A DNA stretch of 64,000 nt, from NCBI GenBank assembly GCA_964428565.1, contig CAYRYV010000013.1:1-64000 (forward strand), written 5' to 3'. How positions within the stretch are numbered: position 1 is the stretch's first letter; every line of letters starts with the position of its first letter. The position numbers and the translations under genes were made by a program. This DNA comes from an uncultured Desulfobacterales bacterium (lineage in GTDB: Bacteria > Desulfobacterota > Desulfobaccia > Desulfobaccales > Desulfobaccaceae). Of the stretch, positions 1 to 64,000 are shown one piece after another. The notes under the pieces were generated by a model. It saw nothing but the letters and a program-made list of their open reading frames with translations, was not told the origin of the DNA and made no database searches.

Positions 1-1
1 T

Positions 2-48
2 CCGGGGGAGGGGGCAAGGGTCGTAAGACCCTTGGCCCCCTCCCCCGG
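2..48 (+). terminator. Near-perfect 19-bp-stem GC-rich hairpin followed by a T/C-rich tract; likely an intrinsic terminator of a gene upstream of the window
   Basis: CCGGGGGAGGGGGCAAGGG..CCCTTGGCCCCCTCCCCCGG inverted repeat, then tctctcttctcc. Confidence 0.35.
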
Positions 49-130
49 TCTCTCTTCTCCCGCGGCCTGGGCCCCCCGCTCCCGGGGAAGGTGAAAATCG
101 GCAAAAGTATCCGCCTGGGTAAATTATTTC

Positions 131-169
131 TTGACAGCGCCGCCGACTATATGTTATTGAGTCTCTATT
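131..169 (+). promoter_or_regulatory. fur promoter region: -35-like TTGACA (131-136) and 12-mer TGAGTCTCTATT (158-169) ending 4 nt before the fur ATG; the same 12-mer recurs at 649-660
   Basis: Exact 12/12 repeat in two adjacent promoters. No SD in front of fur, so the operator may overlap the TSS or a leaderless start. Confidence 0.4.
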
Positions 170-173
170 GCAT

Positions 174-611
174 ATGAAAACCGAAGCCGACGTCTTTAGA
201 GAATTTTTGGAAAGCAGAGGCATGCGGCCTACCCCCGAACGGCAGGCCATCCTCGCCGAAGTCTTTGCCGAACACGAGCATTTCGACGTGGAAGAGCTCA
301 TCATGCGTCTGCGCCGCAAGGGCCGGCGTCTCTCCCGGGCCTCGGTCTATCGCACCCTGTCTCTGTTGGTGGCCAGCGGCCTGGTCCAGGCGGTCTATTT
401 CGAAGATGGCCATATGCATTACGAACATGTCTACGGCCATGATCATCACTGCCACCTGCGGTGTCTGGGTTGCCGGGAGATCATCGAATTCACCAGCGAC
501 ATGGTGACCGAGGCTGAAAAACGCCTCGGACAGGACTACGATTTCCTCATCACCGGCCATCGCCTGGAGGTCTTCGGGTATTGCGCCGACTGTCGCCGGG
601 TATTGAAATAA
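174..611 (+). CDS. fur: Ferric uptake regulator family transcriptional repressor (Fur/Zur/PerR)
   Basis: N-terminal wHTH-like region and C-terminal HHCHLRCLGC...GYCADC metal sites. Alignment to E. coli Fur places the start at MKTEADV (ATG 174); the track's 168 start is TTG. Confidence 0.85.
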   Translation: MKTEADVFREFLESRGMRPTPERQAILAEVFAEHEHFDVEELIMRLRRKGRRLSRASVYRTLSLLVASGLVQAVYFEDGHMHYEHVYGHDHHCHLRCLGCREIIEFTSDMVTEAEKRLGQDYDFLITGHRLEVFGYCADCRRVLK

Positions 612-648
612 GCGGCAGCGGAAATTTTTTTTATCCATTACTTGCGAC

Positions 649-660
649 TGAGTCTCTATT
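649..660 (+). promoter_or_regulatory. Second copy of the TGAGTCTCTATT motif, upstream of the Fur-CTD paralogue
   Basis: Identical 12-mer to 158-169. Confidence 0.4.
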
Positions 661-683
661 TTAACAGCATCAGGAGAAATACC

Positions 684-1037
684 ATGGCCCGAAATTTCCC
701 GTTCCCGGCCCGCTTTCTGGAACTCCTGCAGCTCCTGCGGCCGACTCCCCCGGGGCTGGCCCGCACCGGCGCCACTCACCCAGGGGAACTCGCCGCCCCG
801 CCCCGGCCGCGGGGTGAGGCCACCTCTGACTTCCTCCCCGCCGCTGCCCTGCCCCCGGCCGGCGATGAACCCTGGGACCGGCTGCAGTGCCTGGGGTGCG
901 GCCGGATCATCGCCCTGCGGCAGGAGCGCTTGCCCCGGGACGTCCGCGCCCTGGCCCGATCCCACGACTTTCAGGACCTCGGGCATCGTCGGCTGTGGTT
1001 CGGCTTCTGCCCCCGCTGTCAGGGAAAACGGCAGTGA
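684..1037 (+). CDS. Fur-like C-terminal-domain-only protein: Pro/Ala-rich N-terminus with no DNA-binding domain, and a Fur dimerisation/metal-binding domain with CLGC...CPRC
   Basis: CLGCGRIIAL...DFQDLGHRRLWFGFCPRC aligns with Fur CLGCREIIEF...DFLITGHRLEVFGYCADC. AGGAGA SD 7 nt upstream of ATG 684. Confidence 0.6.
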   Translation: MARNFPFPARFLELLQLLRPTPPGLARTGATHPGELAAPPRPRGEATSDFLPAAALPPAGDEPWDRLQCLGCGRIIALRQERLPRDVRALARSHDFQDLGHRRLWFGFCPRCQGKRQ

Positions 1038-1113
1038 TCCGGGAGGATATTTTTTTTCGCAGATATAAGAGACTGAATCTCATTTTCTAAAACTTCTTAA
1101 GGAGGAATGTCCT

Positions 1114-1524
1114 GTGCCTGGTTTCCCCGTATGTCTTACCGACCACCGCACCCCGTCCCTCACCGGCGCCGCCGGCCCCCCGGCTTCGGTCGCCCCTCAC
1201 CCCGGCCTCGACCCGGAAGGCCCCGAAAACGGTGCGCTTGCCCCCGCGTTGTCCCGGGAACCCGCCATCCCTCTGGGATTGCTCGCCCCGGGCGAGAAGG
1301 CCGTGGTGGTGGATATCCGCGGCGGCAGACGGCCCCACGGCCCCGGTTGCTGTGGCCACGGCTCCCTCTCCCGCCTGGAGGATTTGGGACTCCGCCTGGG
1401 AAAGACCCTCGAGGTCCTCAACAACCGCGGCGCCTGCCCCCTGCTGATCAAAGTGGACGAATCGCGGCTCGCCCTCGGCCGGGGAGTAGCCATGAAAATA
1501 CTGGTGCGGAGGGTGCAGTCATGA
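1114..1524 (+). CDS. feoA: FeoA family protein, first copy, with a long Pro-rich N-terminal extension; exact start uncertain
   Basis: C-terminal ~75 aa (LAPGEKAVVVDIRGG...LGRGVAMKILV) is a FeoA/SH3-like domain. GTG 1114 lies 8 nt after AAGGAGG; alternative TTG at 1249. Confidence 0.55.
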   Translation: MPGFPVCLTDHRTPSLTGAAGPPASVAPHPGLDPEGPENGALAPALSREPAIPLGLLAPGEKAVVVDIRGGRRPHGPGCCGHGSLSRLEDLGLRLGKTLEVLNNRGACPLLIKVDESRLALGRGVAMKILVRRVQS

Positions 1525-1763
1525 ATCTGACGCAGGTGAATCTGGCCCAGTTGCCCATCGGCAAAGCCGGACGGATCGTCCGCCTGGAGGCCCAGGGGCC
1601 CCGCAAAAGACGCCTGATGGACATGGGGGTGATCGTCGGCCAGCAGGTTCAGGTGGAAAAAGTCGCGCCCCTGGGCGACCCCCTGGAGGTCATCATCAAG
1701 GATTATCGGCTCTCGCTGCGGAAAATCGAAGCCGAAAGCGTCATGGTGGAGGTGTTGCCATGA
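1521..1763 (+). CDS. feoA: FeoA family protein, second copy
   Basis: MNLTQVNLAQLPIGKAGRIVRL...IIKDYRLSLRKIEAESV. ATGA overlap with the upstream feoA and with feoB. Confidence 0.8.
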   Translation: MNLTQVNLAQLPIGKAGRIVRLEAQGPRKRRLMDMGVIVGQQVQVEKVAPLGDPLEVIIKDYRLSLRKIEAESVMVEVLP

Positions 1764-3952
1764 AGCCCGGGAGCGACACCCGTCGTCAGGCCATCACCGT
1801 GGCGGTGGCCGGCAACCCCAACTCCGGCAAGTCCACCCTGATCAATGCCGTGGCCGGCACCCGGCTGCAGGTGGGTAACTGGCCCGGCGTCACGGTGGAA
1901 AAGAAGGAAGCCCACCTCGTCCACGAGGGGCAGGACCTCCGCCTGGTGGACCTCCCCGGCACCTACAGCCTCAGCCCCTATTCCCAGGAGGAGATCGTCG
2001 CCCGGGATTACCTGGTGCAGGACCGGCCCGACGTCCTCATCGACGTCGTGGATGCCACCAACCTGGAGCGCAATCTCTATCTCACCATGCAGCTCTTGGA
2101 GTTGCAGCGGCCGGTGGTGGTGGCCCTGAACTTCTTCGACGAGGTCCGGAAAAAGGGCCTGGACATCAATATCCCGGCCCTGGAGGAGGCCCTGGGGGTG
2201 CGGGTGGTGCCCACCGTGGCCTCCCGGGGCGAAGGTTTGCAGGAGTTGCTGACCGCCGCCGTCGAGGCCGGGCAAAACGGCGGCCGCCGCCCCCCCCGGC
2301 AGTTGACCTACGGCGAGGACCTGGAACGGGCCGCCCAAAGCCTGGAGGACCGCCTGCAAAAGCGTTATCCCGGCCTGGCAGATCGGTATCCCCTGCGGTG
2401 GCTGGCCTACAAGCTCATGGAAGGCGACCCGCTGGCCCTCCAGGAGGCCAACCTGGATGCCGAGGCCGCCGCCTGGGTTGACTCGTCGGCGGCGGTCAGG
2501 CACCTGAAGAGCGGTCACGACGCGGACCTGGAAGGGTTGTTGGCCGAGGCCCGGCACGGCCTGGCGGCCGGTCTCACCCGGGAGGTGATGAAAAGACCCG
2601 GATGGACCAAGGTGGAACTCACTGAGCGCCTCGACCGCATCGTCCTCAATCGGGTCCTGGGCATCCCCATCTTCCTGGTGGCCATGTGGCTCATGTTCAA
2701 ACTCACCTTTGATCTGGGCAATCCCTTTGTCGACTGGGTGGACGGCGTCTTCAGCGGCCCCCTGACCCGCTGGACCAAAGACCTGCTCACCTTTGTCGCC
2801 GCCCCCGAGTGGTTTGTCTCCCTGGCCACCGAAGGCGTTATCGCCGGCGTCGGCACGGTCCTGACCTTCGTGCCCCTCATCTTCGCCATGATGTTCTTCA
2901 TCACCCTCCTGGAGGGCAGCGGCTACATGGCCCGGGCCGCCTTCGTCATGGATCGGGCCATGCATCTGCTGGGCCTGCACGGCAAGTCCTTCATCCCCAT
3001 GATCCTGGGTTTCGGCTGCAACGTGCCGGCCATCTATGCCACCCGCGCCCTGGACAATCCCCGGGACAAGGTGCTCACCGCCCTGCTGATCCCCCTCATG
3101 TCCTGCGGCGCCAAACTGCCGGTCTATGCCCTGTTCACCGCTCTCTTCTTTGCCGACCGCGCCGGCACCGTCATCTGGTCCTTGTACGTGCTGGGCATCG
3201 TCCTGGCCATGGTCATGGGGATCATCTTCAAGAAAACCCTGTTCCGGGGCGAGACCCCCCTGTTTGTCATGGAGTTGCCCCCTTACCGCTTTCCCACTCT
3301 GAAAAGCCTGCTGATCCACACCTGGGAGAAGGGCAAGCACTTCATCATCAAGGCGGGCACCTATATCCTGGCCGTCTCCGTACTCATGTGGTTCCTTCTC
3401 CATCTCCCCTGGGGGGTGGTGGACAAGCAGGATTCGGTGTTGGGCCGCATCGGCCAGGGGCTGGCCCCCGTCTTTCAACCCCTGGGATTCGGCCAGTGGC
3501 AGGCGGCCTCCTCCCTGGTGACCGGCTTTGTCGCCAAGGAGATCGTGGTGGCCACCATGGGGCAGATCTACGGCAAAGAGGCAGAATCGGAAGAGACGCC
3601 CTCCTTCGGCGAAGACCTCAAAGATATCGCCGTTTCCTTCGGCCAGGCCGTCATGACTGCCGGCCGCAATGTGGTCTCCACTTTCGGGGTCGCCACCCTG
3701 GCCGTCGAAGACGACGACAAGACCAAAGACTGGCGGGACGCCCTGCGGGAGCAATTCAGCCCCCTCAGCGCCCTGGCCTTCCTGGCCTTCACCCTGCTGT
3801 ACATGCCCTGTATGGTGACCGCCGTGGCCTATAAGCAGGAATTCGGCACCTGGAAATGGTTCGGGCTGGCCACCGGCTACGGCCTGCTCCTCGCCTGGCT
3901 GGTGGCCCTGATCATCTACCAGGGCGGCGCCCTCTTGGGATTAGGAGGTTAA
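1760..3952 (+). CDS. feoB: Ferrous iron transport protein B
   Basis: N-terminal G-domain GNPNSGKSTL, C-terminal polytopic membrane domain, 730 aa, translationally coupled to feoA. Confidence 0.95.
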   Translation: MKPGSDTRRQAITVAVAGNPNSGKSTLINAVAGTRLQVGNWPGVTVEKKEAHLVHEGQDLRLVDLPGTYSLSPYSQEEIVARDYLVQDRPDVLIDVVDATNLERNLYLTMQLLELQRPVVVALNFFDEVRKKGLDINIPALEEALGVRVVPTVASRGEGLQELLTAAVEAGQNGGRRPPRQLTYGEDLERAAQSLEDRLQKRYPGLADRYPLRWLAYKLMEGDPLALQEANLDAEAAAWVDSSAAVRHLKSGHDADLEGLLAEARHGLAAGLTREVMKRPGWTKVELTERLDRIVLNRVLGIPIFLVAMWLMFKLTFDLGNPFVDWVDGVFSGPLTRWTKDLLTFVAAPEWFVSLATEGVIAGVGTVLTFVPLIFAMMFFITLLEGSGYMARAAFVMDRAMHLLGLHGKSFIPMILGFGCNVPAIYATRALDNPRDKVLTALLIPLMSCGAKLPVYALFTALFFADRAGTVIWSLYVLGIVLAMVMGIIFKKTLFRGETPLFVMELPPYRFPTLKSLLIHTWEKGKHFIIKAGTYILAVSVLMWFLLHLPWGVVDKQDSVLGRIGQGLAPVFQPLGFGQWQAASSLVTGFVAKEIVVATMGQIYGKEAESEETPSFGEDLKDIAVSFGQAVMTAGRNVVSTFGVATLAVEDDDKTKDWRDALREQFSPLSALAFLAFTLLYMPCMVTAVAYKQEFGTWKWFGLATGYGLLLAWLVALIIYQGGALLGLGG

Positions 3953-3958
3953 CCCATC

Positions 3959-4099
3959 ATGATCGATACCTTGTTGGCCGGCGCCATCATCATCGGCGCC
4001 CTCTATCTGCTCTACCGCTCCCTCTGGAAAAAGCGGGGCTATTGCCCGGGATGCGCTTCCCCAACCTGCCCGGTAAAACGGGAAACGACAAACACCTGA
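3959..4099 (+). CDS. FeoB-associated Cys-rich small membrane protein (46 aa); not in the ORF track
   Basis: MIDTLLAGAIIIGALYLLYRSLWKKRGYCPGCASPTCPVKRETTNT: one TM helix plus a CxGCxxxxC tail; AGGAGG 10 nt upstream; directly after feoB. Confidence 0.7.
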   Translation: MIDTLLAGAIIIGALYLLYRSLWKKRGYCPGCASPTCPVKRETTNT

Positions 4100-4295
4100 T
4101 TCAGCCTGGACGAATTAGGCGCCTGCGACAAGGAGGATAAAAAGGAGGATAAATCGGAAAACCAGGTGGATGCAGTAAGGTTTTGGGATCCGGTGCCTGC
4201 AGGTGCATCCTGCCCATCCCTGAATATGGCTGGAGAGCCGGCAGCCGTGCCGTTCATCAGACTCAGGCAGCGACAAAACACAAGGAGGAAACGTC

Positions 4296-5042
4296 ATGAA
4301 AAGGTTGTTAATGGTGACCATCGCTGGTGTTTTCCTGATTATGACTTTCAGCCTGGCGGGAGCGGCTCAGGTTATAGTGGACGCCCCGAGTACGATAACT
4401 GTGGATGGCGTCCCCTACACCCTCGTGAGCCCGGCACCCGACTACAGCGGCCTCATGTGGGAGGAGATTCCCGTCGGGAAAGCCTGTCTGTGCAAGATGT
4501 CGGCCTTCCGGGCCCTGCAGGCGTTGGGAACCTTCCTCTCCCTCAGCGAATTCTCCAGCGCCCAGCTAAGTATCGTCACCGGCTGGAACACCCATGGTCC
4601 CGAAGAACTGTTCGTGGATAGCCTGACCTGGGTGAAGGGGACAAATTTCGCCTACGCTGATCCCATAACCTCAGGCTCTCTGTTGACCCTGGCGGACGCC
4701 TGGTACGAATTCACATATTCGGGGGTCATCTACAGGGTTGCCCATGATTCTTTCAATTACCGCTTTGCGCACGTTGAGACTCATGCCGGCTATCACCCGG
4801 ATTGGGATTTCTTCGACTACCGGCTCTTTATTCAAACCACCGGCGGCTCGACACCTGAAAAGGATTATTTCAGCAGTGTCATCAGACCGCAGATTGTCGC
4901 CAATTTCAGGGGCGAAACTTGGTTCGAGGTGAACGCGGTGCCGATTCCCGGTGCGGTCTGGCTGCTTGGTACGGGTATCATGGGGTTGGCTGCCAGGCGC
5001 TGGAGGATGGCCCGCCGCGATCAAAACGGTAGCTCGACCTGA
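4296..5042 (+). CDS. Secreted protein with a C-terminal PEP-CTERM-type sorting signal (exosortase substrate), in a lower-GC islet
   Basis: N-terminal signal peptide; C-terminus VPIPGAVWLLGTGIMGLAARRWRMARR (VPxP + TM + Arg cluster); good SD AAGGAGG. Confidence 0.7.
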   Translation: MKRLLMVTIAGVFLIMTFSLAGAAQVIVDAPSTITVDGVPYTLVSPAPDYSGLMWEEIPVGKACLCKMSAFRALQALGTFLSLSEFSSAQLSIVTGWNTHGPEELFVDSLTWVKGTNFAYADPITSGSLLTLADAWYEFTYSGVIYRVAHDSFNYRFAHVETHAGYHPDWDFFDYRLFIQTTGGSTPEKDYFSSVIRPQIVANFRGETWFEVNAVPIPGAVWLLGTGIMGLAARRWRMARRDQNGSST

Positions 5043-5093
5043 CGGGGATGGTAAACGGATAACCCCGCCCAGCAAGCACACAGGAGACTCGCC

Positions 5094-5300
5094 ATGGTGA
5101 AAATGGCTCTGAATTTACTGGCCCTGGAGCAGGAGATTAAAAACCTCCGGAACTATATGAATCAACTGCGCCGGGACTCTCGGTCTGGTGACGCCGGTCC
5201 GGTGACCAGCCACCTCCAGGACCGTTTGGACCTCATGGACGCCCACCTGCGCGCCGCCCTGACGGCATGGCCGCAACTAAGCCTGGACTCGCCGGTGTAA
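5094..5300 (+). CDS. Small helical hypothetical protein (68 aa); paralogue of the next gene
   Basis: SD AGGAG; shares the L-E-x-[ED]-[IV]-[KR]-x-L and HL-x-D-x-LD-x-x-D/H-x-HL pattern with 5390-5599. Confidence 0.4.
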   Translation: MVKMALNLLALEQEIKNLRNYMNQLRRDSRSGDAGPVTSHLQDRLDLMDAHLRAALTAWPQLSLDSPV

Positions 5301-5389
5301 TCCGGCTGCCGCGGCGGAATAGGCCGTCCTCGGGCTCGGCCCACCCGCCCCCTGTTCATTAACCTCACTATATTCGGGAGGAACCGCGC

Positions 5390-5599
5390 ATGGGAAGACT
5401 CATCGATGACCTGCTGCACCTGGAGGCGGACGTCAGACACCTCCATGAAGACGTGGAACACATGGAAAAAGACCTGTCGGGACTCGAACAGACCCTGAAC
5501 GTCAGGGATCTCGGCGATCACCTGCGTGATTTGGACCAGCACCTCCATGATGTCCTGAGCCACGTGGGCCATATCCGGATGGAAACGGAAACCAAGTAA
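5390..5599 (+). CDS. Small His-rich helical hypothetical protein (69 aa)
   Basis: SD GGGAGG; HLHEDVEHMEKD and HLRDLDQHLHDVLSH motifs; paralogous to 5094-5300. Confidence 0.4.
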   Translation: MGRLIDDLLHLEADVRHLHEDVEHMEKDLSGLEQTLNVRDLGDHLRDLDQHLHDVLSHVGHIRMETETK

Positions 5600-5673
5600 A
5601 ACAGCTCTCCGGAGCCGGCGTTGTCTCGGCATGGAGCCGCCGGCTCCGGGAGCATGTGGTAAAAGGTGATGCA

Positions 5674-6897
5674 ATGCCGGTTTTTACCAGAATAAGACGT
5701 CCCCTGGCGACCCTGGAGCAGTTTCTTTGTCCTTTGATCGGCACCTGTCTGACCCTCAGGGAACTCCAGAAAATCGCCCGGCGGTTTAAATATGAGGGGG
5801 AGTCCACTCCCTATAACCTCCATACCTGGTTGATCAGGGCTTGTAAAAACTCGCCCCCCGTCGCCAAGTACGTGCAGAAATTCCTCAGCGACAAATATCG
5901 CCCCATCATGCGGCGGCTGGACGAATTCGAGGGCGAGGCCTTGCTCCCCGCCTGGGAAGAGGCGGTGCGGGAAGGTCAGGTGGCCGGAGCCTTCTGGGCT
6001 CTGCTCACCCGCCTGGATGTCCCCGACGCCGTCATTGAGCAGGTCTTCGGGGAGGTCCACATGATGTCCCACCTGCAGGCGTCCGAGGTCCGCACCGAAC
6101 TCCAGGCCTTTGACGCCCTGCGCCGGGACCGCGACCAGTTGGCCCGGCGCCTTCACAAGACCAGGAGCAATCTGGAAGACCAGCGGTCCCGGAGAGAGGA
6201 ACTGCGTCGCCGCCTGGTCCACCGGGAAACCGAAGTCCGGCAGCTCCGGCGTCAACTAACCCAGACAGACAAGGTCCTGCAAAGCTATCAAGATGCCGGG
6301 GTCCTCACCCGCCTGGAGACGGAAAACCAGACGCTGCACCGGGAAAATAAGGACCTGCGGGCCCGCCTGTCCCAGGAACGCCTCCTCCGGGAGAAGCTCG
6401 ACCAGCGCCTGGCGCGCCTGCAGGAGAGGGCCCAGCAGCGGCGCTCCCGCATTCCGACGCCCGCTCCCCGGGGGTGTCCGCACCTCTGTCCCCGGACTCT
6501 GGCCGCGGCTTGTCCCCTGGGGCCTGAAGCTCAGTGCCCCGGCTTGTGTAATAAAAACATCCTGTTAGTGGGGGGATTGGAGAAACTGGTGCCCTTTTAC
6601 CGGGGTGTGGTGGAAGGCGACTTCGGCGCCTGCTTTCTCCGCCATGACGGCGACTTCCATCAGGGACAATCCTGTCTCGCCGGGCTGGTCAAAAAGGCCC
6701 ACGCCGTCATCTGCCCCATCGGCGTCAATAGTCACGACGCCTGCCTGTGCGCCAAGAAGCTTTGCAAGAGGCTGAACAAACCCTGTGTCATGTTGCCCAC
6801 GGCCGGTCTGGGAGTCCTGAAGCAGACCCTCCAACAACTGGCGGACAAAGAAGCCGCCCGGGGGGATACTGGGCCGGATCTGCCCCCGATCCAATGA
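5674..6897 (+). CDS. Coiled-coil protein with a C-terminal DUF2325-like Cys-containing domain
   Basis: Long Arg/Glu-rich coiled-coil in the middle; C-terminal ILLVGG...CPIGVNSHDA...CK pattern typical of DUF2325; ATG 5674 after AAAGGTGA. Confidence 0.5.
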   Translation: MPVFTRIRRPLATLEQFLCPLIGTCLTLRELQKIARRFKYEGESTPYNLHTWLIRACKNSPPVAKYVQKFLSDKYRPIMRRLDEFEGEALLPAWEEAVREGQVAGAFWALLTRLDVPDAVIEQVFGEVHMMSHLQASEVRTELQAFDALRRDRDQLARRLHKTRSNLEDQRSRREELRRRLVHRETEVRQLRRQLTQTDKVLQSYQDAGVLTRLETENQTLHRENKDLRARLSQERLLREKLDQRLARLQERAQQRRSRIPTPAPRGCPHLCPRTLAAACPLGPEAQCPGLCNKNILLVGGLEKLVPFYRGVVEGDFGACFLRHDGDFHQGQSCLAGLVKKAHAVICPIGVNSHDACLCAKKLCKRLNKPCVMLPTAGLGVLKQTLQQLADKEAARGDTGPDLPPIQ

Positions 6898-6965
6898 GCG
6901 TTGCCGCGGCGCACCCCTTGCCGGCGCCTGTAAACGATAATCCTTACAACCTCGAGAGGTGAAAC

Positions 6966-7334
6966 ATGTCGAATGCCTTCAGACTGTATCTAAGAGTCAT
7001 GGACGGTCACTTGCAGATAGTTCCCTGGGGGAACCTCACTGATAGCGGCGTGGACCAGATTTTGGGTGCGGCCCAGGCCGGACTGCGGGTCTTTCCGGTG
7101 ATCGTGGTGGACCTGCACGACGCCCGGGACCTCCCGGAGGACGCCCTGGCCCGGCTGGAAGCGGGCCTGCGGCAATTGGTGGCCGCGAGAGGCCTGGTTT
7201 TGGGGCTCGAGCCGCAAAAATGGACCCTGCAGACGGCGCCCCCGCACTCCTGCCAGTGCCAGGGAGACTGCCGTAATTGCCCCTGTAAATCCCACGCCGA
7301 CCCGGAATCCCGGAAGCAGGCGGAAAACGCCTGA
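6966..7334 (+). CDS. Hypothetical protein with a C-terminal Cys-rich tail (SCQCQGDCRNCPCKSH)
   Basis: SD GAGAGGTGA; 122-aa ORF with coding-like composition. Confidence 0.45.
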   Translation: MSNAFRLYLRVMDGHLQIVPWGNLTDSGVDQILGAAQAGLRVFPVIVVDLHDARDLPEDALARLEAGLRQLVAARGLVLGLEPQKWTLQTAPPHSCQCQGDCRNCPCKSHADPESRKQAENA

Positions 7335-7420
7335 CCGCCGGGGACCGCCTCCAGGTCCGCCCTCGGGAAGTGTGCCGTTTCCGTATCCGGCTTTATGCCA
7401 TCAAACTATGAGGAGGAAGA

Positions 7421-7627
7421 ATGCCGGCCTATCGCTACCAGTGCGTCCATTGTCAGGCGCGGGAAACCCGGATCGGCGGACTGGACGACCATCTGGCCGT
7501 CTGCGCCTCCTGCCGCCATGTGATGCTGCGTCTGGATCTGGATCTGTTCGCTCCCTATTTTTCACCCTCATCGGCCGGGTGCCCGTCGCACCGGAAACCT
7601 GACCTCATACTGTCGACAAGGAGATAA
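7421..7627 (+). CDS. FmdB-family zinc-ribbon putative regulatory protein
   Basis: MPAYRYQCVHCQ...AVCASC (CxxC...CxxC) typical of FmdB/CxxC_CxxC_SSSS; strong SD GAGGAGGAAG. Confidence 0.55.
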   Translation: MPAYRYQCVHCQARETRIGGLDDHLAVCASCRHVMLRLDLDLFAPYFSPSSAGCPSHRKPDLILSTRR

Positions 7628-7632
7628 TTCGG

Positions 7633-8685
7633 ATGAACACCCTGAGTCGGAGTTTTGCCTTGATCTGCGCCTTTATCCTGCTGATATCGTCTGCCGCGGG
7701 CGTCGCCGCCCAGGAAGGGGACGCCCGGGCCCCGGAGCCGCCTGCCGCCGCTCAGGCCCCGGCCTGCCCCCCGGCCGAGGATGAGTGCCCCGCCACCTTC
7801 GGGCCCATCATCACCGATACCGCTGTCCCCATTGAAAAAGGACAATTCGCCGTGCAGCCCACCTTCGGCCTGAGCTTCGTCACCAACACCTTCAGCCCTA
7901 GCTGGCGGCGGGTGTCGGCCGGCGGCGATTTTACGTCCTTCTCCATGGACTACAAGTTCACCTACGGCCTGCTCAACGACCTGGAGGTCTTTGTGGTGGT
8001 CCCCTACATCCACAACTGGGCCGCCAGAGTTGATGCCCCGGGCCCCAACGGCGAGCGCTCCGCCAATTTCGGCGGTATCGGCGACCTCAACCTCACCCTG
8101 AAATACCGGCTGCTGGAAGAAAGCCCCGTCTTGCCCACCGTGACCGCCCTCTTCGCCACCGATTTCCCCACCGGCCATTATCGGCATGTGAATCCCGGCC
8201 GTCTGGGCGCCGACGTCCTGGGAGGCGGCTCGTACGTCTTCACCACCGGCTTGAACTTCTCCAAGTATATTAAACCATTCATCTTCTACGCCAACATCTG
8301 GTATTCCATGGGCACCGACTACACCATCAAGGAGGATCGCTCCGCCTTCTTCTGGGATGACGAAGGCGAACTGGCGGAGACCGACCCCGTCCCCACCAAC
8401 GTCCGCCAGCACCCCCGGGATTTCGTCACCCTCAATCTGGCCGCCGAATATCCCCTGAGCCGGAAGTGGGTCGCCCTGCTGGAACTCACCAGCCGTTGGG
8501 ACGCCGGCCGGCTGATCGGCCATAAGAGCAACGTGCCGCCCGGGGCTTTGCTCTCGGTGCTGCCGGGCATCGAGTATATGGCCACGGACAAGTTCTCCCT
8601 GGCCCTGGGGGTGAACGTCGATCTTTTCGGCAAACACACCGACGTCACCGTGACCCCCCTGTTGTCCATGGTATATGCCTTTTAA
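7633..8685 (+). CDS. Outer-membrane beta-barrel protein, possibly transporter/MetA-pathway family
   Basis: Signal peptide, alternating amphipathic beta-strand pattern, C-terminal ...MVYAF with terminal Phe; SD AAGGAGA. Confidence 0.55.
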   Translation: MNTLSRSFALICAFILLISSAAGVAAQEGDARAPEPPAAAQAPACPPAEDECPATFGPIITDTAVPIEKGQFAVQPTFGLSFVTNTFSPSWRRVSAGGDFTSFSMDYKFTYGLLNDLEVFVVVPYIHNWAARVDAPGPNGERSANFGGIGDLNLTLKYRLLEESPVLPTVTALFATDFPTGHYRHVNPGRLGADVLGGGSYVFTTGLNFSKYIKPFIFYANIWYSMGTDYTIKEDRSAFFWDDEGELAETDPVPTNVRQHPRDFVTLNLAAEYPLSRKWVALLELTSRWDAGRLIGHKSNVPPGALLSVLPGIEYMATDKFSLALGVNVDLFGKHTDVTVTPLLSMVYAF

Positions 8686-8709
8686 TCGTCCCGAAAGGAG
8701 GACCATCCT

Positions 8710-9177
8710 ATGAAACGCTGGCTCTGGGCGGGCGTCGCCCTCGTAAGCCTCACTGCCCTGTGTTGGACCGCGACCGGCTCATCCTGGGCTCAGGGCCGGG
8801 GACAGGGCTTCCGGCCGTGCCCCTATACGCCCTATCTCTGCCCGGTGAAAACCGCCTGTCAACCCTTTGAAGAGGACGGCAAAGTGACCCAGGTCCTTAC
8901 GGAAACCCTGGAAAGCACCATGCATCCCGGCATGGCCCTGCTGCTGGACACCAGGACCCGGGGGCCGGTGCACGTCCACCTGGGGCCGGTCTGGTATCTG
9001 GAGCGCCAGGAGTTCGAACTGCGCCCTGGCGATGAAGTGCGGATCACCGGCATGTGCGAACAGGCCAAGGACGGCAAAACGGCGGTGATCGCCTACGAAC
9101 TCACCCGGGGAGAGTATACGCTCCACCTGCGGGATTCCCAGGGCCGCCCCCACTGGGAGGCCTGGCGTCAGCGTTGA
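8710..9177 (+). CDS. Periplasmic hypothetical protein with signal peptide and Cys pairs
   Basis: MKRWLWAGVALVSLTALC signal; CPYTPYLCP...C motif; SD AAGGAGGA. Confidence 0.5.
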   Translation: MKRWLWAGVALVSLTALCWTATGSSWAQGRGQGFRPCPYTPYLCPVKTACQPFEEDGKVTQVLTETLESTMHPGMALLLDTRTRGPVHVHLGPVWYLERQEFELRPGDEVRITGMCEQAKDGKTAVIAYELTRGEYTLHLRDSQGRPHWEAWRQR

Positions 9178-9292
9178 GTCCTTCTTGGGGAAGTATGGCC
9201 TAGACCCGGAAGCGCATCCGAGGGCTGGGAAGGCCCCCTGCCCTCCCCCCCCAAAGCCCGGTGGCCATGCCTTCACCTTGGCATGAAATGCG

Positions 9293-9330
9293 TGAGGCGC
9301 AGGGAGGGGTGTGCCCCCGCCTGCGCCTCA
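9293..9330. terminator. 11-bp perfect inverted repeat TGAGGCGCAGG/CCTGCGCCTCA between convergent genes (possible bidirectional terminator)
   Basis: Hairpin in the 208-bp gap between the 9177 (+) and 9386 (-) gene ends. Confidence 0.35.
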
Positions 9331-9385
9331 GTCTGACTGCATGATTACGGTTGACGGCTTCGGATCAAGGTGTCGGGTCGAAGGC

Positions 9386-12325
9386 TCAAGCCGACCGGAG
9401 GAACTCCTTCACCAGACGATCCCATCCCAGTTCCGGGCACTGCCCGTAAACGTCGTCGATGAGCGAGCCACCGGCCTGGAGGGTGGCGCCCACCGACGGT
9501 TCCAGCATCCCCAACAGCCGTGAGGTTTCCTCTTCGATCCAGGCCGCCGAGCCCTCGCCGGAGATCAGGGTATCCAGGTCCGGCCTGAGGTTGATGGCGG
9601 CGACGAGCATCATCCAACCCTCGCCGTAGGGATCGTCGTGGATCAGCCCGGGTCTCTTGAGGATCTGGGGGTTCACCTCTTCAATGACGCCAGCCACCGG
9701 CGCCAGCACCCCGGCCCGTTCATTCCGGCGCAAAAGCGCCAATGCCGTCTTCTCCCGGCGAATCTCTTCGCCGATGACCGGCATCTGGATTTCTTCGCTG
9801 GAACCCAGGAGCTTTTGGGAAAAGTCATCCATGCCGATGCGCACCCGCCCGCCGGACTCCAGGGCGACCCAGGTATGGCCCAGATGCAGGTAACGGGACG
9901 TCGGCACCTTGATCCCGAAGACTTCTTCGAGTTGCTCCACCAGCTTTTCCAGGCTGACGGCGATTCCCTCGTAGGACTGGACCATGCCGGCGGACTCGGG
10001 GGCCCCCTTCAGCAGCAGGTCCAGGGCGTTTTTCAAGAAATGCCGGGGCAGGAAGGCCGTTCCCGGCCGGACCCGGTTGGTGACCACGGCCGTGGCGGTG
10101 ATCACGCTCTCCGGGGTTGAGGTCTTGAAACGTTCTCCCGACCGGATGCCCAGGTTTTGGGCGTCCTCGGCGCTGATCTCGACGAGCACTTCCGGCTGTT
10201 CCCGGTATTCAAAGGTATAGGTGTAGGCCGGGGGGACGGTCCGATGCTCTTTGAAGGCCGTCCCGGTGGCCAGCCACACCGGATAGGCGTCGTCCGTGGT
10301 CGCGGCCAGGCGGCGCAGGTTGATCATCAGTTCATCCACGGCGTCGATCAGGTCCCCCGGGGCGTTGGCGGCCAGGGAGTGGAAGAGAAGCCGGCTGGGA
10401 GCGATGCCGGCCTCCGCCAAGAGCTCCTGAACCTGCTCCACCCCCCATTGGGCGCACAGATTGCCATGAGTCGATTTACAGTTGTCCTCCGGGCAGGAGA
10501 GCACCAGCACCCCGTCTGCTCCGGCAGTGAAGGCCTCCAGCAAATACGCCGGATCGACCTTGCCGGCGCACGGCACCTTGACGGGGGTAAAGCCCAAGGG
10601 CAGGGAGGCGCTGTGCAGCTTGACGGCGCTCTGATAGGCCTCCCAGGCGGAATTGCGGCACATATACGCCACGATCCGGGGGCCTAATTGGGGATCGAAG
10701 GCCGTCAGCTGCGCCGCCATCTGCTCATCGGTGAAGTTCCGGAGCTGAATGGCGTCGTTGGGACACTGGCTGGCGCAGATGCCGCAGCCCTGGCACGCCA
10801 GTTCATTGATCACAGCCCGATTGTCCCAGGTGATGGCCCCGTGCGGACAGAAGCGGTAGCAGGTGAGGCAGAACACGCACTTGCCCCGGTCCACTACGGC
10901 CCGCCCCTGTAGAGCGACGGCCTGACCCTGACCCAGAAGGACCTGGATGTCATTGATGGCGGCGCTGATGTCGGTGTCGGTCTCCTCCCGGTCCATGATC
11001 CCCCGGCCCGGCCCCAGGACATATACGCCCCGCCGGGGCGTGGCCACCGGCGTATGGTGGACGTTGCCGGACTGGAGAAAGCCCCCGGCCCCCTGGGGCA
11101 GACGCAGCCGCGCCGCCAGCCCGGCGTTTTCTTGGGCCCCCCGGCAGTGTTCGTCATACACCACCAGATTGGCCTTCAGGCCGAGACGCTCCCGGATGCT
11201 GGGTTCCAGAAACTCCACCAGCAGGCCCTCGTCCGCCGCGCTGATGGTCGGGCAGTCATTGAGCTTGATGACCACCAGACCGGCATCCTGGGCGGCCTGG
11301 AGGGCCCGCTGTAGATCCGGCCCCGCCACCTTGGTGCTGCCCACCAGCAGATACACCTTGCTGCCGGCGTCCAACAGGCGGGCCGACGCCTTCAAGACCC
11401 GCTCCAGGGCCAGGGGATGGCTCTCCCCCGCCAGTCCCAGCAGGACGGTGACGGTTTCCGGTTTATCGGTTGCGGATTCTCCGGCCAGCTGCGCTTCCAG
11501 CCGGGTCAGGGAGATCACTCCCGGGTGATCGGCAATGCCGAAACACCGGGGGTCGTCCTGCAGGTGCAGCTCCGGGGCGAGCACAATCGCCCCCACCTGC
11601 TCGGTGAGACATTCCTGCGGGGTATCCAGGCGCACGGTGAAATTTCCGGTGACGCCGCTGACATCCCTAAGCCGGGCGTCGCAGATCACCTTGATCAGGG
11701 GCTGCTCCTGGACGTTCCGGATCAATTGGGCGGTAGCGTCCCCTGCCGCGGCCTCCTCCGCGTATTCCCAGGGGAGCGGCGCAAGTTGGGGGTGGGGGCC
11801 CGCCAGCAAAACCGGATAGCTCAACTCCGCCAGCTCCCGGGCAGTCTGCAGGGCGGCGCCGGAATCGCCCCAGATCAGCACCTGCCGGTTGACGGCAATC
11901 GCTTGCGGGGTGATGGGACTGGCCAGCCCCGCCTGGGAGGCGGCCTGCCGGATCATCTCCAACCCTTTGGCCCTCCGGCCGCTTTTTTCCGGGTGTTCTA
12001 AGGCCGCGGTCAGATCAACCTGCAGGAGATACTCCGGGTTCAACCCCAGCTCTCTCCGCAACAGGCGGGTCACCCCCGCCCCGCGCCGCTCCGGGTCCTG
12101 GGCCACCAGGAGCACCGGATTCAGTTCCTGCTCCCGGCCAAGGAAGGCGCGCACCTCCTCTTCCTGCTCGGCTGCCGGCCGGCCGGTATCCATGGACAGC
12201 ACCCGGCAGTTCGGCAAGCTGGCCACCGCCTGGAAAAAGTCCTGGGCATCGAGTCCGGCGCCGGCAAGCTCCGGGCCGGACATAAGCAAGATATTGAGCG
12301 GTCTTAACGAATCGGCTAGAGTCAT
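9386..12325 (-). CDS. 979-aa multidomain oxidoreductase: degenerate N-terminal region, FAD/NAD(P)-binding HdrA-like region, 2x[4Fe-4S] ferredoxin, MvhD-like domain, molybdopterin-dinucleotide-binding-like domain, C-terminal glycine-cleavage-H-like domain
   Basis: CVFCLTCYRFCP...CQGCGICASQCP (ferredoxin); RIVAYMCRNSAWEAY...KVPCAGK...LSCPEDNCKS (MvhD); GTAFLPRHF (MopB C-terminal-like); PYGEGWMMLV (GcvH-like); SD AGGAGG. Confidence 0.75.
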   Translation of the reverse strand: MTLADSLRPLNILLMSGPELAGAGLDAQDFFQAVASLPNCRVLSMDTGRPAAEQEEEVRAFLGREQELNPVLLVAQDPERRGAGVTRLLRRELGLNPEYLLQVDLTAALEHPEKSGRRAKGLEMIRQAASQAGLASPITPQAIAVNRQVLIWGDSGAALQTARELAELSYPVLLAGPHPQLAPLPWEYAEEAAAGDATAQLIRNVQEQPLIKVICDARLRDVSGVTGNFTVRLDTPQECLTEQVGAIVLAPELHLQDDPRCFGIADHPGVISLTRLEAQLAGESATDKPETVTVLLGLAGESHPLALERVLKASARLLDAGSKVYLLVGSTKVAGPDLQRALQAAQDAGLVVIKLNDCPTISAADEGLLVEFLEPSIRERLGLKANLVVYDEHCRGAQENAGLAARLRLPQGAGGFLQSGNVHHTPVATPRRGVYVLGPGRGIMDREETDTDISAAINDIQVLLGQGQAVALQGRAVVDRGKCVFCLTCYRFCPHGAITWDNRAVINELACQGCGICASQCPNDAIQLRNFTDEQMAAQLTAFDPQLGPRIVAYMCRNSAWEAYQSAVKLHSASLPLGFTPVKVPCAGKVDPAYLLEAFTAGADGVLVLSCPEDNCKSTHGNLCAQWGVEQVQELLAEAGIAPSRLLFHSLAANAPGDLIDAVDELMINLRRLAATTDDAYPVWLATGTAFKEHRTVPPAYTYTFEYREQPEVLVEISAEDAQNLGIRSGERFKTSTPESVITATAVVTNRVRPGTAFLPRHFLKNALDLLLKGAPESAGMVQSYEGIAVSLEKLVEQLEEVFGIKVPTSRYLHLGHTWVALESGGRVRIGMDDFSQKLLGSSEEIQMPVIGEEIRREKTALALLRRNERAGVLAPVAGVIEEVNPQILKRPGLIHDDPYGEGWMMLVAAINLRPDLDTLISGEGSAAWIEEETSRLLGMLEPSVGATLQAGGSLIDDVYGQCPELGWDRLVKEFLRSA

Positions 12326-12534
12326 CCTGTTACCTCCTGCATCAGTAAGGTTAATCCCGGCGAACCGTTTTCATTGACTACCTTACCTCAGCAAATGTTA
12401 TGCCATGCCTCTATTATTCATGATATGAAGAGGTTATCCATAATTGTTCCCCAGCCCCCCCTTCCTTGCGTGCCGGGAAGTTCAACAACTATGAGGCGAT
12501 TTCCATAACATACAAAAATCACTGAATATTATAT

Positions 12535-12551
12535 TGTTTAATAATTAAACA
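12535..12551. promoter_or_regulatory. Perfect 8-1-8 palindrome TGTTTAATAATTAAACA in the 464-bp AT-rich gap inside the hdr cluster
   Basis: Related copies TGTACAATAATTAAACA (22934-22950) and TTGTTTAATATTATTAG (about 23448-23464). Confidence 0.4.
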
Positions 12552-12789
12552 CCACTTTAACACCGGTGTTTCCTGGTTATTCTGTCATCAAGGCGTTAGC
12601 GCTGGCGCCCGTCTTCCCCCTCGGGAAAGGGTTTTTTCCGGCAGTGGCCCGCACCCCGCGGTGGTGTCGCGCGCCGCTCTTCCCGTGAGGCCACCGCTCA
12701 CGCCGCTAACTCCGGCACGCGGGCGTCCGCCCCTCACTTCTTCGCCGATCTCCAGGCCGTCGGCATCCGGGGAAGCAGCTCAGCTCACC

Positions 12790-14052
12790 TCAGGCCATCG
12801 GGGTCCCGCTCCTTCCCTCCAGATACTGGCGCACCTGCTGAACCGAACGGGTCGCCTGGGCGATGCATTCCACAATACTTTGCGGACCGGTGGCGGTCCC
12901 GGCCAGAAAGACCCCGGGAGCTTCGGTAACGCCGCCCGCCGGGCTGTCCTTCAGGAAGCCATCGGGGGTCTTCTCCAAATGCAGCATCTCCGCCAGCTTG
13001 TCATTGTCCAGGCCCGGGGCGATACCCACCGCCAGCACCAATAGATCCACCACCCGGAATAGCCCCTTCCCCGTAGTCTCGTCCAGGAAACGCAGCCGTA
13101 AACTCCCGTCCGCCGTGGCCGTCAGGTCTCCGGGGAGGGCCCGGATCAACTCGATTTCCCGTCTCACCGTGGCCTCGAACTCCTGGGGGTCGGGCCCGAC
13201 ATTTTGCAGGTCCATGTAAAAAGTGGTCACCTTGCACTCCGGCCACCGATGACACACCAGGCGGGCCAGACGCAACCCATAGGCGCAGCACACCCGGGAG
13301 CAATACGTGTGCTCCCGGTCACGGCTGCCCACGCACTGGATGAAGGCCAGATGCCGCACCGGCCGGCCGTCGCTGGGTCTCACCAGAATCCCCCCCTGAC
13401 GGACCATTTCCTCCAATTCCTCGCCCGTGATGATGTTGGGCAACTGGTAATTGGTGTAATCCCCCCGGGCGGGAGGCGGCGCCGGTTGATAACCGGTGGC
13501 GACGATGAGGCTCGGGGTCTCCAGTTCCGTCACGGTCTCGGCCCGGCCCAGGTCGATGGCCTGGGTGGGGCAGATATCCTGGCATCGGCGGCAGGAGCCG
13601 TCCTGAAAATACCGGCAGGCGCCCGGATTCACCGCATAACGGGGATGATTCTCAGCGGAGGCGGCGCTGACGACGCCTCCCGGAGCCGGGCACTCCTCCA
13701 GGCACAGGCCGCAATTCGTGCAGAGGTGCGGATCAATGACCTGGGGCTGGGACTTCAGGGTCAGGTGCAGCAGACCATTCTCGGACCGGCTGGCCATCAA
13801 CTCCGTATGAGGATAAAAGGTGAGGCCCGGCGCCGCCATCAGGTCCCGCAAACCCTGCTCGACCCGGCAGGCCCCGCATTTCTGGCAGGCATCGGTGGCC
13901 TTGCAGCCGAAGCTGGCGGCCCGGCCGCCGAAAAAGGGGCTCTTCTCCACCAGGACCGCCGGGAGTCCCGCCCGGCTTAACTCCAGGGCCGCCGTAATCC
14001 CGGTAATGCCTCCGCCCAGAATCACCACCGGATTGACTTTGTCGTTCTTCAT
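12790..14052 (-). CDS. hdrA: Heterodisulfide reductase subunit A-like flavoprotein (short HdrA)
   Basis: GGGITGITAALEL FAD motif, multiple CxxCxxC ferredoxin motifs, FIQCVGSRD...CSRVCC HdrA signature. Confidence 0.85.
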   Translation of the reverse strand: MKNDKVNPVVILGGGITGITAALELSRAGLPAVLVEKSPFFGGRAASFGCKATDACQKCGACRVEQGLRDLMAAPGLTFYPHTELMASRSENGLLHLTLKSQPQVIDPHLCTNCGLCLEECPAPGGVVSAASAENHPRYAVNPGACRYFQDGSCRRCQDICPTQAIDLGRAETVTELETPSLIVATGYQPAPPPARGDYTNYQLPNIITGEELEEMVRQGGILVRPSDGRPVRHLAFIQCVGSRDREHTYCSRVCCAYGLRLARLVCHRWPECKVTTFYMDLQNVGPDPQEFEATVRREIELIRALPGDLTATADGSLRLRFLDETTGKGLFRVVDLLVLAVGIAPGLDNDKLAEMLHLEKTPDGFLKDSPAGGVTEAPGVFLAGTATGPQSIVECIAQATRSVQQVRQYLEGRSGTPMA

Positions 14053-14070
14053 GGGAGTTCCCTATTCCTG

Positions 14071-14955
14071 TCAGACACCGGCCTTCTCCAGGACAAGAGC
14101 CATCAGGTCGCCCCGCCCCCGGGCCTTGACATAAACGCCGTCCGCAAGTTTTTGCCCTTTGATCTCCTTGAGCAGACGTCCGGCAAGAGCGGCGCCTTTC
14201 TTCAAGACTTCCTCGGGATCACTGTCGGCCAGTTCCTTCACCATCTCCGGCGGCAGTGAATACACCTTCCGGTGACTACCTTGACTGGCCTCCTCCACTT
14301 CCGCAGCCTTGGGGACCTTGACGCAGGCCAACAGCTTGACGCCCTGGAGATCCACCAACTTCCTGAATTTTTCGAGCTTCTGGAGGTCAAAGACAGGTGC
14401 GGTGACGAAAAATTCGGCGCCCGCCTCCAGCTTTTTCCTGACCTTCAGGAGCTGGGGAGCCACCGGCTCGGCCTCCGGGATCAGGACCGCGCCCAGGCAG
14501 AACTGAGGATTGCCTTTCAGGGAAAGACCGGCGCTGTCATGACCCTCCATCAGCCCCCGGGCGATTTGCAGGAGCTGCACCGAGTCGGCGTCGTAGACCG
14601 GCTTGGCGTCGGGATGATCCCCGAGCGTGACGTAATCGCCGCTCAGGGTGAGGATATTTTCCAGACCCAGGGCGCCGGCCCCCAGGAGATCGCTCTCCAG
14701 GGCCAGACGATTGCGATCCCGGCATGTCATGAGGAGCATGGGTTCTTTACCCGCCTGTTTCACCAGCGCCGCGGCCGCCAGGGCCGAGAGCTTCATCTTG
14801 GCGTGCTCCATGTCCGGGATGCCAAAGGCGGTCACCTTCCCGTCGAGGGATTTCACGGGAGCCAGCATCCCCTCCAGGTCGATGCCCTTGGGGGTTTTTA
14901 CTTCCATGACGATGGGGAACCGGCCGCCCTCCAAAGCTTCCTTAAGTTTACTCAT
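14071..14955 (-). CDS. metF: Methylenetetrahydrofolate reductase catalytic subunit (MetF-like)
   Basis: TIM-barrel MTHFR motifs (FPIVMEVKTPKG..., FFVTAPVFD); start taken at MSKLKEA with SD GGAGAT 11 nt upstream; sits next to metV/hdr/mvhD as in acetogen MetFV-Hdr-Mvh complexes. Confidence 0.8.
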   Translation of the reverse strand: MSKLKEALEGGRFPIVMEVKTPKGIDLEGMLAPVKSLDGKVTAFGIPDMEHAKMKLSALAAAALVKQAGKEPMLLMTCRDRNRLALESDLLGAGALGLENILTLSGDYVTLGDHPDAKPVYDADSVQLLQIARGLMEGHDSAGLSLKGNPQFCLGAVLIPEAEPVAPQLLKVRKKLEAGAEFFVTAPVFDLQKLEKFRKLVDLQGVKLLACVKVPKAAEVEEASQGSHRKVYSLPPEMVKELADSDPEEVLKKGAALAGRLLKEIKGQKLADGVYVKARGRGDLMALVLEKAGV

Positions 14956-15628
14956 GGACGACATATCTCCTCTTGTAAGCCGGGTGGATGACGGTACCCG
15001 GGGTAGTGCCCCGCCCGTGGGGATGGAGCGGTAGGATCGCATCGATCTGCTCCAGCCTTCCCTGCTGTTCCAGCCTGGCATAGATTTCACACCAGGCGCA
15101 CTCCCGGTCCGGATTCACCTCGCATTTTCCCTGGACGTTGCCGCCGCAGGGGCCGTTGAGCAAGCCCTTGGGACACATGGTTTGCGGGCAAATCCCCCCG
15201 GTAACCCCCAGGTAACACTGATGGCAGGCTCGGCAGCGCTCGGTATACCACCCCGCCTCTTCGTTGACCCCGATGAAGGTGGTGTTGAGGGCCGGGAAGA
15301 CCGGTTTCATGCCGGACATTGCCGCCAGGAACTGCACCCCGGCGCCGCAGGCCGTCGAAATGACTACGTCGTAGTCGGCCACCGCGTCGCTCAGGGGCTG
15401 AATAAACTCCCGGTCGCACTGGCGCTCCACCGTCATCTCGCCGATCTTCGGGTGCTTGCCTTCCTGCCCCCAGGCGAGCTTCAGTTGCGAAGCCAACAGC
15501 CCCACCTCTTTTTCCCCGCCTACCAGGCAAACCGCCACACAGGTGCCGCACCCGGCGATGAGAATCTTCTCATAGGGCGCCACCGCCGCCTTGATCTCCG
15601 CAAAAGGCTTTCGTTCCGCGATAATCAT
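14948..15628 (-). CDS. metV: MTHFR small subunit MetV-like (MTHFR C-terminal zinc-ribbon-like domain) protein
   Basis: Cys-rich (GCGTCVAVCL..., CRACHQC...CPQTMCPKGLLNGPCGG) like MetV; ATATGA overlap with the upstream mvhD stop. Confidence 0.7.
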   Translation of the reverse strand: MIIAERKPFAEIKAAVAPYEKILIAGCGTCVAVCLVGGEKEVGLLASQLKLAWGQEGKHPKIGEMTVERQCDREFIQPLSDAVADYDVVISTACGAGVQFLAAMSGMKPVFPALNTTFIGVNEEAGWYTERCRACHQCYLGVTGGICPQTMCPKGLLNGPCGGNVQGKCEVNPDRECAWCEIYARLEQQGRLEQIDAILPLHPHGRGTTPGTVIHPAYKRRYVVHE

Positions 15629-16089
15629 ATTTGCACCGCCAGTTCTTGTTCTTCCGGGACCATGGCCTCCGGTGTCCAGTTTGGGTTCAGGGGACTGGGC
15701 CCCAACCGTTTGACTCTTTCCACCATTTCATTCACTGCTATCACCCACTTGGGGGCGTCTGAAGCAGCCACCTCATACATGATCAGGCGTTCTGAGCCCA
15801 GACCGCATTCATCCAGCAAGTTCTGGCCATATTCCACCCGTTCGCGGGCCCGCAGATTCCCTTCCAGGAAATGGCAGGTGCCCGCCTCGCAGCCACTCAC
15901 CATAACGCCGTCGGCCCCGGCCTCGAAACCCCTCAGAATATGCAGGATGTCAATCCGGCCGGTGCACAGGTACTTGACGATCCGCACGTTGGGCGGATAC
16001 TGCATCCGGGCCGACCCCGCCATATCCGCGGCCGTGTAGGTGCAGTAGGTGCACACCAGGGCCAAAATCTTAGGAGTAAATTCTGTCAC
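15625..16089 (-). CDS. mvhD: Methyl-viologen-reducing hydrogenase delta subunit family protein (MvhD), Cys-containing copy
   Basis: ILALVCTYCTYTAADMAGSARMQYP...YLCTGRID...GCEAGTCHF MvhD hallmarks; start GTG 16089 chosen by alignment to the paralogue (the track's ATG 16110 lacks an SD). Confidence 0.8.
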   Translation of the reverse strand: MTEFTPKILALVCTYCTYTAADMAGSARMQYPPNVRIVKYLCTGRIDILHILRGFEAGADGVMVSGCEAGTCHFLEGNLRARERVEYGQNLLDECGLGSERLIMYEVAASDAPKWVIAVNEMVERVKRLGPSPLNPNWTPEAMVPEEQELAVQI

Positions 16090-16195
16090 TTTTTCTCGAC
16101 TCCCACACATGGGGTGACCGTCGGCCAGGGCTCGCAGAGGGCGCTAAATATGACCATATATTGCACGTCCAGGTCAGGCCGTTTCGACATGGCCT

Positions 16196-16657
16196 TCAGG
16201 TTTGCACCGCCGGTTCTTGTTCGCCCGGAACCACAGCCCCCGGTATCCATTGCGGACTCAGAGGACTGGGGCCCAGAGCCTTGACTTTTTCCGTCATTTC
16301 CTTAACCACGGCAACCCATTTGGGGGCATCGGAGGCGGCGATCTCATAGAATGCCAGACGCTCGGCCCCCAGGCCGCATTCTTCCAGTAAGTGCCGTGCA
16401 TATTCCACACGTTCGCGAGCTCTGAGATTTCCTTCCAGGAAATGGCAGGTGCCGGCCTCTCAGCCACCCACAAATATGGCGTCGGCCCCGGCCTCAAACC
16501 CTTTTAAAATATGCAGGATGTCAATCCGGCCGGTGCACAGGTACTTGACGATCCGTACATTGGTCGGATACTGCATCCGGGCCGACCCCGCCATATCCGC
16601 GGCCGTGTAGGTGCAGTAGGTGCACACCAGGGCCAGTATCTTCGGGGAAAATTCCAT
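16196..16657 (-). CDS. mvhD: MvhD paralogue with in-frame TGA (16460-16462) at the position of the conserved Cys (GC-EAGTCHF); proposed selenocysteine-containing MvhD, 153 aa read-through
   Basis: Track ORFs 16460..16657 and 16196..16408 are in the same frame and ~80% identical to the downstream mvhD on both sides of the TGA; the TGA replaces a TGC codon; SD GAGGAGA before ATG 16657. Confidence 0.6.
16427..16443 (-). other. Candidate SECIS-type hairpin (AUUUCCU-GGA-AGGAAAU) starting 16 nt 3' of the in-frame UGA
   Basis: 7-bp perfect stem seen directly in the sequence; the same region in the Cys paralogue has one wobble pair, so this is not discriminating on its own. Confidence 0.25.
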
Positions 16658-16666
16658 CTCGTCTCC

Positions 16667-19600
16667 TCAACTTCCGGCGCTGACGCCGGCCACCGGCCAG
16701 GATTGGCCGATGGCGCCGATTTTGGCGATGAATTGCTCATCCAGGTTGTGGTTCACGACAATGGCCTTCCGGGGACAGGCGCTGGCGCAGTTGCCGCAGC
16801 CCTGGCAGGCGGCGGGGTCAATGAACACCACGCCTTCGCTTTCATCCATCTTGGGCACCCCATAGGGACAGGTGCGGGCGCAGGTAAGACAGGCGACACA
16901 TTGTAACGGATTCACCTGCGCCACGGATCCGGCCACATACATCTCCTCCTGGGATAGCACCCCCAACGCCCGGCCGGCCGCACCCTTGGCCTGGGCCAGA
17001 CTCTCTTCCAAGAACTTGGGACTGTGCGCCAAGCCGCACAGGAAGACGCCGCTGGAAGCGAAATCCAGGGGCCGCAATTTCAAGTGGGCCTCCATGAAGA
17101 AACCGTCGGCATCAAAGGGCAGCTTGAAGATCTTGGCAATTTCCCGGCTCATGGGGTGAGGCCGGATGGCTGCCGACAGGACCAGGTAATCAGCCGTGAG
17201 CGCCAGCTCCGCCTGCAGCATTTGATCGAAGACCTTTATCTGCAGCCCCCGGTCCGTGGCCTCCACCTCCGGCTTCCGCTCCGGATCAAAGCGGACAAAC
17301 TGGACTCCCAAATCCCGGGCCTTCTTGTAGTACAACTCCTTGAGGCCGTAGGTCCGGATATCCCGGTAGAGGATGAAGACCTGGGCGGCGGGATTGCTCT
17401 CCTTGATGGTTATGGCGTTCTTGATGGCCTCGCCGCAACAGGTGCGGCTGCAGTACTGGTGTTCCGGCTCCCGGGAGCCGACGCATTGAATCATCACTAC
17501 CTTGGGCACGGACCCTAATCCCTGGGGGCGGTCCGCCAGCATGGACTCCATTTCCGCTTGGGTCAGGACCCGGGAATCCTGGCCATAGAGATACTCCTCC
17601 GGCTGATATTCCACCCCGCCGGTGGCGATCACCGCCGCGCCGTAATCCACCTCCCAGCGGTCATCGCCCGCTGCCAGGGTGCTGTGGAATTTGCCGATAC
17701 TGCCGGACACATCCACGACCCTGGTATTGACCCGCCAGTCGATGCGGGGATGGTTTTCCACCCGGCGCACCAGCTCCTCGAGATAGGGTTGAATTTCATG
17801 GCCTTCCAGGGTGCGTTTCATCCGCCTGGCCAGGCTGCCGCCCAGCCGGTCGCCCATCTCCGTCAGATAAACCTGGTAACCGCTGTCGGCAATAGTCAGC
17901 GCGGCCGTCAAACCGGCCAGGCCGCCACCCACCACCAGGGCCTGCTGGCTCACCGGGAAGAGCAGATCGTCCAGAGGCCGTAAAATCGCCGCCCGGGCCA
18001 CCGACATCTGCACCAGTTCCTTGGCCTTGTCCGTGGCCAGCTCCGGCGTCGCCTGGTGGACCCAGGAGTCCTGATCCCGGATGTTGGCCATCTCAAACAG
18101 GTATTTGTTCAAACCGGCCTTCCGGAGGTTCTCCTGGAACAGGGATTCGTGGGTGCGGGGGCTGCAGGAGGCCACCACAATCCGGTTCAGGTTTTCGCGT
18201 TCAATCACCTCGCGCATGTTGTCCAGCGAATCGGTGGCGCAGGTGAAGGTATAGTGGTCGGCGTACACCACGTGGGGGAGAGTCCGGGCGTAATCGGTCA
18301 CCGCCGCCACATCCACCACCGCGGCGATGTTGATGCCGCAATGGCAGATGAAGACGCCGATCCGGGGCTCTGCGCCGCTGACCTCCTGCTCCGGGGGATA
18401 TTCCTCCTTGGACAGCAGGGTGCCCCGGGCTTCGGCGAGCAGGGCCGCGGCGGCTCCGGCCGCCCCGGAAGCCTGGCCCACGGTCTCCGGGATGTCTTTG
18501 GGAGACTGGAAGACGCCGCACGTAAAGGCCCCCGGCCGCGAGGTGGAAACCTGTTCCAGGGGCGGACTCACGACAAAGCCCCAGCGGTCCGTGTCGATGG
18601 CGCAATGGGCTGCCAGTTCCTTGGTGGCCGGATGGGGGACCAGACCCACGGAGAGCACTACCAGATCAAAAACCTCGGTTTGTATGTGGCCGGATTCATC
18701 GGCGTAACTGAGCTCCAGGTTCTGCGTACTGGGATCCTGGGCCACCCGGGAAACCATGGCCCGGATATAGCGTATCCGGTGGTCGGTCTTGGCCCGTTCG
18801 CAGTAACGGTCGAAGCCCTTCCCCTGGGCCCGTAGGTCTATATAAAAGATGGTGGATTCGATATTGTGGTCATGCTCCTGAGCGATAATAGCCTGCTTGG
18901 TGGCATACATGCAACAGACGTAGGAACAGTATTCCCGGCCGCAGGAGGCGTCCCGGGAGCCCACGCACTGGATCCAGGCCACCCTCCGGGGCGGTTTGCC
19001 GTCGCCGGGGCGCAACACATGGCCGTCATAGGGACCGGTGGCCGACAGGAAACGTTCGAACTGCAGCGAGGTCACGACGTTGGGATAGCGTCCCCACCCA
19101 TATTCGGGTTTGAGGCCGGCATCGAAGGGCCGGAAACCCGGGGCCAGGATCATCGCCCCCACCTCGAGTTGCCGGGTCCGGGGCTGCATGCTGTGGTCGA
19201 TGGCCCCGGCCTGGCAGGCAATCACACACTGCATACATTCTGAGCACCCGCCGCAATTGAGACAGCGTTCCGCTTCGGCCACGGCTTGGGCTTCGGGGTA
19301 GCCTCGGTTGATTTCCTGAAAGCCTTTGACCCATTCGGCATGAGGCAACTCCGGCATTACCGCCCGGCGCCGGGGAGTAAGTTTGTCCGGCACGGGCAGC
19401 CAATTGCCTTGTTCCGGGGGAACGGGCCGCAGGGGCAGTTCCCGCCCTTCCCGCAGATCCTGACCGTTGAGGTAGCGGTCGATGGACAGGGCGGCTTCCC
19501 GGCCGGCGGCCACCGCGGCGATGGCGATATAGGGACCGGAAACCACGTCGCCGCCGGCAAAGACGCCCTCCCGGCCGCTGGCCAGGGTCACCGGGTCCGT

Positions 19601-21211
19601 TTCGATGAGACCCCGCGGGGTAAGGTTGATGCCGTCCGCCTCGGTGAGAAAAGCGAGGTTGGTCTTCTGGCCGATGGCCATAATCACCACATCGGCATTC
19701 CGGGTGGTGGTTTTGTCTTCCCGATAGGTGGGAGCGAAACGCCCCTGTTCGTCAAAGACCCGTTCCACGGCCTTCAGTTCGAGGCCGCTGACCCGGCTTT
19801 CCCGGCCCAGAATCTGCTTGACGCCCCACCGATGGATAATCTCGACCCCTTCCTGTTCCGCCTCGGCCACTTCCCAAGGGGAAGCCGGCATCTCTTCCCG
19901 GGTTTCGAGGGCGATCAGAGTGACCTTGGCCCCTTGGCGCCGGGCCGTCCGGGCAACGTCCATAGCCACGTTGCCGCCGCCGATAACCGCCACCTGCTTG
20001 CCCTGAAAATCGAACTGCTGACCGGAAGCGGAATCCTTCAGGTACTCGACGCCCCAAAGGACTCCCTGAGCATCGGCCCCGGGCACCGGCAGACGGATGG
20101 AATCCTGGGCCCCCACGCCGATAAAGACCGCCCGGAAGCCCTTCTTGGTGAGCAGATCGTCTATGGTGTTGCCGGGGCCGCCGATGGGCGAGTTATACCG
20201 GATGTCCACTCCCAGGCGCTGGATGTAGTCAACTTCCCGTTGGAGGACTTCCCGGGGCAGGCGATACTCGGGGATGCCGTAGCGCAACCAACCGCCGGCT
20301 TCGGCGGCAGCCTCGAAAATTACCGCTTTATAGCCTTGGCGAGCCAGATGATAGGCGCAGCTTAAACCGGAAGGACCGGCCCCGATAATAGCCACGGACT
20401 CCTCCCGCGGCTGGATTTCAGGGATCGGCAACGCCTGCCAGTCCACGGCGTCGGCCACAAACCGCTTCAGGTTGCAGATGGCCACGGGCTCGTCCACTTC
20501 CTGTCGCCGGCAGTCGGACTCGCAGGGATGGGGACAAATGCGGCCGATGACGCCGGGCAGCGGCAGCCGGTCCATGATGAGGGACAGGGCCTCGGGAAAT
20601 TTCCCCGCCTTGATGAGCTGCACGTAGCCCTGCACGCTCAGATTCGCCGGACAGGCCCGCACGCAGGGAGCCCGGTCCAGTTTCTTGATGGCATAGTAGG
20701 CCGGAATCGCCTGGGGGAAGTGCCGGTAAGCGGCATGGCGCACGCCCAGGCCCTCATCAAAGGTCGAGGGCAGTTCCACCGGGCAGGCCTCCGAACAAGC
20801 CCCGCAGGCGTTGCATTTGGCCATGTCAATATAGCGGGGCTCCTGGCGAAGGGTGATGGTGAAATGGCCCGCCTCGCCCTCCACGCCGGCAATCTCAGAC
20901 TGGGTGACGATCTCAATGTCCGGGTGCCGGGCCACCTCAATAAGTTTAGGGGAGATCAAACAGGTGGAGCAGTCGTTGGTGGGGAAGGTCTTGTCCAACT
21001 GGGCCATGACCCCGCCGATGGAAATGTCTTTCTCCACCAGATAGACCTTAAAACCCGCATTTGCTGCGTCCAGGGCGGCCTGCATACCGGCGATACCGCC
21101 CCCCACCACCATAATGGCGCCGATTTTGGTCTTTGCAGTAGTCATAGATTTTTTTCGTCTGGAATTGGCGTGGGTATCCACTAGTGTAAGTTTTGCCCGG
21201 CGTTTCATCAC
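16667..21211 (-). CDS. Giant HdrA-like flavoprotein fusion (HdrL type): HdrA FAD/FeS domains, a GltD/NfnB-like NAD(P)H-binding domain, and a second HdrA-like module with C-terminal 2x[4Fe-4S]
   Basis: 1514 aa; repeated GxGxxG FAD motifs (VVGGGIAGM, IIGAGPSGL, VIGGGNVAM, VVGGGLAGL), many CxxCxxCxxxCP clusters, HdrA signature CVGSRD...CSxxCC twice; AAGGA SD; TGATGA overlap with the hdrB stop. Confidence 0.85.
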   Translation of the reverse strand: MMKRRAKLTLVDTHANSRRKKSMTTAKTKIGAIMVVGGGIAGMQAALDAANAGFKVYLVEKDISIGGVMAQLDKTFPTNDCSTCLISPKLIEVARHPDIEIVTQSEIAGVEGEAGHFTITLRQEPRYIDMAKCNACGACSEACPVELPSTFDEGLGVRHAAYRHFPQAIPAYYAIKKLDRAPCVRACPANLSVQGYVQLIKAGKFPEALSLIMDRLPLPGVIGRICPHPCESDCRRQEVDEPVAICNLKRFVADAVDWQALPIPEIQPREESVAIIGAGPSGLSCAYHLARQGYKAVIFEAAAEAGGWLRYGIPEYRLPREVLQREVDYIQRLGVDIRYNSPIGGPGNTIDDLLTKKGFRAVFIGVGAQDSIRLPVPGADAQGVLWGVEYLKDSASGQQFDFQGKQVAVIGGGNVAMDVARTARRQGAKVTLIALETREEMPASPWEVAEAEQEGVEIIHRWGVKQILGRESRVSGLELKAVERVFDEQGRFAPTYREDKTTTRNADVVIMAIGQKTNLAFLTEADGINLTPRGLIETDPVTLASGREGVFAGGDVVSGPYIAIAAVAAGREAALSIDRYLNGQDLREGRELPLRPVPPEQGNWLPVPDKLTPRRRAVMPELPHAEWVKGFQEINRGYPEAQAVAEAERCLNCGGCSECMQCVIACQAGAIDHSMQPRTRQLEVGAMILAPGFRPFDAGLKPEYGWGRYPNVVTSLQFERFLSATGPYDGHVLRPGDGKPPRRVAWIQCVGSRDASCGREYCSYVCCMYATKQAIIAQEHDHNIESTIFYIDLRAQGKGFDRYCERAKTDHRIRYIRAMVSRVAQDPSTQNLELSYADESGHIQTEVFDLVVLSVGLVPHPATKELAAHCAIDTDRWGFVVSPPLEQVSTSRPGAFTCGVFQSPKDIPETVGQASGAAGAAAALLAEARGTLLSKEEYPPEQEVSGAEPRIGVFICHCGINIAAVVDVAAVTDYARTLPHVVYADHYTFTCATDSLDNMREVIERENLNRIVVASCSPRTHESLFQENLRKAGLNKYLFEMANIRDQDSWVHQATPELATDKAKELVQMSVARAAILRPLDDLLFPVSQQALVVGGGLAGLTAALTIADSGYQVYLTEMGDRLGGSLARRMKRTLEGHEIQPYLEELVRRVENHPRIDWRVNTRVVDVSGSIGKFHSTLAAGDDRWEVDYGAAVIATGGVEYQPEEYLYGQDSRVLTQAEMESMLADRPQGLGSVPKVVMIQCVGSREPEHQYCSRTCCGEAIKNAITIKESNPAAQVFILYRDIRTYGLKELYYKKARDLGVQFVRFDPERKPEVEATDRGLQIKVFDQMLQAELALTADYLVLSAAIRPHPMSREIAKIFKLPFDADGFFMEAHLKLRPLDFASSGVFLCGLAHSPKFLEESLAQAKGAAGRALGVLSQEEMYVAGSVAQVNPLQCVACLTCARTCPYGVPKMDESEGVVFIDPAACQGCGNCASACPRKAIVVNHNLDEQFIAKIGAIGQSWPVAGVSAGS

Positions 21212-22053
21212 AACAATCCTTTATTCCGCAGTAAAGGCCGGGGGTCCACCAAATGGCGGGCCAGCCAGGCGGCGACCTCCGGGTGCCCCAGGGCCAGTCC
21301 GATCAGTTCGGTGAAATAGAACACCGGCAAGTAATAGTTCTTCCCTGCCTTCTTTGATATGCGGCCCTGGGAGAGGTCCAGATTGGCCTGGCACATCTGG
21401 CAGGCCACCACGAAACACTCGGCCCCGGCCGCCAGAGCCCGGTCATAGAGGCGCCCCACCAGAGTATCAATGAGATCCGGCCGGGCCATCGCCAGGCCGG
21501 CCCCGCAGCAGTCGGTCTTATAGGACCAGTCGAGAGGGTCGGCCTGCAGGACCTGAAGCAGGCGCTCCATATCCTTGGGGTTTTCGCAATCCACCTTATC
21601 CGTGATCTCCGGAGGCCGGGATGCCAGGCAACCGTAGTAGCCCACCGCCTTCAGACCGGTGAGGGGCCGTACCGTCTTCTGTTTCAGGATGGACAGAAAT
21701 GACTCCTGGGAGAGAAATTCCAATAGATCCCAGATCTTTGTCCCATTTTTCCGACCAACCGGAGTCTCTTGCCGGCGGTTCTGCTCCTTTTCGGCGGCCT
21801 TGAGGCGGTTGAAGCACAAGGCGCAGGGGACCACCAAATCCATACCGGTTTGCCGGGCCAACGCCAGGTTGCGAGCCGGCAGTTCCAAAGAGAGTCGATG
21901 GTTGATACTGTGAGCCGCGCTGGCGCCGCAGCAGTTCCAATCCTCCAGTTCCACCAACTGCAGGTCCACGAGGGGAGCGACAGCGGCAATGGAGGCAGCA
22001 TAATCCGCCGCAGTGCCTTCCAAAGAACAGCCGGGGTAATAAGATACCTTCAT
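21208..22053 (-). CDS. hdrB: Heterodisulfide reductase subunit B (two CCG domains)
   Basis: YYPGCS...CCGxxx and YYGC...CCGAG motifs; start at MKVSYYPGC (ATG 22053) after AAGG. Confidence 0.8.
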   Translation of the reverse strand: MKVSYYPGCSLEGTAADYAASIAAVAPLVDLQLVELEDWNCCGASAAHSINHRLSLELPARNLALARQTGMDLVVPCALCFNRLKAAEKEQNRRQETPVGRKNGTKIWDLLEFLSQESFLSILKQKTVRPLTGLKAVGYYGCLASRPPEITDKVDCENPKDMERLLQVLQADPLDWSYKTDCCGAGLAMARPDLIDTLVGRLYDRALAAGAECFVVACQMCQANLDLSQGRISKKAGKNYYLPVFYFTELIGLALGHPEVAAWLARHLVDPRPLLRNKGLL

Positions 22054-22060
22054 AAATGCC

Positions 22061-22642
22061 TTAACCCCCTGCACGTTTAAAGATTTCGTTGATTTCATCC
22101 CGCCCCTTGAGGGCTGGCGGGCCAATCGGGCGTAAGCGGCCGCGTTTGAAGAGGGCCCAACCCAACTTGGCATTTTCCCAAAGCTCCTGAAGTTGCGGTC
22201 GTCGCCGAAGTTGATACAGGGTGAAGCGGCGCATCAACGCCACCTCCGGCAAGCGGCCGCCAGCCCGACGGAGGCTGTCCAGGAAGAAGCGCTGGAAGGC
22301 CGCCACCTCCGGCTGGTCGACGGCTTTGCCCTGCCGAATCGCCTCCTCTTTGAGCCAGTCCATGACCCCGGCGATGTCAATGCCGTTGGGGCAGCGAGTG
22401 GTGCAGGTGACGCAGGAGGCGCAGACCCAGATGGTCCGGCAGCCCAGAAGCATCTCCGTCTGACCCAGGAGAGCCAGGCGTATGACCCGGTCCGGGAGCA
22501 GATCCATGGCGAAGGTCAGGGGACAACCGGCAGAACATTTCTTACATTGAAAGCAGGCGGACAATTGAATAGCGGCCTCTTGAGAGAGACGTTCCTGCAG
22601 TGAAAATGCCGGGGCCAGCGGTTGGTTGATATTGAGTTCCAT
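22061..22642 (-). CDS. hdrC: Heterodisulfide reductase subunit C (2x[4Fe-4S])
   Basis: CFQCKKCSAGCP and CASCVTCTTRCP ferredoxin motifs; SD AGGAG 9 nt before ATG 22642. Confidence 0.8.
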   Translation of the reverse strand: MELNINQPLAPAFSLQERLSQEAAIQLSACFQCKKCSAGCPLTFAMDLLPDRVIRLALLGQTEMLLGCRTIWVCASCVTCTTRCPNGIDIAGVMDWLKEEAIRQGKAVDQPEVAAFQRFFLDSLRRAGGRLPEVALMRRFTLYQLRRRPQLQELWENAKLGWALFKRGRLRPIGPPALKGRDEINEIFKRAGG

Positions 22643-22879
22643 GAAGACAGGCTCCTGATTATCGGTTGGCATCTATGCCCGGGTCAGACCCCATACATAA
22701 CACAAAACAGATTTCAGGCTGCCCGGGGCTTACAGGGCCTTAAAAATTCCTCCGGTCCACTTGGACCCGGACAAAATATATTGTTAATGCAATTTCGTTG
22801 CCATAATTTAAATAGCCGTGATATCGGCATCTTCATTATCAACAAGATGTCTGCCGGGACCGGAATTTGTCGAAATAAC

Positions 22880-22897
22880 CAACATAAGATTGTTCAG
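22880..22897. promoter_or_regulatory. Rex-like operator candidate TTGTTCAGAATTTCACAA in the hdrCB-hdrL-mvhD-metVF promoter region
   Basis: Matches the Rex consensus TTGTGAA-N4-TTCACAA at 12 of 14 defined positions; AT-rich promoter island. Confidence 0.35.
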
Positions 22898-22933
22898 AAT
22901 TTCACAACGTATTAATATTATTGAAATCTATCT

Positions 22934-22950
22934 TGTACAATAATTAAACA
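22934..22950. promoter_or_regulatory. TGTACAATAATTAAACA near-palindrome (second copy of the 12535 motif)
   Basis: 15/17 identity to the perfect palindrome at 12535-12551. Confidence 0.35.
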
Positions 22951-22982
22951 GGCCCCCGTTCCAGAAGGCGCTACGCCTCCAC

Positions 22983-23405
22983 CTAACGAACCGCAACCGC
23001 CCCGGTAGTCAAGACTGCTGCAATGGCCGCTTTGATCTCATCCTCGGTAAAAGGTTTTTGCAGATAGTCGGCAGCCCCCAATTTCAAGGCATCGACAGCG
23101 GAGGCCACGGTGGAATAACCGGTGATGACGATGACTCTGGTTTCGGGCCACTGCCGTCTCACCTCCTTGATGACCTCCATGCCATCAATATCCGGCAAAA
23201 GCAGGTCGGCCAAGATCAGATCATAAGATTTCCGGCGGAACATCTCCAGGGCCAGTTGGCCTGTTTGGGCCCAATCCACTTCATAACCGGCTTCGCCGAG
23301 GACCATTTGCAACCCTTTGGCCACATTGGTCTCATCTTCCATCAACAGAATTTTCGACAACGACGCCGTCTGGGGCCCGGCAGTTGGTGGCAAAGCACAC
23401 ATCAC
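22983..23405 (-). CDS. Single-domain response regulator (CheY-like receiver)
   Basis: KILLMEDE...DLILADLLLPDIDG...YLQKPF receiver motifs. Confidence 0.8.
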   Translation of the reverse strand: MMCALPPTAGPQTASLSKILLMEDETNVAKGLQMVLGEAGYEVDWAQTGQLALEMFRRKSYDLILADLLLPDIDGMEVIKEVRRQWPETRVIVITGYSTVASAVDALKLGAADYLQKPFTEDEIKAAIAAVLTTGAVAVR

Positions 23406-24522
23406 CTTTCCTCTGGGAAAAATGCACTCAGCTACAGGTTCAGCAATCTTCGTGCCTATCCCGGGAATTGGTCATTGTTTAATATTATTAGTTATAACTA
23501 ACAGTTAATAGAAAGAGGGGTGACGGGAAAGCGGGTAGCGTATGTTTATTTATACGGAACTGCAACGAGACATGGATTTTGACTAAATATATTATAATGT
23601 TATGTGGGTATAGAATAATATACACATACGCCGGGTTGCTGAATGCATCAGATAAAAAGGTCTCGCTTAGGTTCTCATACTGGAATTGGCGGCCCTTTGT
23701 TCCCCTCCTCGGGTTGGGGATAAACAAAAAAATTTAATCTTATCAAATTGATGGATTTTTTTTTAAAACCGCCCCCCGTTTTTCGGACATAAGTATTTCT
23801 TAAGCCGCCTGAGCGCTCGAGCCTGTGCGAGCCCTGCTGCCTTGGCCTGCCAGGGACTCAGAAAGGCGTTTGTTCCACCAGCCGCTCCCAAGTGGAGATG
23901 TTCACAAAGCCACGAATCGCTCCCCTCCTGAATGTTACAGAAAACTCGCCCGCAGATGACTCTCCCTCAGGTCCGGATGAGGGGATCGCCTTTACGGCCC
24001 TTCTCCCGGAAAAGCAGGTCCAGGGATTCGCCCGGAAGATACGCAGCACCGCCTCCCGTTTCCGGGAAGCCGTCCAACGTTGGCCCGGGGCCAATGGCCC
24101 CACCTCGTGCGTCAGGCCGCTTATGTGGTCGCCGTGGAGCGCGTCGTGGACGCGCTGAAACTCCGGGGCTGGGTTTAACCCGGGCCCAAGGAACCGATTA
24201 TGCTGGGTTCAGGGGAAAGAATCTGATAATATTTCTCTATCGTTGACAGCCTGCAATGCGGGCAATCAGCGCTGAGAGAGGAAATCCTTACTGGACAATC
24301 GCGTAGATTTCACTGCAAATCTGCTGTAGCACTCGTAAGGGGATGGTTTATCAAGATAATCTGAAAAGATTTCCCTGCCATCCCCTTATTCAGCTTTCTC
24401 ACGGGGGCGGGGGTGTCGGCAAAAGTTGTACCGGCTTAACCGATTATGGCGTAGAAATGGTACAATATGCTGTTCTTTCAGTATAATCTGGCCAACAGAC
24501 TTTTCATGAAATGAGGTGTTAC

Positions 24523-25371
24523 ATGGCAACTTATGATTTTGACAGAGTTATACACATGGCAATGCAGAAAGGCCCCATGCGGGTGATTGTCATTATCGGC
24601 ATTATTCTGTTGCTCTTTCTCTTTACACGTCCATGGGTTCAGGTCGGGGCGGGGGAAAGAGGAGTGGTCCTTAATTTCGGTGCGGTCCAGGAGTATGTTC
24701 TGGGAGAAGGGCTGCACTTCAGAATACCTGTCGTGCAGACGGTGGCCCTCATGGATGTCAAGGTGCAAAAATCCTTGACCAACGCCGCGGCCTCATCCTC
24801 CGATCTGCAGGAAGTCAGTTCGGAAGTGGCGCTCAATTATCACATAATTCCGGATAAGGCGAACATCGTCTATCAGACCATCGGCTTATACTTTAAAGAT
24901 CGCATCATTGATCCGGCAGTTCAGGAAGTGGTCAAGGCGGTGACGGCCAGGTACACCGCCGAAGAGTTGATTACCAAGCGGCCGGCGGTAAGCGAAGCCA
25001 TGCGGACTACCCTGAGTGAAAGACTCCTGGAGCATAATATCGCAGTTGATGCCTTCTCCATCGTCGGGTTCAGCTTCTCCAAGATCTTTATGGAAGCCAT
25101 CGAGGCCAAACAGACGGCCGAACAGCTTGCCCTCAAGGCGCGCCGGGACTTGGAGCGGATTAAGATCGAGGCTGAACAAAAGATTACCGCGGCCACGGCA
25201 GAAGCGGAGTCCTTGCGGCTTCAGCGGGCCAATATCTCTCCCGATCTGATCGAGTTGCGCAGAGTTGAGGCCAATCTCAGGGCCATAGAGAAGTGGAACG
25301 GCATTCTACCGCAAGTTACCGGTGGCGGCGCAGTGCCGTTTATCGGCATCGGGGAAACGCCGAGGCGATAA
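24523..25371 (+). CDS. SPFH/band-7 (prohibitin-like) membrane protein
   Basis: N-terminal TM helix, SPFH core, C-terminal coiled-coil (EAIEAKQTAEQLALKARRDLERIKIEAEQ); SD GAGGTG; lower GC. Confidence 0.8.
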   Translation: MATYDFDRVIHMAMQKGPMRVIVIIGIILLLFLFTRPWVQVGAGERGVVLNFGAVQEYVLGEGLHFRIPVVQTVALMDVKVQKSLTNAAASSSDLQEVSSEVALNYHIIPDKANIVYQTIGLYFKDRIIDPAVQEVVKAVTARYTAEELITKRPAVSEAMRTTLSERLLEHNIAVDAFSIVGFSFSKIFMEAIEAKQTAEQLALKARRDLERIKIEAEQKITAATAEAESLRLQRANISPDLIELRRVEANLRAIEKWNGILPQVTGGGAVPFIGIGETPRR

Positions 25372-25397
25372 TCGAAAAAACTGAAACGGGTGAGCAA

Positions 25398-25690
25398 TGC
25401 TGCAAGCCCAGATGATAGGCAGCGGCATACCGGCGTTGGACGAAATCCTGGATGGGCTGCGGTGGGGGGATAATGTCGTCTGGCAGGTGGATGGACTTGA
25501 TACTTACCTGAGAGTGGCCCTTTGTCCGGCAGGCCCTGCAAGACCGCCGTACAGCCATCTACATGCGTTTTAGCCTGGATGCCAATATCCTCGAACCGCT
25601 TTCCGGGTATATCACCGAAGAAGTTGGCCCCCGACCCGGTTTTGAGTCGTGCGGCTTTTTGAATGGTATGCCACCGGAAAATACTCACTG
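25398..25690 (+). pseudogene. Decayed, frameshifted fragments of an ATPase-like gene (remnant of a RecA/KaiC-superfamily GIPALDEIL..GL motif) next to the tRNA pair
   Basis: Short ORF MLQAQMIGSGIPALDEILDGLRWGDNVVW... continues in another frame and lacks a P-loop; no intact gene. Confidence 0.3.
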
Positions 25691-25853
25691 AAACAGCGGA
25701 AGCTTCTGGATTTCATACGTTCGAACTGCACGTTATAAGGATGGCGAGCTGCAGCCGGAGTTCAGGCAACCATTTGATATGATTTTCAAATATAGCCAGG
25801 AAGCCGAAAAAGAAAAAGCAGAAAATCCTGATGGTCTTCCGCCTTTGGAGGTA

Positions 25854-25931
25854 TGGCGTCCCCAACCGGATTTGAACCGGTGTTGCCGGCGTGAAAGGCC
25901 GGTGTCCTGGACCAGGCTAGACGATGGGGAC
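25854..25931 (-). tRNA. tRNA-Glu (anticodon UUC)
   Basis: Cloverleaf read by hand: acceptor GUCCCCA/UGGGGAC, anticodon loop CUUUCAC, T-loop UUCAAAU, CCA encoded; close match to E. coli tRNA-Glu. Confidence 0.85.
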
Positions 25932-25936
25932 GCTTG

Positions 25937-26012
25937 TGGTGGGCCGTGTTGGACTCGAACCAACGACTCTCTGCTTAAAAGGCAGATACTCTACCGACTG
26001 AGTTAACGGCCC
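25937..26012 (-). tRNA. tRNA-Lys (anticodon UUU)
   Basis: GGGCCGU...ACGGCCC acceptor, anticodon loop CUUUUAA, T-loop UUCGAGU, CCA encoded; 5 nt from tRNA-Glu. Confidence 0.85.
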
Positions 26013-26409
26013 AAACATAATATTCATAAACTGCGCTCCGCTGTTTGTCAAGGCAATCTGCGGAGTTCTTATGCGTTAACCCAGCGGTTCGGGCCGAGTT
26101 GATTGGGGGAGAATATACCCGATCGTCTCCGTGAAGGCAAGCAGTAAAGTGCAGGTTTGTCAACAGCACGTCCAGATGTCCGGTTTTCATGGCACAGGTA
26201 CTGTCCGGTTGACTTTTGGGAAGAGTTCTCATGTCATCGCGAGGTCACACTGGATGACCGGGCCACGCCGGGGAGCGACCCGGGAGCCGGAGTGAGCCCG
26301 GGGATGGAAGAGCAGCACGTTTCCCATTGCCAAGTTTTCCCCTCTGCGCGACCCCCCGGGCGATGGAATCCGGGGTTCTGAGGGCTGGCCCTCAGGGTGG
26401 CGCACCCGG

Positions 26410-27000
26410 GCCCAGGGGGGGCAGAGGCACACCACCCCGGCAAAAGAGGTACGCGAGGTGTACCGGGGTACCGGGAAAAAATCGCGGGCCCCCCGGTACA
26501 CCGGGGGCGGACGTAGTCACCTTTCTGGCATCATCCTGAATTCCTTCATTATTCATCGCACAAGCCTCATGTCAACGAGCCGGCGGCGTCACGCCGGGGG
26601 CCGGTACCGGCCGGAACAGGTACCGGTTTGTACCGGGGGTGTACCGGGTAAGTCGGTTGTGAGCGCCGGTGGACCGCGGTACCGGTACGGGCCGTCAGCC
26701 GCAAGCGGTGAGTCGGGGACGGGGCGGCCGCTACGCCGGGCGGCGGCGTCCATGGGAGAAAGTGTAACGGAAACGGGCGGGGGTTTCCAGAACAGATGAG
26801 ACACATAGGACACATGTCACAAAATCGTAACGGGGGGAGCATTTTTGGGGGCGCGGGGCGGCGGCGGGGAGGCACCAAAGAAAAAGAAATCCCCCCGGCC
26901 CCCCTTTGTCAAAGGGGGGGCGAAAGGAAAAGAATGGTGGCCAAGCACAGCTTGGCAAAATAATAACGTGCCCAAGTACAACTTGGGCACGAGAAAAAAA
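26410..27000. repeat. Composite non-coding repeat, copy 1 (block B ~26410-26660, block A ~26800-27000); inverted relative to copy 2 at 60521-61170
   Basis: Manual reverse-complement alignment: block A ~95% identical over ~210 bp, including twin hairpins CGTGCCCAAGT-TGT-ACTTGGGCACG and GCCAAGC-TGT-GCTTGGC; block B ~85% over ~230 bp, with GTACCGG/GGTGTACC iterons. Confidence 0.75.
26937..26995 (-). terminator. Intrinsic terminator of the IHF/HU gene: hairpin CGUGCCCAAGUUGUACUUGGGCACG + UUAUUAUUUU, followed by a second hairpin
   Basis: 11-bp perfect stem, 3-nt loop, U-tract on the minus strand directly downstream of the 27092 stop. Confidence 0.6.
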
Positions 27001-27091
27001 GGGCGTTGCCCGCGGGGGCTGGGGAGCGGGACGGGGGGAAAGACAGCGGGCGGAGTTTTTCAGGTGACTACAGATCGACGGAGCAGGGCGG

Positions 27092-27379
27092 TTAATCGTG
27101 GCCGTTAATTCTTTGGCGCAAGATCCCGGAGATCTTAAAGATCACCACTTTGCGGGCCCGTAAGATGAGGTCGGAGCGGGTCTGGGGATTGCGCCCCCGC
27201 CGGGCCTTTTTTTGGCGGACGGAGAATTTGCCGAAGCCGCTGATCAGGATGTCTTCTTCCGCCGCCAATGTCCCCTTCATGATCTCCAGGACTCTTTCCA
27301 CCGCGGCGCGGGCCTCGGGTTTGCTCAACCCCGAGACTTCGTTGATGTTCTGGATGACCTTTTCTTTGGTGAGCGCCAT
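27092..27379 (-). CDS. IHF/HU family nucleoid-associated DNA-binding protein
   Basis: GFGKFSVRQKKARRGRNPQT...beta-arm motif; start MALTKEK with SD AGGAAAGGA. Confidence 0.85.
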   Translation of the reverse strand: MALTKEKVIQNINEVSGLSKPEARAAVERVLEIMKGTLAAEEDILISGFGKFSVRQKKARRGRNPQTRSDLILRARKVVIFKISGILRQRINGHD

Positions 27380-27520
27380 GGCGATTGATCCTTTCCTTAT
27401 CGGCAGACGGACGGTCTGAAGGCCAGCTAACAACACTGTAACGCATTATTAATAAATAGAAAAATCCTGTCAAGCATTTTTTTGTGTTGTCGTGAAGCCC
27501 ACCCCCGGAAATTCCCGGGA

Positions 27521-28273
27521 TTATTCCAGTCCGGTTAGCAGGGCCAGGCAATTGGCTCCCAGATCGGGGAGGTAGTAGCCGCCTTCCAGGAGGGCGAACC
27601 GGCGTCCCTGGCAGACCTCGGCGGCGGCCTCCTTGACCCAGGCCCCGATCTGACGGTAGTCCCCGGTTTGCAAGATACCGCCCCAGTCTTTGACGTAGGT
27701 GTCGAAACCCGCCGAGATGCCGATGAGATCGTAATGCCGATGGGCCGCCAGGACGTCCTGCACCTGTTGAAGAAAACTTTCCCGGTCGGGGGTCTCGATA
27801 TTGGCGACGACCACCTCGGGGCGCTTCGCAAAGAAATTAACCGTACCGTCGCCATAATGCAGATCGATATCCAGGACCAGCGCCCGGGAGATCTGCTTTT
27901 CCCGGAGGAGCTTTTCCAGGGCGATGGCCATGTTGTTGAAGAAGCAGAAGCCCCAGTGGCTGCCGGGACTGGCGTGGTGCCCGGGAGGCCGGATCAGGGC
28001 AAAGGCGGGTTCGCCGGCCAGTCCCAGGCGGGCCGCCATGAGGGCCCCGCCGGCCGCCAGGGCCGCCACTTCATAGAGGCGGGACTGCCGTTTCACTTCC
28101 GCCACCAGCCGGGGGGAGTGCACCAACAGCAGGTCCTCCTCGTCGGCGGGCAGCGGCGGCACCAGGGGATAGCGGCCTTTCAGGGCGTCGATGATGGCGA
28201 GCACCCGGCCGGGATTTTCCACCCCGGCGGTGGGGTAGTCGGTAAGATAGAGATCGTCGTAAATCACTTTCAT
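27521..28273 (-). CDS. Histone deacetylase/acetoin-utilisation (AcuC/HDAC) family amidohydrolase
   Basis: PPGHHA...GFCFFNN...DIDLHYGDGT catalytic motifs. Confidence 0.85.
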   Translation of the reverse strand: MKVIYDDLYLTDYPTAGVENPGRVLAIIDALKGRYPLVPPLPADEEDLLLVHSPRLVAEVKRQSRLYEVAALAAGGALMAARLGLAGEPAFALIRPPGHHASPGSHWGFCFFNNMAIALEKLLREKQISRALVLDIDLHYGDGTVNFFAKRPEVVVANIETPDRESFLQQVQDVLAAHRHYDLIGISAGFDTYVKDWGGILQTGDYRQIGAWVKEAAAEVCQGRRFALLEGGYYLPDLGANCLALLTGLE

Positions 28274-29148
28274 GCCTTACTCCGTATCGCCGGAGTTGCC
28301 GCCATGGTCCTGATCTTGAATTCCAGGGCTCCGAACCGGCAGGCCTCGACGCACTTGAGACAGCGGATACAGCCGGCATCATTGGCTTCCAGGTAGGGGC
28401 TGAGACCGGTGGGGCACTGGCGGACGCACGACAGACAGTGGACGCATTTTTCGCTGTCGTAGGCGAGCTGCAGGACGCTGACTTTGTTGAACAGGCTGTA
28501 AAACGCTCCCAGGGGGCAGAGGACCCGGCAAAAAATCCGGCTGATGAGGATGCTGCCCACGAGAATGACCACCAGCCAGAACACCTTGTGCCAGAAATAG
28601 AAACCGATGGTGGTCCACAGGGAGGGTTTCACCAGCAACAGGGGAACAGCGCCGGTAAGGGTCCCGGACGGGCAGAGCAACTTGCAGAACCAGGGGGAGC
28701 CCAAGCCCAGCTGGTCCACGAGCAGGAGGGGCAGCAGGATCGCCAGCAGCGCCAGGATGACATACTTGCCGTAGGACAGGAACCGGGGCAAGGAAAATTT
28801 CGGGCTGGGGATTTTGTGCAGCAGGTCCTGGATCAGCCCGAAGGGACAGAGCCAGCCGCAGGGAAAACGACCCACCAGGGTGCCGATGAAACCCAGGTAG
28901 CCGAAGACAATCAGCCCCGGTTGCAGGAAACCGGTTTGCGCCGACATGCGCACCGAGCCCATGAAGTGCTGGAGGGCGCCCACCGGGCAGGCCAGGACCG
29001 CGGTGGGGCAGGAGTAGCAATGCAGCCCCGGGTTACAGATGCTTTTCAGGGGGCCTTGATAGATAACCGGTCCGAAGGGAAAGAGCAGATAGGCGTTGGT
29101 CCCCAGGGTCACCAGGGTCTGAATCAGCCGCCGGAAGCGATTCATCAC
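28270..29148 (-). CDS. Polytopic membrane 4Fe-4S ferredoxin-type protein (NapH/MauN-like)
   Basis: FCRVLCPLG motif, CxxCxxC clusters (CVHCLSCVRQCP, CIRCLKCVEAC), multiple TM helices. Confidence 0.75.
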   Translation of the reverse strand: MMNRFRRLIQTLVTLGTNAYLLFPFGPVIYQGPLKSICNPGLHCYSCPTAVLACPVGALQHFMGSVRMSAQTGFLQPGLIVFGYLGFIGTLVGRFPCGWLCPFGLIQDLLHKIPSPKFSLPRFLSYGKYVILALLAILLPLLLVDQLGLGSPWFCKLLCPSGTLTGAVPLLLVKPSLWTTIGFYFWHKVFWLVVILVGSILISRIFCRVLCPLGAFYSLFNKVSVLQLAYDSEKCVHCLSCVRQCPTGLSPYLEANDAGCIRCLKCVEACRFGALEFKIRTMAATPAIRSKA

Positions 29149-29276
29149 CCCACCCCGATACAGGACAGGCAGATGGCGGTGGCATTGCTCAGCAGCGACG
29201 AAATCTCCCCGATATTGACTCCCCAGATGAACAGCAGGGTAAAGAGAATCAACAGGTAGAGCGTAGACCTGGGCAT
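29145..29276 (-). CDS. Small hydrophobic membrane protein (43 aa), translationally coupled (ATGA) to the FeS membrane protein
   Basis: MPRSTLYLLILFTLLFIWGV...; SD GGGAGGGG 5 nt before ATG. Confidence 0.35.
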   Translation of the reverse strand: MPRSTLYLLILFTLLFIWGVNIGEISSLLSNATAICLSCIGVG

Positions 29277-29501
29277 TATCCCCTCCCTGGCAATGTTTAG
29301 CTGTTTGTCATTATAAGCCCTCTGGCCGAACAGGCAATGCAAAACTGCGAAGTAGCTCTTTTTGTTTCATGTCTTGCAATTCTCCCGGGGGTTTGTATGT
29401 TAAAATAGCATTAATATGATATCCGAGACATACCCGGGCGGCCGGGGCGTGCCGGTGGGGGACGCCCACGGCGGCCTGTCGGGGGTATGGAGAGCCGGGA
29501 A

Positions 29502-30035
29502 ATGGGAAGCAAAAGAGGCCGCGTGGCCGTCATAGTCGCCGACATGATCAGGGATTTCATCGAGCCGGAGGGCTCATTGTATGTGGGGGAGCCGGGCCGG
29601 CGGATTCTGCCCTACGTGGCCGCGACGGTGGCGGACATGCGCCGCCAGGGGGCGGCCGTCATTTTTCTGTGCGACGCGCATGCGGAAGACGACCGGGAAT
29701 TCAGCCGTTTTCCGCCGCACGCGGTGCGGGGCACCCGGGGGACAGAGCTGGCGCCCCCGCTGACCCGGCAGCCCGGTGATCACCGGGTGGATAAAACCCG
29801 GTACAGCGGCTTCACCGGCACCGTCCTGGACGAGGTGCTGCAGCGGGAGGGCGTGACCGAAGTCCATTTGCTGGGCGTCTGCACTTCCATCTGTATCATG
29901 GAGACGGCCCGTGACCTGGATGACCGGGGTTACGCGGTGGTGGTCCACCGCCACGGGGTGGCCGATTTCGACCCCGAGGCCCACGAGTGGGCTGTGGCCC
30001 GCATGCAGCGGCTCTTCGGAGTCCGGATCATCTGA
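29502..30035 (+). CDS. Isochorismatase-family cysteine hydrolase (nicotinamidase-like)
   Basis: VAVIVADMIRDF...D/K/C triad context (LLGVCTSICIMETARD); SD GGAGAG. Confidence 0.8.
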   Translation: MGSKRGRVAVIVADMIRDFIEPEGSLYVGEPGRRILPYVAATVADMRRQGAAVIFLCDAHAEDDREFSRFPPHAVRGTRGTELAPPLTRQPGDHRVDKTRYSGFTGTVLDEVLQREGVTEVHLLGVCTSICIMETARDLDDRGYAVVVHRHGVADFDPEAHEWAVARMQRLFGVRII

Positions 30036-30193
30036 GCGCCGGCGGACCGCCCTCCGGCTCCCGGCCGGCGGGGCCCGACGCGGCGGACAGCTTGTCCGCA
30101 CAAGCCCGGAACCCGGCCTCGATATCGGGGGCAGGGTGTCAGGCGCCCAACAGCGGCACAGTCGGATGTATGCAGCAACCGGGGAAAGGCGCC

Positions 30194-30397
30194 TCAACCC
30201 AAATCGAGGACATGGATGCAATGCACCGGGCACTGAGCGACGGCGTCCTGGATGATGTCGGCGGCACCCTCTGCGGGGCGGATGACCCGGGCGTATCCCA
30301 CTGACTTGTCCACCCGGAAGACCTCCGGGCACACGCCCTGACATCCGCCGCAGGTGATGCACTCCTGCCTCACCACCACGACATACCGTTTGCCCAT
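30194..30397 (-). CDS. Small [4Fe-4S]/[3Fe-4S] ferredoxin
   Basis: CITCGGCQGVCP...CP, 67 aa. Confidence 0.8.
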   Translation of the reverse strand: MGKRYVVVVRQECITCGGCQGVCPEVFRVDKSVGYARVIRPAEGAADIIQDAVAQCPVHCIHVLDLG

Positions 30398-30404
30398 CTG
30401 CCCG

Positions 30405-30914
30405 TTACCCTTGCTCTGGCCGGTCCCGCAGGGCCAGCCGGTCTTCGAGTTCCCGGAGGCGTCGCTTCATGTTCCGGTCCTGTTCCCACCGGGCCGTAAC
30501 TTCTCGCAAGATCGCGGCGACCCCCATGAGCCCATCGTCCCCCGCCGCCGGCACCGGGATAACCGTGAATTCCACGGAGAGCCGGCGGCCGTCCCGGTGC
30601 ATCGCCGGCACCGTTAGCAGCTCCCGGCCGTAGCGGGTGACCCCGCCGGCCATCACCCGGCGGTAACCATCCCAATGGCGCTGACGCAGATTTTCCGGAA
30701 TAATGATATCCAGACTCCGGCCCACGGCCTCGGCCTCCCGGAATCCGAAGACCGCCTCGGCCCCGGCGTTCCAGAGCCGGATGATCCCCTCCCGGTCGGC
30801 AAAGATTATGGCGTCCGGGGCGCCCGCCACGATGCGGCGACAGAGATATCCCCGGTCCTCAGTGGGCACGTCCGCCCTCCCGGCCTGCAGGCCCGGCCCT
30901 GGCCCGTCGGCCAT
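30405..30914 (-). CDS. Single PAS-domain protein
   Basis: IIFADREGIIRLWNAGAEAVFGF...GRRLSVEFTV PAS-fold pattern; N-terminal extent uncertain. Confidence 0.65.
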   Translation of the reverse strand: MADGPGPGLQAGRADVPTEDRGYLCRRIVAGAPDAIIFADREGIIRLWNAGAEAVFGFREAEAVGRSLDIIIPENLRQRHWDGYRRVMAGGVTRYGRELLTVPAMHRDGRRLSVEFTVIPVPAAGDDGLMGVAAILREVTARWEQDRNMKRRLRELEDRLALRDRPEQG

Positions 30915-30947
30915 CGTTTGTTCCCGTAAGTGACGGCTCGGTCCGGC

Positions 30948-31151
30948 TCAGTTTTCTTCCTGCCAGTGAATGCACTGCGCCGGGCACTGGTCAATGGCAT
31001 CCTGGATCAAGTCCTCCGGGGCGCCGTCGGGATCGATCACCGTGGAATGTCCCAGCGCCTCGTTGAGCTTGAAGACCTGGGGGCAGACGGCTTCGCAGTT
31101 GCCGCAGGCGATGCATTCTTCCTTGACGATGTAGGGGAAACGTTTCGGCAT
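30948..31151 (-). CDS. Small ferredoxin, paralogue of 30194-30397
   Basis: CIACGNCEAVCP...CP, 67 aa, ~50% identity to the other ferredoxin. Confidence 0.8.
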   Translation of the reverse strand: MPKRFPYIVKEECIACGNCEAVCPQVFKLNEALGHSTVIDPDGAPEDLIQDAIDQCPAQCIHWQEEN

Positions 31152-31243
31152 CTTCGTTTTCCTGTGATGGTCGTCTTCGTATGCGGGTTGGCTGAAAAGT
31201 AAGGATGCGGCCCCCGGATGTCAATGGGAAAGTCGGCCTGGCC

Positions 31244-32170
31244 TCAAGGAGACTCGCATTGCAGGCCGATAACTTCGTACAAGGTGTATTCCCCGGTCTT
31301 GCCGGGGAACCGCAGGCTGGCGCAGCGGCCCACCTTGACGCTCTCCTGCACCTGGGCGTAGATGTCGGCGGAAACGAGAAAATGCGTCCCGAGCTGTTTG
31401 TTGGCGGCCTCGATGCGGCTGGCGACATTGACGGCGTCGCCGATGATCGTGGTCTTCTTGCGCCCTGCCGCGCCCACCGTGCCCGCCACGACATCCCCGA
31501 AATGCAGGCCGATGCGGATGGCAAAATCCTTGTGAAAGAGTTCCTGGAGATAGGGCCGGAGTTTCTCGATCTCCTCCAGCATCTCCAGACCCGCCTGCAC
31601 GGCCCGTAGCGCCCCCCGGCGCGGACTCTCGCCCTCGAACCGGGCCATGAACCCGTCTCCCAGATACGTGTCGATATGGCCGCCATGGCGGCTGATCACT
31701 TCCCCCATGCTATGAAAGAAGTGGTTCAGGACGTGAATGACATCGTAGGGCAACAGATTCTCGGAAAAGGCGGTAAAGCCGATGATGTCGGCGAACATGA
31801 TGTGGATTTCCTTCTCCACGCCGGTGGTGCCGGTCTCCGGCCCCACCACGTAGAGGCTGGCAACCTCGCTTTTTTCCCCGTTTTCCTGAACCAGACGGCG
31901 CACGCTGACATCTCCGTGCACGCGCGCCTGGCATCCCAGGCGCACACCCGGCGCGAAGCGGAGGCGTCGAGCCACGGCCTGCTCCTCCTTTCCGGGAGGG
32001 GAGAGATGCTCCCGGCCCTGGACGATCTCCACGCGACAGGTGGAGCAGCGCGCCCGCCCGCCACAGATATGAGCTATAACCTGGCCCGTCCGCAGGGCTG
32101 CATCCACGATGGTTTCCCCGGAGACGGCCTCCACTTCTCCGCCCTCCGGGACAAAGACGATTTTGGGCAT
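31244..32170 (-). CDS. Plant-type [2Fe-2S] ferredoxin domain fused to a class III adenylate/guanylate cyclase catalytic domain
   Basis: N-terminus PKIVFVPEGGEV...CGGRARCSTCRV...C ([2Fe-2S] Fdx fold); C-terminus FADIIGFT...YLGDGFMA...GLHFGDVVAG (CYC domain). Confidence 0.8.
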   Translation of the reverse strand: MPKIVFVPEGGEVEAVSGETIVDAALRTGQVIAHICGGRARCSTCRVEIVQGREHLSPPGKEEQAVARRLRFAPGVRLGCQARVHGDVSVRRLVQENGEKSEVASLYVVGPETGTTGVEKEIHIMFADIIGFTAFSENLLPYDVIHVLNHFFHSMGEVISRHGGHIDTYLGDGFMARFEGESPRRGALRAVQAGLEMLEEIEKLRPYLQELFHKDFAIRIGLHFGDVVAGTVGAAGRKKTTIIGDAVNVASRIEAANKQLGTHFLVSADIYAQVQESVKVGRCASLRFPGKTGEYTLYEVIGLQCESP

Positions 32171-32296
32171 GGTCTGCTGGACTCCCGCTCCCGGTGAGCA
32201 AATATTGCTGCCCTCACCGGAGGTTCATGATAAGATGTTTGGTGTAAGCATTGATAATATAATTCTTTACAGACCGGGGGGCTACAGGAAAACTGC

Positions 32297-33457
32297 ATGT
32301 TTTCATCTACCACCCCAATGCGCTGCAGCCGCCGTCAATTTATCCGGGCCGGCCTGGCCTCGTTGGCCGCGTTGTCCCTGCCCGCCTGGCCGACTCTCTC
32401 CTGGGGTCAGGGAGTGCGCTTCGGCCTGGTCAACCCCCGGCCGGCCGCCTTTTTTACCCCGCTTCCCGGCGGTCTGGTGCGCTGCGACCTCTGCCCCCAC
32501 CAGTGCGAGACGGTGGACGGCGAACGGGGCGACTGCGGCGTGCGGGAGAACCGCCAGGGCAAATATGTCACCCTGGCCTACGGCAACCCTTGCGCCGTGC
32601 ACATCGACCCCATCGAAAAAAAACCCTTGTTCCATGTCCTGCCCGGGAGCGACTCCTACTCCATCGCCACGGCGGGCTGCAATCTGCATTGCAAATTCTG
32701 CCAGAATTGGGAGATCTCCCAGGTGCGGCCCGAAGAAACCTACAATTTCGACCTGTCTCCGGCGGCCATCGTCCAGGCCGCCCGGGACACCAACTGCCCC
32801 ACCATCGCCCACACCTACGTGGAACCCATTATCTTCTATGAATACATGGAGGAGATCGGACGTCTGTCGAAGCCCGCGGGCATTATCAACGTCTGCCATT
32901 CCGCCGGTTACATAAATGAAAAACCGCTCCACGCCCTCTGTGAGGTGCTGCAGGCGGCCTGCGTGGACCTGAAGGCCTTCACCGAGGACTTTTATCGGCA
33001 GATGGTGGGGGCGTCCCTGGCGCCGGTGCTGGCCGCCCTCAAAACCCTGCGGCGCCGGGGGGTATACCTGGAGATCGTCAACCTGGTTATTCCGCAATAC
33101 AACGATAACCCCAGGGATCTGGAAAAGATGTGCGCCTGGATCAAAGACGAATTGGGGGAGTTGACGCCTTTGCATTTCTCCCGCTTCTATCCCCTTTACA
33201 AAATGAAGAATCACTATCCCACTCCGGTGGCGACCCTGGAACAGGCCCGGCAAATCGCTCTGCAGGCCGGTTTGAAATACGTCTATATCGGCAATGTCCG
33301 GGAGAACCCGGCGGAAAATACCCTATGTCACCATTGCGGGCAGCTCATAATCGCGCGCCTGGGGTATCGGGTAATGGAAATCAAGATGAAAGAGGGGACC
33401 TGTGGCTTCTGCGGGACCGAGATTCCCGGGATCTGGCGGCAACCGTCAGCCGTTTAG
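32297..33457 (+). CDS. AmmeMemoRadiSam-system-type radical SAM enzyme, predicted with an N-terminal twin-arginine (Tat) signal
   Basis: VRCDLCPHQCETVDGERGDCGVR + CNLHCKFCQNW (CxxxCxxC) radical SAM core; N-terminus MRCSRRQFIRAGLASLAALSLPAWP resembles a Tat signal. Confidence 0.7.
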   Translation: MFSSTTPMRCSRRQFIRAGLASLAALSLPAWPTLSWGQGVRFGLVNPRPAAFFTPLPGGLVRCDLCPHQCETVDGERGDCGVRENRQGKYVTLAYGNPCAVHIDPIEKKPLFHVLPGSDSYSIATAGCNLHCKFCQNWEISQVRPEETYNFDLSPAAIVQAARDTNCPTIAHTYVEPIIFYEYMEEIGRLSKPAGIINVCHSAGYINEKPLHALCEVLQAACVDLKAFTEDFYRQMVGASLAPVLAALKTLRRRGVYLEIVNLVIPQYNDNPRDLEKMCAWIKDELGELTPLHFSRFYPLYKMKNHYPTPVATLEQARQIALQAGLKYVYIGNVRENPAENTLCHHCGQLIIARLGYRVMEIKMKEGTCGFCGTEIPGIWRQPSAV

Positions 33458-33805
33458 GGCTCAGGTCCAGATCGGGCCGTTCTCCTTTTTTCATGTCTGC
33501 AGTGGCAACGAATCCCGCTTTTCAAGGGGTTGGCCGGTTCTCCCCATCAGACCCGACAGCTGGCGGGAGGTTGGCAAAGCCCTGGCGGCGCCGGGCGGGA
33601 AAGAACCCCAGCTCTTTCTTGGCCACCGGCAAAGCAGCCGCGCGGTCCCGGGGAAGATTTTACGCAGGTCCAGTATTAAAGGGGAACAGACATTGTGCCG
33701 ATGACAACGCGAAGTTAAACTCTCAATATGCATTTACTGGCTGGCCATTGCGCCGCCGCTAGTCTGAATCGAATGAGGTCTGTATCGGCCCGGAAGGAAA
33801 TCCCC

Positions 33806-34957
33806 ATGCATGCGCTCACCCCTTCTCCCCAGGACAGTTACTTTGCGCCGCCGGAGCGCGCCGACGCCGAACTATTACGCCTGGAAGTCGAAGTCACCAG
33901 TAAAAATCCCATCATCGACGGCCTCTTGAAAACTGTCGGCGGCCTGCTGGCGGTGCTCAATGAACAGCGGCAAATTCTGGCCCTTAACGACACGCTGCTG
34001 TCCAGTTTGGGCCTGGAAGACGTGCATCAGGCTTTGGGTCTGCGTCCCGGTGAAGCCATTAACTGCATCCACGCCCGTGAGCTTCCCGGCGGTTGCGGCA
34101 CCACCAAGTTTTGCGCCAGTTGCGGGGCCGCCATCGCCATCGTGTCCTGTATGGAGAGTGACCACCCGGAGGAGCGGTTCTGTGTGGCCACCGCGAAAAG
34201 ACAGGACAAGGAAGTGGATATTTGTTTCAGCGTGCGCGCCTGTCCCGCCAGACTGGAGGGGCATCGCTTTATCCTGTTATTTCTCCAGGACTGCACCCAG
34301 GCCCAACAGCAGGCGGCCTTTATGCGCGTCTTTTTTCATGATATCACCAATATCATTCATGGCGTGCAGAACGTCGGCGATTTACTGGCGCTGCCGGACG
34401 CCGCCCCCAGCCCTGAAATCACCAACCTCCTCCAGTATTACCTCACCCGGCTGACCACCGAAGTGAAAATTCACCAGATCCTGTTTAAAGACGGCGAGAT
34501 GGACTATAAGCCCCGCTGGCAGACGGTCTCGGTCAGATCGGTGCTGCAGGAAATCCAGCGGTATTTTTCCCTGCATCCCTTGACGCAGGGCAAACGCCTC
34601 GTCATCGCCGACGACTTGCCGGCCGACTCCTTCCAGACGGACATCACCCTGCTGTTGCGCATTCTCGGCAACATGCTAACCAATGCCCTGGAGGCCGCCG
34701 AGCCCGGCGATGAAGTCAAATTATGGGTCGAGCCGCAGCCGCAAGCCCTCTCTTTTTGCGTCTGGAACCGCCAGCCGATCCCCGAAAAGGTGGCCCTGCG
34801 GATATTTCAACGCAACTTCAGCACGAAATATGAATCCGGGCGGGGCTGGGGCACCTTCGCCATGAAGCTGTTCGGCGAGCGGATTCTGGGCGGCCGGGTA
34901 AGCTTCACCACCTCCGAGGCCGCCGGCACCGTATTTCGCTTCTCCCATCCGCAATGA
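33806..34957 (+). CDS. Sensor histidine kinase with an N-terminal Cys-rich sensor domain
   Basis: FFHDITNIIHG (H-box), LGNMLTNALEA, GxGWG ATP-lid; sensor has CGTTKFCASCGAAIAIVSC. Confidence 0.7.
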   Translation: MHALTPSPQDSYFAPPERADAELLRLEVEVTSKNPIIDGLLKTVGGLLAVLNEQRQILALNDTLLSSLGLEDVHQALGLRPGEAINCIHARELPGGCGTTKFCASCGAAIAIVSCMESDHPEERFCVATAKRQDKEVDICFSVRACPARLEGHRFILLFLQDCTQAQQQAAFMRVFFHDITNIIHGVQNVGDLLALPDAAPSPEITNLLQYYLTRLTTEVKIHQILFKDGEMDYKPRWQTVSVRSVLQEIQRYFSLHPLTQGKRLVIADDLPADSFQTDITLLLRILGNMLTNALEAAEPGDEVKLWVEPQPQALSFCVWNRQPIPEKVALRIFQRNFSTKYESGRGWGTFAMKLFGERILGGRVSFTTSEAAGTVFRFSHPQ

Positions 34958-35088
34958 GGGCCCGGTTCAGTCAGTCGTCCCGATGGTGACCGGCTACTGG
35001 CAAAACCAAAAAAATTTACACGGAAAACCGATCAGTTCACCGCTACGCTCAGATCCATGAGACCTTCATAATCCTGTAAGGAGTTCCG

Positions 35089-36183
35089 GTGTCCTGCCGC
35101 AGCGGTATTATCGGCCTGCCCAACGTGGGCAAATCCACTCTCTTCAACGCCCTGACCGCCGGAGCGGCGGAGGTGGCCCCCTATCCCTTTACCACCATCG
35201 CTCCCAACGTGGGTATCGTGCCGGTGCCCGATGAGCGGCTGCGGCGGCTGGCCGACCTCCTCAAACCCCCCAAGGTTACCCCCACCGCCATCGAGTTCGT
35301 GGATATCGCCGGTCTCATCAAAGGCGCCAGCCAGGGCGAGGGGCTGGGAAACCAGTTTTTGGCCCATATCCGGGACGTGGACCTGCTGGTGCACGTGGTG
35401 CGGGTTTTTGAGGCCGGAGACGCTCCCCCCGCCGGCGGCGATCTCGATCCGGTGCGGGATTTGGAGGTGGTGGAGACCGAACTGCTCCTGGCCGACCTCG
35501 AAATCGTCAGCCGGGCCAGAGTCAAAGCCGAGAAGCAGGCCAAGGGGGGCGACAAGCATTATCTGGCCCTGGCGGCCCTCCTGACCCGGGTCCAGGAAGC
35601 TCTGGACCAGGGCCGGGACGTTGGCGGGCTGGCCCTTTCCGGGACCGAGCGGGAGATGCTGCAGGAAACTCCGCTCCTCACCCGCAAGCCCGCACTGCTT
35701 GTGGCCAATATCAGCGAAGCGGAATGGCAGGCCCGCCGTTACCTGCCGGCCCTGGAGGCGGCGGCCGCGGCCCGGAGCCTCCCTCTGGTGCCCATCCTGG
35801 GGGCCGTGGAGGCGGAAATCGCCTGCCTGCCCCCGGCGGATCAGGCGGACTACCTGCGGGCCTACGGCTTGGAGGAATCCGGCCTGAGCCGTTTGGTGCA
35901 GGAAAGCTACCGGCTGTTGCACCTCATCACCTTTTACACCATCGTGGGGCCGGAGGTGCGGGCCTGGACAGTGCCCGCGGGCACGCCGGCGGTCCGCGCC
36001 GCCGGCAAGATCCACTCCGACATGGAGCAGGGCTTCATCCGGGTGGAGGTGATGAGTTTTGCCGATCTGTCCCGCCTGGGGAGCGCCGCCCGCGTCAAAG
36101 AGGCGGGGCTGCTGCACAGTGAAGGCCGGGACTACGCGATCCAGGACGGCCAGATCCTCTTGTTTCGCTTTCAGAAGAAGTGA
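35089..36183 (+). CDS. ychF: Redox-regulated ribosome-associated ATPase YchF (Obg family)
   Basis: GLPNVGKSTLFNALT, TGS C-terminal domain, 364 aa. Confidence 0.95.
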   Translation: MSCRSGIIGLPNVGKSTLFNALTAGAAEVAPYPFTTIAPNVGIVPVPDERLRRLADLLKPPKVTPTAIEFVDIAGLIKGASQGEGLGNQFLAHIRDVDLLVHVVRVFEAGDAPPAGGDLDPVRDLEVVETELLLADLEIVSRARVKAEKQAKGGDKHYLALAALLTRVQEALDQGRDVGGLALSGTEREMLQETPLLTRKPALLVANISEAEWQARRYLPALEAAAAARSLPLVPILGAVEAEIACLPPADQADYLRAYGLEESGLSRLVQESYRLLHLITFYTIVGPEVRAWTVPAGTPAVRAAGKIHSDMEQGFIRVEVMSFADLSRLGSAARVKEAGLLHSEGRDYAIQDGQILLFRFQKK

Positions 36184-36213
36184 TCAACTGATCCCTTATC
36201 ATGAACCAGGGCC

Positions 36214-36948
36214 ATGGCCGCAACCACCATTTTTCTTAACTCACTGTTAGACTTCTTTTTTCCCCGATTCTGTTTGTTCTGCGGGGAGTCGGCGGAGCCT
36301 GTGCCCGGTGCGGTGGTGTGCACCTCCTGTCAGACGCAGGTTCGGCGACTGGCCCCGCCCTTTTGCCGCCAGTGCGGGGCCCCCTTTGAGTCCTGCGGAG
36401 CTTCGGAGGATATCTGCCGGGACTGCCTGGCGGAACCGCCCCCCTTCGCCCGCGCCCGGGCTGCCCTCTATTATGAAGGGCCGGCCCAGGAGGCTATTCA
36501 CCGGCTGAAATATCAACGTCAAATGGTTTTTGCCCGCCCCCTCAAAATGTGGTTGGCCGCTTCCCCGGCAGGGTGTGAGTTGGCGGCGGCGGCCGATCTG
36601 CTGCTGCCGGTGCCCCTGCATCCCCAACGCCTGCGCCAGCGCGGCTTCAATCAATCCCTGTTGTTGGCGCAAGCCTTTCCCGGACGCCCGCTGGTACGGA
36701 ATCTCCTGGAGCGTCACCGGCAGACTAGCCCGCAGGTCGATCTGGACGGCCAGGCCCGCCGGGAAAATATCCGGGATGCCTTCGGTGTGCGGGATCCCGG
36801 GGCGGTGGCCGGGAAGAAGGTGCTGGTCATCGACGATGTCTTTACCACCGGGGCGACCGTCTCTGAATGCGCCCGGGTTTTATTGGCAGCCGGGGCCGCC
36901 CGCGTGGAGGTGCTGACCGTGGCCAGGGTGGGATATGCGACAGTGTGA
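36214..36948 (+). CDS. comF: ComF-family phosphoribosyltransferase-domain protein
   Basis: N-terminal Cys4 (CLFCG...CTSC...CRQCG), C-terminal [14 protein letters not shown] PRTase motif. Confidence 0.75.
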
Positions 36949-36964
36949 TACGCGGTTTAAAGTG

Positions 36965-37462
36965 ATGTCCCGGGATGAGGCCGTCTGGCGGGTGGAGCAG
37001 TCCCGCCAACGGGGCTGGCGGGTGGTCTTCACCAACGGCTGTTTCGATCTGCTGCATCTGGGACACGTGCGCTATCTGGAGGCCGCCCGGTCCCTGGGGG
37101 ATCTGCTGGTGGTGGGCGTCAACTCCGATGACTCGGTGCGCCGTTTGGGCAAGGACCCCAGCCGGCCGGTGGTGCCCCAGGGCGACCGCGCCCAGGTGCT
37201 GGCGGCCCTGGCCTGTGTGGACATTGTCGTCGTGTTCAATGAAGACACGCCTCTCACCCTCATTGAACGCCTGCGGCCCGATGTGTTGGTCAAGGGCGGG
37301 GACTACACCCCCGAGGCCATCGTGGGCCGCCGGGAAGTGGAGTCCTGGGGGGGAGCGGTGCAGGTCATCCCCTTGGTCCCGGACCGTTCCACCACCCGGC
37401 TCCTGAATGCCATCCGGGGCGCCGGGGGGCACAGTCCCCCCCCCGACGACCCAAGCCGATGA
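36965..37462 (+). CDS. D-beta-D-heptose 1-phosphate adenylyltransferase-like cytidylyltransferase (RfaE domain II/HldE C-terminal type)
   Basis: [18 protein letters not shown] (HxGH nucleotidyltransferase motif); start uncertain (36935 or 36965). Confidence 0.7.
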
Positions 37463-37766
37463 GGCGTTCCCGACGCCGGGACCCGGCCCTTCGGGGAGCC
37501 CTCCCCGAACTTTCGACTCCGGCCGTATCGCCTTCCGGCGCCAGCGCCTTGACCGCTCTGCGGGTTTCCGGCCATTGCTAGTCAAGCGAAATAGTTTGTG
37601 CGCAAGTTATCAGTTGTTTTTCATTAAGTTAATGTCCCCCCTGACCGATAAAAATATGAGAACACCCCCACCTGGTTGCCGATGGTGAGGTTTTTGAGCG
37701 GTTAACTGCTCTTGAGTGGTCCGAACCGCGCCGCCCGCGCGGGCGCGCATTTCTCGGAGGTCTCCT

Positions 37767-40529
37767 GTGGCTGGGCCGGACACACGCCGGGTGCTGCTGG
37801 TCAATGACGATTCAACCCAACTCCGGTTAATCGCCAACATCCTGGAGTCAGGCGGCCATAGGGTCATTTCCTGCGACAGCGCCGAAATGGCCCTGGAGAT
37901 CCTGGCCGACCAGGCCCCCCCCGATCTCATCGTCACCGACCTGCACATGCCCGGTATCGACGGCTGGCGGTTCTGCCGCCTCCTCCGGTCCCCCGAGTAC
38001 CCGCAGTATAATCAGACCCCCATCCTGGTCGTCTCCGCCACCCTGGCCGGCGACCATACCCGTCAGATCACCCGGGACCTGGGGGCGAACGGCTTTCTCG
38101 CCCTCCCTTGCGCCCCCGCAGAATTCCGTCGCTGCGTCTCCCTGGTCTTGGACGGTTTGTCCCCCCATGCCGCCCCCAAAGTCCTCATTGTCGAAGACAG
38201 CCCCACCCTGGCGACAATTCTGCGACGCGCCTTTGAAAAACACGACTATACAGTCCTGGTGGCCGAAACCGGGGCACAGGCCCGGGAGTTGTTTGCGGCA
38301 AACCGGCCGGAGGTGGCGGTGCTGGATTACCATCTCCCCGACCTCACCGGCGATCAGCTGCTGATCGAATTTAAGCAGCCGGGGTCCTTGGCGGCGGTCA
38401 TCATGATGACCTCCAACCCCAGTCCCGGATTGGCGACCCATTTCTTACGCCTGGGCGCCGACGGCTATCTCCGGAAGCCCTTTGATCCGGCATATCTGTT
38501 CGCCCTCTGCGAAAAAGCCCAGCGGGAACGGGCCCTGTTGCGGGTGGAGGAGATTTTACAGACCCGGACGCAAGAACTTCGGGAATCTTTCGCCCAGCTG
38601 CAGGTTAGCGAAGAAAAGTACCGCAGTCTCTTTGAAAATGATGTCATCGGCATTTTCCACAGCACTCCCGAGGGCCGGTTTCTCAAAATCAATAAAGCCC
38701 TGGCCCAGATGTTGGGCTATCCCAACCCCTCTGAGGCCGTCAGGTCGATCACCGACATCGGCTCTCAGGTGTATGCCGACCCTCAACGCCGCAGTGAAAT
38801 CCTCAAAACCATCAGTCGCCGCAGCCGGATTTCCAAGTTCGAGGTGGAGTTCCGCCGGCGCACGGGGGAGGTCTTCCTGGGCAACCTGAACCTGCAGGCG
38901 GTGAAGGACCGGCGGGGAGCCATCTCATATCTGGAAGGATTCGTTGAAGACATTACGGAGCGCAAGCGCGCCGAAGAGGCCCTGAAACTCTCCGAAGAGA
39001 AGATGCGTCTGGTAATCGAATCCTCCCCCATCGGTATCATCATCACCCAACACGGCAAATACCTCTTTGTCAACCCGGCGCTGGTAAACATGTTCGGGTA
39101 TGACAGCGCCGACGAGATTATCGGCCAGGCCAGCGGTTCCCGGTTTTATGCCGAAGAGCAGGAACTGGTCGCGCAAATTCAGGTGGGGGGCGCGCCTCGC
39201 CAGTTTTGGCCCGGCTCCCTGGAGGCCCGGGGAATCAAGAAGAGCGGTGAGATCTTCGAAATCAATGTCTGGCTGCAGGAGATTGATTACCAGGGGGAAC
39301 CGGCGATCCTGGAATTCATCATCGATGTGAGTGAAGCCAAAACCTTGCGGGCCCAGTTAATGCAATCCCAAAAACTGGAGGCCGTCGGCACCCTCGCCGG
39401 TGGTATTGCCCATGACTTCAACAACATCCTGGGCGCCATCATCGGCTATGCCGAAATGGCCCTGGCGCAACTCACGCAAGATAGCCCCGTGCGCTACAAT
39501 CTGATGCAGATCTTAAATGCCGGTCAACGCGCCGCCGACCTGGTCAACCAGATCTTAACCTTCGGACGCCCCCGGAAACAGGAGATGAAGCCCCTCAGTC
39601 TGGCCCCGCTGATCGAAGAGTCCTTCCGTTTCATGCGATCATCATTGCCGGCCACCATTGAGATCAACACCACTCTGGAGGCAAAAAACGATTATATCTT
39701 GGCCGACATGACTCAAATCCACCAGATCCTGATCAACCTCTGCACCAATGCCGCCCATGCCATGCGCCATGCCGGGGGCACTCTGGAAATCGGCCTCCGG
39801 GAGGTGAAGTTCGACCACACCAACGCCTCCCCTCTGCAAAATCTCAAATCCGGAGTCTATCTGGAGCTGTCGGTGCGGGATAGCGGGCATGGGATGGAAG
39901 AGCACGTCGTGGAAAGGATCTTCGATCCGTTCTTCACCACCAAGGAACCCGGGGAAGGCACCGGCATGGGACTAGCGGTCGTGCACGGCATCGTCCAGGC
40001 CCACGGCGGCGCGATCCTCGTCAGCAGCCGGCCCCGGAAAGGCACGACCTTTAACATCTATCTCCCCCAGCTCAATGGGGCATCAGCGACCTTTGTTTCG
40101 AAAAAATCTGTTCAACCGGCGCTCACCAGCGGTCATGAGTGTATTTTGTTGGTGGATGACGAGCGGGACCTTATCGAGATCGGCCAAAAAATGTTGACAC
40201 GGTTGGGCTATGAGGTTGTGGCGCAGGCCGACAGCCAGGTAGCCCTGGACATTTTCAAGGAAAACCCCCAACGCTTCGATCTCATTATCACCGATCTAAC
40301 CATGCCTGCGCTCACCGGAGTGGAGTTGGCCCGTGAGATCCTGGCCGTGCGTCCCGATATCCCCATCATTTTGTGCACCGGCTATTCCGAAAGTACTACA
40401 CCCAAAGAGGTCCTGAACGTCGGTGTCCAGGAATTGATTATGAAGCCCGTGCGTATGTCGAGCCTGGCTCAAACCATTCGAAAAACCCTGGACAACCGCG
40501 CCGTCCTGCCTGAACCGCAGATTTCCTGA
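37767..40529 (+). CDS. Hybrid sensor histidine kinase: 2x REC, PAS/PAC, HisKA, HATPase, C-terminal REC
   Basis: Receiver motifs (LLVNDD..., ILIVEDS...), PAS (FENDVIGIFHS...), H-box GGIAHDFNN, G-boxes, C-terminal ILLVDDE...DLIITDLTMP; GTG start after GGAGG. Confidence 0.8.
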   Translation: MAGPDTRRVLLVNDDSTQLRLIANILESGGHRVISCDSAEMALEILADQAPPDLIVTDLHMPGIDGWRFCRLLRSPEYPQYNQTPILVVSATLAGDHTRQITRDLGANGFLALPCAPAEFRRCVSLVLDGLSPHAAPKVLIVEDSPTLATILRRAFEKHDYTVLVAETGAQARELFAANRPEVAVLDYHLPDLTGDQLLIEFKQPGSLAAVIMMTSNPSPGLATHFLRLGADGYLRKPFDPAYLFALCEKAQRERALLRVEEILQTRTQELRESFAQLQVSEEKYRSLFENDVIGIFHSTPEGRFLKINKALAQMLGYPNPSEAVRSITDIGSQVYADPQRRSEILKTISRRSRISKFEVEFRRRTGEVFLGNLNLQAVKDRRGAISYLEGFVEDITERKRAEEALKLSEEKMRLVIESSPIGIIITQHGKYLFVNPALVNMFGYDSADEIIGQASGSRFYAEEQELVAQIQVGGAPRQFWPGSLEARGIKKSGEIFEINVWLQEIDYQGEPAILEFIIDVSEAKTLRAQLMQSQKLEAVGTLAGGIAHDFNNILGAIIGYAEMALAQLTQDSPVRYNLMQILNAGQRAADLVNQILTFGRPRKQEMKPLSLAPLIEESFRFMRSSLPATIEINTTLEAKNDYILADMTQIHQILINLCTNAAHAMRHAGGTLEIGLREVKFDHTNASPLQNLKSGVYLELSVRDSGHGMEEHVVERIFDPFFTTKEPGEGTGMGLAVVHGIVQAHGGAILVSSRPRKGTTFNIYLPQLNGASATFVSKKSVQPALTSGHECILLVDDERDLIEIGQKMLTRLGYEVVAQADSQVALDIFKENPQRFDLIITDLTMPALTGVELAREILAVRPDIPIILCTGYSESTTPKEVLNVGVQELIMKPVRMSSLAQTIRKTLDNRAVLPEPQIS

Positions 40530-40583
40530 AACCGACCGTTTCCCTGGGGACATCATCTGGCCGTCCCGGTCACCGGCTGCCTG

Positions 40584-43481
40584 TCAACCCTGGCAGGCCG
40601 TGCGGTGCGGGCACCAGTCGCAATGCCGGTCCTTCCGGGGGTGGAAATCACCCGCTGCCAGCATGTGCCGGAGCAGAAAGGAAACGGCCCGGGGCGCATA
40701 ATCGGTGATCACCCGGCGCCGCTCCTCCGGGCGCCACCGTTCTTTTTCCGGGAAAAACCACACCTCCGCGCCCCCCTTGTTCAATTCCACCCAACCCGCG
40801 TTCGCCGCCAGCCTCTCTGCAGCCTGGCCGTGCAGAAACAAATACGTGGGCAGTTGCACACTCCCCCACTCCTGGGCCAGCTCCCGGAAGAACTCAGGAT
40901 CGGCCAGGAGTGCAGGAGATGCCGCCGACAGCCTGTCCCATAACGGGTTGTCTTTCCAGGCCCGGACGTGCGTCGGGGGGATCCGGCCGGTCTTATAATC
41001 CAGAATGTATAATCCTCCGGGACGTTCATCCACGCGGTCCACCCGGCCCCCCACCAAAATCCGGCGGTCATTTACCAGCACGGTGGCGGTCAAATAGTTT
41101 TCCAACTCCCGGATAGTGGTGGTCACGCCGGTGTGCAAAAAGGCTTGCAGCTTTGCCCTTCCTGCTTTTTCCAATTGGCGGCGCACTTCAAATCGCAGGT
41201 TTTTAAAAAACCCCGCCCCCGTCAGTCTCCGGAGATAAAGGTGCACTAATTCATCGACCGGCAGGGAGCTGTAGTCGATTTCCTGATCCCGGTAGCGGCT
41301 GAAATACTCATTGAGGACCGCGTGCATCAACTCCCCGAAGGCTCCCGGAGCCGCCTCCTCGCTGATCTCTTCCAAAGGCCTCAATCTCAGGACATGGGTG
41401 TAGACGAAATTGACGGGGCAACGGAGGTAATCATCCAGGGCCGAAACGCTCACCGGCCGGGAAGTCAACCATTCCTCAAGCCGAGCTTGCAGTGCCGGGG
41501 TGCGGGGGAGGGGCCTGGGATTGGTCGTCAGGCTACGGATCTGAAAGGCAATGGGGATTAACGGCGGTTCTCCCGCCACCGCCACCCTGCCCTGTCGCTG
41601 TTCCTCCGCCCACAGGAGCTGCTCGACAAAACGGCTGCGCATGGATTTCTCAAAGCGGTCACCGGCGGCCTCCACTCCGCTATGGTAGAGGAAAACCGCT
41701 TCCTGCGCGCCCTGCACCAGCCGATAGAAGTTGTATGCGGCCACCTGATCCCGGCCGCGGCTGTCGGTCAATCCCAACACGTGGCGTAAGCCGTCGGGCA
41801 GCAGCGGGTCATAGGCCGCCTGGCCGGGGAGCACCTCTTCGGTGGCGTTGATGATGATCACCCGGTCGAACTGCAGCAGGCGGGTCTCCAGCATCCCCAG
41901 GACCTGCAGACCGGTCAGGGGTTCGGCCTCAAAGGCCACCCGCTCACCCTTTATCACCTCTTTCAAGATTGCGAATAATATCTGCGGCTCAAACTCCTGA
42001 CGGCTCATGAGGTTGTCCTGCAACGTGGGCACGACCTGATGGAGCATCCGGTGCAGAACTTCGGCATCCAGGGGAAAGCGCGCCCACAATTCGTTGCCGG
42101 CGAGACGCAACAGGTTCACCACGCCCTCCAGGGCCGCCGCCAGGTCCGTCAAGGTGCGCGTCTTCTCCCACCGGCGCAGGGCTATCTCCCTCAGCCTCTG
42201 CAGCAGTTCCCGCCCGGTCCCGGGGGCCGCGTCCTCCGGCAAATCGTCGTTTGCCGGCACCCAGGTATAAGGGTCGCTATACTTCTGCCCCTGGCGGATG
42301 GCCAACTCCCAGAGGCGCAGGATTTGCCGCCAGGGACGGCCGCCCTCAGGGCCGAGCATCTTTACGTAGGGGTGACGGAGAAGCTTGAGGAAGGGACGCC
42401 AGAAGTACCCCCCGTCCGGGTTGCGGGTCTCCTGGAGCTCCATCAGAATCCCGATAAGGCCGGCCAGAGTGGTCCGGGCCAGGGGATACCCCAGGGTGAT
42501 GTTGACCTCCTTCTCCGGCAAGTGGTGGAGGACCGGCATGAGCATGTCCTCCCGGGTCAACACGACGGCTGTTCCTTCCCGGGGGGCAGCCGCCAGTTCG
42601 CCGGCCAACGCGGTTAGTTGGGAATGGAGGTCGTAGCCCTCGTAAAATCTGACCCGGGGTATAGTCCCGGCATCCCCGGTCCCTGTCGGGCACGCCGCCG
42701 TCGCCTGCCAGCGCGCCAACCATTCCCTGTGCAAGCCGCAGGCCCAATGTCCCGGCTTGCCCCGGGCCAGGGCGGGGTCGCTGTGCCAGACGATGGTGGC
42801 CTGGCCTTTCTCCCACAAACGCCGCAGGATCACCTCTGCGGCTCCCCTGAGGGCGTAGAAGCCGGCGAAGTAATAATGTCTGTCGGTCAGCCGGGGCGCA
42901 ATTTCCCCCCAGCGGCGGGCTGCCTGAAACAGATCGTATCCCGGCGTCGTCCAGCGACGGTCGTCCAGTTGGGCGGTGTAATACCGATAAATGGTGTTCA
43001 GGTGTTCCAGGAGCGCCGCGGCATATTCCAGCACTTCCCCCCGCACATGCAACAGACTTGCAGGCTCCCGGTTCTGCCCGAACAGGTCTTCCAGCAAGGC
43101 GGCCAGGCGCACTCCCCAGGGAAAGAATTTCTCCCGCTCCAGGGGCAGGCGCGCCAGCGGTCCCGGATAATTACCACGCAGTTCCCCTAATATGCCAAAG
43201 AGCATCTCGACCTGGTCCAACACGCCCAGGTTCTTCACCGGCGCCGGCTCCAACTCACGCCGCCACTCGCCGACCACTTCCCGGATAGCCGCCACCTTGG
43301 GTAGCCTGCAGGGTTTGGGCAGTCTCCCATCCGCCGCCAGATGCCGGCGCAGATAACGCCGGGGGCGATCGTGTGGAAAAACCACGATCACCCGCGCCAA
43401 GTCCTCTTCCCTGCTAATAATCAGGTCGGCCAGAGGCGCCAGCAAATCCCGTCGCCAATCAAAAATGATGATGGGCTTCAT
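40584..43481 (-). CDS. AddB-like PD-(D/E)XK nuclease subunit of a helicase-nuclease complex, with a C-terminal Cys cluster
   Basis: 965 aa, no Walker A; C-terminal GRVDRVDE...LYILDYKTG nuclease core and HCDWCPHRTAC Fe-S-type motif; ATGA coupling to the upstream helicase. Confidence 0.7.
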   Translation of the reverse strand: MKPIIIFDWRRDLLAPLADLIISREEDLARVIVVFPHDRPRRYLRRHLAADGRLPKPCRLPKVAAIREVVGEWRRELEPAPVKNLGVLDQVEMLFGILGELRGNYPGPLARLPLEREKFFPWGVRLAALLEDLFGQNREPASLLHVRGEVLEYAAALLEHLNTIYRYYTAQLDDRRWTTPGYDLFQAARRWGEIAPRLTDRHYYFAGFYALRGAAEVILRRLWEKGQATIVWHSDPALARGKPGHWACGLHREWLARWQATAACPTGTGDAGTIPRVRFYEGYDLHSQLTALAGELAAAPREGTAVVLTREDMLMPVLHHLPEKEVNITLGYPLARTTLAGLIGILMELQETRNPDGGYFWRPFLKLLRHPYVKMLGPEGGRPWRQILRLWELAIRQGQKYSDPYTWVPANDDLPEDAAPGTGRELLQRLREIALRRWEKTRTLTDLAAALEGVVNLLRLAGNELWARFPLDAEVLHRMLHQVVPTLQDNLMSRQEFEPQILFAILKEVIKGERVAFEAEPLTGLQVLGMLETRLLQFDRVIIINATEEVLPGQAAYDPLLPDGLRHVLGLTDSRGRDQVAAYNFYRLVQGAQEAVFLYHSGVEAAGDRFEKSMRSRFVEQLLWAEEQRQGRVAVAGEPPLIPIAFQIRSLTTNPRPLPRTPALQARLEEWLTSRPVSVSALDDYLRCPVNFVYTHVLRLRPLEEISEEAAPGAFGELMHAVLNEYFSRYRDQEIDYSSLPVDELVHLYLRRLTGAGFFKNLRFEVRRQLEKAGRAKLQAFLHTGVTTTIRELENYLTATVLVNDRRILVGGRVDRVDERPGGLYILDYKTGRIPPTHVRAWKDNPLWDRLSAASPALLADPEFFRELAQEWGSVQLPTYLFLHGQAAERLAANAGWVELNKGGAEVWFFPEKERWRPEERRRVITDYAPRAVSFLLRHMLAAGDFHPRKDRHCDWCPHRTACQG

Positions 43482-46400
43482 GCCGTCAGGTCCCCGGAAA
43501 CCTCCACGATCTGCTCTTCGTCCAGATAAATCAGCAGGCCCCGCACCGACCGCCGGCCGGGCTCCCGGCGCAGTTCCGGCAACCCCGCCAGCAGCCGCAG
43601 GTACCACCGCACCTGATCGCCATGGTCATCACTGGGTTTGCCGGTCTTATACTCCAGCACCACCGCCTCGGTGTCGGTTACCGTCAGATGGTCCAGCCGG
43701 TAAACGGCCCCCTGTTCATCCAGTATTTCCACCTCCGCCTGGCCCTGTTCCTTTAAGGAGACCAGTTCCGGCACCCCCAGAACCCAGGTGAGCCGCTTTT
43801 CCAGGTCAACCCGCATCCCGGGATCCAAATGCGGCCGGGGAGCATACGCCAGCGCCAGGTCTACCGCCCGGCGGGCATCGGCGGCCGGATCACCGCGGGG
43901 ACGCACATATTCCAACGCCAGGTGGGCCAGTTCCCCCCGGCGGCGTTCGCGGGTCGCTTCTTCTTCCAGGTTGTTGCGGAAGATCTTCAGCCCGGGCAGC
44001 CAGGCCATGGGCATAAAACCAGCCTCCGGGACGTGAGCCTCCGGCTTGAACGCTTTCAGAGGCTCCCCTGACGCGGGTTCGACCGCCTGTCTCCGGGCCG
44101 GCCGCGGCGCGCCGCTGGTATAGCGTACTCCGCTTTCTGCCGGTCCCAGGCATGCCAGCAGGACGGCCAGACCCGCCGTCAAGGGGGAGCCCCCTTTCTG
44201 GGAATCGTTGCGGGTTATAAAGGCGTAAAATTCGTCCACCGCCCGGGTCCAGGCCACGTAGACCAAGTTGAGGCTTTCCAACAGCGCGTCGCGTTGGTAG
44301 CGCCAGTAGTTTTCCCCCAAATCCGTAGTCAACGGCACGATGATCCAATCATCCCCCCACGCCGTCTCGGTCAGCCGCTCGGTTTTTACCGGCCAGTGAT
44401 GGAAGGGAACGATTACCACCGGAAATTCCAGCCCCTTGGCCTTGTGGATGGTCATGACCCGCACCGCCTCGACGTTTTCCGGCAAAGGAGCCCGTTCCTT
44501 AACCCCGTCGCGTCGCCAGTAGTCCAAAAAGGCCGCCAGCGATTGGCAATCGTGTTCTTCTGCCAGATGCACCAGTTCCAGGAACCGGCGCAGAAAAATC
44601 TCGTCCTCGGGATAACGTCCGAGGAGTTGAAAATGCTTGATGATCTCCTGGATCACATCATAAGGGCTCATTAACCCGCTCTGCCGGTAAAAAGGCTCTA
44701 TCCACGTACGCCACGGGCCGGGAAAATCACGTTGGAAAGTCTTGTACAGGGAAGGGCCGGTCTGCCGGGCCAGCCATGCCACCAGGACCTCCGGGCCCAG
44801 GCCGCTCACCGCCTGAAACACCTCGGCTCCCGACACGAAATTCCAAAAATCCAGGTCATGGTCGGGGTAATCCAGAAAACTCAAAAAGGCCAGAAGCTGT
44901 CGGATGAGCGGGTGGTCCGCCAGATGCAGGCTGTTTTCCGTCACCAGGGGAATCCCCCAGTCAATCAGCCAGCGGGACACCTCCTCCGCCTCCTGGTTGC
45001 GGCGCACTAAAACGGCCACGTCGCCCCATGGCCGCCGCCCCTGCAGCTCCCGGAGTATCTGGTGCAACGCCGCCGCTGCCTGTTCCTCCAGGTCCTCCTG
45101 GTGGCGCCCCCGGAGCTCCCGCAACTCCACATACCCCCCCTCCCGCTCCGGGGCCGCGGGCATGGTCTGTTCCGCCTGCCGGTAGGCGTTCTCCAGGGTG
45201 TCTGCCAACTCCGCCGTCCATAGCGGCGGCGCCTTGTCTCCCGCCAGGGCCCGGGCCAACCGCCCGCAGATTTCCCGGTCCTGCAGTTGCCCGAATATCC
45301 GGTTGGTGAAGTCCACCAGGGTCTGCCGGCTGCGCCAGTTGTGGGGCAGGTATTCCGCCGCCGGCGGCTGGCCTCCCAGATCCCGGGCCGCCTCGTCCAA
45401 CAATTGCCAGTCCCCGCCCCGCCAGCCGTAAATGGCCTGTTTGACGTCCCCCACCAGCAACAGGCCGCCCCCCTGATCCCGGCATTCCCGGGCCAGGGGC
45501 AACAGCGCGCCCCATTGCTCTCTGCTGGTGTCCTGAAATTCGTCGATCAGTAAATAACGCAGGTTGGCCCCCAATCGGCACAGGGCCAGGGTTACGCCCC
45601 CTCCCGCCCGCAGCAGTTGAGTCACGGCCCGCCCCCAGGTCCGCCCGGAAACAATCCCCGACCGGTGCGGATACGTGGTGAAATCCCGGGCCAGCACCTG
45701 TCCTATGGCCGCGAAAGGCAGCCAGTGCAATGCCTGGGAGATGAGGTGCCGTTTCCGGCGGTAATCGGTGTAGGCCGCTTTGAACTCCTGGTAACGGGCG
45801 GTGGCGGCAGGGGTTGTCCGGGAACGTGAGGCTTTGCTCAGACACTCCTCTAAACTGTCCTTCTCGGCAAACTTCGAGTCCGGCAACGCCCCCCCGGGTG
45901 TGCCGGCGGCCAGCTTGGTTAAAAAAGTGCTGAAGTGATGCACGCCGCTCAGGTCAGCGTCATGCATCGCCGCCATCAGGGATTCCCGGGCTGCTTGCAG
46001 CCGCCCATGGCTCTCTTCCAGCCCCCGCTCCAGGTCGGCGGCCGCTGCCAGGCGCAACTCCTCCCGGCCGCTGAGATACTCGAAGGCCTGCTGGCTTCTC
46101 TCCCGCAACGGGGTGTCCAGGCGGAATCCCGCCTTGCCCTCCCGGAAGATCAGGCTGTCCAGGGCTGCTTCCAGGAGATGACGCTCCGGGTGGCCCCCTT
46201 GCTCTGCCCGGAATAAGAAGGCGTCGAACAGGTCCTGGAAGATCCTCGTATCGTCGAACTCCACCGTGAAGTCGGGGGACAGGCCGAGGTCAAGGGCCCC
46301 GAGGCGCAGGCAGAGATGCAACAGGCTGTCGATGGTGCGAATATTGAACTGCTGATAGCCGCGCAACAGGAGGGTCAACCACCGGGACGCCTGCCGGGGG

Positions 46401-46663
46401 GTTAAGGCCGCCGCCGGCCCGTCGGCCTCCTGCCCCAGGGCTCGCCGTTTCAGGCTGGAGATCACCCGCGCCTTCATCTCCGCCGCCGCTTTGTTGGTGA
46501 AGGTGATGGCCATGATCTCTTGCCACCCGTAGCCCTCGCCGTCCCCCGACAGGACGCAGGCCGCCAGGGGCTGCTCCTCGGAACCGGCCAACAGCTTCAG
46601 GAAAAACTGGGTGAGCGCAAAGGTCTTGCCGCTGCCGGCCGAGGCCTTCACCCGTCTTAACAT
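43478..46663 (-). CDS. AddA/UvrD-family ATP-dependent helicase-nuclease subunit
   Basis: ASAGSGKT Walker A, ITFTNKAAAEM, DEFQDT, TIHKAKGLEF, C-terminal RLDHLTV...VLEYKTG nuclease motif; SD GGAGGG. Confidence 0.8.
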   Translation of the reverse strand: MLRRVKASAGSGKTFALTQFFLKLLAGSEEQPLAACVLSGDGEGYGWQEIMAITFTNKAAAEMKARVISSLKRRALGQEADGPAAALTPRQASRWLTLLLRGYQQFNIRTIDSLLHLCLRLGALDLGLSPDFTVEFDDTRIFQDLFDAFLFRAEQGGHPERHLLEAALDSLIFREGKAGFRLDTPLRERSQQAFEYLSGREELRLAAAADLERGLEESHGRLQAARESLMAAMHDADLSGVHHFSTFLTKLAAGTPGGALPDSKFAEKDSLEECLSKASRSRTTPAATARYQEFKAAYTDYRRKRHLISQALHWLPFAAIGQVLARDFTTYPHRSGIVSGRTWGRAVTQLLRAGGGVTLALCRLGANLRYLLIDEFQDTSREQWGALLPLARECRDQGGGLLLVGDVKQAIYGWRGGDWQLLDEAARDLGGQPPAAEYLPHNWRSRQTLVDFTNRIFGQLQDREICGRLARALAGDKAPPLWTAELADTLENAYRQAEQTMPAAPEREGGYVELRELRGRHQEDLEEQAAAALHQILRELQGRRPWGDVAVLVRRNQEAEEVSRWLIDWGIPLVTENSLHLADHPLIRQLLAFLSFLDYPDHDLDFWNFVSGAEVFQAVSGLGPEVLVAWLARQTGPSLYKTFQRDFPGPWRTWIEPFYRQSGLMSPYDVIQEIIKHFQLLGRYPEDEIFLRRFLELVHLAEEHDCQSLAAFLDYWRRDGVKERAPLPENVEAVRVMTIHKAKGLEFPVVIVPFHHWPVKTERLTETAWGDDWIIVPLTTDLGENYWRYQRDALLESLNLVYVAWTRAVDEFYAFITRNDSQKGGSPLTAGLAVLLACLGPAESGVRYTSGAPRPARRQAVEPASGEPLKAFKPEAHVPEAGFMPMAWLPGLKIFRNNLEEEATRERRRGELAHLALEYVRPRGDPAADARRAVDLALAYAPRPHLDPGMRVDLEKRLTWVLGVPELVSLKEQGQAEVEILDEQGAVYRLDHLTVTDTEAVVLEYKTGKPSDDHGDQVRWYLRLLAGLPELRREPGRRSVRGLLIYLDEEQIVEVSGDLTA

Positions 46664-47150
46664 CCTCTGCCCTCCCTCACCGCCGCTTGCCCCCACCGTC
46701 TGCCCCGGTGCTCCCGGCCGGCGCCGCCCCGATCATCTCTACCCCCATGCCGGCCGGGGCGCGGGATACTCCCCCGCCCGGTTTCACCTCCCGCACCCGC
46801 CAACCGACCCGACCCTGCTCTGCCTTTACCGGATATTTTATCTCCCGGCCGGCGGAAATTTCCCCCCGGAAATGTATTCTTGTGTTTTTTTAAAATTTTA
46901 CCCTCGCCGCGGCGTTTTTTTGATATAATTATTTTTATCTGTATCAACATACCGTATTCTCATGACGATTATCCCGAAAATCGAGTAATGCCTTTCTTCT
47001 CGAGGTGTTGTCCCGTCAGTCTGTCCGGTTTGACGGGAGTGCGGGGTGATGACCTGGCGTGACCGGCAAAAATGGCGGGGCCGGCGCCGACGGGAAGATG
47101 TTTGCCGGGGACCTCTTGCATCGCTTACTAGCAATAACTATCTCTAAACC

Positions 47151-47825
47151 ATGACTCGATCCGAAACCTTCCCGTTACTGCCCACGGGGGTGATGCGGCA
47201 CAACGGTCACGTAACCCGTTGGGATCGCAACCTCCTGAACCGTCATCCCAGCGGCTTGTTATGGTTTACCGGCTATTCCGGCGCCGGCAAATCCACTCTG
47301 GCCCACGGCGTGGAAAAGGAACTCCACAACCGCGGCATCCGCGCCTATGTCTTGGATGGCGACAATGTCCGCAGCGGCATCAATGCCGACCTGGGGTTCA
47401 GCCCCGCCCACCGGCGGGAAAATCTCCGGCGCACCGCCGAAATCTCCCGACTGCTCGTTGATGCCGGGCTTATCGTGCTGGCCTCCTTCATTTCTCCCTA
47501 CCGGGCGGATCGGGCATTACTGCGGCAAACTTTTCTCCGGGATCATTTTTATGAAATCTACGTGAAATGCTCGCTGGCGGAATGTGAACGCCGGGACCCC
47601 CGGGGTAAATACCGCATGGCGCGCCAGGGCCTCATCCGGCATTACACCGGCATCTCTGCCCCTTACGAAGAGCCGGAGCATCCCGATCTGCTCATCGATA
47701 CCGAAGTAACCTCCGTGGCTGACGCCATCCGCCTGATCCTTGCCTTCATGGCCCGCAAAGAGCTGCTCCGGCCCGCCCCCGCCGATTCCCCCCCGTCGAA
47801 CCTCTGGGAGGAGGCTTCCCCCTAA
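47151..47825 (+). CDS. cysC: Adenylyl-sulfate (APS) kinase
   Basis: LWFTGYSGAGKSTLA P-loop, LDGDNVR, SFISPY motifs. Confidence 0.85.
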   Translation: MTRSETFPLLPTGVMRHNGHVTRWDRNLLNRHPSGLLWFTGYSGAGKSTLAHGVEKELHNRGIRAYVLDGDNVRSGINADLGFSPAHRRENLRRTAEISRLLVDAGLIVLASFISPYRADRALLRQTFLRDHFYEIYVKCSLAECERRDPRGKYRMARQGLIRHYTGISAPYEEPEHPDLLIDTEVTSVADAIRLILAFMARKELLRPAPADSPPSNLWEEASP

Positions 47826-47952
47826 GCCCGCCGGCCCCCGTCTCCCCGCAGATTATCTCCCGCCGTCTCTGGCGTCACGAAAATATTGTGGTATAATAGC
47901 CCCGTTGTGCGTACATCCGGGCAACGCAGCGTCCTTCTAGGTGAAAAAATTT

Positions 47953-49230
47953 ATGCGCGTAGGCCGAACCGTCGCCGGCGACCTCCCCCTTATCCACCAC
48001 CAGCGCCGCAGGTCGCGTTTTTTGAAAGTTGTCAATGCCCTGGGGAGCGCCGTGGGTGGTGGCGGGGTCAATCTTTTCCCCCTCACCGAAGACTACCTCC
48101 TCACCCGGGCGCGGCAGCAAACCGGCCTTGACGACTTCGGGGATGAGGGCTTCCGTAAACCCTTGCGGGTCTTGCTGGACGCCTTTCCCGCGGGCGCCCG
48201 CTTGAACTTTGTGGGCCGCCTCTGCGTCCAAGCCGATCTGCTCCGCCTGCTCACCAACCGCTTGCAACTGGTGGCCGACCGCCGGCGGTATCCGGAGATT
48301 GGCGCCGAAGTCATTCGCCGGCCCTGGTTCATTACGGGGCTCCCCCGCAGCGGCACCACCTTTCTCCACGCCTTGTTGGCCCAGGACCCGGCCGGCCGGG
48401 CCCCCCGGGTGTGGGAGGTCATGCATCCCTCGCCGCCCCCGGCAACGGCCGCCTATCACACCGATGACCGCATCGCCCAAACCGCCCGGGAGTTGTGGTG
48501 GCTGCGCGTCCTCATGCCGGACTTCCATCGGGTGCACCTCATCAATGCCGCCCTGCCCCAGGAATGTATTGCCATCACCGCGCACGCCTTTTTGAGTTAT
48601 GTGTTCGAATCCATGTATTATCTGCCGGACTATCGCCGCTGGCATGACGCCCAGGACAAGGTCCCGGCCTATGAGTACCACCGCCGCTTTCTCCAGCATT
48701 TGCAATGGCGTTGTCCCGGGAGCCACTGGGTGCTCAAGGCGCCCAGCCATGCCCTGGCATTGGAAGCGCTGGTGCAGGTCTACCCCGACGCCGGCGTCAT
48801 CATGACCCACCGCGACCCACTCAAGGTTTTACCGTCGTGCGCCAGTTTCACCGAAGTCATGCGGCTGGGATTCATCGACCACCAGGATCGGCGGGAACTG
48901 GCCCAGGAGATCTGCTCCCGCTGGCAGCATGGCTCCCGCCTGATCCTCGAGTCTCATCGGCATCAGCTCCTGTCCCCGTCTCAGCGTGTGGATGTCCACT
49001 ACCCCGATCTTGTGAGGGACCCCTTAAGCGTGGTGCGGGATATCTACCGGCAGTTCGACATGGAATTTTCCAGGCCCGCTCAAGAGGCCATGAAGCGCTT
49101 TCTGGCGGCCCATCCTCAGAACAAAAAGGGCGTCCACCACTATGCCCTGGAGGATTTTGGCCTGCGGGCCGACGAGGAAGCGAGCCGCTTCAAATTCTAT
49201 ACGGATTATTTCGATATCAAGCCGGAGTGA
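47953..49230 (+). CDS. Sulfotransferase-family protein (PAPS-dependent, Sulfotransfer_3-like)
   Basis: 5'-PSB motif ITGLPRSGTTFL, 3'-PB region; directly downstream of cysC. Confidence 0.7.
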   Translation: MRVGRTVAGDLPLIHHQRRRSRFLKVVNALGSAVGGGGVNLFPLTEDYLLTRARQQTGLDDFGDEGFRKPLRVLLDAFPAGARLNFVGRLCVQADLLRLLTNRLQLVADRRRYPEIGAEVIRRPWFITGLPRSGTTFLHALLAQDPAGRAPRVWEVMHPSPPPATAAYHTDDRIAQTARELWWLRVLMPDFHRVHLINAALPQECIAITAHAFLSYVFESMYYLPDYRRWHDAQDKVPAYEYHRRFLQHLQWRCPGSHWVLKAPSHALALEALVQVYPDAGVIMTHRDPLKVLPSCASFTEVMRLGFIDHQDRRELAQEICSRWQHGSRLILESHRHQLLSPSQRVDVHYPDLVRDPLSVVRDIYRQFDMEFSRPAQEAMKRFLAAHPQNKKGVHHYALEDFGLRADEEASRFKFYTDYFDIKPE

Positions 49231-49349
49231 TACGCGGTCCCGGCCTGCCCCCAAATTTCTCTTATCGGTATCCGGTGCGTTGCCATGGTTTTCCACCCCC
49301 AATATCCTTTGCCTGTCCCGTTGCGCCTATCTTCCTGCAGGACTGACCG

Positions 49350-50309
49350 GTGCGCCGTTTCACCCTGATCCTCACCCTGCTGGCGGTGGTCTTTCTGGCC
49401 TGGATGCTTCATCAGGTGGGTTGGGACCTGCTGCTGGCGCACATCCGCCAGGTGGGCTGGTATTGGCCGCTGCTGCTGCTCCCTTACGGCCTGGTGAACC
49501 TTTTGGGAGCGGTTTCCTGGAGGTATCTCCTGATCTCGCCGGCATCGCGGCCGTCGGTGTCCCGGCTCTTTTGGTTGCGCCTGGCGGGCGAGTCCCTGAA
49601 CCAGTTGACTCCCACGGCCTCCATGGGCGGCGAGCCCTTCCGCGTGACCCGGCTGGCCGCCGACGGCGTGCCCTGGCAGGAAGCCGCCGCCTCGGTGGTC
49701 ATTCAGAAGGGCGTCATGGTTACCAGCCTGGTGCTCTTCATCTGCGTGGGGCTGGCCCTGGTGCCCCTGGTGCTCCCGGAGTCCGCCGCCCACCTCGGCT
49801 GGCTCAGCCTGGCCACCCTGGTCCTGGGCAGCGGCGGCGTGGCCTTTGTCATCGTCCAGCGCAAGCATCCCTGCACCGGCATCCTGCGCCTGTTGGAAAA
49901 ATGCCGCCTCTGCCCCGCCGCCCTCAAGGCCAAAGAAGCGGAGCTGGCCAGCCTGGACGCCGCCCTGGCCGGGTTTTACCGGGACCACCCCCACCGGGGG
50001 CTCCTGGCCTTCCTGCTCTTCTTCCTGAGCTGGCTGCTCCATGCCGTGGAGGTCGCGGTCATCTTCTGGCTGCTGGGCCACCCCTTGGGCTGGGGGCTGG
50101 TCGTGGCGCTGGACGCCCTGGCCATGCTCTTCGCCGGACTGGGTTTCATGATTCCGGTTTCCCTGGGGGTGCAGGATGGCGGCAATATCTTGCTGGCCCT
50201 GGGTTTCAACCTGGGAGCGGCCCTGGGCGCGGCCTTTTCCGTCCTGCGGCGCTTGCGGGAGGCCTTCTGGCTGGCCCTCGGGCTGCTAGTGGCGGTCCGG
50301 GAAAAATAG
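49350..50309 (+). CDS. Flippase-like/lysylphosphatidylglycerol-synthase TM-region family membrane protein (UPF0104)
   Basis: 8 predicted TM helices, LAGESLNQLTP...GGEPFR motif. Confidence 0.65.
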   Translation: MRRFTLILTLLAVVFLAWMLHQVGWDLLLAHIRQVGWYWPLLLLPYGLVNLLGAVSWRYLLISPASRPSVSRLFWLRLAGESLNQLTPTASMGGEPFRVTRLAADGVPWQEAAASVVIQKGVMVTSLVLFICVGLALVPLVLPESAAHLGWLSLATLVLGSGGVAFVIVQRKHPCTGILRLLEKCRLCPAALKAKEAELASLDAALAGFYRDHPHRGLLAFLLFFLSWLLHAVEVAVIFWLLGHPLGWGLVVALDALAMLFAGLGFMIPVSLGVQDGGNILLALGFNLGAALGAAFSVLRRLREAFWLALGLLVAVREK

Positions 50310-50375
50310 CATACCCGCTCCCCGGCGCTCTGCCCTCCCCTGCGACTTTGCCGCGGCATAACGACGAGGAACCCG

Positions 50376-50780
50376 ATGAACAAGATACAGCCCGGTCTGA
50401 CCGGTGAGGCCGCACTCGTGGTCGAGGAGAAACACACGGCCCACCACCTGGGCAGCATCGGCGTGCACGTCCTTTCGACCGCGGTGCTGATCGCCCTCAT
50501 GGAGCAGGCCGCCCGCGACCTGATCGACCCCCTCCTGGAGGCGACGCAGCTGACCGTCGGCACCGCAGTCAACATCAAGCACCTGGCGGCCACCCCCGTG
50601 GGCCGCCGCGTCACTGCCCGGGCGGAGCTGTTGGCCGTCCGGGGACGACATCTGACCTTTGCCGTCGCAGCCTATGACGGCGACACCCAAATCGGCGCCG
50701 GAACTCATTCCCGGGCCATTATACGCCTGGCCCGTTTTCTCGCCCGGCTGCCGCGCCACGCCTCCGGGAAAACATCCTGA
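50376..50780 (+). CDS. Hotdog-fold thioesterase-superfamily protein
   Basis: 134 aa, HxxG...central helix pattern (HLGSIGVHVLSTAVL). Confidence 0.7.
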   Translation: MNKIQPGLTGEAALVVEEKHTAHHLGSIGVHVLSTAVLIALMEQAARDLIDPLLEATQLTVGTAVNIKHLAATPVGRRVTARAELLAVRGRHLTFAVAAYDGDTQIGAGTHSRAIIRLARFLARLPRHASGKTS

Positions 50781-51198
50781 GCGGCTGCGCTGACTCCCCA
50801 CCGACCCCCAGCGACCGGGATAGGCCCCCACGGCCCTTCCCTGTCCTACCACCGGGCATACGGGTCCGGACCCGGCGGTTCGGAGGGCGCCGGCCGGCGG
50901 CCACCCCTGCCGCCACCCCGGGCGGCGTTTAAAAAGACTGGCGAGACTTTGTTCGACTGAGAGGTTGGACGGCAGGGGCGGCCTCTCCGGCCGCTGTTTC
51001 CGGATGAGGCCGGGTGTGGACGGATTAATTCTTAACAGACTGCAACTTGGTATAAGATGGGCGTTGGGCGCGGACTGCCGTCTCCGAGCTGTGGTGCCGG
51101 CCCGGCCCCCACGCGCAACCCGGCGGCGTGATGCCGCCGGGTTGCGGTTCCCGGGCTGTCGCTGAGCCCGCGTGGCCCCATCTTCGCCTGCTGGGGGC

Positions 51199-52185
51199 TT
51201 AATTTACCAGGCGGGGGGGGGCCAGCACCCCGTAATTGGCGCCGCCCGGCACCGAGGCCCCCGGCCCCATGCCCAGGGACAGGGGAATGCCCTTGACGAA
51301 TTTATCCCCGCCCGTGGCGTCCACCTGCGTCACCCGGAAGACCAGGAAGCCCTTCACCGGTTTGTTTTCGTTGAACTGGGTCGAATCCACCACCGGCAGG
51401 GTCACGTCCCAGGAGCCCCCGTGGCCGGCCAGCTTCTGCGCCAGCAATTGCAGTACCGAAGTGATCACCCCGTTGTTCAGGCTGATGATGTCGCCCACCT
51501 TGATGGGCGGACAGCTGCCGTTGTTGATGTAGTCGCTTAAGGTGCTGGCGCTGGCCGAATCCGGCGGCACCGAAAACCAGCCGCCCACGTCCGAGGTCGA
51601 GGGGTTGAAGGTGATCTTCTCCGGGTTGCCGCTCTTGGCGTAATCCTCGTTGATGGCGATGGGGACGGTGCCGGCGCCTACGCCCCTCACCCAGTCCATC
51701 ACCGCCGTGGCGCTGGCGGACTCATCGACCGCGTTGATCCCGAAGATCCGGGCGAAGGCCATGGGCACGCCGTTCTTCCGGATGGTCACCCGGACGGTGT
51801 TGGTGAAGGAGTTGCACTGCTGGATGAACTGCCGGGTGGAGTAATCCCAGGTGCCGGTCTCCACCGTCGTGTCTTCCCGGGCCGGCGCCGTGCCTTCAAT
51901 GGGGTTGTTGGCCGCCGCCGCCCCCGCCCGCGCCTCGGCCTGGGCGCAGTTGGGCGGCGAGCCGTAGGTGATGTTGTTGAGAATGTCGGGGTACAGGCCC
52001 CGGGCCCCCGCCAGCGCCGAGGCGTCCGCGGCCCGCTGCAGTTCGCCTTTGACCCCGATGATATGGCCGATGTCCAGGGCCAGACCCACCACCCCCAACA
52101 GGGCGAACAGCCCCAGGGCCGTCATGGCCGCCACTGAACCCGAGTCGTTGCGGCGGAATGTCTTCCAGAATGATTGCATAGCCAA
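51199..52185 (-). CDS. TadG-like Flp-pilus assembly pseudopilin
   Basis: N-terminus FRRNDSGSVAAMTALGLFALLG (TadG N-terminal motif); SD AAGGA. Confidence 0.65.
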   Translation of the reverse strand: MAMQSFWKTFRRNDSGSVAAMTALGLFALLGVVGLALDIGHIIGVKGELQRAADASALAGARGLYPDILNNITYGSPPNCAQAEARAGAAAANNPIEGTAPAREDTTVETGTWDYSTRQFIQQCNSFTNTVRVTIRKNGVPMAFARIFGINAVDESASATAVMDWVRGVGAGTVPIAINEDYAKSGNPEKITFNPSTSDVGGWFSVPPDSASASTLSDYINNGSCPPIKVGDIISLNNGVITSVLQLLAQKLAGHGGSWDVTLPVVDSTQFNENKPVKGFLVFRVTQVDATGGDKFVKGIPLSLGMGPGASVPGGANYGVLAPPRLVN

Positions 52186-52200
52186 TTTCCTTTTAACGAG

Positions 52201-52665
52201 TTACTCGCAACTCATCACCGTAGCGGATGTCAGGTTGATGGAGCTTCCCAAACCGGGAATGAGCCGCCCGATCAAAAACCACGTCTTCCGGGCGCTGACG
52301 CTCACATTGACGCTCTGCCCGGGTGCCCCGGTGGTGTACCCCGGCCCGGAAACCGTGGTGGACAGGTTCGCGTCCGCCGGCAGCATACTCGCGTAATTGC
52401 TCTGGATCCAGCTGCCGATGGACGGACTCAACCCCGACGGGAGAATATGGTTGCCGCTGGCGTCGGTTTGATACCGGGTGCCGTAGCGCGCCCCCTCCCG
52501 GCTGGCGTTGGTGACGATCTGCTTCATGTACCAGGCGTGCCCCATATCGATCACCCCGAACACCAGCATCAGGAATACCGTGCACAGAATGGCGAACTCC
52601 ACCGACACCGCCCCCTCCTCCCGGGCGGCCAACCTGCGGCATCGGCGTCGCATGCTCCCCAACAT
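52201..52665 (-). CDS. TadE/TadF-like Flp-pilus minor pilin
   Basis: REEGAVSVEFAILCTVFLMLVFGVIDMG (TadE motif). Confidence 0.7.
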   Translation of the reverse strand: MLGSMRRRCRRLAAREEGAVSVEFAILCTVFLMLVFGVIDMGHAWYMKQIVTNASREGARYGTRYQTDASGNHILPSGLSPSIGSWIQSNYASMLPADANLSTTVSGPGYTTGAPGQSVNVSVSARKTWFLIGRLIPGLGSSINLTSATVMSCE

Positions 52666-53242
52666 CGCACCCTCCTCACCTAGATGTTGCTGCCCCCGTG
52701 GGGCCTCTCCTGAAAGTTACTGCCCCGCGTCATACCCAACGGGGCAGTTTGTCAGAGCCCGACCCCGCCCCGGCCGCCCTTGGCGCTTCCGGAGCCTTGC
52801 GTTCCCGGCCCTTGCCATGAATTGTCAGTAGTGATGCTTTTTCCTATTCCTCTCCGTTTTATTCATCGGCATTAACTATGAAAACTTAAATTTTGGCGGT
52901 GCCCTTTTTTCCTCTTTCATGGCGGCTTGCCCTCCTCCCGCCCGCAAAAAAAAACCCCCCCACACACCGGTGCGGGGAAGTCTGCTGGAGCATAGAGTGG
53001 CGGTCCCGCGGCCTTGGCCGTTCAGATGCTGGCCGGTGCCCTGGCGCTCTCCGTCTCGGAAAGCTTGCCTTGCCTGTTGAGAATAACTCTCGTTGATAGC
53101 CTTATCGGCCGCCTTTGCTTGAATCTTAAATTTTTTGTCGGGAAAAAATCGCCTCCTTTGGCCGGCCGGCCGGGGCCCGGCCGGTCCCGGGATTCCTTCC
53201 CCGGCGTCCCTTCCATGCCTGGCGGCCTGGCGGCAGCACAAC

Positions 53243-53289
53243 AAAGTCGCCGGCGGATCGGGGTCTTATGCCCATCCGCCGGCGACTTT
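53243..53289 (-). terminator. 16-bp perfect-stem hairpin (AAAGTCGCCGGCGGAT...ATCCGCCGGCGACTTT) downstream of the YcaO gene
   Basis: Long GC-rich inverted repeat just 3' of the 53358 stop. Confidence 0.4.
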
Positions 53290-53357
53290 GTCGGGGTGAC
53301 GGGAGTCCCTGGCCCTCCCCGGCGCTCACCGCGGCGCCACCAGCCGGCGCGCCCGCC

Positions 53358-55091
53358 TCAGGGCGTCGCCTCGGGTTCCTCCAGGGCCGCCAGGGCCTGC
53401 CGGGCGAAGTTCAGTTCCGGGTCCAGGTCCAACGCCAGGCGCAGCAGATGGGCCGCCTCCCGGGGATGGCCCAGTTCCCGCAGGTTGATTCCCAGGTTGG
53501 CGTAGTCGATCCCCGAGCCCGGGTCCAGCTCGATGGCCCGCTCGAAGCACTCCGCCGCCCGCTGGTGTTCCCCCAGCTTGAAATAGCAATATCCCAGCAG
53601 ATGGTGGACCTCCTTGAGGCCCTCATTGGCGGCCCGGGCGGCCAGCAGGGCGGCCTCCGCCCCCCGGTAGTCGCCCAGGTCCTTCAGGCAGGAGCCCAGA
53701 TGCGTGTGGACGCTGGCGATCTCCGCCGCCGGGGGGCCGGCCGCCAGCGACGCCCGGAAGAACTCCAGGGCCTCCGCCGGCCGTCCCAGCCCGTCCAGGC
53801 TCAGCCCCAGAAAAAACAGCACGTCGAAGCGCCCGGGGAAAGCCGCATTCAGCCGGCGCAGGGCCTCCAGGGCGTCGGCCGGGTAGGCGTGGCGGCCGGC
53901 CAGCTTGGCCAGGTGGAAGATGACGTTGGTGTCCCGGGTGCGGGCCAGAAAATGCGCCCCCGGCACCATGACGTAGACCGCCGGCATCTGTATCGCCGGA
54001 TGGGTCGCGTCCACCGCCAGCACCTCCAGCCCCAGCCGATCCAAGGCCGCGACGCACCGTTCGATCTCTACTTTGATATTGTCGTGGGCCAGATTCGGCA
54101 GGGCATGCAACGGCGTCACCGGACCCGGTTGGGTCAGGTAGGCCGCCTCCGTCAGCGTGGCGTACTTGGGGAGCGTCGGGCGGTACGAGGTCTTCTTGTT
54201 GAAGTCGCCGGCCAACTGCGCCACTTCGGTGAGGGCCCGGATCAGGGACTTCTCCGGGTCCGGGGTCGTCCCGGCGGTGAACACGATCTCGCTGGCCTCC
54301 GGGAAGGTCGCCGGATCATAAGCCAGCACCCCCACCGTGGGGATGCCGGTGTCCAGGGAGAAGTCCCGGATGTGCAACTCCACCCCCCGCCTCCGGAACT
54401 TGTCCAGCAACTGCCGGGCGACCGGGTCCTGCACCGAATCCGGGTCGAGGCGCGGCGTGAACAGGCGTTCGTGGCTGATCACCGACCCCACGTGCCGCTC
54501 CACCACCTCGCACAGCCCCTGGAGGATGGCCTCCTCCAGGGTGTTGCCGGCGGCCGGGCCGTTGTATTCGTTGATGAGATAGAACCAGTAGATGGGGATG
54601 TCCACGGTCCGGCCGCGGGTCAGGTTGGCGGCCCCGGTGAAATGCAGGGGCCAGTCCTGATAAAGCCCCGCCGCCCGGGACGCCTCCGGGGAGGTGTCGA
54701 ACAGGGAGCGGGCCAGGGCCGCGAACGGCAGGGGGTTTTTCATCTGCCGGGCGGTGCCGTAAACGAACTCCCGCCCCTTCATGAAGCTGAAGAAGCTGAA
54801 CCGCTCCACCAGTTCCATCAGGGCGCTGGCCTCGGCCTGGGCCGGGGTGGAGCCTTTGCCCATCTGCTTCTGGGTGCCGATGGTGCGCACCGCGTCCACT
54901 CCGCACAGGCTGATGTACACCGGAATGTCCAGGCGGCCGGAATCGATGCGCATGGTGTTCTTCAGCAGGTCCAGTTCCAGGGCGGCGAAGCGCTGTCGCA
55001 CCCGGGCCGCCGTCTCCTCCGGGGTGCAGACCTTGTCCAGGTCGTAGGTATAGTGTTTCACACAATCTTGCAGGTTCCGCGGTATGCTCAT
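53358..55091 (-). CDS. ycaO: YcaO-domain protein of the E. coli YcaO type (YcaO ATP-binding domain + C-terminal TPR repeats)
   Basis: 577 aa; YcaO core in the N-terminal ~400 aa; C-terminal TPR repeats (HLGSCLKDLGDYRGAEAALL..., GYCYFKLGEHQRAAECFERAIELDP...). Confidence 0.75.
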   Translation of the reverse strand: MSIPRNLQDCVKHYTYDLDKVCTPEETAARVRQRFAALELDLLKNTMRIDSGRLDIPVYISLCGVDAVRTIGTQKQMGKGSTPAQAEASALMELVERFSFFSFMKGREFVYGTARQMKNPLPFAALARSLFDTSPEASRAAGLYQDWPLHFTGAANLTRGRTVDIPIYWFYLINEYNGPAAGNTLEEAILQGLCEVVERHVGSVISHERLFTPRLDPDSVQDPVARQLLDKFRRRGVELHIRDFSLDTGIPTVGVLAYDPATFPEASEIVFTAGTTPDPEKSLIRALTEVAQLAGDFNKKTSYRPTLPKYATLTEAAYLTQPGPVTPLHALPNLAHDNIKVEIERCVAALDRLGLEVLAVDATHPAIQMPAVYVMVPGAHFLARTRDTNVIFHLAKLAGRHAYPADALEALRRLNAAFPGRFDVLFFLGLSLDGLGRPAEALEFFRASLAAGPPAAEIASVHTHLGSCLKDLGDYRGAEAALLAARAANEGLKEVHHLLGYCYFKLGEHQRAAECFERAIELDPGSGIDYANLGINLRELGHPREAAHLLRLALDLDPELNFARQALAALEEPEATP

Positions 55092-55251
55092 AATGTCCTC
55101 GTCGGGGGTGAACGGGTGGGCGCCGGGGTCGGGCAGGGGAACGGTGCCCCGAACCTCCCCCGCCTCGCCGGCCGCCAGCTCACTGTATACCAGGAAACCG
55201 GCAACGCCTGCAACCTCCGCGCCGCGGCCGCCGTTTTCCCGCCCCCCCGCC

Positions 55252-55581
55252 TTACGAGGGGATCAGCCCCAACGCCACATTAAAGACGATGTCGATCAGC
55301 GCCCCCTTGAACTTATCCGCCTGCGCCACCCCCATCCCCTTCTGTTTCAGCCCCTCCAGCAGGTCCACGGCGATGCGGGTGGCGATCAGGTCTTTCACCT
55401 CCTCCGGGCTCAGTTGCTGGTCCACGGCCAGCGCGCTCCAGCGCTCCAAATCGCCCTTGTGGGCCTCCAGGGAGGTCTGGGCGTCCTTCACCACGGTGTC
55501 GGCGTATTCCTGCAGGTGCTCCCGGGCATACTCCCGGATCTGCCCCAGGGCCGCTTGGATCAGTCGGTTCACATCCGCCAT
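55252..55581 (-). CDS. Small helical hypothetical protein
   Basis: 109-aa ORF with helical, charged composition; no recognisable domain. Confidence 0.4.
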   Translation of the reverse strand: MADVNRLIQAALGQIREYAREHLQEYADTVVKDAQTSLEAHKGDLERWSALAVDQQLSPEEVKDLIATRIAVDLLEGLKQKGMGVAQADKFKGALIDIVFNVALGLIPS

Positions 55582-55596
55582 GACCGCCGCTCCTCC

Positions 55597-56037
55597 TTAA
55601 TCTTTGGGTTTGGCCGCTTCCAGTTGGATGATCTTGTCGAACCCCTCTTCGATGAGCCGTTGCTTCTCCTGGATGTAGGCCGGCGACAGCGTCGATTTCT
55701 CCCGCCAGCGCTGCAAAAAGCCGCCCATCAGCGGCTGGCCGGGGTCCTTCATCAGCGCCCACTGCTGCGCGGTGACTTCGTTCTTGGGGAGATTGCGGGC
55801 GTATTCATAGGCCTTGTCCATGTCCACCTGCAGTTTCTCCGCCGCCGCCTGATGCTGGCTGTAGGGCTCCGCGGCCTTGGCCATCAGATTGCGGGCCTCC
55901 ACCTTCAGGTCCACCGCGGTCCTGTAAACCTCCGGGCTCTGGGTCGGCCCCATGGGCGCCACCGCCGCACACCCCGCCAGCAGGACCCCCAGCAACCACA
56001 CCGCCACCATCCTGCCACTGCCGCGCTCCTTACACAT
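55597..56037 (-). CDS. Lipoprotein (lipobox LLAGC)
   Basis: MCKERGSGRMVAVWLLGVLLAGCAA signal/lipobox; SD AGGAGG before ATG 56037; the upstream part of the track ORF is likely a non-coding extension. Confidence 0.5.
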   Translation of the reverse strand: MCKERGSGRMVAVWLLGVLLAGCAAVAPMGPTQSPEVYRTAVDLKVEARNLMAKAAEPYSQHQAAAEKLQVDMDKAYEYARNLPKNEVTAQQWALMKDPGQPLMGGFLQRWREKSTLSPAYIQEKQRLIEEGFDKIIQLEAAKPKD

Positions 56038-56245
56038 AACCGCCTCCTGTGCCATGTATTTCAAACCATGCCCGGCGCTCCGGCGCCGGCCTCCGGCTTT
56101 TCCCCTCTCCGGCCCCGCCGCCCCATAATTCTTTTGTATTTCCTCCCCGGTTTGCGATACTATTGACCTTGATCGCTGAGGCCCGGAGGGGGCCGGGACC
56201 CCCGTCCCGCGCCTCCCCTCTAACTTCCGGCCGCCCGAGGTGTCC

Positions 56246-57883
56246 ATGACCGCGCCCTGTAAGTCACCCCCCCCGGTGTTCAGCATTCTGATCCTGGCGC
56301 TCGCTTGCGTCCTGCTGTCCTTCTCTCCGGCCCGGGCCGTGACCCCCGGCGACCTCATCGTGGTCTACAACGCCAACCTCCCGGACAGTCAGGCGGTGGC
56401 CCGGCATTACGCCAAGGTCCGCGGCGTGCCCCCGGCCAATCTGCTGGGGGTGGACGTCACCCGTGAAGAGCGCATGGCCCGGGCCGACTTCGAGCCCAAA
56501 CTGGCGGCCCCGGTGCGGGCCGCGGCCCAACGCCTGCAGAAGGTGGGCCGGACTCCCGTCGTCGTCACCGTCTACGGCATCCCCCTGATCATCACCGGCG
56601 CCCCCGCCACCGCCGCCGACCAGGAATTCAAGTCCCAGGCCGCCGCCCGCTTCAATGACACCCTGGCCCAGCTCCTCCAAACCCTGCTGGAGCTGGACGC
56701 CGCGGTGCCCCCGGCGAAACTGACCCCGGAACGCCTCCGCACGGTCCCCTTCCCCGCCCTGATGAAGGCCGTCCAGGAGACCCTGGCCCGGGCCGTCGGC
56801 GCCCTGAAGCGGTCCCGGGTCCCCGAGGATAAGCGCGCCCAGATCATCACCCTGGCCACCCGCCTCACCGGCTCTCCCCAAGGCCGCGGTGCCGCCGCCG
56901 CCCCCGCGGCGGAGGTCCCGGAGGTCCCGGCGGAGCTCGACGTCCCCGAGGCCGCCCCGCCCCCCGCCTCCCCCCTCACCGACACCCAGGCCCTCTTCTG
57001 GGGCCTGCCCCCGGCCCAGGCCGAGGCCCATGCCCTGGCCGTCCGCTTCCGGTCGGGCCTGGTGGGCGAACTGGTCTTCTGGGAGCGCCAGAACCAGGCC
57101 TACCGCGGCCTGAAGGACACCGCCGCCGTGGACGGCGAGCTCACCCTCGTCCTGGCGGAGGCCTACCACCCCGCTCACTGGCTCCCCAATCCCTTTCTCC
57201 CCGCCTATGACCGGCTGCCCCTCATCCAGGACATCCGGCGGCGCACCGTCATGGTCAGCCGCCTCGACGGGCCCACCCCGGCCATTGCCCGCCGGCTGGT
57301 GGACGACGCCGCCGCCGTGGACAAAACCGGGCTTCAGGGCACCTTTTACATCGACGCCCGGGGCCTTTCCGGGAGCGCCGACAAGGTGGGGAGCTATCCC
57401 TGGTTCGACCGCCACCTGACGGCCCTGGCCGACTTCCTCAAACGGCGCACCAAACTCAAGGTGGTGCTCGACCAGAACCCCGCCGTCTTCCCTCCCTTTT
57501 CCTGCCCTCAGGCCGCCCTCTACGTCGGCTGGTACTCCCTGGGCCAGTATGTGCCCTCCTTCCAGTGGGTCAAAGGCGCGGTGGGCTACCACGTCGCCAG
57601 CGCCGAAGCCACCACCCTGCGGGACAAGGGCAGCCGGGTGTGGTGCAAACGCCTGCTCGAGGAAGGCGTCGCCGCCACCCTGGGCCCGGTGCACGAACCC
57701 TACCTGCACAGCTTTCCCCTGCCGGACCGCTTCTTTCCCCTGCTCCTCACCGGCCGCCTGTCCCTGGTGGAGGTCTACTTCCGCACCGTTCCCTTTGTGT
57801 CCTGGATGCAGGTCCTCATCGGCGACCCCCTCTACACCCCCTTCAAGGCCAAACCCGCCCTGGGGGAGGTTGCCGACGACTGA
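56246..57883 (+). CDS. Secreted hypothetical protein (546 aa) with an Ala/Pro-rich linker
   Basis: Signal peptide SILILALACVLLSFSPARA; no recognisable catalytic motif. Confidence 0.55.
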   Translation: MTAPCKSPPPVFSILILALACVLLSFSPARAVTPGDLIVVYNANLPDSQAVARHYAKVRGVPPANLLGVDVTREERMARADFEPKLAAPVRAAAQRLQKVGRTPVVVTVYGIPLIITGAPATAADQEFKSQAAARFNDTLAQLLQTLLELDAAVPPAKLTPERLRTVPFPALMKAVQETLARAVGALKRSRVPEDKRAQIITLATRLTGSPQGRGAAAAPAAEVPEVPAELDVPEAAPPPASPLTDTQALFWGLPPAQAEAHALAVRFRSGLVGELVFWERQNQAYRGLKDTAAVDGELTLVLAEAYHPAHWLPNPFLPAYDRLPLIQDIRRRTVMVSRLDGPTPAIARRLVDDAAAVDKTGLQGTFYIDARGLSGSADKVGSYPWFDRHLTALADFLKRRTKLKVVLDQNPAVFPPFSCPQAALYVGWYSLGQYVPSFQWVKGAVGYHVASAEATTLRDKGSRVWCKRLLEEGVAATLGPVHEPYLHSFPLPDRFFPLLLTGRLSLVEVYFRTVPFVSWMQVLIGDPLYTPFKAKPALGEVADD

Positions 57884-58004
57884 GGCCGCCTCGCCAGCGA
57901 TCCTTAGCGCGGTGCTCGCCGGTCCCTTCTCCCCGCACCGGGAAAAGGAGTTCTTGATCCTTCCCCCGCTCGGGCTGACCGGCAGCCGGTTGTTCACCAG
58001 CCGT

Positions 58005-59111
58005 CTACAGGAGGAGATGCTCGTTGCCCAGGCGCACGTGTTTCACCCCGGCGTCCCGGGCCACGCGGCGGGCCGCTTCGGCATACTCCCGGGACGTCGC
58101 CGGCAGGTCGTTGAGATAGAACTGGGGGTAGAAGGCGAGCAGGCTGTAGGGGATGTCAGGATTGCGACTGGCGATCAGCCGCGCCAGCCCGTGAATCTCT
58201 TCCAGGTCGACGTAGCCCGGCACCAGCAGGGTGCTGGCCGTCAGCAGCGGCACCTTCGGCCGCTCCTCCACTCTCTGGGCCAGGGCCGCGAAGTTCTGCA
58301 ACGTCTGGCTGTTGCTGACCCCGGTGAGGGCCAGGTGGATCTCTTCGCTGAAGGCCTTCAAATCCACTTTGATGATGCCGCCGTTGGCCAGGGAGCTGGC
58401 CACCAGCGGCTCCAGCCAGCCCGCCGTCATGCTGCCGTTGGTCTCCCAACAGATCCGCAGGGGCGTCCCTCGCGCCACCGCCGCCTCCCGGGCATAGCGG
58501 GCCGCGGCCAACGCATGGGGCAGCTGGGGGCTGGGGTCCCCCCCGAAATAGCAGATGCAGGCGGTTTTGCCGTTCACCGCCGCCGCCAGCTCCCGGGCCG
58601 ACTGCATCTCGCCGGTGAACGTTGATTTTTTGTAGGTCCAGTTCTGGCAATAGAGGCAATTGAAGTTGCAGGCGTGATAAAAGACCGCCAGATTGACCCA
58701 GCCGTACTCGGGGCCGTTGCGATGGGCGTACTGCGGATAGCCCCGGCCGGTGCCCCCGGGGCAGAACCAGTCGGCCACGCAATTGGTGGGCAGGGGGTCC
58801 TGATAGTAACTGACTCCGGCCGCCGCCGGGCTGCCGCCCCGCAGACGCCCCCCCTCCACCCGCCGGGCCCCGCAATAGCCGTAGCCCCCTTCCGGGATGC
58901 GGCAGCGGTGGAAACACAGGGAGCACGTCTTGCCCACCGGGGCCCGGGGAACCGCCGTCGGCAGGCCGAAGGCCTCCCGGGACTGACGGTGCACCGCCTC
59001 CACCTCCGGCCAGGCCCGCCCGAAGTCCCGGCGCAGGCACGGGCCGCAAAAGCCCAGGCGCTCCGAAATGTCCACGCCTTCCTGGCCGCATATCCGACAT
59101 GTGCCCATGGT
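58005..59111 (-). CDS. Radical SAM protein (activase-like) with an N-terminal CxxC...CxxC zinc ribbon
   Basis: CNFNCLYCQNW radical SAM cluster motif; N-terminal CRICGQ...CGPC. Confidence 0.7.
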   Translation of the reverse strand, partial: TMGTCRICGQEGVDISERLGFCGPCLRRDFGRAWPEVEAVHRQSREAFGLPTAVPRAPVGKTCSLCFHRCRIPEGGYGYCGARRVEGGRLRGGSPAAAGVSYYQDPLPTNCVADWFCPGGTGRGYPQYAHRNGPEYGWVNLAVFYHACNFNCLYCQNWTYKKSTFTGEMQSARELAAAVNGKTACICYFGGDPSPQLPHALAAARYAREAAVARGTPLRICWETNGSMTAGWLEPLVASSLANGGIIKVDLKAFSEEIHLALTGVSNSQTLQNFAALAQRVEERPKVPLLTASTLLVPGYVDLEEIHGLARLIASRNPDIPYSLLAFYPQFYLNDLPATSREYAEAARRVARDAGVKHVRLGNEHLLL

Positions 59112-59187
59112 CTCTCCCTGACCGTGGCGGGCCGCTCTCCCCCGGCCCGCTTCCCCGGCGCCCACCTGCAGCCCCGGCCTCCGGACC

Positions 59188-60216
59188 TCAATCAAATATG
59201 CTGGGGTGAGCTTTCTTCGGGGTCTTCTGGTGAAAATACTCCAACGCCCGCCGGGTCACCACGCGCCCCCGGGGGGTGCGGCTTAAAAAGCCGCACTGGA
59301 TCAGAAAGGGCTCGTAGACCTCCTCCAGGGTGTCCCGCTCCTCGCCCACCGCCGTGGCGATGGTGTCGATCCCCACCGGGCCGCCGTCGAACTTCTCCAT
59401 GATGGTCAACAGAATCTTGCGGTCCATGCGGTCGAAGCCCTGGGCGTCCACCTCCAGCAGGCTCAGGGCGGCGTCCGCCGTCTGCCGGTTGACGATCCCG
59501 TCGCTCCGCACCTGGGCGTAGTCCCGCACCCTTTTCAGCAGCCGGTTGGCGATGCGGGGCGTGCCCCGGCTCCGGCGGGCGATCTCCCGGGCGCCCCCCG
59601 CCTCGATCTGCACCCCCAAAATGGCCGCCGCCCGGGTGACGATGACGGTCAACTCCTCGGGCCGGTAGAACTCCACCCGCAGCATCAGCCCGAACCGGTC
59701 CCGCAGCGGCGGGGTCAACAGGCCCGCCCGGGTGGTGGCCCCCACCAGCGTAAAGCGCGGCAACTCCAGCTTGATGGCCCTCGCCCCCGGCCCCTGGCCG
59801 ATGATCAGGTCCAGCTGGAAGTCCTCCATGGCCGGGTAGAGGATTTCCTCCACCACGTGGGGCAGCCGGTGCACTTCGTCGATGAACAGCACGTCCCCGG
59901 CCTTCTGGTTGGTCAGCAGGGCCGCCAGGTCCCCGGGCCGCTCGATCACCGGCCCCGAGGTGGTCTTGATCCCCACCCCCATCTCCTGGGCGATGATGTG
60001 CGACAGGGTGGTCTTGCCCAACCCCGGGTGGCCGTGGATCAGGATGTGGTCCAGGGCCTCCCCCCGCCCCTTGGCCGCCTCGATGGCGATCTCCAGGGTG
60101 CGCTTGGTCTCCTCCTGCCCCACAAACTCGCGCAGCCGCCGCGGCCGCAGCCCCAGTTCCAACCCCAACTCGTCCAACTGCAACCGGGGACTGACAAATC
60201 TCTCCGCACTCTCCAT
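59188..60216 (-). CDS. ruvB: Holliday junction branch-migration helicase RuvB
   Basis: [10 protein letters not shown] Walker A, FIDEVHRL, RuvB winged-helix C-terminus. Confidence 0.9.
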
Positions 60217-60520
60217 AATTGCCCTCAGTCTACCGCACTTTTTTCGACAATACAACCATCTTTCCGCCTCCCCCCCCGTACCGCTCCCCGGTACACCCCC
60301 CGCGTTGCCGGGGTGGCGCCGCCACCAGAGGCTCTTCTCCCCGCTCCCCAACTCCTGCCGGGCAACGCCCTTATCCCGCCCGGCTCCCGCCGGGCCTCCT
60401 CTGGTTTTCTGCTATGACGCCGCCGCCCCCGGCGCGCTCTGTTCCCCCGTCCCGCTCCCCGGCACACCCCCGGCTGTCCCCGACCACGTGTTGCCGGGGT
60501 GGCGCCGCCACCAGAGGTTA

Positions 60521-61170
60521 TTTTTTTCTCGTGCCCAAGTTGTACTTGGGCACGTTATTATTTTGCCAAGCTGTGCTTGGCCACCATTCTTTTCCTTTCG
60601 CCCCCCCTTTGACAAAGGGGGGCCGGGGGGATTTCTTTTTCTTTGGTGCCCCCCCGCCGGCTCCCGGCCCCCAAAAATGCTCCCCACGTTACGATTTTGT
60701 GACATGTGTCCTATGTGTCTCATGTGTGTTGGACCCGACCCCGCTTTTTCTGTACAGTGGTAACCGGGCGGCCACCCCGCCCCCCAAACAAACCAGAAAA
60801 ACAATACGTTTCCTTAACTGGAAACCGGAAACCGGAAACTCACCAGGGGCCGTTAGCCGCACCCGCGGCCGGCGCGCCCCGCCCAAGGATTGGGCTATGG
60901 ACAAACACACGCTGTTGTGCAGCATCTGCAACCACCCGCGGCCGGGTCGCCCTTACCCGGTACACCCCCGGTACAGGCCGGTACCGGTACCGGCCTGTAC
61001 CGGCCCCCGGCGGTCCACCGCCGGCCCGTTGATATGAGGCTTGCGCGATGAATAAGAAAGGAAATCAAGATGATACAGGAAAGGTAACTGCCGCCGCCCC
61101 CCGGTGTACCGGGTAACCGGCGTTTTTTCCCCGGTACCCGGTACACCGGCACGCGCCGGTGTGCCCACGG
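60521..61170. repeat. Composite non-coding repeat, copy 2 (block A 60521-60730, block B ~60950-61170); inverted relative to copy 1
   Basis: Same twin hairpins + U-tract and the perfect 32-bp palindrome GGTACAGGCCGGTACCGGTACCGGCCTGTACC; (GGAAACC)x3 between the blocks. Confidence 0.75.
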
Positions 61171-61305
61171 CCCCCCTCCCCCGGCCATCTTCTCCCTCCC
61201 GCGGCCCCCGCCCCCGGGGTGATTGCGCCTGGGGTCGGGAATATGCTATAGTAGGCTCACGCTGGGGGGCCGCCCTCTGGCGATCTCACTTCCAAGGAGC
61301 TGATT

Positions 61306-61590
61306 ATGGCCACCTTTTTCATGTTCGGCAAATATACCAATGAAGCCCTCAAGGGCATGAGCGCCGCCCGCACCACCAAGGTCCAGGACCTGGTGAAGAA
61401 GTATGGGGGCGACATCAAATCCATGTATGCCCTCCTGGGCGCCTATGATCTGGTTTTCCTTGCTGAATTCCCGGGGGTGGGTCAGGCCATGCAGGCCTCG
61501 GTGGCCTTGGCCAAGGCCACCGGCATTTCCTTCACCACCCGCCCGGCGGTGTCCGTGGCGGAGTTTGATCAGCTCATGGCTGCGGTCTGA
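61306..61590 (+). CDS. GYD-domain protein
   Basis: MATFFMFGKYTNEALKG...LGAYDLVFLAEFP pattern of the GYD family; SD AAGGAG. Confidence 0.7.
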   Translation: MATFFMFGKYTNEALKGMSAARTTKVQDLVKKYGGDIKSMYALLGAYDLVFLAEFPGVGQAMQASVALAKATGISFTTRPAVSVAEFDQLMAAV

Positions 61591-61617
61591 TCCGGCGCTG
61601 GCCGTCGCCGTCCACTG

Positions 61618-62034
61618 ATGCGCTGCCCGGGATGTGGCCGCCGGCTTGATCCGGCTTGTCATGCCGAGCTGATTTGCGACGTGCAGGTCTGGTGCGACGC
61701 CTGCCGCGCCTACGACCCCGAGTTGCTGCGGACCCGGCCGCTGGGCGAACTGGCGGAGTGGGCGGCGCTGATCTGCCGCGCCTTTGACCGGCCGCCGGTG
61801 CCCCTGGATCATGATCCCCAGGCGGCTCACGACTGGCGCCGTTACTGGCAGGGCGACTTCTGCCAGTTGGGGGAGGCCGACCACGGCCGGGGCCGCGTCC
61901 TGCTCTTTCCCCCCGGCTACCGGCTGGTTTCCCTGTGCCACGAACTCGCCCACATCTTCACCGGCGAGGACCACACCCCCGCCTGGGCCCGCACCTTCGC
62001 CGTCCTGGTCGCCTGGGTCAGGGGCCGCCTGTAG
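61618..62034 (+). CDS. Hypothetical protein with N-terminal Cys4 zinc ribbon and an HExxH motif (HELAHIFTGEDH)
   Basis: CPGCG...CDAC; HELAH could be a metallopeptidase-like site. Confidence 0.45.
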   Translation: MRCPGCGRRLDPACHAELICDVQVWCDACRAYDPELLRTRPLGELAEWAALICRAFDRPPVPLDHDPQAAHDWRRYWQGDFCQLGEADHGRGRVLLFPPGYRLVSLCHELAHIFTGEDHTPAWARTFAVLVAWVRGRL

Positions 62035-62164
62035 GCCCCCCGGTCTTCTTCTCCGGGCCAACCTTCCAGGCCGGGCACACAAAAAGGGGCCGGGGGTTGC
62101 CCCCCGGCCCGGTTAAGGTTACTGGTGCGTCAGTGATAGAGAGCGTGGGGCCGTCTCCAATCCC

Positions 62165-62527
62165 TTACTTGGTTCCCTCCTTGCCCTGCTCCTTCACGTC
62201 CTTCGGGGGCTCGGGTTTGCCTTTCTCGCCCGCCGGCTTGTCCGGAGTGGCCGGCTTGGCGCCTTCGGGTTTGCTCATTTCGGTCTTGACGCCTTCTTTC
62301 ACCTTGGCGGGGTCTTTTTCGCCTTCATGAGACTTGGCCAACTGACCGGGGTTCTGCTTCTTGATATCCTTGGTGTCGACCTGCTTGTCCTTGATATCCC
62401 CGGCCTTGGCGGCCTGGGCTACGGGTTTGGCCGGGGGGGTTTTGCTGCCGGTGGCCTCGGCGGACGCGGCCGCCGCCAGTCCCAGGGTGAATACCAAAGC
62501 GGTGGCGGTGGAGATGATCTTTTTCAT
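62165..62527 (-). CDS. Secreted Lys/Pro/Glu-rich low-complexity protein
   Basis: Signal peptide MKKIISTATALVFTLGLAAAASA; KP/KE-rich repeats. Confidence 0.5.
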   Translation of the reverse strand: MKKIISTATALVFTLGLAAAASAEATGSKTPPAKPVAQAAKAGDIKDKQVDTKDIKKQNPGQLAKSHEGEKDPAKVKEGVKTEMSKPEGAKPATPDKPAGEKGKPEPPKDVKEQGKEGTK

Positions 62528-62813
62528 GCAGTGTTTCCTCTCTTTTCTTTGTTATGGGCGCTCCCTGGCGCCTGTCTTAGGTAATTGCAAGGGGTTTGCC
62601 AACCGCTGATAAGACGATAACCTGCGGAATATCGGAGTGAATTTCCTGCGAAGAAAAACGTCCGGCCCCTGCCGGATTGCCGGGGAATCTTAATTTGAAA
62701 AACGCTCCCCGGCCGCGGCCGCAACCCGTATCAATTTGACATTGCGACCCGGCTGCTGCCCCCGGGAGGGCGGGCGCGCCTTCTCTTTCCGAGAATCGGA
62801 TATTTTTGATGTG

Positions 62814-63962
62814 TTAACCGGCGAGGTCCACTGCCAGCGCCGCCGCCCGCCGGGAAGCCCCCGGTCCTCCCAATTCGCCCAGCAGCCGCTCCACGCCCCG
62901 GCGCATCGCCCTCAGGCGCTCCGGTTGCGTCAGCCAGGCCTGCACCTGGGCCGCAATACCCTCCGGAGTCGCCTCTGCCTGGATCAGCTCCGGGAAGAGA
63001 CCCTCCCCGGCCAGCAGGTTCGCCATGCCGATGTAGGGCACCCGGATGAGCCGGCGGCCCAGCCGGTAGGAGAGCGGCGCCAGCTTATAGACGATGACCA
63101 TGGGCGTGCCCCACAGGACCGCCTCCAGGGTGGCCGTCCCCGACGTCACCACCGCCAGGTCCGCCGCCGCCAGCACCTCCGCGGTCCGCTCCGTCACAAT
63201 GGCCACCGCCGCGGCCGCCAGCCGCCGCACCATGTCCTCCGGCGCTCCCGGGGCCAACGGCAGGACAAACCGGCATCCCGGGGTCCGCCCGGCGATGAGC
63301 CCCGCTGCCGCGCCCATCACCGGCAGTATCCGGGCGATCTCGCTGCCCCGGCTCCCGGGCAGCAGCGCCACCAGGAGTTCCCCCTGACCCACGCCCAAAC
63401 GCCGCCGCAGCTCTGCCCGCGGTGGCAGGGTCGGCAGGGTCTCCCGCAGGGGATGGCCTACGTACGTGGCCGCCACCCCATAGTCCCGGTAGAACTTCTC
63501 TTCGAAGGGGAAGATCACCGCCAGGCGGTCCGCCAACCTGGCCAGGGTGTGCACCCGGTATCGCCGCCAGGCCCACACCTGGGGACAGATGTAGTACATC
63601 ACCCGCAGGCCCAGCCTCTTTGCCATCCGGGCCACCATGAAGTTGAAGTCCGGAAAGTCCACCAGGATAACCACGCCGGGCCGCTGCTGTTGGAGGTAGC
63701 GCCAGATCCGGAGCAGCGCCCGGGCGACATCGGGCAGCTTGGCGAACACCTCGGTGAGGCCCATCACCGCCAGGTCCTCGGCCGGAAACAGGATCTCCAT
63801 GCCTTCCCCGGCCAGCCTCCGGCCCCCGATGCCGGCGAAAGTCGCCCCCGGCCGCAGCCTCCTGATCTCTGCGGCCAGCCGGGCCGCATGCCCGTCCCCG
63901 GACGCCTCTCCGGCGGAGAGGAAGAAAAGCTGCGGGTTGCAGTTCTTCGGCGCCCGTTTCAC
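62814..63962 (-). CDS. lpxB: Lipid-A-disaccharide synthase
   Basis: GT-B fold family motifs (FFLSAGEASGD, LLPGSR, SGTATLE). Confidence 0.85.
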   Translation of the reverse strand: MKRAPKNCNPQLFFLSAGEASGDGHAARLAAEIRRLRPGATFAGIGGRRLAGEGMEILFPAEDLAVMGLTEVFAKLPDVARALLRIWRYLQQQRPGVVILVDFPDFNFMVARMAKRLGLRVMYYICPQVWAWRRYRVHTLARLADRLAVIFPFEEKFYRDYGVAATYVGHPLRETLPTLPPRAELRRRLGVGQGELLVALLPGSRGSEIARILPVMGAAAGLIAGRTPGCRFVLPLAPGAPEDMVRRLAAAAVAIVTERTAEVLAAADLAVVTSGTATLEAVLWGTPMVIVYKLAPLSYRLGRRLIRVPYIGMANLLAGEGLFPELIQAEATPEGIAAQVQAWLTQPERLRAMRRGVERLLGELGGPGASRRAAALAVDLAG

Positions 63963-64000
63963 GCTCGCGGCAACCTTCTCTTGTTGCTGTAATTCTTCAC

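Follow-up and report, generated by a model that had tools for sequence, protein, structure and literature searches.

We found that the short open reading frame (ORF) lying between fur and feoAAB, in the 64-kb stretch of DNA analyzed here (the window), is a Fur paralogue that keeps the dimerization domain alone and has no winged helix. Very probably, it is a young, lineage-restricted gene that was born by partial tandem duplication and is expressed from a copied feoA-type operator and ribosome-binding-site region. Heterodimerization with Fur and antirepression would be the most economical reading of what its product does, as far as sequence can tell. The features discussed below are listed in Table 1.

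Table 1. Features of the fur-feoB region (positions are those of the window)
Feature	Position	Strand	Evidence or remark
Putative -35-like hexamer of the fur promoter, TTGACA	131..136	+	
Box 1, TGTTATT-G-AGTCTCT	152..166	+	8 nt before the fur ATG; holds most of the 12-mer at 158-169
fur, full length, 145 aa	174..611	+	Pfam FUR, E 7e-27
T8 run, spacer 1	625..632	+	Paralogous to 1050-1057; present in 8/8 aligned spacers
Box 2, TGCGACT-G-AGTCTCT	643..657	+	Before the short ORF; holds most of the 12-mer at 649-660
Ribosome-binding site of the short ORF, AGGAGA	672..677	+	Same GGAGA-to-ATG spacing in the window, L001, and L004
Short Fur paralogue, 117 aa plus stop	684..1037	+	Orthologues P0002 and P0003; synteny kept
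Conserved helix RFLELLQLLRP, codons 10-20	711..743	+	8/11 residues invariant in the orthologues
Variable Pro/Ala/Gly-rich linker, codons 21-55	744..848	+	Neutral evolution; pLDDT 32-46
Fur-type dimerization domain with Cys4 site (C69, C72, C109, C112), codons 56-117	849..1034	+	BLASTP, hhalign, Foldseek, dN/dS
T8 run, spacer 2	1050..1057	+	Aligned with 625-632
Box 3, AGAGACT-G-AATCTCA (AGAGACTGAATCTCA)	1068..1082	+	Before feoA; best consensus match
feoA-1, 136 aa	1114..1524	+	GTG start; GGAGG at 1101-1105; Pfam FeoA, E 6e-17
feoA-2, 80 aa	1521..1763	+	Pfam FeoA, E 7.5e-21
feoB, 730 aa	1760..3952	+	Pfam FeoB_N, E 1.4e-65; Gate; FeoB_C
Small Cys-rich FeoB-associated membrane protein, 46 aa	3959..4099	+	Pfam FeoB_associated, E 2.5e-4, below the gathering score

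A Fur paralogue without a DNA-binding domain

The last ~58 residues of the short ORF are homologous to the Fur dimerization domain. In BLASTP, residues 60 to 113 aligned without gaps with residues 88 to 141 of the neighboring Fur (18 of 54 identical; E = 2e-9), over a stretch that spans the CLGC, II, DF, GHR, and FG[YF]C elements and the second CxxC pair. Profile-profile comparison with hhalign gave a probability of 98.7% (E = 1.6e-16), with a confidence against Fur of 0 before residue 60, and an hmmsearch of PDB sequences with the short ORF returned Fur-family chains only. When an AlphaFold model built from an alignment that included Fur sequences was compared by Foldseek, the best 50 matches were all Fur, PerR, Zur, or Mur, and its C-terminal part fitted Fur and PerR with rmsd values of 1.7 to 2.5 Å over 50 to 56 columns. 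The C-terminal domain had a pLDDT of 79 to 88 in this model, which superseded a first run with three sequences (mean pLDDT of 54). In both models, residues 1 to 55 were predicted to be disordered (pLDDT of <50); the second model has a low-confidence helix at residues 9 to 18. Pro, Ala, Gly, and Arg make up 56% of residues 1 to 59. The initial annotation had described an ORF with a Pro/Ala-rich N terminus, a Fur-like C terminus, and no winged helix, and that description held up.

Like the members of the Fur family (PF01475; Campylobacter jejuni Fur, 4ets/6d57; Helicobacter pylori Fur, 2xig; Bacillus subtilis PerR, 2fe3), the short ORF has a beta-beta-alpha-beta domain plus a short helix, two CxxC pairs, and the GH, FG, and DF positions. 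It differs from them in lacking the winged helix and the site 2 ligands, in retaining two of the four ligands of the other site, and in scoring below Pfam and NCBIfam thresholds. No Pfam FUR or helix-turn-helix model matched at an E value of ≤1, the only Pfam match at this level being a weak one to DUF951, and the NCBIfam Fur models gave 15 to 18 bits against cutoffs of 146 to 220. The Pfam and NCBIfam searches yielded nothing beyond Fur C-terminal fragments and the weak DUF951 match, and thus no membership in YlaN/FurA or FeoC.

The neighboring fur has ~200 homologues at an E value of ≤1e-10; NCBIfam Fur models match it below their cutoffs, and no Shine-Dalgarno sequence precedes its ATG. The 46-amino-acid ORF that follows feoB is found at the same position in L001 and L002. 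An Rfam search of positions 1 to 5000 revealed nothing meaningful.

The cysteine site is kept and the regulatory ligands are lost

The four cysteines that would make up the S1 Zn(Cys)4 site (C69, C72, C109, and C112) do not vary among the three orthologues and aligned with those of Fur. S1 is required for Fur dimerization (PMC11353095), and dimerization of E. coli Fur is driven by the Cys site (PMC12538065). Regulatory site 2 is formed by a His and a Glu of the DNA-binding domain, two His residues of beta-3, and a Glu of beta-4 (PMC11353095, PMC12538065). Alignment offsets from the PDB search showed that every one of these ligands is gone from the short ORF: W64 and R66 stand at the positions of His88 and His90, A77 stands at that of the beta-4 Glu, and His33 and Glu81 belong to the absent DNA-binding domain. 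At the second site of the dimerization domain (His, Asp, Glu, and His; site 1 of E. coli, S3 of H. pylori; residue lists from PMC12538065 and PMC11353095), D65 and H101 are retained (2/4), and the His and Glu positions are occupied by P63 and P84, with E81 and D86 nearby. The initial label of a metal-binding domain holds only in part: the Cys4 site is there, but most of the regulatory His/Glu ligands are lost. The accompanying idea of a metal buffer is weakened by the loss of all site 2 ligands and the reduction of the other His/Asp/Glu site to two of four.

The short ORF is under selection in three related lineages

The two orthologues have exactly 117 amino acids each (P0002, 62% identity; P0003, 54%) and share the gene order fur-ORF-feoA-feoA-feoB with the window. 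Start codon and ribosome-binding site are kept in the window, L001, and L004, and, like the length, they are conserved at dS values of 0.46 to 0.75. The dN/dS ratio was 0.23 to 0.29 for the C-terminal domain, 0.7 to 1.6 for the linker, and 0.11 to 0.19 for fur. Purifying selection on the domain was significant in all three pairwise comparisons (Fisher p of 1.5e-4 to 1.2e-3), and linker and domain differed significantly in their nonsynonymous rates (p of 2e-8 to 2.5e-5). The linker (codons 21 to 55) contains zero indels across the three orthologues, and codons 10 to 20 differ between the window and L001 by four synonymous and no nonsynonymous changes. Judged by these sequence comparisons, the short ORF is a real gene and not a wreck.

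The family is extremely rare, being confined to three closely related uncultured lineages. Among 185,579 species-representative genomes, a pattern scan detected no member, and a scan of metagenomes returned the L001 contig again and nothing else. A word search of 5.8 billion proteins found three proteins, and exhaustive HMMER searching of 1.84 billion representative proteins found one cluster, followed by ordinary Furs at E values of ≥9e-7. Because of this restriction, the selection seen here covers a short period. In all three lineages that carry it, the ORF lies directly before feoAAB, as had been noted for the window.

Probable origin by partial tandem duplication

The block composed of the Fur C terminus, stop codon, T run, box, GGAG, and start codon is present in two copies in the window, L001, and L004 and in one copy in L007 and L009, the closest relatives without the short ORF, where feoA directly follows fur. 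The two spacers resemble each other, their comparison giving z scores of 4.4 (window) and 11.5 (L001). The copied block in all likelihood ran from inside fur, at least codon 88 onward, through the fur-feoA spacer. The T run of spacer 1 may be a weak terminator or an UP-like element; a terminator scan found none at the T runs, whose hairpins folded no better than shuffled sequence.

We claim derivation from Fur only from codon ~60 (Fur codon 88) onward, since residues 1 to 59 gave no firm origin. In shuffle tests, these residues reached z scores of ≤3 against the Fur N terminus and ≤2 against the N-terminal extension of FeoA-1. An ungapped alignment of the ORF N terminus to Fur at an offset of +28 revealed an "EL..LR" island, and HMMER carried one alignment (P0004) to ORF residue 16; MAFFT instead matched ARFL to REFL, opening a 28-residue gap. 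A frameshifted remnant of the DNA-binding domain was ruled out: tblastn of Fur against all frames of positions 612 to 1100 gave the in-frame C-terminal match only.

Fur-box-like elements precede fur, the short ORF, and feoA

The initial annotation had reported an identical motif before fur and the short ORF. The 12-mer TGAGTCTCTATT is indeed exact at 158-169 and 649-660 and, with up to two mismatches allowed, has no other occurrence in the 64 kb. In 64 kb, chance alone may well produce an exact repeat of 12 nt. We take these sites as real because both lie within 35 nt upstream of the starts of adjacent paralogues and are conserved in orthologous loci amid diverging flanks. This conserved operator-like element makes up the right half of a Fur-box-like 7-1-7 palindrome, TGAGAYT-n-ARTCTCA.

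A third box, which the earlier reading had missed, lies before feoA and has one mismatch to TGAGAYTNARTCTCA. Sites orthologous to box 1 are TGTTATTGAGTCTCT (L001), TGATATTGAGAATCA (L007), and TGATATTGAGAATCT (L009); those orthologous to box 2 are TGAGACTGAGTCTCT (L001) and TGAAATTGAGTCTCA (L004); and those orthologous to box 3, TGAGACTAAGTCTCA (L007) and TGAGATTAAATCTCA (L009), are perfect palindromes. The 7-1-7 sites are conserved in L001, L004, L007, and L009 with diverging flanks. In every genome examined, the repeat precedes fur, feoA, and, if there is one, the short ORF, and so it is found before fur and feoA also in relatives that have no short ORF. The classical Fur box (TGATAAT-n-ATTATCA) is likewise a 15-bp 7-1-7 repeat over fur and feo promoters and shares T1, G2, A3, A5, T7, and their mirrors with the window consensus, which differs from it symmetrically at positions 4/12 and 6/10. 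The architecture and position of the boxes suggest that they would act as Fur operators.

Upstream of fur, CTTGAC is kept in the window, L001, L007, L008, L009, and L010. A 17-nt spacer from the putative -35 hexamer would put the -10 element in the left half of box 1; in a promoter consensus scan, no candidate passed. The initial annotation had also looked to enrichment of the motif elsewhere, and here the rest of the 64-kb window offered no convincing further site: pattern and weight-matrix scans, the latter partly circular since the matrix was trained in part on the window's own boxes, gave only weak matches at 4336, 6979, 9322, 22627, 24224, and 53078, which are at chance level and have no obvious iron genes adjacent.

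A possible anti-Fur subunit

The ORF fits the type of a truncated paralogue that is homologous to the oligomerization part of Fur, has no DNA-binding domain, and is under selection. It is quite possible that its product is an iron starvation-induced subunit that dimerizes with Fur and keeps it off its operators. In this model, the promoters of fur, the short ORF, and feoAAB would all respond to Fur through one Fur-box-like 7-1-7 operator type. With plentiful iron, metal-loaded Fur would keep the short ORF repressed; under iron scarcity, the ORF would be released together with feoAAB. Its product, carrying the Fur pairing surface and no DNA-binding domain, would then pair with Fur monomers, and a heterodimer with a single DNA-binding domain and half of the metal switch absent would fail to clamp the palindromic operator. 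The outcome would be a Fur-controlled antirepressor that sharpens or prolongs derepression of feo and fur, with positive feedback or hysteresis. We propose more tentatively the full account, in which a partial copy of fur has turned into a Fur-controlled anti-Fur, a dimerization-only subunit made in iron starvation that titrates Fur into nonbinding heterodimers and so provides positive feedback or memory. The C-terminal domain of the ORF is 33 to 41% identical to that of the cognate Fur, compared with 63 to 86% among the Fur orthologues of the clade, and the pairing surface may therefore have shifted to self-pairing or to another partner. A simple poison-subunit model leaves the conserved N-terminal helix without a function.

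That same divergence would suit a protein with a new partner, such as a Feo accessory protein whose Cys4 domain and N-terminal helix act on FeoA/FeoB rather than on Fur and, for example, make the activity or stability of the transporter depend on cytoplasmic iron or Fe-S status, a role like the one proposed for FeoC in gammaproteobacteria. The short ORF always lies immediately upstream of feoA-feoA-feoB with the same operator type, and the existence of natural Fur::FeoA fusions (L010 ORF 4437-5138, 233 aa; P0012, 229 aa; P0030, 357 aa) implies that Fur-type and FeoA domains work together in some lineages. However, the fusions retain both the HHDH motif and a complete DNA-binding domain, which argues that they are regulators extended by FeoA and not transporter subunits, and in bit score the ORF comes no nearer to the fused Fur2 of L010 (35.4) than to ordinary Furs (36.6 to 47.8). 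No match to FeoC or another Feo family was obtained, and L007 and L009 have the same feo operon without the ORF, so that we regard an accessory role as unlikely.

Less likely still is a self-pairing zinc or Fe-S protein that is independent of Fur and buffers metal, stores it, or senses iron or redox state. The four invariant cysteines and the retained Asp65 and His101 would suit such a protein, which would also be coregulated with iron uptake if the boxes are Fur operators, but one Cys4 site per 117 residues makes a poor buffer, the nitrogen/oxygen ligands for exchangeable metal are mostly replaced (P63, W64, R66, A77, and P84), and there is no output domain. The ORF could also be a functionless relic, left by a partial duplication of fur and still to decay, with the shared 12-mer no more than a side effect of that duplication and of promoter architecture. 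Its extremely narrow distribution, the neutral evolution of half of its length, and the sporadic occurrence of truncated Fur ORFs elsewhere (e.g., the 69-aa P0019, inside a contig between unrelated genes) are consistent with this. Nevertheless, purifying selection acts on the C-terminal domain in three of three pairs and not on the adjacent linker; length, start, and ribosome-binding site have been kept at the synonymous divergence given above; and the boxes are conserved amid diverging flanks and are present also in genomes without the duplication. We consider a relic very improbable.

Relation to known regulators and implications

Bacteria regulate iron chiefly through Fur, and its tuning beyond metal binding is only now emerging (YlaN; [2Fe-2S] at the cysteine site). 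The mechanism proposed for the short ORF would resemble that of TrlR (TraS) of octopine-type Ti plasmids of Agrobacterium, a TraR duplicate without a DNA-binding domain for which inactive TrlR:TraR dimers have been shown (PMC3907764). Both are duplicates of a dimeric factor lacking its DNA-binding domain; however, TrlR is of the unrelated LuxR type and lost its C-terminal domain by a frameshift while keeping its ligand-binding domain, whereas the ORF lacks the N-terminal domain and the metal switch, and hetero-interaction has been demonstrated for TrlR alone. In B. subtilis, SinI is a small protein homologous only to the oligomerization region of SinR, encoded by an adjacent gene, that antagonizes SinR by forming a hetero-complex. 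SinI differs in its unrelated fold (helical hooks) and in being controlled by Spo0A and not by the repressor that it antagonizes; SinI/SinR hetero-interactions are discussed in PMC3917956. YlaN/FurA, a Fur antirepressor of Bacilli, binds Fur when iron is limiting and keeps it from its operators (bioRxiv 10.1101/2023.09.28.559918; PDB model 9a4a), and its physiological role would equal that proposed for the ORF; in contrast, it has no sequence kinship to Fur, is found in Bacilli only, and reorients Fur instead of replacing a subunit.

The reach of the finding is limited to the three lineages that carry the ORF. Within them, the ORF would represent a clean and datable birth of a regulator gene by partial tandem duplication in which promoter and operator were copied too, and it would offer a natural minimal dimerization module for studying the cysteine site alone. 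If a selected Fur fragment were confirmed, the poison-subunit logic of TrlR and SinI would also operate on Fur. If the anti-Fur model is true, the short ORF would encode the first dominant-negative member to occur naturally in the Fur family and a second, independently evolved class of Fur antirepressor beside YlaN.

The short ORF encodes a Fur-type dimerization domain

The short ORF is a Fur domain comprising the C-terminal part only. Its residues 60 to 113 align without gaps with residues 88 to 141 of Fur (33% identity; E = 2e-9), bearing out the initial annotation, which had likened this end to the Fur dimerization region. The Pro/Ala-rich N terminus without a winged helix was also correctly described: Pro, Ala, Gly, and Arg make up 56% of residues 1 to 59, and confident homology to Fur is confined to the part from residue 60 onward. 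A Pfam scan of the short ORF gave no FUR match, and NCBIfam Fur models matched residues 60 to 116 far below the model cutoffs. Structural comparison with Fur, which had been proposed as a check, recovered the Fur C-terminal domain. Profile-profile comparison of the short-ORF family with 77 Fur sequences gave a probability of 98.7% (E = 1.6e-16), with confident columns at residues 60 to 117 only, and a profile of the three orthologues found only Fur-family chains in the PDB (Campylobacter jejuni 4ets and 6d57 and Helicobacter pylori 2xig), all matches being confined to the dimerization domain. In an AlphaFold model, pLDDT was 79 to 88 for residues 60 to 117 and below 50 for residues 1 to 55. 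All 50 best Foldseek matches of this model in the PDB were Fur, PerR, Zur, or Mur (46 to 62 columns; rmsd, 1.7 to 4.1 Å), which corroborates the sequence evidence but is no independent proof, since the input alignment included the 77 Furs and biases the model toward Fur.

Metal ligands were mapped by ungapped alignment with Escherichia coli Fur (offset, +24) and H. pylori Fur (offset, +33), using published site definitions (PMC12538065, PMC11353095). The label "metal-binding domain" holds for the Cys4 site, whose four residues (C69, C72, C109, and C112) are invariant, and fails for the iron-sensing site 2, of which no ligand remains: the beta-3 histidines are replaced by W64 and R66 and the beta-4 glutamate by A77, and the other two ligands belong to the absent DNA-binding domain. 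The other dimerization-domain site keeps two of four ligands, Asp (D65) and His (H101), the second His and the Glu having become P63 and P84. The Cys site is reported as needed for, or driving, Fur dimerization, and in E. coli Fur it takes Zn(II) or a [2Fe-2S] cluster (PMC11353095, PMC12538065).

Features of the iron locus in the window
Feature	Position	Strand	Description
Hairpin	2-49		GC-rich, near perfect; CCGGGGGAGGGGGCAAGGG ... CCCTTGGCCCCCTCCCCCGG
Box before fur	152-166		TGTTATT-G-AGTCTCT
12-mer, copy 1	158-169		TGAGTCTCTATT
fur	174-611	+	145 aa; Pfam FUR, E = 7e-27
Antisense ORF	165-986	-	273 aa; covers fur and the short ORF
Box before short ORF	643-657		TGCGACT-G-AGTCTCT
12-mer, copy 2	649-660		TGAGTCTCTATT
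Ribosome-binding site of short ORF	672-677	+	AGGAGA
Short ORF	684-1037	+	117 aa
Box before feoA	1068-1082		AGAGACT-G-AATCTCA
feoA-1	1114-1524	+	Pfam annotation
feoA-2	1521-1763	+	Pfam annotation
feoB	1760-3952	+	Pfam annotation
FeoB-associated peptide	3959-4099	+	46 aa
413-aa ORF	5656-6897		start MVKGDAMPVFTRIRRPLATLEQFLCP

Conservation and rarity of the short ORF

Besides the short-ORF protein, a word-indexed search of 5.8 billion proteins returned just two relatives, each exactly 117 aa long, with identities of 62% and 54%. The suggested search for co-occurrence of fur, the short paralogue, and feo added two loci (L001 and L004), and the short ORF lies directly upstream of feoAAB, as annotated, in a fur-ORF-feoA-feoA-feoB order common to all three. 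The domain (codons 56 to 117) has a dN/dS of 0.23 to 0.29 in the three pairs (Fisher P = 1.5e-4 to 1.2e-3), the linker (codons 21 to 55) 0.7 to 1.6, and fur 0.11 to 0.19; the nonsynonymous rate is higher in the linker than in the domain (P = 2e-8 to 2.5e-5). Codons 10 to 20 (RFLELLQLLRP) show four synonymous and no nonsynonymous changes between the window and L001, and the ribosome-binding site and start codon are conserved among the orthologues.

The short-ORF family formed one cluster when 1.84 billion representative proteins were scanned exhaustively with HMMER. The remaining matches at E ≤ 1e-3, P0022 (464 aa) excepted, were weak and covered the C-terminal Fur-like region only; those weak matches that we examined were ordinary Furs, Fur fragments, or Fur::FeoA fusions with the histidine motif still present. 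The 69-aa P0019 (L057, 1134 to 1343) is a stand-alone Fur C-terminal ORF inside a contig that keeps an HHEH motif; it is flanked by a TMP-TENI gene and an SLT gene, where a DNA-binding domain would have no room. In P0025 (128 aa), a Fur C-terminal domain follows an unrelated N terminus. The sporadic stand-alone ORFs are singletons with their histidines kept, and truncated Furs seem to arise repeatedly. Three proteins (L010, 4437 to 5138; P0012, 229 aa; P0030, 357 aa) combine full-length Fur, including an HHDH motif, with one or two FeoA domains, a layout resembling the FeoA-like SH3 domain at the C terminus of DtxR/MntR; in L010, the fusion is flanked by an ordinary fur and by feoA-feoB.

FeoA-1 of the window has an N-terminal Pro/Ala-rich extension of ~50 residues, and its FeoA domain contains a Cys-rich insert, GPGCCGHG. 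The insert in L007, a close relative lacking the short ORF, has another sequence (PCSQCKCTNPECC), and the extension is present in L009, though that locus also lacks the short ORF. The 413-aa ORF resembles a 403-aa ORF that lies ~1.5 kb past fur in L009, and L001 has a 421-aa gene annotated DUF2325 at the corresponding place downstream of the feo operon; the 413-aa ORF may be a conserved neighbor of the iron locus. The antisense ORF is probably an artifact of the 63% G+C content. The hairpin with which the window opens, for which Rfam gave only subthreshold microRNA-precursor look-alikes, may be the terminator of an upstream gene.

Probable origin by partial duplication

Among species-representative genomes, the closest Fur relatives are those of L007 (74% identity) and L009 (63%), where feoA directly follows fur. 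We aligned two segments, one from the 3' end of fur and the other from the 3' end of the short ORF, each with the spacer downstream of it. Their common block consists of a Fur-type C terminus, stop codon, 10 to 25 nt, a run of 7 to 9 T, ~12 nt, a 15-bp inverted repeat, ~20 nt, GGAG, and a start codon; the window, L001, and L004 each have two copies of it, and L007 and L009 each have one. Within a genome, the two spacers resemble each other significantly (z = 4.4 in the window and 11.5 in L001), and spacer 1 shares only the 12-mer with the region upstream of fur. Judged from these alignments, the simplest history would be a tandem duplication of a segment starting inside fur and ending near the feoA start, which would have left a fur copy truncated at its 5' end downstream of a duplicate of the feoA control region.

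On the left boundary of the duplicated segment, the alignments disagree. At an ungapped +28 offset, the short-ORF N terminus shares a small EL..LR island with Fur, and one HMMER alignment with Fur reaches back to residue 16. MAFFT favors a different N-terminal alignment, and shuffle tests against the N termini of Fur and FeoA-1 were not significant. No frameshifted DNA-binding-domain remnant was found at the short ORF.

Putative operators

The 12-mer is exact before both genes, as initially annotated, with no third occurrence in the 64 kb at up to two mismatches. It belongs to a 7-1-7 inverted repeat, of which it covers the spacer base and the right half-site, and it takes in three flanking bases as well. 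The feoA boxes of L007 (TGAGACT-A-AGTCTCA) and L009 (TGAGATT-A-AATCTCA) are perfect palindromes, and the consensus is TGAGAYT-n-ARTCTCA. The classical Fur box, TGATAAT-n-ATTATCA, has the same architecture and shares positions 1, 2, 3, 5, and 7, the two differing symmetrically at positions 4/12 and 6/10. No further convincing site was found elsewhere in the window. The fur box begins 15 nt past a conserved TTGACA, which places the AT-rich left half of the box at the expected -10 element; the ATG follows 8 nt past the box, without a Shine-Dalgarno sequence, and the fur mRNA may therefore have little or no leader. This layout (152 to 176 in the window) occurs in L001, L007, and L008. Of the proposed common operator and autoregulation, a conserved Fur-box-like repeat is present at fitting positions; these putative operators are placed as expected if fur were autoregulated and the short ORF and feoAAB were controlled by Fur, with binding itself inferred.

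Bases just after the box are alike at the fur and ORF sites within each genome (window 158 to 170 and 649 to 661, ...CTCTATT; L001 2033 to 2045 and 2532 to 2544, ...CTCTATCT), so the two copies covary between genomes, which could reflect gene conversion, shared constraint, or chance.

Possible function

In the short ORF, a selected pairing domain with neither DNA-binding domain nor metal switch stands behind a Fur-type operator and beside its parent gene. The most economical reading, which we hold tentatively, is a Fur-controlled poison subunit. When iron drops, the short ORF would be derepressed and its product would pair with Fur monomers; the one-armed heterodimers would be unable to hold the palindromic operator, and expression of feoAAB and fur would be reinforced or prolonged. 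The same logic is known from SinI/SinR. It has been shown for TrlR, a duplicate of TraR that lacks the DNA-binding domain and whose dimers with TraR are inactive (PMC3907764), an analogy for what we propose here. YlaN/FurA is a protein antirepressor of Fur in Bacilli (bioRxiv 10.1101/2023.09.28.559918) but is unrelated in sequence. In the open-access literature, we found no Fur-family regulator described without a DNA-binding domain.

Counting against a poison subunit are the identity of the domain to its cognate Fur, only 33 to 41%, and the conserved N-terminal helix, which this model does not explain. An accessory role in Feo, to which the position before the feo genes and the natural Fur::FeoA fusions would point, appears unlikely, and an autonomous Zn or Fe-S protein more doubtful still. 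We give least credence to a functionless relic, which the selection pattern contradicts: a contrast between linker and domain within one reading frame would not be expected of a decaying pseudogene. The anatomy and evolutionary origin of the short ORF are clear. Its function is a proposal, in a family carried by only three related uncultured lineages, and the hypothesis lends itself to direct tests.

What the first reader, a model, noticed from the sequence alone, without database searches (positions are those of the whole stretch)
9386..12325. 979-aa fusion protein joining HdrA-like flavoprotein, ferredoxin, MvhD, molybdopterin-dinucleotide-binding and glycine-cleavage-H-like domains
Single-polypeptide fusions of an MvhD domain with an HdrA-like module are known. 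The additional C-terminal MopB-type dinucleotide-binding beta-barrel (GTAFLPRHF) and the GcvH-like lipoyl-type domain (PYGEGWMMLV, with no obvious lipoyl-Lys context) are unusual. This protein ends the MetFV-Hdr operon and may link the bifurcating complex to a formate/molybdoenzyme partner or act as a scaffold.
Basis: partly seen in the sequence, partly recalled or inferred. Interest (0 to 1): 0.55.

Follow-up and report, generated by a model that had tools for sequence, protein, structure and literature searches.

The report
Five-domain electron-transfer fusion protein
This is a real, conserved 979-residue protein from a sulfate-reducer-like bacterium: a worn-down copy of a known redox enzyme subunit that probably keeps only its iron-sulfur wiring, plus two borrowed cofactor-less end domains that most likely serve as a docking piece in the enzyme complex handling the methyl step of acetate metabolism.

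Summary
A single 979-aa ORF lies at 9386-12325 on the minus strand. All five domain calls pass Pfam's curated cut-offs and are confirmed by predicted structure.

The interpretation needs three corrections.
- The HdrA-like half is probably not a flavoprotein. GxGxxG is replaced by a family-invariant WGDS, the Cys ligands of two HdrA clusters are gone, and the inserted ferredoxin domain is absent. The redox centres left are 2x[4Fe-4S] plus the MvhD 4-Cys site.
- The GcvH-like domain has Arg-Asn at the hairpin tip where the lipoyl-Lys should be. It belongs to a rare "extended GcvH-like" family with a conserved ~54-aa tail. That family recurs beside or fused to Hdr and Fe-S modules.
- No molybdoenzyme catalytic subunit lies in the 64 kb, and the MopB barrel is the least conserved domain.

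The gene pairs with an upstream QmoA-like flavoprotein. In this clade a 465-nt spacer carrying its own sigma-54-type promoter separates the two genes.

Best reading: a QmoB/HdrA2-type Fe-S wire and scaffold subunit of a MetFV-HdrL/BC-MvhD complex, with a pseudo-substrate-like docking module. It is a new variant of a known kind, of moderate interest. It bears on the unknown partner of MetFV-Hdr complexes and on the unexplained gcvH genes in Wood-Ljungdahl clusters.

The parts
9386..12325 (-). Whole 979-aa ORF (stop codon at 9386-8): pseudo-HdrA / QmoB-like - 2x[4Fe-4S] - MvhD - MopB domain IV - extended GcvH-like fusion
11921..12325 (-). Residues 1-135: HdrA N-terminal-type domain that lacks the Cys ligands of the HdrA cluster
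   Evidence: The profile aligns residues 9-130 to HdrA residues 5-~130. AF2/Foldseek supports the fold. No conserved Cys.
10916..11920 (-). Residues 136-470: thioredoxin-reductase-like (HdrA flavin-domain) fold with a degenerate dinucleotide site (V-W-G-D-S-x-A), no inserted ferredoxin domain and no CVGSRD/CSRVCC cluster motif
10691..10915 (-). Residues 471-545: ferredoxin domain with eight invariant Cys (483, 486, 489, 493, 511, 514, 517, 521), predicted to bind 2x[4Fe-4S]
10301..10690 (-). Residues 546-675: MvhD/FlpD domain. Invariant Cys at 556, 586, 611 and 616; the second Cys of CxxC is Ser
9941..10300 (-). Residues 676-795: orphan MopB domain IV (Molydop_binding beta-barrel), closest to the C-termini of cytoplasmic FdhA/FdhF; least conserved domain
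9551..9940 (-). Residues 796-925: short linker plus GcvH-fold domain without a lipoyl-Lys (hairpin tip R867-N868)
9389..9550 (-). Residues 926-979: conserved helical tail (MLEPSVGATLQxGGxLIDDVYGxxPELGWxRLVKEFL), the signature of the extended GcvH-like family
12390..12405 (-). Sigma-54-type -24/-12 promoter TGGCATAACATTTGCT, 65 nt upstream of the ATG, inside the 465-nt spacer 12326-12789
   Evidence: Only exact match in the 64 kb (0.07 expected). Conserved in the 80%-identical locus L093.
12790..14052 (-). QmoA-like / core-HdrA flavoprotein (420 aa) with an intact GGGxxG, an inserted ferredoxin and the CVGSRD...CSRVCC motif; predicted heterodimer partner
   Evidence: Adjacency is conserved in relatives.
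14071..22672 (-). Upstream cluster: metF, metV, mvhD (Cys form), mvhD (Sec form), hdrL (1514 aa), hdrB, hdrC
   Evidence: The same gene order is found in L001, L004 and L093.
22788..22803 (-). Second sigma-54-type site, TGGCAACGAAATTGCA, upstream of hdrC. It shares an upstream CTGTTTAATTATT..ACAA block with the promoter region of the fusion gene

Best explanation
The gene encodes a QmoB/HdrA2-type subunit that has lost its own flavin chemistry. It serves as an iron-sulfur wire and scaffold in a MetFV-HdrL/HdrBC-MvhD methylene-tetrahydrofolate reductase complex of a Desulfobaccales-type bacterium.

Shown:
- The protein has the HdrA fold (N-terminal domain plus thioredoxin-reductase-like domain).
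- It lacks GxGxxG (replaced by WGDS), the GG motif, the Cys ligands of the N-domain cluster and of the flavin-proximal cluster, and the inserted ferredoxin domain.
- It retains eight invariant Cys for two [4Fe-4S] clusters and four invariant Cys in the MvhD domain.
- The upstream gene encodes the complementary piece: a 420-aa core HdrA/QmoA with an intact FAD site, an inserted ferredoxin and the cluster motif. Gene adjacency or overlap between the two is conserved across Desulfobacterota.

Inferred:
- The two proteins form a heterodimer equivalent to the HdrA homodimer, with one active flavin. The fusion protein carries electrons through [2Fe-2S] and 2x[4Fe-4S].
- The C-terminal addition was acquired stepwise. 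Relatives of ~675 aa, ~790 aa and ~975 aa all exist.
- The MopB domain IV barrel binds no cofactor, because domains I-III are absent. It is weakly constrained and probably acts as a spacer.
- The GcvH-like domain and its tail are as conserved as the redox domains but cannot be lipoylated. They probably act as a built-in docking or pseudo-substrate module. That module would hold the Fe-S wire against a partner, most likely the HdrBC/CCG module or the flavoprotein, in the way lipoylated GcvH/LbpA proteins are thought to dock on Hdr-like enzymes.
- In this clade the gene has its own sigma-54-type promoter, so its dosage could be regulated separately from the rest of the operon.
For: - Domain calls.
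- HdrA homology end to end, and the missing motifs.
- The QmoA-like partner aligns to HdrA residues 143-554 with intact motifs.
- Conserved qmoA-like/qmoB-like adjacency next to metVF in Desulfobaccales, Desulfosarcina and others.
- Three architectures (675, 790 and 975 aa).
- Mean pairwise identity per domain among the 29 full-length members: Fer4 0.80, MvhD 0.74, tail 0.72, GcvH-like 0.66, N-terminal domain 0.60, TrxR-like 0.58, Mop 0.46.
- No Lys at the hairpin tip in the window protein, and none conserved there across the family.
- The extended GcvH-like module recurs next to or fused with Hdr and Fe-S modules: stand-alone 204-209-aa and 293-304-aa genes after hdrB; a GCV_H+HdrC fusion; a ferredoxin+GCV_H+tail protein; and stand-alone copies directly after the fusion gene in L092.
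- The tail is found only attached to GCV_H domains, in 61 representative clusters out of 1.84 billion.
- Canonical Lys-bearing gcvH genes sit inside metFV-hdr or qmoAB-hdrCB clusters in two Bacillota MAGs and one Thermodesulfobacteriota MAG.
- Sigma-54 promoter.
Against: - Loss of FAD binding is inferred from motifs only. WGDS is itself invariant, so the site may bind something else.
- Which MvhD Cys residues ligate the cluster was not verified.
- Short-form relatives (~675 aa) apparently work without the C-terminal module, so it is accessory.
- The link between Hdr clusters and canonical GcvH rests on only three loci.
- No solved structure or biochemical study exists for any member.
Confidence: 0.55

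Rival explanations
1. It is a functional flavin-containing HdrA/QmoB that itself performs flavin-based electron bifurcation.
For: The HdrA fold is confidently predicted and is the top PDB match. JGI pipelines name some members QmoB. The WGDS region is conserved rather than drifting.
Against: GxGxxG, the GG motif and the flavin-proximal Cys cluster motif are all absent. Distant relatives (P0056, P0057, P0059) and the adjacent QmoA-like protein keep them. Pfam and NCBIfam find no FAD/NAD domain in residues 1-470.
Confidence: 0.1
2. The MopB domain IV acts in trans as the cap (FwdD/FmdD-like) of a separately encoded molybdo/tungstopterin subunit. This would couple formate or formyl-group oxidation to the Hdr complex.
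For: The domain is closest to the FdhF/FdhA C-termini (7qv7_S E 2.3e-10, 9t1s_L E 3.8e-9). Stand-alone FmdD chains match the model (8rja_J, TM 0.58). One short-form locus (L004) has a domain-IV-less MopB-like gene and an amidohydrolase immediately downstream. P0068 in locus L094 couples an FdhA-like fragment to the GcvH-like module.
Against: No MopB catalytic gene is present in the 64-kb window or within +/-10 kb of the long forms examined. The FwdB-like gene accompanies a short form that lacks the barrel, the opposite of what this idea predicts. The barrel is the least conserved domain.
Confidence: 0.1
3. The GcvH-like domain is a true carrier domain. It would bear a covalently attached dithiol or other cofactor at a non-canonical site that HdrB reduces or oxidises, as an intramolecular heterodisulfide substitute.
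For: Lys-bearing gcvH genes lie within metFV-hdr clusters in other phyla. Stand-alone extended relatives conserve a Lys two residues after the canonical position. By analogy, the sulfur-oxidiser sHdr system uses lipoate-binding LbpA (my own knowledge, not tested here).
Against: The window protein has no Lys anywhere in the hairpin (R867-N868). The fused family has no conserved Lys or Cys in the domain or the tail. No lipoate ligase or synthase gene was seen among the window ORFs scanned.
Confidence: 0.1
4. The C-terminal 300 residues are a functionless evolutionary relic of a gene-fusion accident.
For: Short forms without this region exist and are more widespread. The Mop barrel evolves fast.
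Against: The GcvH-like domain and tail are as conserved as MvhD (0.66-0.72 mean identity, 42 invariant columns). The same module is maintained as separate genes and in at least three other fusion contexts.
Confidence: 0.08
5. The long ORF is an assembly or frameshift artefact that joins separate genes.
For: One error-prone assembly (L092) shows the gene broken into four pieces.
Against: The identical ORF appears in an independent assembly. There are 29 full-length homologues from different projects.
Confidence: 0.01

Closest known systems
HdrA2 of Methanosarcina acetivorans and other HdrA-MvhD fusions (Yan et al. 2017, PMC5296606; fusions noted in PMC2702500)
   Same: The domain order is the same: HdrA N-domain, thioredoxin-reductase-like domain, C-terminal 2x[4Fe-4S] ferredoxin, then a fused MvhD. 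NCBIfam HdrA2 is the best family hit (residues 341-675, E 6.6e-59).
   Different: The score is far below the family cut-off (199.8 against 1100 bits). The FAD motif, the N-domain cluster, the flavin-proximal cluster and the inserted ferredoxin are all missing. There is an extra MopB domain IV and an extended GcvH-like module.
QmoB of the QmoABC complex of sulfate reducers (Pires 2003; Ramos 2012, PMC3333476)
   Same: It is an HdrA-like protein with a C-terminal MvhD-like domain, encoded directly after a ~410-420-aa QmoA-like flavoprotein. JGI annotates some members as QmoB.
   Different: No qmoC or aprAB gene is nearby; the neighbours are metVF, mvhD, hdrL and hdrBC. QmoB is a flavoprotein (my own knowledge) whereas this protein lacks the motif. 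QmoB has no Mop or GcvH additions.
MetFV-HdrABC-MvhD, the type IV methylene-THF reductase of Moorella thermoacetica (Mock 2014, as summarised in PMC8760232 and PMC6085437)
   Same: The same gene set (hdrC, hdrB, an HdrA-type protein, mvhD, metV, metF) lies in one cluster. The second electron acceptor or donor is unknown.
   Different: Here HdrA is the 1514-aa HdrL type. There are two mvhD genes (Sec and Cys forms). A QmoA-like/pseudo-HdrA pair with the GcvH-like module is appended.
Glycine-cleavage H protein (GcvH), and the lipoate-binding LbpA of sHdr systems
   Same: The fold is the same (TM 0.88-0.91, rmsd 1.4-2.0 A). The HxW, DxxQ and PYGxGW motifs are shared. It is genomically associated with Hdr-like enzymes, as LbpA is (my own knowledge).
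   Different: The lipoyl-Lys is replaced by Asn, with Arg before it. It scores below the NCBIfam GcvH cut-offs. It carries a ~54-aa conserved tail found only in this rare family. It is fused rather than free.
MopB domain IV of cytoplasmic formate dehydrogenases, and the stand-alone FwdD/FmdD subunits
   Same: Molydop_binding beta-barrel fold and sequence signature.
   Different: Domains I-III, the pterin ligands and the Cys/Sec metal ligand are absent. No partner MopB gene is nearby.

Membership tests
HdrA (heterodisulfide reductase flavoprotein subunit) | Overall fold: N-terminal domain, thioredoxin-reductase-like domain and C-terminal ferredoxin domain | tested here: met
   Profile against PDB HdrA chains, E 1e-59. 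Foldseek E 9e-30, TM up to 0.72.
HdrA (heterodisulfide reductase flavoprotein subunit) | FAD-binding GxGxxG plus the downstream GG motif | tested here: not met
   HdrA 'IGaGiAG' aligns to 'WGDSxAa', which is invariant in 28 of 29 members. There is no GG motif. There is no Pfam FAD/NAD hit.
HdrA (heterodisulfide reductase flavoprotein subunit) | Cys ligands of the N-domain and flavin-proximal [4Fe-4S] clusters, and the inserted ferredoxin domain | tested here: not met
   No aligned Cys. 'CVGSRD..CSRVCC' aligns to 'LGLAGESHPLALER'. The inserted domain is skipped in the alignment.
HdrA (heterodisulfide reductase flavoprotein subunit) | C-terminal 2x[4Fe-4S] ferredoxin domain | tested here: met
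   Eight invariant Cys in two CxxCxxCxxxCP motifs.
HdrA2 (NCBIfam NF040770) | Whole-protein score at or above the curated cut-off (1100 bits) | tested here: not met
   199.8 bits, covering only residues 341-675.
MvhD / FlpD | Pfam PF02662 above the gathering score, and conserved Cys for a [2Fe-2S] cluster | tested here: met
   91.9 bits against a 22.3 cut-off. Cys 556, 586, 611 and 616 are invariant; the fifth MvhD Cys is Ser. Which Cys residues are the ligands was not verified.
QmoB (QmoABC complex) | Encoded after qmoA and together with qmoC, next to aprBA | tested here: not met
   A QmoA-like gene is present upstream. No qmoC or aprAB gene was found in the cluster or among the window ORFs examined.
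MopB molybdo/tungsto-pterin oxidoreductase | Domain IV (Molydop_binding) | tested here: met
   45.6 bits against a 26.8 cut-off. Foldseek matches to Fdh/Nap C-termini.
MopB molybdo/tungsto-pterin oxidoreductase | Catalytic domains I-III (PF00384, PF04879) with the metal-ligating Cys/Sec | tested here: not met
   Absent from the protein and from the whole window.
Glycine-cleavage H protein | GCV_H fold and Pfam signature | tested here: met
   62.7 bits against a 22.2 cut-off. TM 0.88 to 1onl_A.
Glycine-cleavage H protein | Lipoyl-Lys at the tip of the beta-hairpin (ExxK motif) | tested here: not met
   The Lys of 1onl and of E. coli GcvH aligns to N868. The model's hairpin turn is R867-N868. 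The position is variable across the family.
Glycine-cleavage H protein | NCBIfam equivalog cut-off (TIGR00527, 115.85 bits) | tested here: not met
   56.7 bits.
Extended (tail-bearing) GcvH-like family, defined here | GCV_H domain followed by the conserved tail GxTLxxGGxxxDDVYGxxPxLGWxxLVxEF | tested here: met
   Alignments A2 and A4. A tail-only search finds only GCV_H-containing proteins.
MetFV-Hdr-MvhD (type IV MTHFR) complex subunit | Physical membership of the complex | not testable with these tools
   Only conserved gene order is available.

The most novel reading that the evidence does not exclude
GcvH-type modules are genuine, so far unrecognised components of bacterial MetFV-Hdr and related Hdr-like complexes. 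Three arrangements point the same way.
- In some Bacillota a lipoylated GcvH is encoded between metF and hdrCB. It could be the long-sought thiol/disulfide co-substrate of HdrBC, which would make it the "unknown second acceptor" of type IV methylene-THF reductase.
- In Desulfobaccales a Lys-less, tail-bearing derivative has been hard-wired onto Fe-S subunits. These are the QmoB-like protein, HdrC, a ferredoxin, and a Cys-rich N-terminal domain.
- There it would act as a permanent docking or gating element.

The fusion in this window would then be Rosetta-stone evidence for that partnership.
Probability: 0.2. Interest if true: 0.8.

Novelty: new variant of a known kind. Interest (0 to 1): 0.5.

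Why it matters
Two questions remain open in the papers read here.
- The second electron acceptor or donor of MetFV-HdrABC-MvhD methylene-THF reductases is unknown (PMC8760232, PMC5039349).
- It is unclear why gcvH genes sit in Wood-Ljungdahl gene clusters (PMC5039349: its role "remains unclear").

A covalent fusion of a GcvH-fold module to the MvhD/Fe-S arm of such a cluster bears on both. So do the stand-alone, HdrC-fused and ferredoxin-fused copies of the same module, and the Lys-bearing gcvH genes inside metFV-hdr operons of other phyla. Together they give a concrete, testable candidate for the missing partner interface.

The protein is also a clear example of a pseudo-enzyme subunit. It is a flavin-less HdrA paired with an intact QmoA-like protomer, which is relevant to how asymmetric bifurcating complexes are built.

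If the C-terminal module turns out to be a passive spacer, the finding is just one more of the many Hdr-type domain fusions in Desulfobacterota.

Tried and rejected
- **Frameshift or assembly artefact.** Rejected.
- **Upstream extension or selenocysteine read-through into the 465-nt spacer.** Rejected. The spacer has stops in all frames around an AT-rich core, the ATG has a GGAGG site, and the spacer is conserved in L093.
- **Structured RNA in the spacer.** Rfam at gathering threshold found only two tRNAs elsewhere in the window.
- **Sigma-70 promoter and terminator scan.** Only weak consensus matches, and no minus-strand terminator between the qmoA-like gene and the target.
- **FwdB-like and amidohydrolase genes downstream of the short form in L004, as a lead to a Fwd/Fhc-type partner.** They have no relatives in the window or in any other locus, so this is treated as coincidental context.
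- **Search for a MopB catalytic gene, a sigma-54 activator and other GcvH-like genes in the window.** None found, apart from receiver-domain hits.
- **Homologue search with the Mop region alone.** Only two hits, both fragments of the same family.
- **Literature searches for GcvH together with Hdr, MvhD or MetF.** None describe this architecture.
- **Foldseek against AFDB50.** The library was unavailable.
- **P0210, a hit in the tail-only search.** It is a coiled-coil false positive.


Full report
**1. Observation**

The window holds one uninterrupted ORF of 979 codons at 9386-12325, on the minus strand. It starts at an ATG preceded by GGAGG. Pfam places four domains above their curated cut-offs:
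- two Fer4 motifs, residues 477-529
- FlpD/MvhD, residues 551-673 (E 3.8e-26)
- Molydop_binding, residues 701-765 (45.6 bits against a 26.8 cut-off)
- GCV_H, residues 816-931 (62.7 bits against 22.2)

NCBIfam's best hit is HdrA2, but it covers only residues 341-675 and scores far below the cut-off.

The identical protein is encoded on an independent Logan assembly. Twenty-nine homologues of 962-980 aa, at 55-80% identity and full coverage, come from unrelated datasets. The fusion is therefore real and not a frameshift artefact.

Where sources name these proteins, they call them "hydrogenase iron-sulfur subunit [Desulfobaccales bacterium]", "[Desulfobacca sp.]" or "QmoB".

**2. The N-terminal half is a degenerate HdrA**

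A family profile aligns end to end with methanogen HdrA chains (9sfi_A E 1e-59, also 5odc_A). An AF2 model of residues 1-475 (pLDDT 86) has HdrA as its best PDB match (E 9e-30, TM up to 0.72). The sHdrA chain 6tjr matches at TM 0.80.

The alignment shows that the cofactor sites are gone:
- HdrA's IGaGiAG aligns to V-W-G-D-S-x-A. This is invariant in 28 of 29 full-length members, whereas distant relatives (P0056, P0057, P0059) keep GxGxxG.
- The downstream GG motif is missing.
- CVGSRD...CSRVCC aligns to LGLAGESHPLALER.
- The N-domain has no Cys.
- The inserted ferredoxin domain is skipped.

What remains invariant is eight Cys of two CxxCxxCxxxCP motifs and four Cys of the MvhD domain. Loss of FAD binding is inferred from these motifs and has not been shown directly.

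**3. Partner and context**

The gene immediately upstream (12790-14052) encodes a 420-aa protein that aligns to HdrA residues 143-554. It has an intact GGGxxG, the inserted ferredoxin and the cluster motif. It therefore has exactly the parts that the fusion protein lacks.

Further upstream on the same strand lie metF, metV, two mvhD genes, a 1514-aa HdrL-type protein, hdrB and hdrC.

The order hdrC-hdrB-hdrL-mvhD-metV-metF-qmoA-like-target recurs in relatives. There the last two genes overlap by 4 nt. A metVF-qmoA-like-qmoB-like arrangement is widespread in Desulfobacterota, for example in Desulfosarcina variabilis.

I infer a QmoA-like/pseudo-HdrA heterodimer that mimics the HdrA homodimer but has a single active flavin.

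**4. The C-terminal addition**

Relatives come in three lengths:
- ~675 aa, ending after MvhD
- ~790 aa, adding the Mop barrel
- ~975 aa, adding the Mop barrel and the GcvH-like module

This suggests stepwise accretion.

An AF2 model of residues 676-979 has pLDDT 83.7 and pTM 0.73. It matches GcvH structures at TM 0.88-0.91 and rmsd 1.4-2.0 A. It also matches domain IV of Fdh/Nap enzymes and stand-alone FmdD chains.

By sequence, the barrel is closest to the C-termini of cytoplasmic FdhF/FdhA. Domains I-III are absent from the protein, and no MopB catalytic gene occurs in the 64 kb. The barrel therefore cannot hold a pterin cofactor on its own. It is also the least conserved domain, at 0.46 mean pairwise identity against 0.80 for Fer4.

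**5. The GcvH-like module**

The lipoyl-Lys of T. thermophilus and E. coli GcvH aligns to Asn868. The modelled hairpin turn is R867-N868. Across the fused family this position and its neighbours vary. The domain is therefore not a lipoyl carrier.

The domain and the following ~54-residue helical tail are nevertheless as conserved as the redox domains, at 0.66 and 0.72 mean identity.

The module defines a rare family:
- 384 proteins match it in the 5.8-billion-sequence collection.
- The tail alone finds only 61 representative clusters among 1.84 billion. All real hits carry a GCV_H domain.

Members occur in several contexts:
- as stand-alone 204-209-aa and 293-304-aa proteins encoded right after hdrB of another Hdr cluster
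- fused to HdrC
- fused to a 2x[4Fe-4S] ferredoxin (P0213)
- behind a Cys-rich N-terminal region in the 293-304-aa type
- directly downstream of the fusion gene in L092

The stand-alone forms have Gly at the canonical Lys position and a conserved Lys two residues later.

Separately, canonical Lys-bearing gcvH genes (ESGKW) lie between metF and hdrCB in two Bacillota MAGs, and after qmoAB-hdrCB in one Thermodesulfobacteriota MAG. This supports a recurrent functional link between GcvH-fold proteins and Hdr-type complexes. It rests on few loci.

**6. Regulation**

In this window, and in the 80%-identical locus L093, a ~450-465-nt spacer separates the qmoA-like gene from the target. The spacer contains TGGCATAACATTTGCT at 12390-12405, which matches the sigma-54 -24/-12 consensus. 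It is the only exact match in 64 kb (0.07 expected) and is conserved in L093.

A second such site lies upstream of hdrC at 22788-22803. Both are preceded about 150 nt upstream by a shared CTGTTTAATTATT..ACAA block. Matches to the same pattern lie upstream of the clusters in several relatives.

The gene is therefore the last one of the cluster but probably has its own promoter.

**7. Mechanism and rivals**

Best reading (confidence about 0.55): this is an Fe-S-only wire and scaffold subunit of a MetFV-HdrL/BC-MvhD-QmoA-like complex. The Mop barrel acts as a spacer, and the Lys-less GcvH-like module with its tail acts as a built-in docking or pseudo-substrate element.

Each rival is at or below about 0.1:
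- a functional flavoprotein
- a trans-acting cap for a pterin enzyme
- a true cofactor carrier
- a functionless relic
- an artefact

**8. Comparison and novelty**

HdrA-MvhD fusions (HdrA2, QmoB) and MetFV-Hdr clusters are known (PMC5296606, PMC2702500, PMC8760232, PMC6085437). None of my searches of the held literature found a description of the Mop-IV plus extended GcvH-like addition, or of the tail-bearing GcvH-like family.

It is a new variant of a known kind.

It bears on two acknowledged open points: the unknown second substrate of type IV methylene-THF reductase (PMC8760232), and the unexplained gcvH genes in Wood-Ljungdahl clusters (PMC5039349).

Interest is moderate, at 0.5.

Noticed in passing
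window 16196-16657 (-): An unannotated second mvhD gene of 153 codons has an in-frame TGA at 16460-16462. That codon aligns with the Cys of 'GCEAGTCH' in the adjacent Cys-type mvhD (15625-16110). This looks like a tandem selenocysteine/cysteine MvhD pair. L093 shows the same split gene calls.
   Followed up: partly
window 22788-22803 (-) and 12390-12405 (-): Two sigma-54-type promoters, one before hdrC and one before the fusion gene, share an upstream CTGTTTAATTATT..ACAA block. A receiver-only response regulator is encoded just upstream of hdrC (~22989-23351). No sigma-54 activator AAA+ gene is present in the window.
   Followed up: partly
L008/L009 5079-8882; L010 6439-9643: A second Hdr-type cluster in Desulfobaccales-like contigs has the order hdrL-mvhD-frhB-like-hdrA-hdrC-hdrB. 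It ends with two extended GcvH-like genes (209 aa and 293 aa). In L008/L009 HdrC itself carries an N-terminal GcvH-like module. An M54 peptidase and a sigma-54 two-component system lie next to the cluster.
   Followed up: partly
L059 8669-15307; L077 8171-14854; L069 5291-10198: Two Bacillota MAGs have the order hdrA~mvhD-metV-metF-gcvH-hdrC-hdrB, with a canonical Lys-bearing GcvH (ESGKW). One Thermodesulfobacteriota MAG has qmoA-qmoB-hdrC-hdrB-gcvH.
   Followed up: partly
L004 12254-14899: Directly after a short-form (677-aa) homologue lie a 424-aa MopB-like protein without domain IV (FwdB-like) and a 456-aa amidohydrolase (FwdA-like). Nothing similar was found in the other loci.
   Followed up: partly
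L094 1403-4844 (P0068): A 263-aa protein joins an FdhA-like segment (GVKYHRLEDGGLQWP...HPGT) directly to the extended GcvH-like module. It lies next to a split NAD-type FdhA gene that appears to lack domain IV. This hints that the Mop-plus-GcvH-like pairing has an Fdh-related origin.
   Followed up: no
window 16667-21211 (-): A 1514-aa HdrL-type protein (HdrA-like, GltD/NfnB-like NAD(P)H module, then HdrA-like) replaces a simple HdrA in this MetFV-Hdr cluster.
   Followed up: no
window 1107-9177: Downstream neighbours are unrelated to the cluster: a MamS/MamX-like 155-aa protein, a 350-aa secreted protein, a DUF2325 protein, and a feoAB-fur iron-uptake cluster (gene calls in L011).
   Followed up: no
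window 25857-26012 (-): Two adjacent tRNA genes are the only Rfam matches at gathering threshold in the window.
   Followed up: no
proteins P0075, P0091, P0118, P0177 (293-309 aa): The longer stand-alone extended GcvH-like proteins carry an N-terminal Cys-rich region (CIWM..C..FDC..C, then C..C..C) with no Pfam match. It may be a metal or Fe-S site.
   Followed up: no

Follow-up and report, generated by a model that had tools for sequence, protein, structure and literature searches.

Described Sec-containing MvhD proteins and how the locus compares

MvhD/VhuD is a listed selenoprotein family of PF02662, with C-x-x-U as its motif (PMC13188914). For the sulfate reducer Desulfobacterium autotrophicum HRM2, the accessible part of the genome report (PMC2702500) describes four mvhD genes containing selenocysteine (Sec) (mvhD1, D2, D3, and D5), each adjoining hdrA or hdrL, and, for each Hdr group, paralogues with Sec and with Cys. 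That account bears out the original prediction that MvhD selenoproteins are documented in Deltaproteobacteria. In the methanogens M. maripaludis and M. voltae, VhuD carries two Sec residues, works with a hydrogenase or Fdh as partner, and has a Cys isoform, VhcD, for selenium-poor conditions. Vhu and Vhc are separate selenium-regulated units, with vhuD and vhcD presumably in separate operons; the earlier idea that the two genes sit side by side in methanogens found no support, the literature describing Vhu and Vhc as alternative isoforms only. Archaeal SECIS elements lie in untranslated regions, according to the reference list of PMC13188914, and Cys16 of M. marburgensis MvhD has been described as an "additional," non-cluster Cys (PMC13580544). 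In bacteria, BamF of the class II benzoyl-CoA reductase of Geobacter metallireducens is a Sec-containing, MvhD-homologous [2Fe-2S] adaptor on an HdrA-like bifurcating subunit (bioRxiv 10.64898/2026.04.10.717634).

In the 64-kb window analyzed here (the whole stretch of DNA under study), two mvhD copies lie on the same strand (minus), 106 nt apart, within one cluster: copy A (16196..16657), with an in-frame TGA at codon 66, and copy B (15625..16089), with Cys at the same position. We consider it highly probable that copy A is the Sec-decoding MvhD of an HdrCB-HdrL-MvhD-MetVF complex and that copy B is a Cys paralogue, likely serving as its backup. As far as the accessible part of PMC2702500 describes Db. 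autotrophicum, in both organisms (Desulfobacterota) the gene for an MvhD selenoprotein immediately follows one of HdrA/HdrL type, and the Db. autotrophicum HdrL is of the same HdrA-GltD fusion type as the 1,514-aa window protein; however, neither an adjacent Sec/Cys mvhD pair nor a MetVF context is described in that part. The window protein has the same fold and family as VhuD (phmmer E of 8e-39), but of the two VhuD Sec sites (the N-terminal C-x-x-U and the U66 column) the first is Cys, its hairpin lies within the open reading frame (ORF), and its partner set is MetVF. As for isoenzymes of the Vhu/Vhc and Fru/Frc type, Sec and Cys paralogues occur in one genome, yet here they stand in tandem in one operon rather than in separate selenium-regulated units. 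BamF differs in that its Sec19 occupies another site, a cluster-adjacent Cys (C-x-x-U), and in being more than 100 aa longer, with extra domains (bioRxiv 10.64898/2026.04.10.717634). The gene set and order hdrC, hdrB, hdrA-type, mvhD, metV, and metF are also those of the HdrCBA-MvhD-MetVF cluster of Moorella thermoacetica (Mock et al. 2014, as cited in the accessible parts of PMC5736913 and PMC6085437). The Moorella MvhD is not described as a selenoprotein in those parts, and the window differs further in that its HdrA is a large HdrL fusion, with two mvhD copies and two extra downstream genes.

The mvhD copy with an in-frame TGA and its relatives

By Pfam, the minus-strand cluster consists of hdrC, hdrB, hdrL, mvhD twice, metV, and metF, in agreement with the MetFV-Hdr context originally proposed, and all six genes of an HdrCBA-MvhD-MetVF cluster are thus co-located. 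hdrC (22061-22672) has Fer4_8/Fer4_17 domains and hdrB (21208-22173) two CCG domains, the true start of the latter probably being later than the ORF start. hdrL (16667..21211) encodes the MvhD partner, a 1,514-aa flavoprotein of the HdrA type that includes ferredoxin domains, several FAD/NAD Rossmann modules, and, as an insertion, a GltD/NfnB-like NAD(P)H module. metV (14948-15628) and metF (14071-14955, with bounds taken from 294-aa orthologs), a PF12225/PF02219 pair, encode methylene-tetrahydrofolate reductase subunits. The two extra genes encode a 420-aa HdrA-like flavoprotein (12790-14052) and a 979-aa fusion of Fer4, MvhD, Molydop_binding, and GcvH-like domains (9386-12325), whose MvhD domain carries a Cys in the Sec column; both are conserved in the relative loci L227, L229, L230, and L233. 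The order from hdrC to metF is common to the window, L227, L229, and L230.

Copy A starts at an ATG with a GAGGAG ribosome-binding site directly after hdrL, 9 nt separating the hdrL stop from the start codon. Its 153 codons (16657..16196) contain a single internal stop, the TGA at 16462..16460 (codon 66), and the sequence downstream of it is free of additional stops and frameshifts; as already seen in the six-frame track, the ORF list cuts the gene into ORFs of 65 and 70 aa. With U set to C, the product matches the PF02662 profile over positions 1-123 of 123 (E of 8.5e-46) and six solved MvhD/VhuD/ElpC chains (E of 1e-40 to 2e-35). The conserved Cys set of the family (C-x-x-C, C-T/S-G, and G-G-C-x-x-G-x-C) is represented in copy A by C12, C15, C41, U66, and C71, and these five positions, the full-length profile match, and the hdrA-type neighbor are all features of PF02662 members. 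The UGA, in the motif G-G-U-E-A-G-T-C-H-F, aligns with the Cys of homologues, and the frame is conserved to either side of it, as is the case for bacterial selenoproteins. The alignment suggested as a check on the original prediction placed U66 at the second of the two Sec residues ("X") in VhuD of M. maripaludis (PDB 9sfi chain K), that is, at the known VhuD Sec column of the MvhD/VhuD family, and at the Cys within GGC-H-x-G-D-C in 5odc_D, 7bkb_F, and 8rvu_F. The degenerate motif with TGA occurs once in the 64-kb window and in 0 of 100 shuffles, and a scan of the window for TGA codons with long open flanks returned 90 candidates, mostly spurious (63% GC), among which mvhD alone was convincing.

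A degenerate DNA pattern with TGA fixed at the U66 column retrieved 106 contig stretches of species-representative metagenome-assembled genomes (MAGs), each carrying an mvhD with TGA at this column and MvhD-like open frames on both sides. They come from Desulfobaccales, Desulfobacterales, Syntrophobacterales, Dehalococcoidia, and Anaerolineae (phyla including Thermodesulfobacteriota); an HdrL homologue adjoins 101 of the 106 loci and MetV 92, and most are without a second mvhD copy. The orthologous Sec/Cys tandem pair was found in one other metagenome contig, JGI Ga0228536_1000070 (L229, equal to L208), which is the closest match to the window (~84% nucleotide identity over the cluster) and shares the TGA/TGC pair and its order. 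An identical counterpart of the window was not found among the loci and database proteins. Its Sec gene (L229A, 5429-5890), likewise cut into 65 and 70 aa by the gene calls, is 89% identical in amino acids to copy A, and its Cys gene (L229B, 6001-6462, starting with MEFTPK) is 88% identical to copy B, compared with 77 to 80% between A and B in the window and in L229; the duplication thus predates the split, and the TGA has been retained. Between copy A and L229A, dN/dS is 0.115 overall, 0.05 upstream, and 0.169 downstream of the TGA (dS of 0.52), and by this measure purifying selection acts on the region past the TGA. Close relatives with one mvhD have either Sec (L036, L076, and L097) or Cys (L227, L230, and L232). 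Sec and Cys forms are interleaved in a neighbor-joining tree that is too rough for switch counts.

An interrupted copy A could also be a decaying pseudogene, left by a nonsense mutation in a redundant duplicate, with copy B as the sole functional mvhD. Such a reading would fit the functional Cys copy directly downstream, the division of copy A by standard gene callers, and the fact that no Sec machinery was seen in the 64-kb window: selA, selB, and selD were not found there (Pfam on 30 further ORFs), nor was tRNA-Sec, which was also missing from the fetched relative loci. We nevertheless regard decay as very improbable because the TGA is kept in L229A and in 106 other genomes, most without a second copy, and because the downstream dN/dS of 0.17, the lack of further stops or frameshifts, and the full-length Pfam match argue against it; the pseudogene reading is already contradicted by comparative data. 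The proposals that conservation continues past the TGA and that copy A is a Sec-encoding mvhD beside a Cys paralogue, rather than a pseudogene, are therefore upheld.

Readthrough of the UGA without Sec, by near-cognate Trp or Cys or through a locally reassigned code, appears exceedingly improbable. One homologue, the JGI call P0089, does have Trp at the U66 column together with the HFLEGN signature, but the simpler explanation is that a TGA was translated with an incorrect code table, and the column holds Cys in 119 other homologues among the matches listed and Sec in solved VhuD. Moreover, TGA ends translation in the ordinary way in 5 of 7 cluster genes as well as in both mvhD copies, indicating no code reassignment, and the SECIS-like element described below is conserved. 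Altogether, sequence comparison argues that the TGA of copy A is almost certainly a selenocysteine codon and the gene intact, not a pseudogene. In this respect copy A is rather unremarkable: its selenoprotein family has been described in both sulfate reducers and methanogens and is well populated, and standard pipelines routinely overlook such genes.

A hairpin constrained in TGA-bearing genes

The 7-bp hairpin noted earlier, 16 nt downstream of the UGA, was recovered at 16443..16427 on the minus strand as the putative apical hairpin of a SECIS element, AUUUCCU-GGA-AGGAAAU, over the codons for H-F-L-E-G-N. In copy A, it begins exactly 16 nt past the TGA, spans nt 20 to 36 counted from the U of UGA, and has its GGA loop starting 23 nt after the UGA. 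The bSECISearch model expects an apical loop 16 to 37 nt after the UGA, and the copy A hairpin has the geometry of a bacterial SECIS, namely, an in-ORF stem-loop, with a G in its apical loop, not far 3' of the UGA.

Constraint at the RNA level was assessed by comparing 95 unique Sec-type with 120 Cys-type mvhD genes. The RNAalifold consensus of the 95 Sec-type genes is exactly the 7-bp helix of copy A, a weak, A/U-rich stem of about -5 kcal/mol. All 95 have U as the third base of the His codon (T in 78 and C in 42 Cys-type genes), C as the third base of the Phe/Tyr codon (C in 65 and T in 55), and CUG for Leu, a codon unconstrained in the Cys type. The third base of the Gly codon is A in 91 and U in 4 Sec-type genes (A23, C49, G15, and T16 in the Cys type), and that of the Asn codon is U in 93 of 95 (T62 and C41 in the Cys type), with Fisher p values of 1e-11 to 1e-29 for the Sec-type versus Cys-type hairpin sites. 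Wobble sites adjoining the hairpin are saturated in Sec genes, e.g., C49/U46 at the third base of Cys, and the peptide H[FY]LEGN is invariant in Sec forms only. Each U at the Gly third base accompanies a Phe-to-Tyr replacement (U23 to A23), so that the pair U23-A33 becomes A23-U33; this compensatory change, found at 5 Chloroflexota loci (4 unique sequences), is confined to one clade (Anaerolineae/Chloroflexia) and may be a single event.

Below the hairpin, a possible but weakly supported 2-bp lower SECIS helix (Y15-G41 and U16-A40; 16422..16448, minus strand) would be separated from it by a 3x3 internal loop; pairs 15-41 and 16-40 form in 85 and 90 of the 95 Sec forms versus 56 and 55 of the 120 Cys forms. 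In copy A, this lower element takes in a rare AGA Arg codon at 16423..16421 (AGA making up 2.7% of cluster Arg codons), and the Arg codon near the hairpin is AGR or CGN in a ratio of 78 to 5 among Sec forms and of 20 to 23 among Cys forms. The folding energy of 63-nt and 101-nt segments around the hairpin was no better than that of shuffled sequences (z = +0.75 and -0.5), Rfam at gathering thresholds returned only two tRNAs in the window, and a permissive Rfam scan of 16300-16520 gave noise matches only (E of 0.36 or worse). The case for the hairpin is thus one of comparative conservation among sequences, not of energy. An RNA-level constraint specific to TGA-bearing genes is a further argument against the decay of copy A.

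The cysteine twin and the proposed working of the pair

Copy B was aligned over 16086..15625 and probably starts with a GTG at 16089; in the ORF list it begins at an ATG at 16110. Its product matches PF02662 with an E of 1.6e-45 and has Cys at all five conserved Cys positions, and its TGC (15891..15889) is the same codon, 66, as the copy A TGA, exactly as first described. Aligned without gaps, the two copies are identical at 123 of 154 aa (80%, the figure originally given) and 375 of 462 nt (81%), their codons differing by 33 synonymous and 31 nonsynonymous changes. Gene conversion between A and B, suspected from the near-identical nt 25 to 150, was set aside as unproven, this segment being ~88 to 92% identical in all four pairings, between genomes too.

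TGA and TGC differ by one base, and the long identical stretches of A and B could mislead an assembler, in which case the true codon would be TGC and both copies would be Cys paralogues. We give next to no credence to such an error, since copy A has Sec-type marks absent from copy B (a stem with GGA instead of GGG, and an Arg encoded by the rare AGA) and since the TGA/TGC pair recurs, in the same order, in an independent metagenome contig. Copy B itself retains HFLEGN and a near-perfect relic hairpin (15856-15872), with one G-U pair and CGG replacing AGA, and this hairpin is perfect in L229B; because the relic is kept, copy B probably descends from a Sec-type gene. The A-B spacer (16090..16195, minus strand) still resembles, in the window and in L229, the L-D-E-Q-F-x-A-K-I of the HdrL C terminus, and we read it as a duplication scar left by a decayed hdrL 3' end. 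Copy B would have arisen by tandem duplication of the hdrL 3' end plus mvhD of a Sec-type ancestor, followed by a TGA-to-TGC change.

In the mechanism that we propose, the in-ORF hairpin would recruit SelB/Sec-tRNA(Sec), and UGA66 would be decoded as Sec. The resulting 153-aa MvhD, a small [2Fe-2S] adaptor, would feed electrons to the HdrA-type bifurcating flavin, the HdrCB-HdrL-MvhD-MetVF complex acting in the Wood-Ljungdahl pathway as a Moorella-type methylene-tetrahydrofolate reductase. Located at the first Cys of G-G-C-x-x-G-x-C, Sec would be one of four [2Fe-2S] ligands, and U66 is probably such a ligand. The ligand role comes from elimination among the five conserved Cys, not from coordinates. 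Copy B would be co-transcribed and would supply a selenium-independent MvhD when UGA decoding fails, and may thus be a selenium-independent backup; a consensus-match scan found neither promoter-like nor terminator-like minus-strand sites between the copies. Counter to a need for backup, close relatives manage with one mvhD, be it Sec or Cys.

A more specific hypothesis, which we find possible but rather doubtful, is that the tandem pair constitutes a translational selenium switch in one operon, with no transcriptional regulator, unlike the methanococcal Vhu/Vhc. When selenium is available, UGA66 would be decoded and the MvhD [2Fe-2S] cluster would have a selenolate ligand, tuning the transfer of electrons to the bifurcating flavin; under selenium shortage, translation would end at codon 66, and the Cys twin would take the same slot. 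Less likely still, in our opinion, is that the UGA is recoded but both paralogues are needed at once, each HdrA-like half of HdrL docking its own MvhD or one of them serving the 420-aa HdrA-like protein. The several Rossmann modules of HdrL, the presence of a second HdrA-like protein in the cluster, the apparent co-transcription of the copies without internal signals, and the purifying selection on both of them would be in keeping with a simultaneous need. However, close relatives that share this architecture, down to the 420-aa and 979-aa genes, make do with a single mvhD, and one copy thus suffices for the complex.

The Sec-mvhD case leaves current understanding intact. Sec-containing MvhD is already documented in Db. 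autotrophicum and methanogens; copy A is a normal MvhD of the widespread HdrCB-HdrL-MvhD-MetVF cluster, and its adjacent Cys twin is the only unusual feature. For annotation, copy A should be recorded as a single selenoprotein of 153 aa instead of a pseudogene or a pair of fragments, and the same applies to at least 106 public MAG contig stretches, in which the Sec gene is usually the sole mvhD of its HdrL-MvhD-MetVF cluster. When Sec-mvhD is miscalled, methylene-tetrahydrofolate reductase looks incomplete in many Desulfobaccales, Desulfobacterales, and Dehalococcoidia genomes. Combined with the AGR preference at the Arg codon, the invariant nucleotides that encode H-F/Y-L-E-G-N provide a simple and specific search signature. 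The U66 position is also distinct from the C-x-x-U site considered for BamF and HdrA, and the rare adjacent Sec/Cys pair could offer a natural comparison of both chemistries. If the selenium switch proves true, the pair would represent a natural Sec-versus-Cys experiment at an Fe-S ligand position in an electron-bifurcating enzyme.

The tandem mvhD pair and its cluster

The two minus-strand mvhD genes are adjacent: copy A (16657..16196) is a 153-codon MvhD gene with one internal stop, a TGA at codon 66 (16462..16460), while copy B (aligned from 16086 to 15625, probable GTG start at 16089) follows after a 106-nt spacer (16090-16195) and carries TGC at the matching codon. In a gapless alignment, 123/154 residues (80%) and 81% of nucleotides are identical; codons differ synonymously at 33 positions and non-synonymously at 31. 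Both copies match the whole Pfam FlpD/MvhD profile (E about 1e-45). The original prediction had described two copies about 80% identical, a TGA facing TGC, a gene split into two ORFs (65 and 70 aa in the ORF list) and a hairpin 16 nt past the TGA (ATTTCCT-GGA-AGGAAAT, 16443..16427, minus strand), all of which we recovered.

The cluster, transcribed from the minus strand, begins with hdrC (22672-22061) and hdrB (22173-21208), followed by a 1514-aa HdrA/GltD-type fusion (21211-16667), called HdrL after the name of such fusions in Desulfobacterium autotrophicum, then by the two mvhD copies, metV (15628-14948), metF (about 14955-14071), a 420-aa HdrA-like flavoprotein and, closing the cluster, a 979-aa Fer4/MvhD/Molydop_binding/GcvH-like fusion (9386-12325). 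This arrangement is the same as the Moorella-type HdrCBA-MvhD-MetVF (PMC5736913, PMC6085437), in keeping with the MetFV-Hdr setting first proposed. No promoter-like or terminator-like consensus was found on the minus strand between the mvhD copies. Five of the seven cluster genes, and likewise both mvhD copies, end in TGA as their normal stop, indicating that the code is not reassigned.

The 979-aa fusion is also kept in four relatives (L227, L229, L230, L233). In one of these, L227 (ERZ25039458 contig_84213, 1512-5991), the gene calls for HdrL give a pair of overlapping ORFs (649 and 855 aa) rather than one of about 1500 aa; a frameshift, a misassembly or a truly split gene may account for this. 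Elsewhere in the window, a minus-strand ORF (31247-32170) joins an N-terminal 2Fe-2S ferredoxin (Fer2) to an adenylate/guanylate cyclase catalytic domain and may be a redox-sensing cyclase.

The in-frame TGA as a very probable selenocysteine codon

UGA66 of copy A very probably encodes selenocysteine (U66), as originally interpreted, based on four independent lines of comparison: TGA conservation, an orthologous pair, an RNA-level hairpin constraint and a known Sec column. A degenerate DNA pattern fixing TGA in a G-x-E-x-G-x-C-H-F/Y context, which occurs once in the window and in 0/100 shuffles, retrieved 106 stretches from a collection in which each species is represented by a single genome. 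Every one of them is an mvhD gene whose translation is MvhD-like both before and after the TGA; the MAGs of origin belong to Desulfobaccales, Desulfobacterales, Syntrophobacterales, Dehalococcoidia and Anaerolineae. An HdrL homologue adjoins 101 and MetV 92 of these loci, so that, in these phyla, the Sec-type (TGA-containing) form is the usual MvhD of HdrL-MvhD-MetVF clusters.

The orthologous pair lies on the JGI metagenome contig Ga0228536_1000070 (L229, identical to L208), in the order HdrL, 65-aa and 70-aa FlpD fragments, a 153-aa Cys mvhD, metV and metF; the two fragments are a TGA-containing mvhD. Copies A and B are 89% and 88% identical to their respective counterparts, versus 77-80% in A-versus-B comparisons; hence, the two lineages diverged after the duplication and both have retained the TGA. 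For the pair of A orthologs (dS 0.52), dN/dS is 0.05 before the TGA and 0.17 after it, showing protein-level selection past the "stop"; together with the 106 loci, this upholds the earlier claim that frame and conservation continue on both sides.

U66 aligns to the second of two "X" (Sec) residues in the solved Methanococcus maripaludis VhuD structure (9sfi), the column at which Sec had been expected; its counterpart in 5odc, 7bkb and 8rvu is the conserved Cys within G-G-C-H-x-G-D-C. In M. marburgensis numbering it is Cys67, near His68 and Asp71. Five Cys positions are conserved across the family, one of which, M. marburgensis Cys16 (C15 here), is an "additional" cysteine between cluster and FAD (PMC13580544) and corresponds to Sec19 of BamF (preprint, bioRxiv 10.64898/2026.04.10.717634). 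By elimination, U66 should therefore be among the four ligands of the cluster. By its sequence features, copy A qualifies as an MvhD, as a probable bacterial SECIS-type selenoprotein gene and as a member of the Sec-MvhD family, with Sec at the second of two sites. The first site is represented at L201 (Ga0163209_1005036, 3355-4239), where a Cys-type mvhD precedes an mvhD with an in-frame TGA near the N-terminus (C-R-H-U, a C-x-x-U site) whose G-x-C-x-x-G-x-C site has Cys; bacteria thus use either Sec site.

MvhD/VhuD proteins with Sec are listed among the prokaryotic selenoprotein families (PF02662; PMC13188914, PMC9312934), and their presence in Deltaproteobacteria, as stated in the original prediction, is documented in Db. 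autotrophicum HRM2, with four Sec-containing mvhD adjoining hdrA/hdrL genes, plus Cys paralogues (PMC2702500). Neither selA, selB, selD nor tRNA-Sec was found within the 64-kb window.

Several MAGs have two or three separate Sec-type loci (L006+L015, L032+L047+L100, L063+L069, L039+L060), indicating multiple HdrL-MvhD-MetVF-like clusters per genome. At L036 (CAVZSK010000022.1, about 3246-3650), a Sec-type mvhD runs in frame into metV, the frame extending for 267 codons past the UGA, as either a real MvhD-MetV fusion or a long-read assembly indel. The JGI gene call P0089, an MvhD, has Trp at the Sec/Cys column (…LVGGWEIGDCHFLEGN…) with the Sec-type HFLEGN signature, probably a TGA translated by a table in which TGA is Trp.

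A hairpin within the reading frame

The 7-bp helix, at nt 20-36 from the U of UGA, forms in all 95 unique Sec-type genes and is exactly their RNAalifold consensus. In every base pair, one partner is a fixed codon position and the other a wobble, and the paired wobbles are frozen: His third base U and Phe/Tyr third base C in 95/95, Leu codon CUG in 95/95, Gly third base A in 91 and U in 4, Asn third base U in 93/95. In 120 unique Cys-type metagenomic mvhD genes, retrieved with TGY replacing TGA in the pattern, the same sites vary (His T78/C42, Phe/Tyr C65/T55, Gly A23/C49/G15/T16, Asn T62/C41, Leu codon not constrained; Fisher p 1e-11 to 1e-29). Shared ancestry does not explain the freeze, since adjacent wobbles of the Sec genes are saturated (e.g., Cys third base C49/U46, codon-13 third base G33/C30/A29). 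U at the Gly wobble always accompanies Phe to Tyr (U23 to A23), which restores pairing at 5 loci representing 4 unique sequences, possibly as a single event because all cases are Anaerolineae/Chloroflexia.

The peptide H-F/Y-L-E-G-N is invariant among Sec forms, whereas the Leu position of Cys forms is occupied by K, I, V and others, so that the RNA element places a constraint on the protein. At the Arg codon lying 14 codons past the UGA, 78 Sec genes have AGR and 5 have CGN, versus 20 and 23 Cys genes, a preference that fits a possible short lower helix (Y15-G41, U16-A40). AGA makes up 2.7% of Arg codons and GGA 8% of Gly codons in the window, yet copy A, unlike copy B, uses both at precisely these Arg and Gly sites. 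The stem is weak (consensus about -5 kcal/mol); the hairpin region folds no better than shuffled sequence and matched no Rfam model.

Origin and role of the Cys twin

Copy B retains H-F-L-E-G-N and a near-perfect hairpin with one G-U pair (perfect in its L229 counterpart), with CGG at the site of the Sec-form AGA. In both genomes, the spacer between the copies (5891-6000 in L229) still resembles the HdrL C-terminus (L-D-E-Q-F-x-A-K-I), a scar defining the duplicated unit as "hdrL 3' end + mvhD." The simplest scenario from these sequences would be tandem duplication of this Sec-type unit, with the downstream copy then changing from TGA to TGC. Tandem mvhD is rare: of the 228 loci hit for mvhD, only the L229/L208 contig shows the Sec-then-Cys order again. 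A tandem Sec-Sec pair, both TGA at the G-G-U-E column, occurs in a Desulfobulbia MAG (L053, CAZDYX010000012.1, 5-863), with a third TGA-containing mvhD at 4440-4835.

The pair is real, correctly interpreted and of an already known kind; what is new is a rare Sec/Cys twin within one operon that two lineages have kept, and the documentation of a conserved in-ORF SECIS for this orthologous group with its dual-coding footprint on the peptide. The suggested parallel of side-by-side vhuD/vhcD in methanogens found no support in the literature consulted. In methanococci, the Vhu-Vhc switch follows selenium supply between separate regulated units, a pattern that the window pair does not fit. Close relatives that share this cluster make do with one mvhD, of Sec type (L036, L076, L097) or Cys type (L227, L230, L232/L233), and both forms interleave in a rough tree; hence, a single copy suffices, and Sec and Cys can replace each other over short evolutionary distances. 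This favors selenium-dependent and -independent versions of one subunit, and there is about an even chance that copy B serves as a backup. We hypothesize that the choice between Sec and Cys MvhD would then be made at the ribosome, not at the promoter.
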